Part shown: positions 1-32,029 of the stretch, piece after piece
Position numbering within the stretch: position 1 is the stretch's first letter
How the letters are laid out: each line of letters begins with the position of its first letter
Made by a program: the position numbers and the translations under genes
IMG/VR virus record: IMGVR_UViG_3300016669_000029
Coordinates: 1 to 32,029 of that record
Length of the DNA: 32,029 nt
Reading direction: 5' to 3' (one strand)
From: a virus
Lineage: Duplodnaviria > Caudoviricetes
The notes under the pieces: model-generated
Told to the model about the DNA's origin: nothing
Databases searched by the model: none
What the model saw: only the letters and a program-made list of their open reading frames with translations

Positions 1-1491
1 GTGTTTTTCAATAACTACCCGGCCCTGTCCGGCGCCGTGCATTATCTGGAGAGCCGCAACGGCACCGCTCCGGGGATCTACGGCGACGGCGGCCTGGCGG
101 CCGGCCCGATGCAGGTCCATCAGGCCGCGCTGACGGACGTCAACCGCGCCTATGGATGGAACTACTCCCACCAGCAGCTGGCGGACGACCCGGCGGTCGG
201 CAAGAAGGTGGGCGACGCCTACCTCGCGCTGATGCGCCAGAAGTACGGGCGCGATGACTACGCGCTCGGGGCCTACAACGCCGGCCCCGGCGCCATGGAC
301 CAGGCCATTTCCTCGGGGCAGGGCCTCGCGGCGCTGCCCGCCAGCGCCCAGCGATACGTCCGGGAGGGGCTCGACCGGCTGGGCGCCGCGCCTCCCGCTG
401 GCGCCCTCGCGACCGCCCCCACGAACACCTCCAGCAGCCCGATGCCCAGCCCCTTCAGCTCCCAGTACCCCAATGCGGCGGACCTCCTGCAGGTCCCCGC
501 CGAAACCCCCTACGTCCGCGACCAGTCGACGCCCTGGCTGGCGCTCGGCGCCGGGCTCCTGAGCAGCGCCGACCCGCGCGAGGCCATGTCGGCCGGCGCG
601 GCGGGTCTCGCCAAGGCCCAGGGGCAGGCCAACAAGGACGAGCAGGCCGCGCGCCAGGCCGCCCAGGACCGGGCCATCCGGCTCGCCCAGGCCAAGGCGA
701 CGCTCGGGTCCGCCGACATCGCGCGGCGCATCCAGATGGACCAGTTCGGCCAGACCCTCGCGGCGAATCAGCAGAACCGCGCCGACACGCTCACGCTGCA
801 CCGCGACCAGATGGCCATGCAGGAGCAGCTGCGCCGGGACCAGCTGGATGCCAACCAGCAGCGTTGGGATGCCGACCGCGCGGCCCGCGCCGACCTCATC
901 CAGCAGCGCGCCGAGGCCGCCGCCCAGGCGGGCCGGGACAAGCAGGACGCGGCGGACGCCGCCGCCCGTGACCGCCGGATGTTGAGCGTGACCAAGGACG
1001 AGCTGCCGATGATCGAGCGGCTGACCTCCTCGCGCGACACGGTGCAGCGCGGCCAGGTCATCCTGAACCAGCTCGACAACGGGGAGCTGGAGCTGGGACC
1101 CGTCTCGAACACGGTCGGCCGTGCCCGGAACCTCGTCGGGATGTCCTCTCCGAACAGCCAGAACCTGGCCGAGCTGGAACGCTACGTGACCACCACGGTC
1201 AACAGCATCCTGAACCAGGCCAAGGGGCCGCAGACCGATCAGGACGCCATCCGCGCCCGCGACAACATCCTGGCGAACATCACCGACAAGGAGGTGGTGA
1301 AGCAGGGTCTCGGGAAGCTGATGGAGATCCAGCGGAACCTCCACAACGACACGACCAGCCAGATCCAGGGACGTCGGAAGGCGCTGGGCCTGGAGCCGGC
1401 GGACCTCACTTCCTACCAGCTGACCATCCCGGAGGCCGCGCCCGCCGCGACCGGGGATGACGGCATCAAGAACATCCGCCGCATCAAGTAA
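1..1491 (+). CDS. Internal virion/ejection protein with N-terminal lytic transglycosylase (SLT-like) domain
   Basis: SLT motifs LES (catalytic Glu), GPMQV and AYNAGPG lie in the first ~120 aa, followed by a Q/A-rich helical region. The start is at the window edge, so it is uncertain. Confidence 0.75.
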   Translation: MFFNNYPALSGAVHYLESRNGTAPGIYGDGGLAAGPMQVHQAALTDVNRAYGWNYSHQQLADDPAVGKKVGDAYLALMRQKYGRDDYALGAYNAGPGAMDQAISSGQGLAALPASAQRYVREGLDRLGAAPPAGALATAPTNTSSSPMPSPFSSQYPNAADLLQVPAETPYVRDQSTPWLALGAGLLSSADPREAMSAGAAGLAKAQGQANKDEQAARQAAQDRAIRLAQAKATLGSADIARRIQMDQFGQTLAANQQNRADTLTLHRDQMAMQEQLRRDQLDANQQRWDADRAARADLIQQRAEAAAQAGRDKQDAADAAARDRRMLSVTKDELPMIERLTSSRDTVQRGQVILNQLDNGELELGPVSNTVGRARNLVGMSSPNSQNLAELERYVTTTVNSILNQAKGPQTDQDAIRARDNILANITDKEVVKQGLGKLMEIQRNLHNDTTSQIQGRRKALGLEPADLTSYQLTIPEAAPAATGDDGIKNIRRIK

Positions 1492-1503
1492 CAGGAACAC
1501 CCG

Positions 1504-4500
1504 ATGGCGACCGTCGCCTTCGACTACAAGGGCGCCTCCTACGAGGTCGACGTCGAGGACAGCTTCTTCGAGAAGTCCCCGGAGCAGCAGCAGGCTGCCA
1601 TCCTCGGGCGGATCGGCGGGGGCTCGAAGCCCTCCGCGCCGGCAGCCCCCGACACCTCCCTGCGCTCGGCCATCGAGTACGGCCGGGCGAATGTCGAGGC
1701 GGGCGGGCAGGCGACCAACCGGGTCCTCGGCCTCGGGAGCCCCGATGCCAAGCCCGCCGAAGGCCCCGCGAACTACGACCCGGCCAGCCCGAAGGTCATC
1801 GAAGGGGTCCGGGAAGGCGACGTCGGCAAGGCCCTCGGATACCTGCCCCGCGCCGCCGTGGAGAACGCCCCGGACCTCGCGGGTGGCATGGCGGCCGGTG
1901 CTGTCGGCGCGGGCATCGGCGGCGTCTTCGGCTCGGTCGTTCCGGGCGCGGGCACGGCGGCGGGCATGTGGCTCGGCGGCCTGGCCGGCTCGGGCCTCTA
2001 CAGCCTGTACCGGTCCTTCGGCCAGAACGTCGAAGGCCGCGCCGCGAACAACGGCCGCGTCGACGAGAAGGGCCGCGCGCAACCGACCACGGGCGACTAT
2101 CTGGTCGGCGGCGGGACGTCCCTGGCCACCTCCGCGCTCGACGCCGTGGGTGCCCGAGGCCTCGGCCGCGCCGCCGGCAAGGCGATGAGCGCCACCGGCC
2201 GGCTGGGCGACGTCCCGCTGTCCGCCCTGGGCCGCGCCCGGCAGGCCGGAACCGCGGTCGCCCGCGAGGGCGGCACCGAGACGGCGCAGAGCCTGGTCGA
2301 GCAGACCGGCCAGACGCTCGGGACCGAGAAGGGCCTCTCCGTGGACCCCGCCCAGGCGCTGGGCGAGGGGCTGATCGGCATGGGCACCGGGGCTGGCGTC
2401 AAGGCAGCCCACGGGGCGGTCGACGCGGCCGGCGCGACGGTGGGAGCCGCGAAGGACGGCGCCGTGGCGCTCGCCCGCCGGCCGCTGGAAAAGGCCGCCG
2501 CCGAGGCGCTGAATGCCGGCGACGTGGAGCAGGCCAAGTCCATCGTCCGGGTCACCGACGCGGCGCAACGCTGGGCCGAGAACACGACCGGCCGCGAGGC
2601 CACGCTCGACGAGCACATGAACGGGATGCGGGAGGAGATCACCAAGTCCCTCCAGAACACCCTGCACCTGGCCGAGCGCGAGCAGGGCTGGGTCACCGAG
2701 GAGCAGGCCCGCAAGCTGCGCGGCGTGCTGGAGACCGCCGCCCGGCACAACAAGTCGCTGGCCGTGGGCGAGACCCCGGCCGACCTCGACACCGACCCGC
2801 ACAGCCGCCCGGCCTACGGGCTCCAGCTCGTGCAGGAGATGAACGCCCCGGACAGCGTCAAGCAGCAGCTGTCGGATGGCCTGCGCGACCTCGACAACCT
2901 GGCCTTCGGCGCCCGCAAGAAGAACCTGCGCGGGCCGCTGGAGAGCCTCTTCGGGAACCTCGGCGGGGCCGCCGCCATCGGCGCTGCCGGCTACTTCGGT
3001 GGTCCGGCCGCCGCCATCGGCACGGGGCTGGCCCTCGGGGCCGGCGCGCAGCCGGTCGCGCGGAAGCTGGGGGAGAAGATCGGCCAGCGCATCGACCGCG
3101 CCGCCGGGATCTCCGAGCCCACCCTCCAGCTCGCCCGCCGGCAGGCCCTCAAGACCCTGGGCGACCAGTCTCCGGGCGAGGACACGCTGGCCTCCCTGGC
3201 GCGGCTGCAGGAGCAGCTCACGGACCCCTCCCTGGAGGTCCCGAAGACCGCCGACCAGATCCGCGAGAGCCAGCACTTCCTGAACCTCGCCAAGCGGCGC
3301 TGGGACAGCAACCTGCCCATCGACGAGACGCTGCCGGCCCGGCTGACCCCGGAGCACCGCCAGGCGCTGTTCGACTGGCTGACCGAGAAGCAGGACAAGG
3401 TGCTGGCCTCGGTGGGCGAGGGCAATGCGGCCGACCTGGCGAAGAACCGCCGGGACATGGAGTCCGCCGAGGCGCGGAAGCAGCGCGAGCTGGACCAGAT
3501 GGCCGCCCAGGCCCAGGGTCCTGGCCGCCGCGTGCTCTCCCCCGAGGAGGCCTTCGAGGCCGCCGAGAGGCAGCGCGCTCAGGAGGCCTCGCCGCTCCGC
3601 ATCGGCCGCGACCTCAAGCGCGCCCAGCAGGCGATGGCAGAGGCCCGCGCCGCCGAGGAGCCCGGAGTCCGCCCCGAGATCCTGGCCAGCGAGCTGCGCG
3701 GCTGGGACGCCCAGCGGCCGACCGTGCTGAAGTCCCTGGACGGGGGCGAGCCGGACGTCACCCCCGAGGCGGCCCCGAAGCCGGACCCCCAGCTCGACCA
3801 GCAGTCCATGGCGGAAGCCGCCGAGCTGCTCCGTGTGATGCAGAACGGCCCCGAGCAGGCGGTCGTCGATCAGGTCCGGCGCCGCCGGATGATGCGGGAT
3901 GCGCTCAACGAGGCGGTCAACGGAACTCCGCCCGCTTCTCCGCGAGCGCCCCGCAAGCCCCGCGCCCAGGCAGCGCAGCAGCCGGCTCTGGCGCCCCCAG
4001 CAGCCGCTCCCGAGGTGGCCCCGCAGCCGGTCGACCCGGCGTCCCGGCCGGCCGCCCCGGCGGCAGCTCCCGCAGGCCCCGGCTGGGCCGGCGAGAACCC
4101 GCCCGGCTGGATCAACGCGGGCGTCGTGAAGTTCTCCCGCGAGAACTATGGCCGGCGCCTGACCGTCGACGACGTGGAGCGCACGGTGGATGCCATGGAG
4201 GAGGAGGGGGCGCTGTCCCCGTCCGAGGCCGCCCGCATCCGGGACCCGAATGGCCAGCCGACCAGCGACGAGCTGAAGAGCATCACCGCCCGCGCCTTCC
4301 GGCTGAAGGGCTGGTCGATGCGCGACGGCTACGCCGGGGAGGAGGCCGCCGGCAGCGCCGGGTCCGGCCCGACGAGCGTCCGCGACATGCCCCAGTGGCA
4401 GAGCGCGCGGGAGAGCTATCAGGAGGCCGCGAAGGACGCCTGGCAGTTCGCCATGCAGGCCGGGGACCACGAGGCCGCCGCCCTGGCGCAGCGGTTCCGG

Positions 4501-4629
4501 GTCCAGACCAGCACCGAGCTGGACGGCCCCGCCCGCGTCGCCCTGGTCGAGGCGCTGCTCGCCAAGGACCCCACCCGCGCCGACCTGCGCCGAGCCCTGC
4601 TCGAAGGCCTGGTCGCCAAGTACCGCTGA
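1504..4629 (+). CDS. Large internal virion (DNA ejection) protein
   Basis: 1041 aa, Ala/Gly-rich with glycine-zipper-like segments. It has an AGGA SD and sits next to the transglycosylase ejection protein. Function is inferred from composition and position. Confidence 0.6.
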   Translation: MATVAFDYKGASYEVDVEDSFFEKSPEQQQAAILGRIGGGSKPSAPAAPDTSLRSAIEYGRANVEAGGQATNRVLGLGSPDAKPAEGPANYDPASPKVIEGVREGDVGKALGYLPRAAVENAPDLAGGMAAGAVGAGIGGVFGSVVPGAGTAAGMWLGGLAGSGLYSLYRSFGQNVEGRAANNGRVDEKGRAQPTTGDYLVGGGTSLATSALDAVGARGLGRAAGKAMSATGRLGDVPLSALGRARQAGTAVAREGGTETAQSLVEQTGQTLGTEKGLSVDPAQALGEGLIGMGTGAGVKAAHGAVDAAGATVGAAKDGAVALARRPLEKAAAEALNAGDVEQAKSIVRVTDAAQRWAENTTGREATLDEHMNGMREEITKSLQNTLHLAEREQGWVTEEQARKLRGVLETAARHNKSLAVGETPADLDTDPHSRPAYGLQLVQEMNAPDSVKQQLSDGLRDLDNLAFGARKKNLRGPLESLFGNLGGAAAIGAAGYFGGPAAAIGTGLALGAGAQPVARKLGEKIGQRIDRAAGISEPTLQLARRQALKTLGDQSPGEDTLASLARLQEQLTDPSLEVPKTADQIRESQHFLNLAKRRWDSNLPIDETLPARLTPEHRQALFDWLTEKQDKVLASVGEGNAADLAKNRRDMESAEARKQRELDQMAAQAQGPGRRVLSPEEAFEAAERQRAQEASPLRIGRDLKRAQQAMAEARAAEEPGVRPEILASELRGWDAQRPTVLKSLDGGEPDVTPEAAPKPDPQLDQQSMAEAAELLRVMQNGPEQAVVDQVRRRRMMRDALNEAVNGTPPASPRAPRKPRAQAAQQPALAPPAAAPEVAPQPVDPASRPAAPAAAPAGPGWAGENPPGWINAGVVKFSRENYGRRLTVDDVERTVDAMEEEGALSPSEAARIRDPNGQPTSDELKSITARAFRLKGWSMRDGYAGEEAAGSAGSGPTSVRDMPQWQSARESYQEAAKDAWQFAMQAGDHEAAALAQRFRVQTSTELDGPARVALVEALLAKDPTRADLRRALLEGLVAKYR

Positions 4630-4634
4630 GACCC

Positions 4635-4895
4635 ATGCGATCCACCGAAGACTTCCGCACCATGCTCGACCTCTACGAGCTGCTGCGGGGTCACCCGAAC
4701 ATGCCTGCCAGCCTCCGAAACGAGTCCTGGCAGGCCGCCGTGGCCGACTTCCACGGCCGAACCCAGACCCAGGTCTACCGCGAGGTGATCCTGGGCCTCC
4801 CGACATTCCCCGCCGCGATCAAGGAGGCGAACCGTGGCACGACGCCCCGAGACCAGGCACCCAAGCCATCTGCCGCCGCCCGAAAAGCCGGCTGA
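4635..4895 (+). CDS. Hypothetical protein (86 aa, MRSTEDFRTMLDLYELL...)
   Basis: ATG 5 nt after the previous stop, with phage-like codon usage. It is the 3' end of the long track ORF 1968..4895 and overlaps the next gene. Confidence 0.6.
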   Translation: MRSTEDFRTMLDLYELLRGHPNMPASLRNESWQAAVADFHGRTQTQVYREVILGLPTFPAAIKEANRGTTPRDQAPKPSAAARKAG

Positions 4896-5385
4896 CCAGA
4901 AGCGCCACCGCCGCCACCGGCCGAACTTCGACAAGAAGGCTCCCAAGGTCTGGGACCCGGAGAAGGCCCGGCGGTGCTCCCTCTACCCGCAGTCGCCCGA
5001 ACTCTATGACGCCTGGCGCCAGATGCTGAGCGAGCGGATGCGCCGCCAGCAGACGACCGGGCAGATGCACCGCGCGGGCATCCGCGACGGCTGGGGCGGC
5101 AAGGCCAAACTCGCCCGCCGGCTCCGCAAGGAGGCCGAGGAACGGGCCGAAGTGATTGTTCAGAAGATGAAGGACAACGACGTCGTCTCCCTCGACGACG
5201 AGCGCGCCGAGACCGCGCTGAAGTTCGCCGTGACCGTGATCGAGGACGGCACGACCGACCAGAAGGACCGCCTGGCTGCGGCCAGGATGGTGCTCGACTT
5301 CACCAAGCAGAAGCCGATCAGCAAGGCCCAGCTCAACGTGACCAAGCCCGAGGACTTCCTCGCGATGCTGGTGCCGAAGGACTAA
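4834..5385 (+). CDS. Putative terminase small subunit
   Basis: GTG start with strong SD (AAGGAGG), directly upstream of the large terminase. C-terminal RLAAARMVLDFTKQKP helical segment. Confidence 0.65.
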   Translation: MARRPETRHPSHLPPPEKPADQKRHRRHRPNFDKKAPKVWDPEKARRCSLYPQSPELYDAWRQMLSERMRRQQTTGQMHRAGIRDGWGGKAKLARRLRKEAEERAEVIVQKMKDNDVVSLDDERAETALKFAVTVIEDGTTDQKDRLAAARMVLDFTKQKPISKAQLNVTKPEDFLAMLVPKD

Positions 5386-5391
5386 CCACCC

Positions 5392-6987
5392 ATGACCCCA
5401 GAGATGCTGGCGGTGCGCCAGCGTCTTCGGGACGACTTCGCGTTCTACGCCGCGAACTGCCTCAAGATCCGCAACAAGCAGGGCGAGATCGTCCCGCTCG
5501 TGCTGAACGCGGCCCAGCGGTACTTCCTGGAGAAGATCGAGCAGCAGCTGGCCGAGACCGGCCGGGTCCGCGCCGTCATCCTCAAGGGGCGGCAGCAGGG
5601 TCTCAGCACCGTCATCGGCGCCCGGCTGATGTTCCGGACCTCGCAGAGCAAGGGCAAGAAGGCCCTGGTGATCGCCCACAAGGCGGACAGCACGCGGGCG
5701 CTCTTCGACATGACCCGGCGCTACTACGACCAGCTGCCGGCCATCATGAAGCCGACCACCTCGTATTCCTCGCGCTCGGAGCTGGTCTTCAGCGGGCTGG
5801 AGTCGAGCTACACGGTGGCCACGGCCGGCGGCAAGGGCATCGCGCGCGGCGAGACGCTCCAGTTCCTGCACTCCTCCGAGGTGGCCTTCTGGGAGCCCGG
5901 ATCGGCCGCCGAGAACCTGAACGGCCTGCAGAAGTGCGTCCCGAACGCCGAGGGCACCGAGGAATACCACGAGTCCACCGCCAACGGCGTGACCGGGGTC
6001 TTCGCGGAGCTGTGGCGCGGCGCCGTGGCCGGCACCAACGGCTTCATGCCGATCTTCATCCCCTGGTTCTGGCAGGACGAGTACCGGCTGCCGGTGCCCG
6101 AGGGCTTCGAGCGGACGGACGACGAGGCCGAGCTGGCCGGGAAGGTCGAGGCGCTCTACGGCTTCGCGCTGGACGACGGGCAACTGGCCTGGCGCCGGAT
6201 CGAGGTCGGCAAGAACGGCCTGGAGCTGTTCCGCCAGGAATACCCGAGCTGGCCCGACGAGGCCTTCCTGACGACCGGCCGCCCGGTCTTCAATCAGGAC
6301 CAGCTGGCCGACCTGCTGCGCTCCTGCCCGGACCCGCTCAGGCGGATGACCCTGGTGCCTGGCGCGGCTTCCTTCGAGGAGGACGGCAAGGGCGAGCTGC
6401 GGGTCTACGAAGAGCCGTCCGTGACGGGCACCTACTACATCGGGGCGGACGTCGCGATGGGCGTGCGGGGAGGGGACTTCTCGGTCGCCCAGGTGCTCGA
6501 CGCCGAGAAGCGGCAGGTCGCCACCTGGCATGGCCATGTCCACCCCGACTACTTCGCCACGATCCTCGACACGCTGGGCCGCTGGTACTGCGACGCGAAG
6601 ATCGCGGTCGAGAGCAACAACCACGGCCTGCTGACGGTCGTGCGGCTCTCCAAGGATCTGCTCTACCCGAACGTCTACACCGAGATCGGCAAGGACAAGA
6701 TCAGCGACAAGGAGACCGTCAAGCTCGGCTTCTCCACGAACGCCAAGTCCAAGCCGATGGTGATCGACGAGCTGCGCGCGACGATGCGCGAGCGGGAGAT
6801 CACCGTGCGGGACCGCCGGACCCTGGAGGAGATGCGCTCCTTCGTGGTCACCGAGGAAGGCAAGCTCGAAGCCGAGCAGGGCTGCCACGACGACACGGTC
6901 ATGGCGCTGGCCATCGCGAACCACATCCACGAGGGGCACTGGGTCCCCGTGGTCACTGACGACGACGACTACATCTCAGGCATCTGA
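5392..6987 (+). CDS. terL: Terminase large subunit
   Basis: Walker A-like LKGRQQGLST, Walker B-like FLHSSEVAFW, ESTANG coupling motif, nuclease motifs YIGADVA and HDDTVMALAIA. Confidence 0.95.
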   Translation: MTPEMLAVRQRLRDDFAFYAANCLKIRNKQGEIVPLVLNAAQRYFLEKIEQQLAETGRVRAVILKGRQQGLSTVIGARLMFRTSQSKGKKALVIAHKADSTRALFDMTRRYYDQLPAIMKPTTSYSSRSELVFSGLESSYTVATAGGKGIARGETLQFLHSSEVAFWEPGSAAENLNGLQKCVPNAEGTEEYHESTANGVTGVFAELWRGAVAGTNGFMPIFIPWFWQDEYRLPVPEGFERTDDEAELAGKVEALYGFALDDGQLAWRRIEVGKNGLELFRQEYPSWPDEAFLTTGRPVFNQDQLADLLRSCPDPLRRMTLVPGAASFEEDGKGELRVYEEPSVTGTYYIGADVAMGVRGGDFSVAQVLDAEKRQVATWHGHVHPDYFATILDTLGRWYCDAKIAVESNNHGLLTVVRLSKDLLYPNVYTEIGKDKISDKETVKLGFSTNAKSKPMVIDELRATMREREITVRDRRTLEEMRSFVVTEEGKLEAEQGCHDDTVMALAIANHIHEGHWVPVVTDDDDYISGI

Positions 6988-6989
6988 CT

Positions 6990-9008
6990 ATGAAGAAAGA
7001 CGACGCGAGCCTCGCGGCGCTGGTCGAGGGCGCGTCGAAGCGGGCCAGCGGCGGGTGGGACACCATGCTCACCAAGGAGCGCGAGGAGGTCTCGCAGTAC
7101 CGCGACGGGCTGCTCCCCAAGCCGATCCACCGGGGCGACAGCAAGTACGTCTCGACCGACGTCTATGACGGCGTCGAGAGCATGAAGGCCCAGCTGCTGG
7201 AGACCTTCTCGGGCAACCGCCAGCCGGTGCAGTTCGCCCCGCAGGGGGCCGAGGACGCCCAGCACGCCACCGATGCCACCGAGTACGTCAACTATGCCGT
7301 GATGCGGCAGAACGACGGCTTCCGGCTCATGCAGGATGCCATCGACGACGGCCTGATGAACCGGGTCGCGGTCGCCAAGTGCTGGTGGGACGAACGCAGC
7401 GACGAAGTCGAGCAGACGGTCGAGGGTCTCTCCTTCGACGGGTTCTACGCCCTGGTCGCCAGCAAGCCCGAGGCCGAGATCCGCGACACGGAGATCGACC
7501 CGGAGGGCAGGGTGGTCACCAAGGCCACGCTGGTCGAGACCCGCGATGCCAGCCAGGTGCGGATCGAGCTGATCCCGCCCGAGGAGTTCGGCATCAGCCG
7601 CCTGGCGAAGAGCGCCGGGGACGCCGAGATCGTCTTCCACCGGACCCGCTGCACCGCCGCCGACCTGTTGGCCATGGGGGTGGACCCGAAGAAGCTCGAC
7701 GATCTGAAGGACGAGAACGGCAACTGGGAGCTGCAGAGCGGCGACATCCAGATCCGGCATGCCGAGACGGATGACGGCATCGGGGACGACAGTTGGGACC
7801 GCGACGACAAGGACAAGACCCGCCGGATCGAGGTCACCGAGGCCTATATGCGGTTGGACCTCGACGGGTCCGTCAAGCTGTGGCGCCTGCTGGTCGCCGG
7901 GGGCAAGCTCCTGAAGAAGGACGCCGTCCGCCGGCTGCCCTTCGTCTTCTTCGTCCCGCTGCCGAAGCCGCACGCCTTCTGGGGCGCCAACTTCGCCAAG
8001 AAGCTGGTCCCGATCCAGAACGCCCGGACGCTGCTGACGCGGTCGATCATCAACCACGCCCTGATCACGAACAACCCGCGCACGGGCGTGGTGAAGGGCG
8101 GGCTGATCAACCCGAAGGAGCTGACGGAGAACCGGCTCGGCGGCCTGGTCAACCTGACGCGGCCCGACGCCCTGGTGCCCATCGTCCAGACCGGCCTGAA
8201 CCCGTTCGTCTTCCAGACCATCGAGCAGGTGAACTCCGACAAGGAGCAGGTGACCGGGGTCTCGCGCCTCAGCCAGGGCCTGAACAAGGACGCCATCTCG
8301 AAGCAGAACAGCGCCGAGATGGTCCAGAACCTGGCCGGCATGTCCCAGACCCGGCAGAAGGTCACGGCCCGCAATTTCGCGGAGTTCCTCAAGGCGCTCT
8401 ACCTCGAAGTCTATCGCCTGGTCGTCGAGAACGAACGGGCCGAGCGGATCATCGAGGTGGCCGGCAGCTGGAAGACCGTGGACCCCACGACCTGGCCCGA
8501 CCGCAAGGACGTCATCGCGGAGGTCAATGTCGGCTATGGCGAGGCGGACAAGGAGGCCCAGAAATGGACCGCCGTGGACACCTACATGCGCCAGGACGCG
8601 CAGCTGGCCCCCGTCTACACCTCCGACCGGCGCTACTTCGTTCTCACCCAGATCCTCAAGGCGATGGGCATCAAGAACGTGGACAGCGTGATGGCCGATC
8701 CGAAGACCATCCAGCCGCCCGAGCCGAGCCCGCAGGACCAGGCGCAGCTGGCCATCGCCCAGGCGGAAGCCGAGGTGAAGATGGCCCAGGCCCAGAGCGC
8801 CAAGGCGCAAGCCCAGAGCCAGCTCCAGAAGATCCAGCTGCAGGCTGAGGTCGAGCGGGCCGAGCTGCAGCTCAAGATGGCCGAGCTGGCCGAGAAGAAG
8901 CGCGAGTTCGACCTCAAGCTGGCCCTCGACCGCGAGAAGATGGCCTCCGAGGAACGCCTGGCCGACCGCGCCACGGACGTCCGCGCGATCAGCTCGCTGA
9001 ATAGCTAG
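6990..9008 (+). CDS. Portal protein
   Basis: 672 aa directly after terL. P22-like portal organisation with a long Q/A/E-rich C-terminal coiled coil (barrel). Confidence 0.88.
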   Translation: MKKDDASLAALVEGASKRASGGWDTMLTKEREEVSQYRDGLLPKPIHRGDSKYVSTDVYDGVESMKAQLLETFSGNRQPVQFAPQGAEDAQHATDATEYVNYAVMRQNDGFRLMQDAIDDGLMNRVAVAKCWWDERSDEVEQTVEGLSFDGFYALVASKPEAEIRDTEIDPEGRVVTKATLVETRDASQVRIELIPPEEFGISRLAKSAGDAEIVFHRTRCTAADLLAMGVDPKKLDDLKDENGNWELQSGDIQIRHAETDDGIGDDSWDRDDKDKTRRIEVTEAYMRLDLDGSVKLWRLLVAGGKLLKKDAVRRLPFVFFVPLPKPHAFWGANFAKKLVPIQNARTLLTRSIINHALITNNPRTGVVKGGLINPKELTENRLGGLVNLTRPDALVPIVQTGLNPFVFQTIEQVNSDKEQVTGVSRLSQGLNKDAISKQNSAEMVQNLAGMSQTRQKVTARNFAEFLKALYLEVYRLVVENERAERIIEVAGSWKTVDPTTWPDRKDVIAEVNVGYGEADKEAQKWTAVDTYMRQDAQLAPVYTSDRRYFVLTQILKAMGIKNVDSVMADPKTIQPPEPSPQDQAQLAIAQAEAEVKMAQAQSAKAQAQSQLQKIQLQAEVERAELQLKMAELAEKKREFDLKLALDREKMASEERLADRATDVRAISSLNS

Positions 9009-9451
9009 GGCTTCAAGGGCTTCCCAGCGTTTTGCGAAATGGCAACAGCATCGACGATCTGGTCGGTCATTTGGAGCAACCAGATGTTGAAGATCGCTCC
9101 GAAGACCCAGACCGCGAACGCCATTCTGCGTATCGCAGCTCTTGAGCTGAAAATTAGAGCGAAGATTGCCGTCAAAAAGAACTGCATTTGGATCAGAACC
9201 GCCAAAACAAAAAGTCCACGAAGAATCCAGTACATTGCCGCTAGCAACGATGAGTCCGTGAACTCCATCGAATACCGCAAAGCTGCAAGTATGATCGCCC
9301 AGCCCACAATCCGAAATATTGCATCTGCTATCTTGAATATTTCATGTTCTTTCGGCGGCTCTGCCGAGTAGGGAAGAAATGGATCGAGGCGTTCGCCCCA
9401 CGTCTTCTTGGGCTTCGTATCCCCCAAGTGCCCATTGCGCCGATCTTCCAT
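9005..9451 (-). CDS. Low-GC antisense membrane protein (moron-like)
   Basis: Visibly AT-richer segment with three or four hydrophobic stretches (IFRIVGWAIILAAL, ILRGLFVLAVLIQMQFFLTAIFALIF, MAFAVWVFGAIFNIWLL). ATG at 9451 is chosen to avoid overlap with the next gene; start uncertain. Confidence 0.6.
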   Translation of the reverse strand: MEDRRNGHLGDTKPKKTWGERLDPFLPYSAEPPKEHEIFKIADAIFRIVGWAIILAALRYSMEFTDSSLLAAMYWILRGLFVLAVLIQMQFFLTAIFALIFSSRAAIRRMAFAVWVFGAIFNIWLLQMTDQIVDAVAISQNAGKPLKP

Positions 9452-9463
9452 GAGAGACCCCGA

Positions 9464-9736
9464 CTGACCCCCGACCAACTGGAAGAAGCCCTCGAAGTGG
9501 GTCGCGGCTGCCGCGACCTTCTCGATGCCCCCTGCCTGCAGACCGTCCTCGACGGCCTCCAAGCCTACCACACCCAGGCCATCGTCATGACCCCCGAGGG
9601 TCCTGACGGGACGGCTGTCCGAGAACACCACCACCGGATGATCTACGCGCTCCACGAGCTGGTCGCGGACATCCGGTCCCGCGCGCTGAACGCCTCCGAG
9701 ATCGAGGCCCAGCTGACCGGCGAAGACGAAGACTGA
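9464..9736 (+). CDS. Hypothetical protein between portal and scaffold
   Basis: Phage-like codon usage resumes at about 9464 (LTPDQLEEALEVGRG...). The stop overlaps the scaffold start (TGATG). Start codon uncertain: possibly CTG at 9464, while the track ORF begins at 9344. Confidence 0.6.
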   Translation: MTPDQLEEALEVGRGCRDLLDAPCLQTVLDGLQAYHTQAIVMTPEGPDGTAVREHHHRMIYALHELVADIRSRALNASEIEAQLTGEDED

Positions 9737-10821
9737 TGACCCTGCGACTGAACGAAGGCCTCCGCGACGCCCGCCCCGGCCTGGGCTTCCTCATGGCCGA
9801 CCTGATGCGCCTCGGCGCGCGCTTCGCCCCGGATGACGGGGAGGGGGGCGGCGGGTTCGAGGAGGAGGACGATCTCTCCGACGCGGACCTCGACGACGGC
9901 ACGGCGGACACCCCGGCGAACGACGCCGAGCGGGACTCCGAGGCCGAGGAGGAGGATCCCTTCCTGGCCTCCCTCAAGGAGGCCGACGAGAAGCCCAAGG
10001 CGGACAAGCCGGCCAAGCCGGACGCCAAGCCCGCCGAGGCCGCCGAGCCGGACGCCGAGGATCTGGCCGACGACCGCCTGATCGCGGTGAAGGTCGGGGA
10101 GGAGGTCCACAAGGTCGCCGCGAAGGATCTCAAGGCGCTCTTCGAGCAGCGCGAGGGTCTGACCGCGCAGAGCCGCGCCGTGACCGAGGCGAACACCCTG
10201 GCCGCCCAGCGCGCCGAGCACGCCCAGAAGGTCGTGCAGGCGGCCCTGGAGAAGGCCGAGGCTCGCTTCAAGCCCTACGCCGAGCTGGACTTCCTCGTCC
10301 TGTCCAAGAGCCTGGACGCGCAGACGCTGAAGGATCTCCGCGACGAGGCCCGCGCGGCCCATGCCGAGGTCGAGACCCTGCGCCAGATGGCCGGCCAGAC
10401 CGAGGCGGCCGTCACCGAGACGCGCCAGGTGGTCGACCGCGAGAAGGCCCAGGCCGCCGTCAAGACGCTGCAGGCCGACTTCCCGAAGGAGTTCGGGGAG
10501 GAGTGGTCCGACAAGGTCTATGGCGAGGTCATGGAGTTCGCGGAGGCCCAGGGTCTCAAGGGCGCGAAGTCCCTCGTCGACCCGGCCGCGATCAAGCTCA
10601 TTCGCATGGCCCAGCTCTTCCAGCGCGGCAAGACCGTGGCCGAGAAGGCGCTGAAGCCCGCCACCCACCAGCCCCGCAAGCCCCTCCGGGCCGGCGCGGC
10701 GGACAGCCAGGTCGCCAAGGCGGCGGGGCTGGACAAGACCCTGGCCCGGCTTCGTCGCACGGGCTCGGCTGATGACGCGGAGGCCGCCTTCCTGGCGTCC
10801 CTGAAGTCGGGCGACGAGTAA
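9736..10821 (+). CDS. Capsid scaffolding protein
   Basis: Very acidic N-terminus and helical body, positioned directly before the major capsid gene. Confidence 0.8.
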   Translation: MTLRLNEGLRDARPGLGFLMADLMRLGARFAPDDGEGGGGFEEEDDLSDADLDDGTADTPANDAERDSEAEEEDPFLASLKEADEKPKADKPAKPDAKPAEAAEPDAEDLADDRLIAVKVGEEVHKVAAKDLKALFEQREGLTAQSRAVTEANTLAAQRAEHAQKVVQAALEKAEARFKPYAELDFLVLSKSLDAQTLKDLRDEARAAHAEVETLRQMAGQTEAAVTETRQVVDREKAQAAVKTLQADFPKEFGEEWSDKVYGEVMEFAEAQGLKGAKSLVDPAAIKLIRMAQLFQRGKTVAEKALKPATHQPRKPLRAGAADSQVAKAAGLDKTLARLRRTGSADDAEAAFLASLKSGDE

Positions 10822-10876
10822 TCCCCACCACCACCCCGCACCACTACCCCAGCAAGACCAGAGACCAGAGACTACA

Positions 10877-11770
10877 ATGCCCGGCTACTCTTCCTACGAC
10901 ATCGTTGGCGCCAAGGCCTCGGTGGCCGACATCATCAGCAACCTGAGCCCGACCAAGACCCCGTTCCAGAGCGTGGTCGGCACCGAGAAGATCAAGAGCC
11001 GCACCCACCAGTGGCAGGAGGACAGCCTCGCCGCCGTGCGCGACAGCGCCGAGGTGGAAGGCTTCGACGCCTCCGACAGCACGATCCTGCCGACCGTGAT
11101 GCGCGACAACAACACCCAGATCCACTCCAAGACCATCCGGGTGACCGCGACGGCGGACGAGATCGACACCTATGGCCGCGACAAGGAGATGGCCTACCAG
11201 CTCCGCAAGGTGTCGCAGGAGCTGAAGCGCGACCACGAGAACACCCTCGTGGGCACCGGCCAGGTCAAGGCGGCGGGCTCCAACACCGTGGCCCGCAAGA
11301 TGGCCGGCGTGCAGGCGCTGATCGACACCGCGACGACCGTCAAGGCGGCGGCGAGCGGCACGGCGGCGCTGACCGAGGACATGCACATGTCCGCGAACCA
11401 GGCGCTCTACAACGCCGGGTCCGAGGCCGACATCTTCATGATCAAGCCGAACGACGCGCTCCGCGTCGCGAGCTGGGCGACCCGCTCCGACCGTGGTCGC
11501 GACATGGGCGCGAGCGGCAAGAAGATCGTGAACGTGGTCGAGGTGCTGGAGACCCCGTTCGGTGAGCAGCGCGTGGTGCTGAACCGCTGGCTGCGCGCCA
11601 CGGACGCCCTGCTGTTCTCCCCGGAGAACTGGAAGCGCCTGGTGCTCCGCAACTGGTTCCGCGAGACGCTGGCCAAGACCGGCGACAGCACCCGCGTGAT
11701 GGTGGTGGGCGAGTTCTCGCTCAAGCACACCAACTTCCAGGCCTCCGCGCTGATCACCAACCTGGCCTGA
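10877..11770 (+). CDS. Major capsid protein (resembles SU10-type/DUF5309 family)
   Basis: 297 aa with DIISNLSPTKTPF, HQWQEDSL, NNTQIHSKT, R-K-M-A-G-V and ETLAKTGDS...VVGEFSL patterns, and strong codon bias. Confidence 0.88.
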   Translation: MPGYSSYDIVGAKASVADIISNLSPTKTPFQSVVGTEKIKSRTHQWQEDSLAAVRDSAEVEGFDASDSTILPTVMRDNNTQIHSKTIRVTATADEIDTYGRDKEMAYQLRKVSQELKRDHENTLVGTGQVKAAGSNTVARKMAGVQALIDTATTVKAAASGTAALTEDMHMSANQALYNAGSEADIFMIKPNDALRVASWATRSDRGRDMGASGKKIVNVVEVLETPFGEQRVVLNRWLRATDALLFSPENWKRLVLRNWFRETLAKTGDSTRVMVVGEFSLKHTNFQASALITNLA

Positions 11771-11776
11771 CCGGCC

Positions 11777-11798
11777 TCCGGGGGAGCGATCCCCCGGA
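11777..11798 (+). terminator. Stem-loop after the capsid gene (possible terminator or RNA stabiliser)
   Basis: Perfect 9-bp stem TCCGGGGGA/TCCCCCGGA with a GCGA tetraloop, but no U-tract. Confidence 0.45.
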
Positions 11799-11813
11799 CC
11801 ACCCCAAGATCCC

Positions 11814-12098
11814 ATGATCCAAGCCTTCCGCTTCGCCGGGACGGCCAGCGAGGACGTCTCCGTGCCCATCACGGCGGCGGCCTCCTCGGCTGGCGTCTGC
11901 CCGGCCGGCTGCTCGGTCGTCCGCATGGTCGCCCTGGACAATCCCGTCCGGGCCTCCATCGGGACCGCCGCCACGGCCAGCTCCCCGTACCTCGTGCCCG
12001 GTGTCCCCGAATACGCCCTCGTGGCGGCCGGCGACCGGGTCAACTTCTTCGGCGGCTCCCTGGCTGCCGTCGTGAACCTCTCCTTCCTCTCCCGATAG
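11814..12098 (+). CDS. Small virion-associated protein (94 aa, beta-rich)
   Basis: Clean ORF in the operon after the capsid gene. A decoration or fibre-anchor role is inference only. Confidence 0.65.
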   Translation: MIQAFRFAGTASEDVSVPITAAASSAGVCPAGCSVVRMVALDNPVRASIGTAATASSPYLVPGVPEYALVAAGDRVNFFGGSLAAVVNLSFLSR

Positions 12099-12105
12099 GA
12101 GCGCC

Positions 12106-13353
12106 ATGCCGCTCGTCCATCCCGGCCGTCTCCTGACGCCGATCAGCCCGAGCGGCGCGGTGCAGCTCATCGGGCAGAACTTCCTGAGCCCCCGACTGAC
12201 CTTCAGCCGGGCCTCCGGGGCCTGGGCCTTCGACAGCGCGGGGACCCTCCAGGCCTTCGCCGCGAATGTCCCGCGCTTCGCCTATGACGTCGCCGGGAAC
12301 TACGTCGGGATGCGCCTGGAGAGCCCCCAGACGAACCTCATCCGGAACCCGCGCGGCGAGGGCAACACCGCGTCCGGCGGCCCGAACAACTGGACGGTCT
12401 TCGTGCAGCCCGGTCTGACAGCCGTCTCCTCCGTCCTCACGGTTCGGGGTATGGACGTCGTACAGGTCCGGTTCACCGGGACCCCCACTGGCGGCGGCTA
12501 CCACGGGGTCAATTTGGAGTCGGCTGGCGGCATCGCGGTGTCCTCGGCCACCCCGGACACCGTGACCTTCACGGCGCTGCTTCGGATCGCGGCGGGTGGC
12601 CTGGCGTCCGGGTCTTCGGCCCGCACGCGCCTTCAGGAGCGGGGGGGCGCACAGTCCCCCGCGACTGACATGTCGATGACGTCCACCCTTGACGGCACTT
12701 GGCGGCCCGTCTCGAACACGCGGACGGTCACCCAGGGCGACACCACCTACATCATCCCAGCGGTTCTGTTCAGCACACCCGAGGGGACGCCGGTCGACAT
12801 GACCGTGCAGATCGCCCTGCCGCGCGTGGAGAAGGGCATCTGGACCAGCTCCATCATCCTGCCGCCGGTCGGCACGCAGGTTGCAGCGACGCGCGCCCTG
12901 GAGCGCCTCACCTCGACGACCGCGTTGCTGCGGAACTCGAAGCCCGCCACGTACTTCATGGAGTTCGTGCTGGAGAACCGGGCCGATCCGAACTTCAACA
13001 TCACGCTGCTGCGCGACAATCCCAGCTCGGGAACGAACCTGGCGCAGGTCTACATCGCACGCGGCGGGACCGGGCTGACGACCGCGCTCCAGTTGCGTGA
13101 CGCGGCCGGGAACTTCAGCTCGGCAGGCCTGGGCGACGCCGTGATCGGCCGCAACCGGGTCGCGATGGCCGTCGCCCCGAACTACTTCGCGGCCTGCCTG
13201 AACGGCGGTACGCCCCGTGCGCTCGCCTCCGGGACCGACTTCGCTTCCCTCGTGAACTTCGCGTCGCAGGATCTTCCGGGCGGCATCCGCAGCCTGCGGG
13301 TCCATCCCCAGGCCCTCTCCACCGACAAGCTCCAGGCCCTGACCACGCTGTGA
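12106..13353 (+). CDS. Fibre/spike-like virion protein
   Basis: SD AGGAG. N-terminal LTFSRASGA...PRF...G-x-R-L-E...TNLIRN pattern and TSSII...ATRA pattern typical of phage head/tail fibre proteins. Confidence 0.7.
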   Translation: MPLVHPGRLLTPISPSGAVQLIGQNFLSPRLTFSRASGAWAFDSAGTLQAFAANVPRFAYDVAGNYVGMRLESPQTNLIRNPRGEGNTASGGPNNWTVFVQPGLTAVSSVLTVRGMDVVQVRFTGTPTGGGYHGVNLESAGGIAVSSATPDTVTFTALLRIAAGGLASGSSARTRLQERGGAQSPATDMSMTSTLDGTWRPVSNTRTVTQGDTTYIIPAVLFSTPEGTPVDMTVQIALPRVEKGIWTSSIILPPVGTQVAATRALERLTSTTALLRNSKPATYFMEFVLENRADPNFNITLLRDNPSSGTNLAQVYIARGGTGLTTALQLRDAAGNFSSAGLGDAVIGRNRVAMAVAPNYFAACLNGGTPRALASGTDFASLVNFASQDLPGGIRSLRVHPQALSTDKLQALTTL

Positions 13354-13565
13354 CCGATACGCCCGTCTTCTACGACCACTACTGGGCCGGCGCCCCGACC
13401 ACCCTGGCGAAGGCCGTCGAGGGCTTCGAGAACGTCCTCGGGCCGGTGACGGTCGACGACTTCGCCATCGCCTGCGTCCGGGCGACCGAACCCCTCGAAC
13501 TTCCGAAGAACCTCAAGGACCGGCCCCAGGTCGGCCGCGCCGTGCTCGGGGTCTTCGCAGAGTAA
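13350..13565 (+). CDS. Hypothetical protein (71 aa)
   Basis: GTGA coupling to the upstream gene, with consistent codon usage. Confidence 0.65.
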   Translation: MTDTPVFYDHYWAGAPTTLAKAVEGFENVLGPVTVDDFAIACVRATEPLELPKNLKDRPQVGRAVLGVFAE

Positions 13566-13572
13566 CCCCACC

Positions 13573-13863
13573 ATGAACCTCTTCATCGACAGCCAGGCGG
13601 ACCTCGTGCCGCAGGGCGACCGGCTCGTCATCACGCGGCATCAGGAGATCCCGAGCGAATTCCTGGCCGGGCTGGCCGAGGAGCGGACCCGGACCCGGCT
13701 GAGGCCGGGCCAGGAGGTCAACCGGGTCGCCGCCGTGCCCGCCGTGATCGTCGACCAGTGGATGCGCCAGGGCTTCGACATCTTCCGCGAGTCGAACAAG
13801 GCCATCGTGGCTCGCCTCAAGGCCGAGCACCTCGACCACTTCGTGACGGCTCGGGGGGTCTGA
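13573..13863 (+). CDS. Hypothetical protein (96 aa), conserved-looking morphogenesis-region gene
   Basis: Tightly packed ORF containing VAAVPAVIVDQWMRQG. Confidence 0.7.
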   Translation: MNLFIDSQADLVPQGDRLVITRHQEIPSEFLAGLAEERTRTRLRPGQEVNRVAAVPAVIVDQWMRQGFDIFRESNKAIVARLKAEHLDHFVTARGV

Positions 13864-13864
13864 G

Positions 13865-14461
13865 ATGACCCTGGCCGAAGCCCGCGCCGCCTTCCTGGCG
13901 CGGCTCAACAGGTCGGACTGCGACGCCGCCCTGGCGGACAGCTTCCTGGGCGAGGGCATGCGGCGCGTCCAGCGCGAACTCCGCGCACCCTTCATGGAGC
14001 GGGTCCACTGGGTCGACGCCAAGACCCAGCCCATCGAGAGCATCGAGATCCCGGCCGACTACATCGAGGCCGTCGAGGTGCTCTGCGGCGGCCAGCCGCT
14101 GACCCGCGAGCCCTTCCGATCCCTGATGCGGGTCCCGGCCGCCGGCTGCCCCGGCCTGTGGGGCCGCTACCGGAGCACGCTCTACTTCCGGGGGGCGATC
14201 CCGACCGGCAAGCGGGTCGAGCTGCTCTACTACGGCAACTTCTCCGCGCTGCCCTCCGACAGTTCCGCGAACGAGCTGACCACCTCCGCGCCGGACCTTC
14301 TCATCTACGGGTCCCTCTCCGTGGCCGGCGACCACTTCGAGCACGACAAGCGCGCCGAGTGGGAGGCCCGCTACACTTCCATCCTGGCCCAGGTCTCCGA
14401 CCAGGCCGAGCGGGACGAGATCACGGGTGGCCCGATGGCCATCCAGCCCGCCTACTACTGA
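13865..14461 (+). CDS. Head-tail adaptor (tail tubular A-like) protein
   Basis: 198 aa, LNRSD N-terminus, IPADYIE, NELTTSAPDLLIYGSL pattern typical of podovirus adaptors. Confidence 0.75.
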   Translation: MTLAEARAAFLARLNRSDCDAALADSFLGEGMRRVQRELRAPFMERVHWVDAKTQPIESIEIPADYIEAVEVLCGGQPLTREPFRSLMRVPAAGCPGLWGRYRSTLYFRGAIPTGKRVELLYYGNFSALPSDSSANELTTSAPDLLIYGSLSVAGDHFEHDKRAEWEARYTSILAQVSDQAERDEITGGPMAIQPAYY

Positions 14462-14476
14462 CCCAGGTTCTGTTCC

Positions 14477-16957
14477 ATGGCGGTCGACGCCACCTCTTCC
14501 TTCTACAGCGAGACCGGCCCCACCCCCTCCCAGGGGGTCGAGCTGGAAGCCATCCTCGCGGACATTCAGGTCAGCGCCACCGCTGCCTCTGACGCCGCCG
14601 AGGCCGCCTCCCAGGCCGCCTCCAGCGCCACCAGCTCGGCGCTCGCCGCCACCGCCTCGGCCAATGCGGCGGTCGACCGGATCAACACCACGGCCTCCAC
14701 GGCGGTCGCCAACCTGAACGCCGCCGCCGACTCCATCGTGGCCGCCGCCGTGGAAGCGGCCGGCGAGGCCGTGGGCAGCTTCAGCCAGAGCGGCACCGGC
14801 TCGGTCGAGCGCAGCGTGGCCGACAAGCTGAAGGACGTCCCGGTGACCCCGGAGGACTTCGGCGCGGCCGGCGACGGCACGACCAACGACCGGGCCGCCC
14901 TGCAGGCCGCCATCGACGCGGTCTATGCGCGTGGCGGCGGCAAGGTGCTGCTGACCAGGCGGTACGCGGTCTCCGGGGCCGACCTCATGGTCCGCGACGG
15001 CGTGACCCTGGACGGCAACCTCGCGGGCGGCGGGCAGATGGCGGGTGCCGACTACGCGACCATCGCCCCGGCCATCCTGCTGAACCCCGCGAACCCGATC
15101 CGCCTGGGCCGCCACGCGGCCACCTGCGGCTTCGCGGTGATCCGCCAGGGGGTGGCCAAGCCGAACTTCCTGCGGGACTGCTACGCGATCCAAGACGCCA
15201 TGGCCGGCACGGCCATCGTGCTGGGCGACGCGACGAACTTCGGGTCCAACGCCTACGGCGCGAGCTTCCTGACCGGCACGAATGCGAATGTCGCGGCGGA
15301 TGCCCGCGTGGTCGACATGTTCGTGCTGGGCTTCGACCTGGCGGTCTACTCCGACTACAACAGCCGGGTCCTGGTGAAGAACCTGCTGATGGACTGCCGG
15401 AACGGCGTGATCATCCGGCGGGGCTACGACAGCTGCCGGGTCGAGAACCTGCGGAGCTGGCCCTTCCTGACCGGCAACACCGTGGCGGCCAAGGGCGACT
15501 TCACCCTGACCGCCGTCGCGCAGGGCGCCACGACCAGCACCACGCGGCTCACCTCGAACGCCGCCGCGACCCTGCAGGTGGGCGACCGGCTGAACGTCTT
15601 CGGCGTGGCCAACTTCCCGGCCCTGAACGGGCGCCGGGTGATCACGGCCGTGAACGCGGCCGGCGGGACCATCGACGTGGACGCCGCCTATGCGCCCACC
15701 GGGACCGTCTCCGTGTCCGGCGCCGGGATCATCGTCTGGGGCAACCGCCGGCTGGGCACCATGCTCGTTGCCGAGCGGATCGACGGCCTGTCGGTCATGG
15801 GCGGCTACGCCTATGGCATGCACCGCGGATTCTTCGTGGGCGACGAGTCCAACTGGGTCGAGCTGCACTCCTGCGCGGTCGACGACTGGCTGTCCATGGC
15901 GGACCCGGACTGCGTCGGCTACGAGTTCAACGGCTCGGTCAACCAGTGCTCGGTCTACGGGATCTCCTCGTCCAGCCAGGCCCGCGCGCTGGTCTACAAC
16001 TCGACCATGAACGCCCACCTGCCGGTCTTCGGCGGGCTGCTCGGCGCCACCTCGCAGAACGTCGCCGGGGGCACCCGCAAGGGCGTCACCGTGGGCGGCG
16101 GCAGCGTGGGCCTCTATGGCGTGACGGGCGAGGGCGTGACGGCGCAGATCGCGTCCGGCTCGGGCGGCATCATCCAGCTCGGCGGCACGCTGGGCAAGGT
16201 GACGGCTGACGACGCGGTCGCGGCGGGCCGCTACGTGAAGATCGGGGCGCCGGGTGATCCAGGGGTCAAGGACTTCAACGCCAAGGAGCATCTCTTCGGC
16301 ACCCAGCTGGCGGACGGCACGACCTTCCCGAAGCTGAAGCTGAACGAGGACGGGACCCAGAAGTTCGGTCCCCGTGTCTCCGGGTCCGGGACGCAGATCC
16401 AACTCTCGCGCGGCACCGACAAGGCGGTCGCGGCGATCATCTCGGTGGGGTCCGGCGCGACGCCGCAGGTCACCATCGCGGGCGACGGAACGACCAACCC
16501 GAACGCGGCCTTCCAGTTCGGCGGCATCGGCACCTCGGCCAACCCGCAGATCCTGTACACGATGCGCTACGACGCCAGCATCGCGGCCAACACCCAGGTC
16601 GGCATGCTGGGGCTGCTGGGCACCAACGCGGGCGCCGCCGCGACCATCCAGTACGTCCGCATGTCCGCCATCGCGGAGGCCGTCACGGCCAATGCCGAGA
16701 AGGGCAAGCTGGACATCGCGGTGCGCTCCGGGACCGGCGAGAAGATGGCCCTGCGGCTGTCCGACAGCCGGGCGCAGGTGTTCTCCCCACTGCAGCTCCC
16801 GAGCTACGCCGTCTCGGCCCTGCCGGCGGCCTCGGGCTACGACACGCCCGCCCTGGTGCATTGCACGAACGGTGACGCCGGGAATCCCTGCCTGGCCGTG
16901 GCCGTGTCGGGGGTCTGGCGGAAGCTCGCCTGGGGTGCCGTGGTGAGCGCGTCGTGA
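14477..16957 (+). CDS. Tailspike/tail fibre with pectate-lyase-like beta-helix
   Basis: Ala/Ser-rich stalk followed by SVADKLKD..TPEDFGAAGDGTTNDRAALQAAID, a typical start of a beta-helix tailspike domain. Confidence 0.85.
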   Translation: MAVDATSSFYSETGPTPSQGVELEAILADIQVSATAASDAAEAASQAASSATSSALAATASANAAVDRINTTASTAVANLNAAADSIVAAAVEAAGEAVGSFSQSGTGSVERSVADKLKDVPVTPEDFGAAGDGTTNDRAALQAAIDAVYARGGGKVLLTRRYAVSGADLMVRDGVTLDGNLAGGGQMAGADYATIAPAILLNPANPIRLGRHAATCGFAVIRQGVAKPNFLRDCYAIQDAMAGTAIVLGDATNFGSNAYGASFLTGTNANVAADARVVDMFVLGFDLAVYSDYNSRVLVKNLLMDCRNGVIIRRGYDSCRVENLRSWPFLTGNTVAAKGDFTLTAVAQGATTSTTRLTSNAAATLQVGDRLNVFGVANFPALNGRRVITAVNAAGGTIDVDAAYAPTGTVSVSGAGIIVWGNRRLGTMLVAERIDGLSVMGGYAYGMHRGFFVGDESNWVELHSCAVDDWLSMADPDCVGYEFNGSVNQCSVYGISSSSQARALVYNSTMNAHLPVFGGLLGATSQNVAGGTRKGVTVGGGSVGLYGVTGEGVTAQIASGSGGIIQLGGTLGKVTADDAVAAGRYVKIGAPGDPGVKDFNAKEHLFGTQLADGTTFPKLKLNEDGTQKFGPRVSGSGTQIQLSRGTDKAVAAIISVGSGATPQVTIAGDGTTNPNAAFQFGGIGTSANPQILYTMRYDASIAANTQVGMLGLLGTNAGAAATIQYVRMSAIAEAVTANAEKGKLDIAVRSGTGEKMALRLSDSRAQVFSPLQLPSYAVSALPAASGYDTPALVHCTNGDAGNPCLAVAVSGVWRKLAWGAVVSAS

Positions 16958-17241
16958 GCGAGCCGTTTGATCGCGAGACGGTCCTTCTCCTGGGCCGTCT
17001 CGAAGGCAAGGTCGACAGCCTGCTGGCCCAGACCGCGCAGGTCCACAGCCGCGTCGAGAAGGTCGAGATCCGGGTCACGGGCCTGGAGACCTGGCGCGAC
17101 AGCCTGGCCGGCGTGGCCGACCGGGTCGAGGGGCTGGAGAGCTGGAAGACCAAGATCGTGGGCGCCTTCGCCCTCATGACCGCTGCGGGCGGCGGGATCA
17201 TCGCCTTCAAGGACGAGATCCTGAAGATCCTTCTGAACTGA
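16954..17241 (+). CDS. Coiled-coil protein with C-terminal transmembrane helix (holin/antiholin-like)
   Basis: GTGA overlap, LGRLEGKVD coiled coil and one hydrophobic C-terminal helix, within the lysis region. Confidence 0.6.
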   Translation: MSEPFDRETVLLLGRLEGKVDSLLAQTAQVHSRVEKVEIRVTGLETWRDSLAGVADRVEGLESWKTKIVGAFALMTAAGGGIIAFKDEILKILLN

Positions 17242-17248
17242 GACTACC

Positions 17249-17440
17249 ATGACCAATCCGAAGCTGCGCTTCATCCTGGCCCGCCTCCGCGAGCCGGGCT
17301 CCTGGCGTGCCCTCGCGCTCGGCCTGGGCCTGATGGGCCTGCCCGTGTCCGACGAGCTGCTCCAGGCCATCACCGGGGCCGGCGTCGCCGTGGCGACCCT
17401 GGTGGCCATCCTGCTGCCCGAGACCCCGGAGAGCCGCTGA
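17249..17440 (+). CDS. Putative holin (63 aa, two TM helices)
   Basis: RLREPGSW followed by two hydrophobic segments, coupled to the endolysin by TGATG. Confidence 0.65.
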   Translation: MTNPKLRFILARLREPGSWRALALGLGLMGLPVSDELLQAITGAGVAVATLVAILLPETPESR

Positions 17441-17991
17441 TGGCCGACCTCTTCGACCGCCTGGGAGCCACGCTCCTGGGCAAGGAGGGCGGCTATGTGA
17501 ACGACCCCAACGACCGGGGCGGGGAGACCATCTGGGGCATCACCGTGGCCGTGGCCCGCGCCTTCGGCTACAGCCGCCCGATGCGGGAGATGACCCGCGA
17601 CGAGGCCCTCCAGATCTACCGGAAGCGGTACTGGGAGCAGCCCGGCTTCGACCGCCTCGCGCAGATCGACGAGGCGCTGGCCGAGCGGCTGTTCGATATC
17701 GGGGTCAACATGGGCACCGCCGTGGCCGGCAAGATGCTCCAGCGGGCGCTCAACGTGCTCAACCGGCAGGCCGCCGACTATCCGGACATCGCGGTGGACG
17801 GCGCCTGCGGCGCGATGACGCGGGCGGCCCTGGGCGCCCTGATCGCCAAGCGCGGGTCCGCCGGCCGCGCGGTCATCCTGGGGATGGTCAAGGCGCTGCA
17901 CTCGGTGCGCTACATCGAGATCGCGGAGGGCAATGCCAGCCAGGAGGCCTATGAGTTTGGCTGGCAGGCGAACCGGGCGCTGGCGGGTTAG
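17440..17991 (+). CDS. Endolysin, glycoside hydrolase family 108 with peptidoglycan-binding C-terminus
   Basis: EGGYVNDPNDRGGETIWGIT signature, FDIGVNMG, LQRALN, VDG..G..T and FGW..NR. Confidence 0.93.
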   Translation: MADLFDRLGATLLGKEGGYVNDPNDRGGETIWGITVAVARAFGYSRPMREMTRDEALQIYRKRYWEQPGFDRLAQIDEALAERLFDIGVNMGTAVAGKMLQRALNVLNRQAADYPDIAVDGACGAMTRAALGALIAKRGSAGRAVILGMVKALHSVRYIEIAEGNASQEAYEFGWQANRALAG

Positions 17992-18257
17992 TCGACCTCG
18001 GTGATGATCCCGTCGTGCTCCTCGGAAGTCAGGAGTTCCCACATCCGTCCGGAACGGCTCGGAGATGCCCGGCGCCGACACACCTCGGACCCGCCGCCAG
18101 GGAGCAGGACCGAGAGCACGGGGTGACGCGCGTCGGCCGAGTAAACAGTGAAGACCTCCGTGTGGTGCCAGCCCTGTCGAGCATGATGGAGCCAGCCGTC
18201 CAACCGACGATCAGAAGTGATCGGGTCTTCCGCATCCTCCTCGTACACGACGGCCAC
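17988..18257 (-). CDS. Hypothetical protein (89 aa), antisense to the lysis cassette
   Basis: GTG preceded by GAGGG. The stop overlaps the endolysin stop. Codon usage is atypical. Confidence 0.4.
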   Translation of the reverse strand: MAVVYEEDAEDPITSDRRLDGWLHHARQGWHHTEVFTVYSADARHPVLSVLLPGGGSEVCRRRASPSRSGRMWELLTSEEHDGIITEVD

Positions 18258-18292
18258 TTTGATACCCTCTGCACTATCCGTCAGGGGGAACC

Positions 18293-18481
18293 CTAGACCG
18301 GCGTCGTCTGCTGCGTCATCCACGCGAACAGCGCGAGGGCGCACACCACGCCCCAGATCAGCTGCTTCCGGCGGCTGGACCCGCGCCGACGCTCCACCCA
18401 GACGGCCAGCAGCCCAACCACCAGCATGGCAATGAAGGGGTGGCGCAAAGCCTCCCGGTTGATCGCCTCGAAGATCTCCAT
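18293..18481 (-). CDS. Small membrane protein (62 aa, two TM helices)
   Basis: Two hydrophobic helices separated by a basic loop (RRRGSSRRK). Confidence 0.6.
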   Translation of the reverse strand: MEIFEAINREALRHPFIAMLVVGLLAVWVERRRGSSRRKQLIWGVVCALALFAWMTQQTTPV

Positions 18482-18486
18482 AGTTG

Positions 18487-18540
18487 AAAAAATGCCCCTC
18501 TCCTCGACCCCTGATAGGGATCTGGGAGAGGGGCCTTTTT
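18487..18540. terminator. Bidirectional rho-independent terminator
   Basis: Stem GCCCCTCTCC (18494-18503) / GGAGAGGGGC (18525-18534) with an inner CCCT/AGGG pairing, an A6 tract on the left and a T5 tract on the right. It sits where the two genome arms converge. Confidence 0.8.
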
Positions 18541-18541
18541 G

Positions 18542-18928
18542 TCAATCGCAGGACGAGAACGAGGAGCCGCTGTCCGACGAGCTGGACGACCAACTGCTCC
18601 CGCTGTCGCTCCAGCTGGAGGACGAGCAGGAGGAGATGGAGGACGTCTCCACGCTCGGCTGGCTGTGCAGCACCGTGCCCATCACCATGCCCATCGCGAA
18701 GTCCGGCCCGCTGTCCCGCTCATAGTGGACCACGGTCGTCGCCGGCCGCGCGGAGGGCGCGGGGGACGGCGCCACGGGGATGGAGCGGCGGAACTCCGGG
18801 ACCGACCGCACGGGGCGCGGAGCGGGCGGCGGGGCCGGGCGCGGCGGCTCCTTCCGGACCGGCCGCCGGAACTTCCCGGCGACCTGGCTGCAGGCGGCAG
18901 CCGCCGCGACGAGGGCTGCGTGGATCAT
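18542..18928 (-). CDS. Hypothetical protein with Pro-rich middle and Ser-rich tail
   Basis: ATGA coupling to the upstream gene. It ends directly before the terminator with a low-complexity SSSSWSDSGSS tail. Confidence 0.6.
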   Translation of the reverse strand: MIHAALVAAAAACSQVAGKFRRPVRKEPPRPAPPPAPRPVRSVPEFRRSIPVAPSPAPSARPATTVVHYERDSGPDFAMGMVMGTVLHSQPSVETSSISSCSSSSWSDSGSSWSSSSSDSGSSFSSCD

Positions 18929-19134
18929 GCGGCCTTCTCCAGCGGGCGGGCGCGGCGGATCGCCACCACACGCTTCATGAGGTCGGCGGCGAGGGCTTCG
19001 GCCTGGGTGTCGGTGAGGCCAACGGCGGCCCGCGCCTTGCTCTCCCTGTTGAGGAGGTAGACGTCGCCCTCGAACGTCCAGACGCGCAGGGAGTCTCCGG
19101 GGACGCCCAGGTCATCGTACTTCGTCTCTTCCAT
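18925..19134 (-). CDS. Hypothetical protein (69 aa, MEETKYDDLG...)
   Basis: TGATG coupling to the upstream gene. It is the 3' part of track ORF 18925..19557. Confidence 0.65.
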   Translation of the reverse strand: MEETKYDDLGVPGDSLRVWTFEGDVYLLNRESKARAAVGLTDTQAEALAADLMKRVVAIRRARPLEKAA

Positions 19135-19466
19135 CACGCGCAGTCCTTCACGATGGGGGTCCCGGCGAGACCCTGGTTGATGACTTCGAAGGCTTCGGGG
19201 CTGTCGACCATGACCCGCGCCAGCCCGAGACTGAGGAGGGAGACGACCGTCTCCTCGTCCCGCCGGCCGACGCGGGTCACACCGCCAGCCTCCCAGACCG
19301 CGTGCAGCAGCTCGTGCAGCAGCGTCTCGGCCTGGACCTGGGGTGGGTTGTCGGGGTTCAGTTCGATGACCCCGGTATCGAGGTGGCAGAGGCCGTCGAG
19401 GGCCTTCCGCCGGTCTTCCGGGAGGGGCTGGACCACGTAGTGGCGGTGGCCCACCTTGATCCTCAT
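19134..19466 (-). CDS. Small HExxH metallopeptidase-like protein (ImmA/IrrE-like fold)
   Basis: GLC...I.L and ETLLHELLHAVW...EE motifs. Confidence 0.75.
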   Translation of the reverse strand: MRIKVGHRHYVVQPLPEDRRKALDGLCHLDTGVIELNPDNPPQVQAETLLHELLHAVWEAGGVTRVGRRDEETVVSLLSLGLARVMVDSPEAFEVINQGLAGTPIVKDCA

Positions 19467-19615
19467 TCGGGGATCTCCAGCAGCCGGGCGCGGGTCTCGC
19501 GGATCTCCTGCTGGATCTCGAAGAGAGCCGGCCCGGAGGCCTCCCGAGCGCGCGCATGGAGGGCGCGCAGCTCGTCGAGGATGTCCGCCACGATGGGGTT
19601 CGGGTGGCGGGTCAT
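19463..19615 (-). CDS. Hypothetical protein (50 aa)
   Basis: ATGA overlaps on both sides; helical sequence MTRHPNPIVADILDEL... Confidence 0.6.
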   Translation of the reverse strand: MTRHPNPIVADILDELRALHARAREASGPALFEIQQEIRETRARLLEIPE

Positions 19616-20028
19616 GCGGCCGTCTTCTCCGCGATGAGCGCCGAGGCCTGCCCCTTGAGGGGCCGGTCGTCGTTCAGCTTGCCGGCCGCCTTGGCGTCCA
19701 TGACGATGGCCATGCAGGCCGCGACATGCGCCAGGTGGTCGACCCCACTGTCCGAGGCGGTGTCCTCGCCGTCCCACCAGGCCAGCAGGTGGCGCAGCGC
19801 GGCGTCGTAGTAGACGGAGGCCGAGACCGTGTGCTCCCGCCAGTTCATCAGCCCGTACTTCCGCTCGCCGTCCTTCATGGCCTGCCCGATCTGCAGGATG
19901 GCCACGGGCGGGATGCAGCGGAGCGGCGGCTTGGTGAGGCCGATGCGGGTCTTGGGGTTGCCGTCCGGGTAGCCGTCCGGCGGCACGATGGCGTTCGGGT
20001 AGTCGCGCGCCATCAGGCCGGTGCCCAT
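19612..20028 (-). CDS. dATP/dGTP diphosphohydrolase-domain protein (DUF5664-like)
   Basis: NPK...KPPLRCIP, G..KYG..NW, YYDAALRHL..WWDGED..DSGVDHLAH motifs. Start is at 20028 (TGATG) or 20013. Confidence 0.85.
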   Translation of the reverse strand: MGTGLMARDYPNAIVPPDGYPDGNPKTRIGLTKPPLRCIPPVAILQIGQAMKDGERKYGLMNWREHTVSASVYYDAALRHLLAWWDGEDTASDSGVDHLAHVAACMAIVMDAKAAGKLNDDRPLKGQASALIAEKTAA

Positions 20029-20831
20029 CAGGCCGGTGCGGGGGCCTCCGCAGAGGAGGGACGGATCGAGACCCATGGATGTTCTCCTGCGGGCGCCCAG
20101 AGGCGGACCCGCTGCTGATGCTTGTCGAAGTCCCCGAACCGCAGGATGCGGGCGAGGCGAGCTGTCAGGAGGGCGAGCGCGGGGTCGACCTTCCGCGCGC
20201 GGTAGGTGGCCTCGACGCTCTGCCACATTGCAGAGAGGTGTAGTTTGCCGGCGAGCGCCGCCTCGGCCTTCTTCGGGCCGACATTGGGGCAGCCCCCGTA
20301 GCCATCCGCGCTGTCCCCCGTCAGGGTCTGGGTCATCCACACCCGGTCGGCCTCTCGCTCCGTGACGGTCACGGGCCAGCGGTCCTTGGCGGGGTTCAGG
20401 TGGATGCCCGGCAGCGTCCGCATGTCCTTGTCGGTGGACACGGCGACGGCGTCGCGGCCCAGCGGGCTGGTCAGGTAGAGGCCGATCAGGTCGTCGGCTT
20501 CGAGCCCGTCCACGGTGCGGGCCGGGAAGGCCTGTTCCAGGCAGGACTTGGCGAAGGGCAGGGCGACGGGTCGGACGACGCTCTTGCGGTTGGACTTGTA
20601 GGTCGGGCAGATGACCTTGCGGAAGTTCCCCTGGCCCGTCAGCAGGACCAGGGTCTGGTCGCAGCCGGCGGCCTCGGTCCAGGCGCGGGCGGTCTCCGTG
20701 ACGGATGCACGGACCTCGTCCTCGTTGAACCAGGGGTCGCACGGCTCATCGTTCCAGCCCCGCGTGTCGCGCTGGCACACCGCAGCCACGGTATAGGCCA
20801 CGATGTCGCCGTCGATCAGGGCGGTGGTCAC
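20028..20831 (-). CDS. 5'-3' exonuclease (T7 gp6-like)
   Basis: LIDGDIVAY, NFRK...YKSNR, LEADD, DKDMRTLPG and GDSADGYGGCPNVG motifs. Confidence 0.92.
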   Translation of the reverse strand: MTTALIDGDIVAYTVAAVCQRDTRGWNDEPCDPWFNEDEVRASVTETARAWTEAAGCDQTLVLLTGQGNFRKVICPTYKSNRKSVVRPVALPFAKSCLEQAFPARTVDGLEADDLIGLYLTSPLGRDAVAVSTDKDMRTLPGIHLNPAKDRWPVTVTEREADRVWMTQTLTGDSADGYGGCPNVGPKKAEAALAGKLHLSAMWQSVEATYRARKVDPALALLTARLARILRFGDFDKHQQRVRLWAPAGEHPWVSIRPSSAEAPAPA

Positions 20832-20841
20832 AGTCTGATGG

Positions 20842-21027
20842 TCACTCGCCCCGGCCGCTGGCCATCCGCACGATGCGCGCCACGATGACCCCGCCGATGA
20901 TCGCGGAGCCCACGATGGAGGCCAGGAAGACCTCCAGCAGGATCGAGCTGACGGACGCCATGACCATCCCGATGACGAGCATCGGAGTGATCGAGAGCAT
21001 CAGCAGCCAGGGCAGGGCGACCCTCAC
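20842..21027 (-). CDS. Small membrane protein (61 aa)
   Basis: Almost entirely hydrophobic with two TM segments; GTGA coupling to the TerB-like gene. Confidence 0.6.
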   Translation of the reverse strand: MRVALPWLLMLSITPMLVIGMVMASVSSILLEVFLASIVGSAIIGGVIVARIVRMASGRGE

Positions 21028-21470
21028 AGGCCGACCTGCGACAGGCTGAGACCCAGGGCGCTCGCCGCGCGGCGCAGGAAGGCCACCTCAGCCGGCTCGA
21101 TCTCGCCGTCCGCCTTGGCCGCCATCACGCCCATCCGCAGGATGGCGATGCGCTTCTCCTCGGAGGCGCCCTTGCGGCGGACGTCCTCCAGCTCCTTCAC
21201 GCAGGCGTCCTGGCCGATGTCCGTGTCGAACTCGCACTGGTCGGACAGCTCGCGGAACTTCGCCAGGAGCATCGACTGGTCGAACTGCTTGAGGATCGGG
21301 GAGACCTTGAAGCTGGCCAGCAGCTTGGTCTTCTCAGCCTGCTCCAGCTCGCCATCCGCGTAGGCGGTGCCGCACTGGATGGCGACCAGGGCTTCCGCCG
21401 TCTCCCGGTCGTTGAACTTGGAGACCTCGGCCTGGATGTCGGCCAGCTTGGACTTGAAGAAGTTCAGCAT
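21024..21470 (-). CDS. terB: TerB-family (tellurite resistance-like) protein
   Basis: Duplicated A-x-A-D-G-E-x-x-x-x-E motif (AYADGELEQAE, AKADGEIEPAE), 148 aa. Confidence 0.85.
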   Translation of the reverse strand: MLNFFKSKLADIQAEVSKFNDRETAEALVAIQCGTAYADGELEQAEKTKLLASFKVSPILKQFDQSMLLAKFRELSDQCEFDTDIGQDACVKELEDVRRKGASEEKRIAILRMGVMAAKADGEIEPAEVAFLRRAASALGLSLSQVGL

Positions 21471-21509
21471 AGTTCTGCTCTCTGCTTCTGTGCGAAGTAG
21501 TGTCGTCGA

Positions 21510-21698
21510 TCAGCGCGCGGCGATCTGGCCGAGGCGGGTCCGGTAGACCTTCTCGGTGCCGTCCTCGCGGACCTCGACCCAGGCGCCCTGCGGCGTCGCG
21601 GTGAGGCTCAGGAAGACGCCGCTGCGGCGCGGCATGCTGGCGCCACGGCCGGCGGTGGTGAAGGTGATCGCGTCGCCGGGGTTGAAGGCGGTGGACAT
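21510..21698 (-). CDS. Hypothetical protein (62 aa, SH3/KOW-like beta-rich)
   Basis: SD AAGGAG. First gene downstream of a promoter-like repeat; FNPGD start. Confidence 0.7.
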   Translation of the reverse strand: MSTAFNPGDAITFTTAGRGASMPRRSGVFLSLTATPQGAWVEVREDGTEKVYRTRLGQIAAR

Positions 21699-21734
21699 GC
21701 GGGTGGCTCCTTGGCCGGGGTGTGGAAGAGGGGA

Positions 21735-21782
21735 GGAGGCGCCCAGCGGGCACCCCCGTCATGTGGTGTCGTTTGTTGGACA
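21735..21782 (-). promoter_or_regulatory. Putative phage RNAP promoter plus 5' hairpin, copy 1
   Basis: 45/48 identical to 29337-29384; intergenic, directly after the DNA polymerase stop. Confidence 0.75.
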
Positions 21783-21790
21783 GCCGCCGC

Positions 21791-23722
21791 TCAGTGCGTG
21801 ACGGCCCAGTTGGGTCCGACCTTGAACTCGCCGCCCAGGTCGCACTGCAGGCCCAGCCGCTTGCCGGCCTCGTGGATCGCCTCGGAGAACAGCTCCCCGT
21901 ATTCCTCCGCGATCTCCGGGATGCACTCGGTCTGGGCTTCGTCATGCACGTTCGTGACGTAGGCGTAGTGTTCGCCGTGCCGCCAGCCGCGCTTGGGACC
22001 CCATTCGAACTCGACGATGCCGAGGGCCAGCTTCATGGCCGTCGCCTCGCCGTGCTGGAGGAGGCTCACCAGGGCCGCGTGCTTGGCCGCCACGGGCACC
22101 TGCGCGCCCCCGATGCCCACCACGTAGCCACGCTCGGCGCCGGTCGTCTGGACGTCCTCCAGCAGCCGGTCCAGGCCGGGCATGGAGGCGCCCAGCGCGT
22201 CGATGGCGCCCTGGCCGACCAGCTGCAGCACGTTCGCCGTCCGCTTGCCGTCCGCCCAGAGGTCGCGCAGGACCGGGTCGAGCGCCGGCACGTCCTCCAG
22301 CAGCTCCCGCACCGCGTCGCCTTTCCGCAGGTCGATCTTCTGCGGCATGTGCCGCTTCTGATGCTTGATGCGGTCTTCGTTGACGGTCAGGAACATCCGC
22401 TTCGGGAAGCAGCCGAAGACGCGCGCGTACTGGCAGGTCTTGGCACCGTCGCGGGTCACGAGACCCCACGGCTCCAGGCTTCTCAGGTTCAGCGTGTGCC
22501 CGTCCGTGCCCCTCGCCTTGTCGCCCGAGACGAGCTTCTCGGCGTAGACCCCGTTGTCGTAGCGGCAGAGGTAGTGCGCCAGGAAGCGCGCCTGGATCTC
22601 CTTGCCGTCGCAGCCCACCAGAACCCAGCCGGGGCGGGGGATGTAGAGGGAGCGGACCCGCTTGTCCTTGTCGACATTCGCGGTGTTCGGCTTGGAGTGC
22701 GTGCAGCGCCAGGTGATCGCGCCGAGCGTGTTGATGCGTCCGTAGACCCGGTCATCCGGCTGGATCAGCTGAAGCAGGCCCTGGGAGGTCTTGCTCTGCC
22801 CCACCAGCTGGCCCAGCAGCTTGGTCGTGCGGAAGTAGTCGCGGATCAGCAGCGGCCCTTCGCCGCCGATGCCCACCAGCTCGTCCTCGTCGAGCTTCGG
22901 CTTGCCGGCCGGGGTCAGCTTGGTCGGCTTCCAGCCCTCGCGTTGCAGCGCCTCGACGATCTGCTGCCGGGAGTTCAGGTTGATCTCCTGCTCCCAGGTC
23001 TTCACGTACTCGACGCCGGCCACGATGCCGCGCTTGGAGTTGTTCCGCTTGTAGACCTTGGTCTCCGACCGCTGGAGCGGCGGATACATATCCAGCAGCC
23101 GGGTCTTGGCGGCCTGCTGCTCGGCCAGGAGGTCCCCGTGCAGGCGCTCGGCCGCCGGGCGGTCGATCATGACGCCGTTCTGCTCCTGCATCGCCATGGC
23201 GTAGGCGAAGCGGTGCTCGGTGACCCACTGGTGGAGGCGCCGGTCGCCCGACCCCCGGCCCCATTCCATGACGTGCTTGACCCGATGCCAGAGGGTGCGG
23301 CCGGCGTGGATGTCCTGGCGGGAATAGTCCGCGAACTCGCGGGTCCAGACATCGTAGGGACCCTTGAAGGAGCCCTTCATGGTCCCGGTGCGGCGGCCCC
23401 AGGCCTCCAGCGAGTGGTTGCGCTCCTTGATCTCGGCCATGCGGGCCAGGACCAGGGTGTCGCGCACCTGCTCGAACCGGACGGTGCCGGGGTGGATCTT
23501 GTTGATGGCCCAGAGGTCGAACCCCAGGCCGTTGTGGAAGACGAGCTGCCCGGCGTCGCGGAGCCGCTCCAGGCCCTCCTTCAGGGGCCGGTCGCAGAAC
23601 TCCACGTCGCCATAGAGCAGGGCCTCGTCGCCGTCAGCGGTGCCCAGCTGGATGCACCAGAGCTTGGTCATCGCCTTCAGCAGATTGTCGGTCTCGCAGT
23701 CCGCGATGAGGGTCTCGTTCAT
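21791..23722 (-). CDS. DNA polymerase family A (T7 gp5-like) with 3'-5' exonuclease domain
   Basis: Exo motifs DCET, HNGLGFD and YSRQD; polymerase motifs A (VGCDGKEIQAR), B (RDGAKTCQYARVFG) and C (VHDE). SD GGAG. Confidence 0.95.
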   Translation of the reverse strand: MNETLIADCETDNLLKAMTKLWCIQLGTADGDEALLYGDVEFCDRPLKEGLERLRDAGQLVFHNGLGFDLWAINKIHPGTVRFEQVRDTLVLARMAEIKERNHSLEAWGRRTGTMKGSFKGPYDVWTREFADYSRQDIHAGRTLWHRVKHVMEWGRGSGDRRLHQWVTEHRFAYAMAMQEQNGVMIDRPAAERLHGDLLAEQQAAKTRLLDMYPPLQRSETKVYKRNNSKRGIVAGVEYVKTWEQEINLNSRQQIVEALQREGWKPTKLTPAGKPKLDEDELVGIGGEGPLLIRDYFRTTKLLGQLVGQSKTSQGLLQLIQPDDRVYGRINTLGAITWRCTHSKPNTANVDKDKRVRSLYIPRPGWVLVGCDGKEIQARFLAHYLCRYDNGVYAEKLVSGDKARGTDGHTLNLRSLEPWGLVTRDGAKTCQYARVFGCFPKRMFLTVNEDRIKHQKRHMPQKIDLRKGDAVRELLEDVPALDPVLRDLWADGKRTANVLQLVGQGAIDALGASMPGLDRLLEDVQTTGAERGYVVGIGGAQVPVAAKHAALVSLLQHGEATAMKLALGIVEFEWGPKRGWRHGEHYAYVTNVHDEAQTECIPEIAEEYGELFSEAIHEAGKRLGLQCDLGGEFKVGPNWAVTH

Positions 23723-23752
23723 GGTGCTCCATCAGGATGCATACTGGTGTTG

Positions 23753-24220
23753 TCAGAGGGTGCCGTAGAACCTGACCAGCCGCGAGAAGTCGTCCACGTC
23801 CCGCCAGTCGCGGGTCGCGGCGAGCGTCCGCAGGTCGGGCAGGGACAGGGCGCGCTTCATGCTGTTGGCCCGCGCGGAGACGATCAGGCAGTTGCCCGGC
23901 GTATAGCCGCCCGCGTTGTCGATGCGGTCCACGGTGGCCGAGGCGAAGTTCTGCCCCTGGCCGAACAGCCCGCCGATCTGGAGGGGAATGCCCAGGACCG
24001 GGCAGACGACCGGCAGGTTGCGCTCCAGCCAGTCGACCGTCAGGTCGCAGGCCAAGCCCTTCCGGCGGGCGCGGTAGGCGGCATTGGCTCGGGTCAGCTG
24101 CGCCCAGCGGCGCCGTGTGCTGACGCCGGGACCCTGGCCCAGATAGGCGCGGGGCCGGGCACTAGAAAGGCGGGTCGTCGTCGGCGCGAGCGCCGGCAGC
24201 AGTGCTCCGTCGAGGGGCAT
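23753..24220 (-). CDS. HNH-like (His-Me finger) endonuclease-related protein
   Basis: RARRKGL, CPVLGIPL and TVDRIDNAGGYTPGNCLIVSARANSMK patterns. Overlaps the helicase 3' end by 59 nt. Confidence 0.75.
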   Translation of the reverse strand: MPLDGALLPALAPTTTRLSSARPRAYLGQGPGVSTRRRWAQLTRANAAYRARRKGLACDLTVDWLERNLPVVCPVLGIPLQIGGLFGQGQNFASATVDRIDNAGGYTPGNCLIVSARANSMKRALSLPDLRTLAATRDWRDVDDFSRLVRFYGTL

Positions 24221-25256
24221 TCTTCTCTTCTTTCGGTTGATCGGGGAGCACGCACTCGACCATTCGGCCCGTGCGGCGGTCGTAGAAGGTGTGCCCCATG
24301 ACCCCGGTGAATCCGGTGTCGCGGGACTTCAGGGAGCGCCAGCGGGCGACGTCGCGCTTGCTGATGGACCGCAGCTCGCCGTCCACGGTGGTGACCTCGA
24401 TGTCGTCCTCGTCCTGCTGGTTCCGCTCCATGGCGATCACGGCGTCGGACAGTTGGGCGATGGACTGGGACCCGCGCAGATCCGCGAGGGTGACCCGGCC
24501 GCCTTCCTCGTGGGACTTCTCGCCGCCGCTTACCCGCTTGAGGTGGCAGACGGCGTGCAGCGTGATCCCGGTGTTCTCCACCAGGGCGCGCAGCTGGGTC
24601 ATGAGGCGGTCGATGGTGGTGCGCTCGTCGGCGGCCTTGCCGTCCGCCTGAGCCGACATGTCCGAGACCACGATGGAGATGTGGTCGAGGATGATGGTCT
24701 TCGCGCCGCAGCCGACCGCGAGGTAGCGGAGCTTCGAGACGAGGTCGCCGCCGTCCAGGGAGCCGAAGTGATCGAAGGTCCAGAAGCGGCCGTTGGCGAC
24801 CGTCTCCTCGAAGGCCCTGCGGATCGCCGGGTCCGACTTGTCGAAGCCGCCCAGCATCAGCCGGCGGTTCAGGTGGAGCCCCACATAGCCGAGGCCCGTC
24901 TTGCCGACATTCTCCTCCAGCCGCACATCCGCGACCGGCATGCCGTGGTGCATCAGGTCGTAGTAGGCGACCTCCCGCACGGCGGTGGACTTGCCCATGC
25001 CCGAGCCCGAGACCCACATGATCAGCCGGCCGGGATAGGCGCCGCCGATCCCCTTCTCGGTCCCGTTGAGGAAGGTGAAGCAGGTCTCGCGGCCGGGGAT
25101 GGCCGCCGCCATCATGGCGTCCCAGAGATCCTTCCCCTCGACGATCCCGCCGGGACGCCAGGCGCGGGCCTCGTAGACCGCCGAGGTGATCTTCTTGAGG
25201 TAGCTCGGGTCTCGCTTCGCGGCCTGCAGCAGGTCGCTGGCGTCCTTCATGTTCAT
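24162..25256 (-). CDS. DnaB/T7 gp4-like helicase, starting with the final TOPRIM motif (C-terminal half of a split primase-helicase)
   Basis: N-terminal KDASDLL, then linker RPGGIV, Walker A SGSGMGKST, LEE, IILDHISIV, VCHLKR, DLRGSQSIAQLSD and LKSRDTGFTG. Start is at 25256 or 25250. Confidence 0.92.
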   Translation of the reverse strand: MNMKDASDLLQAAKRDPSYLKKITSAVYEARAWRPGGIVEGKDLWDAMMAAAIPGRETCFTFLNGTEKGIGGAYPGRLIMWVSGSGMGKSTAVREVAYYDLMHHGMPVADVRLEENVGKTGLGYVGLHLNRRLMLGGFDKSDPAIRRAFEETVANGRFWTFDHFGSLDGGDLVSKLRYLAVGCGAKTIILDHISIVVSDMSAQADGKAADERTTIDRLMTQLRALVENTGITLHAVCHLKRVSGGEKSHEEGGRVTLADLRGSQSIAQLSDAVIAMERNQQDEDDIEVTTVDGELRSISKRDVARWRSLKSRDTGFTGVMGHTFYDRRTGRMVECVLPDQPKEEKNAPRRSTAAGARADDDPPF

Positions 25257-25265
25257 TTTTTGTTC
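25251..25265. promoter_or_regulatory. Alphaproteobacterial LexA (SOS) box
   Basis: GTTC-ATTTTTT-GTTC, an exact GTTC-N7-GTTC with an AT-rich spacer, overlapping the helicase start codon. An extra GTTC lies at 25268-25271. Confidence 0.7.
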
Positions 25266-25277
25266 TCGTTCTGCGAT

Positions 25278-25493
25278 CTATACGGGTTTGCGGAGACGCC
25301 GGAGACCGCGAAGTTCCCAGACCAGGGTGATCGGGTCGCCGGTCTGCGTGCGCTGAACGGGGTAGGTTCGCAGACCGGAGGCATGGAGTTTTGCTTCGAT
25401 GGTCCGGATGACATTCTCGACGTAGCCCTCCGGGGCCACGGTCAGCTCCAGCGAACTGATCGTGCGCTGACAGAAGAAGCGGAGGTCGCTCAC
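25278..25493 (-). CDS. Hypothetical protein (71 aa) inside the primase/helicase break
   Basis: The GTG start overlaps the primase stop (GTGA), and the ORF fills almost the whole gap (VSDLRFFCQRTISSLELTV...). Confidence 0.6.
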   Translation of the reverse strand: MSDLRFFCQRTISSLELTVAPEGYVENVIRTIEAKLHASGLRTYPVQRTQTGDPITLVWELRGLRRLRKPV

Positions 25494-26194
25494 TGAGGCG
25501 TCTCCACGATTTTCACCTTGCCGGGGGTCAGGAGGCCGGCGCACCGCTGGACCGCCTCGCGGCCATGCTTGTCGGCGTCGAACCAGAAGACCACGCTGTC
25601 GTAGCTCTCCAGCCACTCCAGCGACTGCTTGATGTCCTCCACCGCGCCCTTGCAGCCGCGCTTGATGGACACCACGGGCCAGGTGAGGTTGAAGGCCTGG
25701 GCGACGCTCGCGGCGTCGAACTCGCCCTCGGTCACCACGACGCGCTTGCCGCCGGACTTCCAGAGGTGCTGGCCGAACAGCCCTGCCTTCTTCGGAGACC
25801 CGATGAAGGGCATGTTCTCCTTGTCGCCGGGGTAGCGCATCTTCTGCGCCACCACGTCGAGGCCGGTGGCCGCGTCCCGGTAGTCGAACAGCGAGACCGG
25901 GTTGCCCTTGCTGTCGAGACCCACCTTGATGCCGAACTTCCGGCAGGTGTCCTCGCTGAGGTTCCGCGACGGGAGCGCGCGGAACTCGCCTTCGATGAAG
26001 TCCTCCATCACGGTCCTCTTGCGGTGGCTGGTGCTGGGTCCCGCGCCGTCCAGCCAGTGGTGGGCGTCGCAGGAGAAGCAGTGGGTGTGGCGCCGGCCGT
26101 CGTCGTGCTCGTACTCGGCGCAGGCATCGGAGGACCCGCAGTCCTCGCAGGGTCCCTTGCCGACGAGCCAGCTCTCGCCCTCGCCGGCCTCCAT
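25490..26194 (-). CDS. DNA primase, N-terminal half (Zn-binding domain plus most of TOPRIM) of a T7 gp4-like protein
   Basis: CEDC...HCFSC zinc motif, QKMRY, LFGQ, VTEGEFDA and WFDAD. Ends at GKVKIVETPQ. TGATG coupling at the start. Confidence 0.92.
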   Translation of the reverse strand: MEAGEGESWLVGKGPCEDCGSSDACAEYEHDDGRRHTHCFSCDAHHWLDGAGPSTSHRKRTVMEDFIEGEFRALPSRNLSEDTCRKFGIKVGLDSKGNPVSLFDYRDAATGLDVVAQKMRYPGDKENMPFIGSPKKAGLFGQHLWKSGGKRVVVTEGEFDAASVAQAFNLTWPVVSIKRGCKGAVEDIKQSLEWLESYDSVVFWFDADKHGREAVQRCAGLLTPGKVKIVETPQ

Positions 26195-26379
26195 CACGCC
26201 ACCCGCCACGTCAGCGTCAGGGCGCTCTTCGTGGCTCCCACGCGGAGGGCGTCCAGCGCCTTGGCGTCGTCCGGCTGGGGCAGGGCGGCCACCACCGCGT
26301 GGTTCGGGTAGGCGGCCTTGAGCGCCGCGACGACCTCCCGCATGGAGAAGACCGCCTCGCGCGTGATCGTGCTCTGCAT
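26194..26379 (-). CDS. Hypothetical protein (61 aa)
   Basis: TGATG coupling on both sides. Confidence 0.7.
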   Translation of the reverse strand: MQSTITREAVFSMREVVAALKAAYPNHAVVAALPQPDDAKALDALRVGATKSALTLTWRVA

Positions 26380-26738
26380 CAGTGATGCTCCGGGCGGGTC
26401 TGGGGGATGATCACCAGGCCGTTTGCCGGGTGGTCGAAGAGCAGCACCGTGCCGGCCGGCTGGGCGTCCAGCAGGGCCAGCACGTCGGGCAGCTCCAGCT
26501 GGTTCGGGTCATGGATCAGCCCCTCGTCGAAGGGCTCATCGGCATAGTCCGGGTGCTCGTGCCCGGTCTGCCGCTCCCAGCTCTCGCCCAGGTCGTCGAA
26601 GAGATCCTGCATCACGCCGGGCCGCAGGGGCTCACCGATGATCTGCTCGATGTCTTCGTCGGCCAGGTGGGCCAGCAGGGTGATGAGCGCGTCCGTCTGC
26701 TCCAGGGTCAGCGTGTGACCCATGATCGGCGTGTGCAT
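26379..26738 (-). CDS. Hypothetical acidic protein (119 aa)
   Basis: Packed ORF with consistent codon usage. Confidence 0.7.
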   Translation of the reverse strand: MHTPIMGHTLTLEQTDALITLLAHLADEDIEQIIGEPLRPGVMQDLFDDLGESWERQTGHEHPDYADEPFDEGLIHDPNQLELPDVLALLDAQPAGTVLLFDHPANGLVIIPQTRPEHH

Positions 26739-26754
26739 GCAGGTCTCTCTGAGG

Positions 26755-27183
26755 TCAGGGGATGGGGAGGATGGTGACCGTCACGCCGGGCGCTTCGCCG
26801 GGCTCGGCCCACCGCTTGGAGACCGCCAGGGCGATCACCTGCGTGTCGTCCTTCCAGAACCGCTGCGTCTTCGTGATCGCGTCGAGGTAGGTCTTCGCGA
26901 AGTTGTCGACGTCGCCGCGCGGGGCCGGCAGCTTGGTGGTCTTCGGGCGGGGCGAGGCGCATTCCACCAGCACGGCGCAGGGACCCGTGAAGGGTTCCGT
27001 CGCGGTGGACTGCTGGAAGAACTCGCGCTGGCACTCACCCGCGTGGGTCGAGTATTCGCGCGGCATGAAGGCAATGCCCGTCTTGGTGAAACGGGGGCGC
27101 GGGGCCGGCACCGGAGTGCAGGCCACACGCAGGCTGATGGCGGCGCCCTGGAGGGCACCGCGCATCGTCTTCAGGAGATCCAT
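26755..27183 (-). CDS. rusA: RusA-like Holliday junction resolvase
   Basis: PVPAPRPRF and DVDNFAKTYLDAI...WKDDTQV motifs. ATG lies 4 nt after the SSB stop. Confidence 0.88.
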   Translation of the reverse strand: MDLLKTMRGALQGAAISLRVACTPVPAPRPRFTKTGIAFMPREYSTHAGECQREFFQQSTATEPFTGPCAVLVECASPRPKTTKLPAPRGDVDNFAKTYLDAITKTQRFWKDDTQVIALAVSKRWAEPGEAPGVTVTILPIP

Positions 27184-27187
27184 CGGC

Positions 27188-27841
27188 TCAGAACGGGATG
27201 TCGTCGTCGAGGTCCGCCTTCGGGCGCGAGGAGCGGGTCTCGCCTCCGCTACGGTTCGAAGTGGTGTTGTCGTCGGCCGCGTCGTCGCCGTCGAAGCCGC
27301 CCTCGATCTCGTCGAAGCCGGACCCGGCCTGGCGCTTCTCGACCAGCTGCAGCCCGTAGATGCGGGCCGAGATGCCGAAGACGTCGATCTCGGTCTCGAC
27401 GACCCTCCCGTTGACCCGCTCCTTGACCTTGTCCTTCTTGGTCCAGGGCACGAGGGCCAGCTTGATGCGCGCCCGGTCGCCACCCCGGCTGAAGTTCTCG
27501 GGGGCGATCTCGCGGTTGCGCGCGTTGAAGCACTCGGGCTGCTTCGTGGACTGGGCCGTGAAGAAGACCATGCCGGCGTACTTCGAGTCGGCCTTGCCCT
27601 CCTTGAAGGGGAAGTCGACGGCCTCGGCGTCCGGGTAGTGGGCCTTGGCTTCCTTCTCGAACTCGGCGCGCAGCTTGGCCAGCTCGGGGTCGTCGCCCTC
27701 GAAGACCAGGCTGATCTTGTACTTGCCGTTGGGCTTCCAGCTCGCGCCCTCGGGGGCCTCGGTGTCCGGCTTGGCGACGTGCGCGTTGCCGGTGCTGGCG
27801 ATGGGGGTGAAGATGACGCGGTAGCGGGGCGCCTTGGCCAT
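27188..27841 (-). CDS. Single-stranded DNA-binding protein (T7 gp2.5-like)
   Basis: KPDT...GKYKISL, PFKE, FTAQS, GLQLVE and an acidic tail ending DDDIPF. SD GGAGG. Confidence 0.85.
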   Translation of the reverse strand: MAKAPRYRVIFTPIASTGNAHVAKPDTEAPEGASWKPNGKYKISLVFEGDDPELAKLRAEFEKEAKAHYPDAEAVDFPFKEGKADSKYAGMVFFTAQSTKQPECFNARNREIAPENFSRGGDRARIKLALVPWTKKDKVKERVNGRVVETEIDVFGISARIYGLQLVEKRQAGSGFDEIEGGFDGDDAADDNTTSNRSGGETRSSRPKADLDDDIPF

Positions 27842-28254
27842 CAATGGGCCTCCTCGGTGGTGGACGGAACGACCTTGGCGGCCTCACCCAGGGTGAAGAG
27901 CGTCTCGCTCAGGGTCGGGGGCAGGGTGCCGAGCGCGTAGTGGCGCTTGGCGGCGAGCAGCTCGCCGGGCTGGCGGTCGCTCATGACCTCGGCCAGGGTC
28001 GCTAGGACCCGGCGGAAGTCCTCGGGGTAGCTGGGGCTCTCCGGAGCGCCGACCGCAGCGCGGCCCATCTCCAGCAGCCGCAGCAGGGCATGCGCGGTGC
28101 CCATCGTCGGGCCGATCAGGTCCTCGGCCTTGGGGTTCTCGCCCAGGGCTTCGAGGCCGGCGGCACGGCCGATGGCGTAGGTGGTGAAGTCCGCGCTGAT
28201 GCGGAGCGCCTGGCGCGCCTCGGGAGGCAGCGCGGCGACGAAGGAAGTGCTCAC
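27841..28254 (-). CDS. Hypothetical protein (137 aa)
   Basis: GTG with SD GGAG, first gene after promoter-like repeat copy 2, coupled to SSB. Confidence 0.7.
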   Translation of the reverse strand: MSTSFVAALPPEARQALRISADFTTYAIGRAAGLEALGENPKAEDLIGPTMGTAHALLRLLEMGRAAVGAPESPSYPEDFRRVLATLAEVMSDRQPGELLAAKRHYALGTLPPTLSETLFTLGEAAKVVPSTTEEAH

Positions 28255-28278
28255 AGTGATCTCCAGGGGGATGGTCTC

Positions 28279-28324
28279 GGAGGGGCCGTGGGCACCCCCG
28301 TCATGTGGTGACGTTTGCTGGACA
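28279..28324 (-). promoter_or_regulatory. Putative phage RNAP promoter plus 5' hairpin, copy 2
   Basis: Same core as the other copies (TGTCCAGCAAACG[T]CACCACATGACGGGGGTGCCCAC on the - strand). Overlaps the last codons and stop of the oxygenase gene. Confidence 0.75.
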
Positions 28325-28918
28325 CGGGGTCGCGAGCTGGGCCAGCTCCTGCTGCCGCAGCGCCTCGCCGGCCTCGTCGTAGAGGAAGGTGAGGTAGGCG
28401 TAGCGGGCGCCTTCCTCGACGGGCGTCACGCGGTGCTCCAGGGAGCAGCTGAAGACGATGGCCGTGCCGGACGGCTCCCAGAAGACCTTGTCCGGGCCGA
28501 ATTCCGGGAACTCCAGGGCGCCGCCCCAGAAGGCGTCATTCAGGATGACGCTGAGGGCGAACTTGCGGTGCCGGGTGCCGGGCAGCAGGTCGTCCTTGTG
28601 GGCGGCGAAGTGTCCGCCGCGCGCGTACCGGGCGACCATGTGGCGCTCGATACGGGTCACGTCGAACTGGAAGGCCTGCCGGACTTTCGGTAGGACCCTA
28701 TCTATGATGGCCGAGGAAGCAGCCCTGGCCAGATCCTCACCGAGATAGTGGTCGGTGCGGACCTTGAGCCGGGGCTCGATGCGCTCCCCGATGCGGCCAT
28801 CCTCCTGCGGCCACATGAAGCCGCTCTCCCGCGTCTCCCCCGCGTCCAGCGCCCGGCACATGGCCGAGCAGAGGTCCGGGGAGAAGGCATCGGGGATGAT
28901 GAGGATGGGCGCGGCCAT
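28301..28918 (-). CDS. 2OG-Fe(II) oxygenase (prolyl-hydroxylase-like)
   Basis: H-K-D...H facial triad (HFAAHKDD, LEHRVTPV), RKFALSVILN, GGALEF and G.RY. TGATG coupling. Confidence 0.9.
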   Translation of the reverse strand: MAAPILIIPDAFSPDLCSAMCRALDAGETRESGFMWPQEDGRIGERIEPRLKVRTDHYLGEDLARAASSAIIDRVLPKVRQAFQFDVTRIERHMVARYARGGHFAAHKDDLLPGTRHRKFALSVILNDAFWGGALEFPEFGPDKVFWEPSGTAIVFSCSLEHRVTPVEEGARYAYLTFLYDEAGEALRQQELAQLATPCPANVTT

Positions 28919-29313
28919 CAGGCGAAGGCCTGGAGGGCGGCGATCAGGGCCGGGATGCGGTTCCGCTGGATGAAGTAGCCGTCCAGCGTGTCTTCCGGGT
29001 CGCCCGTCACGACGCAGCCCGTGGCATCCTCGTCCGGGACCACGTAGATGTCGCCGGCCTCCAGACTGACCCGGAACTTGCGGACGATCTCCACGGTGAG
29101 GCCATCGGGGAGGGCGGTCGCGGTCGCCTCGTAGAGTTCCGCATCCTCCTCGGCTAGGACACCTGCCTGGGCACCGCCCTCGAAGGACACATAGGGGAAC
29201 TGCGAGCTGTCCTGCGCGATCACGAGGATCGTGCCGATGGACACGTCGTCGTTGAAGCACGAGCGGTGGAGGGAGCGGACCACCACGCGGTCGCCCTTCT
29301 TGAACTTCGCCAT
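28918..29313 (-). CDS. Hypothetical protein (131 aa, MAKFKKGDRVVV...)
   Basis: SD AGGAG. First gene after promoter-like repeat copy 3; KOW/SH3-like start. Confidence 0.75.
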   Translation of the reverse strand: MAKFKKGDRVVVRSLHRSCFNDDVSIGTILVIAQDSSQFPYVSFEGGAQAGVLAEEDAELYEATATALPDGLTVEIVRKFRVSLEAGDIYVVPDEDATGCVVTGDPEDTLDGYFIQRNRIPALIAALQAFA

Positions 29314-29336
29314 AGTCGTCTCCTGGGTTGGAACCC

Positions 29337-29384
29337 GGAGGCGCCCCGTGGGCACCCCCGTCATGTGGTGTCGTTTGCTGGACA
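29337..29384 (-). promoter_or_regulatory. Putative phage RNAP promoter plus 5' hairpin, copy 3
   Basis: Intergenic, directly downstream of the RNAP gene, where T7-like phages place their first phage promoter. Confidence 0.78.
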
Positions 29385-29389
29385 CGATA

Positions 29390-29417
29390 TCCGATACTGT
29401 TCGAACTAGTGTAGTTA
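29390..29417 (-). repeat. 28-nt bipartite direct repeat, copy downstream of the RNAP catalytic gene
   Basis: TAACTACA-CTAGT-TCGAACAGTATCGGA. The 15-nt core is identical to 31166-31180. Confidence 0.8.
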
Positions 29418-31157
29418 GGAGAAAAAGAACTCGGCCGAGTGGACCTGCTCGATGTCCAGCGTGCCGCGCGCCGGGGGCTCCGGGATGTCGACGCCAGGGG
29501 CCTGGGCGCGGAAGTCCTCGGCCAGGCGTTCCAGCTGGTTGACCCGGTACTGCTCCACGAAGGTCTGGCGCAGGATGGCCGAGAGCGCGGTCGTGTGGCC
29601 GCAATGGACCCCGTAGCTGTCGTGGATCATCGCGAAGTCCCGGATGCCCTGCTGCTCGGCGCACATATTGATGGTGGCCGCCATGTGGGCCGCGTCGAAG
29701 GAGTGGACGATCTGCGGGGCCGAACCCATGGCCTGCTTGCCGGCGTCGATCCGGCCGTCCGGGATCTCCTCGTGGAGCACGACGCGGCCCGTCAGGGTCC
29801 GGACGAGCTTCCGCTCGGTCTCGTGGTAGGCCTGCCGGCACCGGCTGCCCATCGGGGTCGTCCAGTCCATCGGCAGCCCGGCCTCGCCCATGCGGGTCGC
29901 GCACACCTGAACCCACGCCATGATGTTCTTGGCGGCGACCACGGTGCCCGACAGGGCGTCCACCAGCACGTCCCGGAAGTAGGCGGACGTCTTGCGGATA
30001 TCGAGGTCGCTCTCGGGCACCACGCCCTCCTCGATCAGCCCCTTCTGGATGCCGCCCTCGGTGATGCCGTAGGGGGTGGCCAGCACGGTGCGCTTCACGG
30101 TGTTCCGGTTGACGTGGCCGTACCAGACCACCGCCTCGGGCACGCCCTTGGCGGCGTCGCGGGCGACGATCTCGCGGGCCAGCTTGGCGACCTCCTCGTA
30201 GCAGTCCTGCCGATCCAGCCCGGCCAGCAGGTTGGTCGCGCGGGCGCCGATGGGGTCGAGCCCCATGGCGGACAGGTGCTGCAGCCCGTTGCAGGTGCCG
30301 TCGAGCGGGCAGGGGAGGTGCGAGACGAAGTCCTCGCGGTGCTGGGCGCGCTGCGCCTGGGCCATCTCCAGGGCGGTCGCGAGGAAGCCCCAGGGCTCCT
30401 CCACGCCCTTGCCGTTGTCGGCGCGGACCCACCACCGCTCCCACCGCAGCGGGTCGGCGGCGATGGCCGCGAACAGCTCGGCATTGCTGTCGGCCCAGGC
30501 GAAGCGGTCGTCCAACGGCAGCTTGTCCAGGCCGTAACAGTTGGCCGCCCGGATGCAGAGCCAGTAGTAGCCCGTCTTGCCCAGCGGCACGCCATCCGCG
30601 AAGTGCATCAGGGACTTCTGGATGTCGCTGCCCTGCGGGGTCAGGCCGCCGGCCGCGTGGATGTAGCGGCGCAGGCGGAAGTCGTGCAGCCACACGAAGT
30701 AGAAGCGCGGGTGCTCCTCCATGAAGTAGGCCGTCTCCATGGCCTTCTCGAAGACCATCCGCCGGCCGCGCCGGGCGTCGTTCGCCTTGTAGATCCGGGC
30801 GTTGGCGGCGCGGACCCGGCGCTTCTCCTCGTCCGACATGGCGTTCCAGGCGGCTTCCTCGGTCCTCGCCGGGGCGCCCAGCAGGGTCCGGGGCGGGACC
30901 GGGTGCTCGCCCTCGTCGGGCCGCGCCACGGGCCAGCGCCCGCGCGGCTCGAACATGGTGGAGGTCTGGGCGAGCAGGTCGCGGGCCACGTCCAGGACTC
31001 CGCGGTTCAGCCCCCAGGCCGTCGCCTGGAGCCGGTTGGTCGCCATCAGGTCGCGGTCGGAGATGGGCTTGCCGGGCAGCCCGGAGGTATGGGCGAACAT
31101 GCCGTGCAGGATCGGGGACGTCTTGTGCAGCACGTAGCCGCCAGAGAGGTTCTGCAT
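29415..31157 (-). CDS. T7-like single-subunit RNA polymerase, catalytic (C-terminal) part
   Basis: Motif A LDGTCNGLQH, motif B RNTVKRTVLATPYG, motif C MIHDSYG and C-terminal FFFS. It has its own SD (GGAG, 7 nt spacer) and begins at QNLSGGY. Confidence 0.95.
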   Translation of the reverse strand: MQNLSGGYVLHKTSPILHGMFAHTSGLPGKPISDRDLMATNRLQATAWGLNRGVLDVARDLLAQTSTMFEPRGRWPVARPDEGEHPVPPRTLLGAPARTEEAAWNAMSDEEKRRVRAANARIYKANDARRGRRMVFEKAMETAYFMEEHPRFYFVWLHDFRLRRYIHAAGGLTPQGSDIQKSLMHFADGVPLGKTGYYWLCIRAANCYGLDKLPLDDRFAWADSNAELFAAIAADPLRWERWWVRADNGKGVEEPWGFLATALEMAQAQRAQHREDFVSHLPCPLDGTCNGLQHLSAMGLDPIGARATNLLAGLDRQDCYEEVAKLAREIVARDAAKGVPEAVVWYGHVNRNTVKRTVLATPYGITEGGIQKGLIEEGVVPESDLDIRKTSAYFRDVLVDALSGTVVAAKNIMAWVQVCATRMGEAGLPMDWTTPMGSRCRQAYHETERKLVRTLTGRVVLHEEIPDGRIDAGKQAMGSAPQIVHSFDAAHMAATINMCAEQQGIRDFAMIHDSYGVHCGHTTALSAILRQTFVEQYRVNQLERLAEDFRAQAPGVDIPEPPARGTLDIEQVHSAEFFFS

Positions 31158-31165
31158 TCTGAAAC

Positions 31166-31193
31166 TCCGATACTGTTCGAGGTGTTGTACTTA
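31166..31193 (-). repeat. 28-nt bipartite direct repeat, copy inside the RNAP split
   Basis: TAAGTACA-ACACC-TCGAACAGTATCGGA, overlapping the SD of the catalytic gene. Confidence 0.8.
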
Positions 31194-31207
31194 CGAGGCG
31201 CGGCGGG

Positions 31208-32029
31208 TCAGGCCGCCAGGGCGGGCTCCGCGTAGGCCCAGGGGATGGGCGGGATGAGCATCGGCAGCATGGCCGGGCGGGCCAGCTCCGCGCGGGTGTT
31301 GGAGTCCTCCATCTGCTCGACCGCGTAGTCGGTCAGGAGGAGGCACTGCGGGCGCAGGTGCGCGGGACCCGGCCCGGCCTGGGCCATGCGGAACCACCAG
31401 GGGAGGGGCTCGCCGGCCTTCGTCGGACCGTGCGGGGCGGCGGCGACCAGGGCGCTCGCCAGGATCTCGCCCACCTGGGTCGTGGCCTCCGGGTTGGCGT
31501 GCCAGGGGATCGACCGCTCGATCTCCAGGCGCTTGCACAGGCGCGACCACGCGCGGCGGTCGGGCTCCGGGTTGGCCCGCTGGAACATCCGGACGAGGTC
31601 GGCCCGCTCCTTCGGGGCGTCCTTGCCGGTGCCTGCCGCCACCCAGGCGTCGTGGTCGGATTGGTCGCGCAGCGCGGCGCTGACCCGCTTGCCGTACCAG
31701 GGCAAGGTCTGGCCGAGCAGCTCCTCGCCCACCGGCCCGGCGCGCAGGGCGGCGCTCACCGCGACAACGGCGAGGACTTCCGACTCGAAGTTCAGCAGGC
31801 GGTTCCAGGCTGGCGAGCGGCGCTCGGTGGTCGCCTTGGTCGCGGCCTCCAACCAGCGTTCGAGAACGTCGGCCACGGGCCGGACGGTCTGGACGAGTGC
31901 CCGGCGGCCCGAGGGCAACTCGTGCGGGTCCAGCCGTGCGGCATCCTTGCGGAACTTCTTGACGGCGAGGTTGGTGGCATCGACTTCCCACAGCTGCTGC
32001 CGGGTCAGGTCGAACGCATCGGTGGACAT
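31208..32029 (-). CDS. T7-like RNA polymerase N-terminal domain encoded as a separate gene
   Basis: 273 aa helical protein starting RQQLWE and ending RPAMLPMLIPPIPW, equivalent to T7 SPMFQPCVVPPKPW, then a 9-residue tail and TGA. Confidence 0.85.
   Translation of the reverse strand: MSTDAFDLTRQQLWEVDATNLAVKKFRKDAARLDPHELPSGRRALVQTVRPVADVLERWLEAATKATTERRSPAWNRLLNFESEVLAVVAVSAALRAGPVGEELLGQTLPWYGKRVSAALRDQSDHDAWVAAGTGKDAPKERADLVRMFQRANPEPDRRAWSRLCKRLEIERSIPWHANPEATTQVGEILASALVAAAPHGPTKAGEPLPWWFRMAQAGPGPAHLRPQCLLLTDYAVEQMEDSNTRAELARPAMLPMLIPPIPWAYAEPALAA

Follow-up and report, generated by a model that had tools for sequence, protein, structure and literature searches.

Two-piece RNA polymerases of the T7 family are already known in print. 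Coliphage N4 RNAPII is a T7-family heterodimer whose cut, according to the available text of PMC4496689, lies after the thumb and the DX2GR motif. For the group III HTVC019Pvirus pelagiphages and uv-Fonsiphage-EPL, an RNA polymerase fragmented in two has been reported (Chen et al. 2019, PMC6811365), and the available portion of that paper gives no cut point, mechanism or motif. Co-expressed fragments of an engineered split T7 RNA polymerase can also reconstitute activity (Segall-Shapiro 2014), and bisection mapping of the T7 enzyme, in the available text of PMC4299498, yielded tolerated seams at residues 67-74, 160-206, 301-302, 564-607 and 763-770. The T7 C-linker spans residues 251-296, with a hinge at 258-266 and conserved prolines P266 and P270 (PMC3961267, available text). 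What is new here is a clade of enzymes cut at the position equivalent to T7 280/282. The literature searched outside subscription papers nowhere describes the clade, the position of its cut, its re-fusions or its gap motif, and the available texts of PMC11880802, PMC11475235, PMC10386132 and PMC10747016 hold nothing on the clade or the cut.

The window analysed, an entire virus record of 32,029 nt, carries the two polymerase genes on its minus strand. The N-terminal subunit gene (31208..32029, 273 aa, equivalent to about T7 RNA polymerase 36-280) ends in the hinge and a PMLPMLIPPxPW segment; its ORF terminates PMLIPPIPWAYAEPALAA-TGA. On the minus strand the contig begins with the first ATG of this ORF, but a 196,813-nt contig carries a gene call for exactly this 273-aa protein, and relatives share the start position. 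After an intergenic gap of 50 nt (31158..31207, minus strand), which absorbs indels and several substitutions of relatives, the catalytic subunit gene (29415..31157, 580 aa, equivalent to T7 282-883) opens with MQNLSGGY in a different reading frame and spans thumb, palm, fingers and specificity loop. Its own Shine-Dalgarno GGAG lies at 31165..31168 on the same strand, with the ATG 7 nt further on. The split into two ORFs that the earlier note had described from the letters alone, with these ends, frames, gap and GGAG, is therefore confirmed, and the single polypeptide chain that is a trait of T7-type RNA polymerases is absent, replaced by two ORFs, a stop, a gap and a dedicated ribosome-binding site. 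The note had also pointed to an in-frame TAA upstream of the catalytic gene; this triplet is present (31193-31191), but position 31193 is altered in two of the other assemblies described below (X3 and X5), so the TAA is unconserved and carries no weight.

Profile comparisons place the cut precisely. The N-terminal half (N-half) matches Pfam RPOL_N with an E-value of 5e-5, under the family's curated cut-off, and the catalytic half (C-half) matches RNA_pol at 3e-97; in PHROG 414 the two halves cover positions 6-245 and 279-816, respectively. Against T7 gp1, hhalign aligns the N-half over T7 36-280 (probability 93, E 2.7e-7). In the profile alignment the N-half ends at T7 280 and the C-half starts at T7 282, so the claim that essentially nothing is lost at the joint holds. 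The cut falls within the C-linker, behind the hinge and both prolines. Catalytic residues D286, K355, Y363, H512 and D513 of the C-half align to D537, K631, Y639 and H811/D812 of motifs A, B and C in T7.

Set beside the described systems, the locus resembles T7 gp1 in domain order, catalytic motifs, hinge prolines and C-terminal aromatic tail, and a short sequence (motif A, below) follows the catalytic gene as phi1.1A follows the stop of T7 gene 1. It differs in that T7 has one chain, a 5-residue loop between the tryptophan and GGY (W-to-GGY loop) and no promoter annotated within gene 1; the head genes of the window phage, unlike those of T7, are SU10-type. N4 RNAPII (gp15, 269 aa; gp16, 404 aa) is a natural T7-family heterodimer like the pair proposed here, but its thumb and motif lie on gp15, whereas the thumb and DFRLR (159-163; DxRxR) lie on the C-half here, and its N-terminal domain is truncated, whereas the N-half here is full length. 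The alignment to PHROG 2051, a family whose 401 positions suit the length of gp16, begins only at C-half residue 195. As a precedent, which is how the earlier note had used it, N4 RNAPII thus stands as a heterodimer in print with its cut elsewhere, and the fragmented pelagiphage polymerase reported in the available text of PMC6811365 is nearer. HTVC025P (MH598799.1), the sole genome read from group III and hence the basis of this comparison, is a temperate phage with a T7-like RNA polymerase encoded as gp09 and gp12 (329 and 558 aa); its cut falls in that linker region too, and two small genes separate the halves. There, GGYY stays on the N-half and the C-half starts about 10 residues later, whereas GGY opens the C-half here; in the tree HTVC025P stands outside the clade described below, near T7, although its row was flagged for odd composition. 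This differing cut and the position outside the clade make a convergent split, about 10 residues away, likely from the sequences. By its sequence, the enzyme is thus one expected to work like T7 RNA polymerase, while being not single-subunit and of neither the N4 nor the pelagiphage type.

Could the two genes be the remains of one? The record is a 32-kb partial element with its edge at the first ATG, and six other loci among the relatives are broken elsewhere, both of which would fit a decayed prophage gene or an assembly artefact. However, three other studies supplied contigs (runs X3, X5 and X6) that cross the junction unbroken while differing from the window at 65-92 letters, which disposes of an artefact. 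The only indels within the two-gene stretch in these contigs, at 31192 and 31197, both lie in the gap, and no change among those listed touches 31158-31180 in X3 or X5. Codon changes among those listed were synonymous in 23 cases and non-synonymous in 8 in the N-half (23/31), and 15 and 8 in the C-half (15/23), against a neutral yardstick of about 1:3 synonymous to non-synonymous sites (about one site in four synonymous). These counts show purifying selection on both halves, so relaxed selection, which the earlier note had named as a sign of decay, is not supported. With the spanning contigs, the selection, the same cut throughout a deep clade and catalytic residues unchanged in every one of 123 split C-halves, the decay or artefact reading is refuted and retains scarcely any credibility. 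The setting fits a prophage, since two genomes of Roseomonas mucosa encode halves 91-97% identical to those of the window under adjacent accessions and the exact window proteins are called on the 196,813-nt contig. A search for RNA runs that usefully contain the locus gave none.

The same two-gene layout recurs widely. A protein search with the C-half passed 249 of 8,000 scored sequences, and the best 120 of these 249 were analysed as proteins alone, with DNA context not included: 104 fall short of 620 aa, and the other 16 are fused forms of 808-845 aa. Among the 104 short proteins, 97 have their own M-x-GGY-type start and 7 start later. N-half matches of near length end 2-12 aa past PPxxW in 6 of 6 cases. 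Fetched loci comprised 235 records with a C-half match, duplicates included: 166 are fused and 39 split at the same boundary, 6 have breaks elsewhere, 23 are truncated and 1 lacks upstream DNA; these loci were picked by likeness, so the counts are not prevalences. Counting distinct loci with DNA leaves 28 split ones. Recurrence of the split in other genomes, a check proposed in the earlier note, is thus borne out in 28 distinct loci and in 97 of the best 120 proteins, and the layout is, on sequence grounds, common to a large clade of mostly uncultured phages. Named hosts of the relatives include Devosia, Roseibium, Asaia, Variovorax and Rhizobacter. Among cultured phage records the N-half had no match and the C-half only matches of about 33-37%; scans of viral contigs with single-protein loci found a relative of neither half.

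The 28 loci also bear on whether a single fused protein might be made by frameshifting, ribosome bypass, splicing or protein splicing. Ribosomes bypass 50 nt in T4 gene 60, and the gap of the window matches that length; moreover, stop and start codons overlap in three split loci (gaps of -4, -4 and -1). Across the split loci, however, gaps range from -4 to 1,685 nt, all three frames are represented (10, 6 and 12 loci) and long gaps house unrelated genes, Bro-N proteins among them, which excludes frameshifting, bypass and splicing as a general mechanism. In the window itself there is no matching landing codon past the in-frame TAA, no hairpin (z +1.34) and no Rfam match, and the tails are too short for inteins. 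Of the 28 split loci, 21 have a Shine-Dalgarno-like word ahead of the C-half; at the equivalent position 10 of 114 fused loci have one. A single fused product therefore has only a very slim chance of being the right account. A gene fractured by an intein, intron or homing endonuclease was likewise rejected, given the 50-nt gap, the tails of a few residues and the lack of an Rfam match; none of the gap ORFs scanned matched an intein or endonuclease family.

Tracking the history of the split used a FastTree of C-halves with 291 rows. One clade (support 0.946) contains all 123 split rows sampled (97 proteins and 26 loci, some of them duplicates), together with 7 unclassified and 25 fused rows, and 10 changes between the split and fused states are needed on this tree compared with a shuffled mean of 92. 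The clade was recovered with an SH-aLRT of 99 in a 68-row IQ-TREE subset, which was hand-picked and run by a quick method with no bootstrap; there, the starred branches force at least 6 state changes. Of the fused forms outside the clade, 129 were measured, and 107 have a W-to-GGY loop of 5 residues. In the nested fused forms it measures 8-43 residues (24 of the 25 measured) and at least 13 in 16 of them. Such long, variable linkers are best read as the mark of likely re-fusions through a former gap. It is also possible that several independent splits took place at the same loop instead of one split followed by re-fusions, because nested loops of 8-10 residues resemble the 8-residue loop of L088, from the fused sister group.

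How would the two chains work together? The predicted fold of the N-half (pLDDT 90.9) matches T7 chains with an E-value of 4e-7 and Z of 11.7-12.0, and a wide structure search with this model ranks the yeast, T7 and human enzymes first; its sequence alone had no match in the PDB. The model fits T7 elongation complexes with TM 0.60-0.68 (top ten rows), whereas intermediate complexes reach 0.42-0.46 and the promoter complex 1cez 0.43. As a point about the model itself, its elongation-like shape may stem from predictor bias. The C-half is predicted with pLDDT 92.6, and its residues 1-9 fall below 50 (disordered) when folded alone. Within these residues, GGY (G6, G7) is at least 90% conserved among 79 C-halves; conservation of a segment that is disordered alone hints that GGY needs a partner. 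In the N-half the most conserved part is the tail, with P252, P256, M257 and P261, and the hinge with its P266/P270 prolines and PPxxW are kept. In T7, subdomain H of the N-terminal domain contributes to the RNA channel while the enzyme elongates (PMC3961267, available text). The conserved tail, the elongation-like model and the role of subdomain H together favour a stable, tail-anchored heterodimer: the cut gives two genes at T7 280/282, and their proteins probably assemble into a stable heterodimer responsible for initiation as well as elongation. The tail of the N-subunit (P266, P270 and PPxxW) would dock on the catalytic subunit beside its GGY strand, in which case the cut would merely open a surface loop and the hinge would stay functional. 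Counting against a heterodimer of this kind, bisection mapping of T7 gave no tolerated seam at 280-282, the nearest in the available text of PMC4299498 being 301-302.

The earlier note had suggested a natural two-chain enzyme whose N-terminal domain is possibly a dissociable initiation subunit. The first part is well supported by sequence, through the conserved cut, the selection on both halves and the invariant catalytic residues. The second part amounts to a sigma-like factor, which would bind for initiation and be released or exchanged after promoter escape while the catalytic subunit elongates alone. It would suit a separate N-half gene, often with other genes between the halves, a faster divergence of the N-half (mean column identity 28% versus 47% for the C-half, computed on different sequence sets) and a cut in the very C-linker that reshapes on promoter escape (PMC3961267, available text). 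However, the hinge and the most conserved tail remain on the N-subunit, its model takes the elongation arrangement, subdomain H helps to form the RNA channel, and the clade evidently tolerates a covalent link, given the repeated fused forms within it. A sigma-like role is thus disfavoured and rather improbable, and the modelling makes a stable two-chain enzyme likelier than a dissociable initiation factor.

The gap also carries a short sequence, motif A, which recurs in the window always on the minus strand: exact copies lie in the gap (31166..31197, core 31167-31180, overlapping the Shine-Dalgarno) and directly after the stop of the catalytic gene (29390..29421, the position of phi1.1A in T7), and two looser, degenerate copies lie downstream, at 27245..27276 near the end of the ssDNA-binding gene and ahead of RusA, and at 21481..21512 in the intergenic space directly before the TerB-like gene. 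A window scan gave 3 matches against 0.16 expected. In the relatives, the post-stop sequence varies between loci, yet it recurs in the gap of its own locus in 14 of 26 loci when tested against other loci and random windows. Counted over whole gaps at a threshold of at least 14/18, with the three loci of overlapping genes left out, a co-directional copy is present in 15 of 23 gaps and missing from 8; the opposite strand gave 0 of 23 and fused junctions 0 of 109. Among split loci, 10 of 21 also have a copy ahead of the N-half, and 17 of 100 fused loci have one there. In five whole records, copies cluster in the early region, mostly co-oriented with transcription, and few precede structural genes. 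A scan of fused linker DNA for promoter relics covered 11 of 14 loci and found none significant among these 11 (best p=0.05 and 0.08), with rows L050 and L166 mis-anchored.

Whether motif A or another repeat serves the enzyme is a closer question. T7-type RNA polymerases start at a cognate promoter of about 23 bp, and the odds that motif A is that promoter here seem a little better than even. Otherwise the heterodimer could still be right, with the 48-nt repeat B as the promoter and motif A serving as a regulator site or RNA element, an idea that we regard as possible but doubtful. Repeat B occurs on the minus strand at 29337..29384 (where it has a GC hairpin, z -2.16, and is a candidate RNA leader or a rival promoter), 28277..28324 and 21735..21782; the three co-directional copies, each before genes, are identical at 34-35 of 35 positions, which is better conservation than that of the degenerate motif A. 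Repeat B is also slightly more T7-like (9/17, p=0.046), and motif A shows no significant resemblance to the T7 promoter sequence (p>0.05 in 25 of 26 loci; p=0.15 in the window). In HTVC025P, the motif after the gene is a perfect palindrome with 7-bp arms. Within the clade, however, motif A is directional, with 0 of 15 palindromic in a test for a regulator operator; it varies by locus, as cognate promoters do, and in several loci it stands 2-6 nt past the C-half stop, like T7 phi1.1A. The gap holds motif A and no copy of repeat B, which the earlier note had suggested as the transcription template, and a sigma-70 scan of 18000-32029 returned 0 sites.

If motif A is the enzyme's own promoter, the catalytic gene would be transcribed by its own product. 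Transcription would first come from upstream, after which the product would amplify the catalytic gene through motif A, and the gap may have become an insertion place for early genes. Taken further, the split might be a regulatory device, an autocatalytic AND gate with an own promoter before each half and a limiting, exchangeable N-subunit that gives a sharp switch from prophage to lysis; we consider this reading unlikely. Within such a reading of a temperate-phage clade, lineages would repeatedly have abandoned the switch through renewed fusion of the two genes.

The clade is easily overlooked, since in Roseomonas mucosa the N-halves carry the annotation 'hypothetical protein'. AND-gate circuits might draw on it for orthogonal polymerases that are two-part by nature and divided where T7 bisection gave no seam. 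The close split and fused sister pairs P0027 versus P0050 and P0106 versus L192 offer ready natural controls. For the T7 family, the clade would provide enzymes from nature whose refolding N-terminal domain forms a chain of its own and retains its hinge, so that the need for a covalent link in promoter escape, and whether the N-terminal domain stays on during elongation, become directly testable.

The gene for the N-terminal subunit of the split polymerase (the N-half) is directly preceded by host housekeeping genes at seven loci that carry a match to the catalytic gene (the C-half), namely L081, L082, L083, L084, L086, L089 and L102, and this adjoining upstream sequence puts the N-half gene at the prophage boundary or close to it. 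L012 and L181 have an integrase upstream of the N-half. One chromosome carries two copies of the same split-polymerase element in opposite orientation (L086 and L090). The two halves can also be separated by other genes, as Bro-N (antirepressor-like) genes lie between them in two distant lineages (L001:753-1604 and L096:9221-9901).

In some relatives the polymerase appears to be broken at other sites. Close C-half relatives in the cluster of protein P0012 (P0134, P0136 and P0137) are called in more pieces on several contigs, either 291 + 285 aa or 291 + 204 aa, with a break that adjoins the catalytic Asp motif and is possibly an intron or a third split. L009 (L009:282-2905) and L114, which look like the same element, are broken in the thumb region instead, giving pieces of 431 + 440 aa measured stop to stop. 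A third lineage (L069:1998-4450) is broken after GGY, a position that resembles the pelagiphage type, and this break may be a frameshift error. In pelagiphage HTVC025P (L251), a perfect palindrome lies immediately 3' of the polymerase stop (L251:6925-6957), and further copies are found near positions 258 and 3731.

Two residues of the window C-half (29418-31157, minus strand), 162 and 482, are of note. The near clade has DFRLR in place of DxRGR, and Q replaces the usual N ahead of the motif VHSFD; the L variant occurs in 23 of the 123 split C-halves, a set that includes some duplicates, and the Q variant in 10.

Elsewhere in the window, two separate ORFs (24165-26209, minus strand) each match the T7-type primase/helicase family, one as the primase part (239 aa) and the other as the helicase part (364 aa); they are separated by roughly 240 nt and a small ORF. 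The early/middle region also contains two accessory genes on the minus strand, TerB-like (21024-21470) and 2OG-Fe(II) oxygenase (28301-28914). Together with this T7-type polymerase and primase/helicase, the window encodes an SU10-type portal, capsid and adaptor (6990-14461, plus strand). Among five whole split-polymerase records, the SU10 capsid is found in G003 only, which indicates that the polymerase module travels with differing virion modules.
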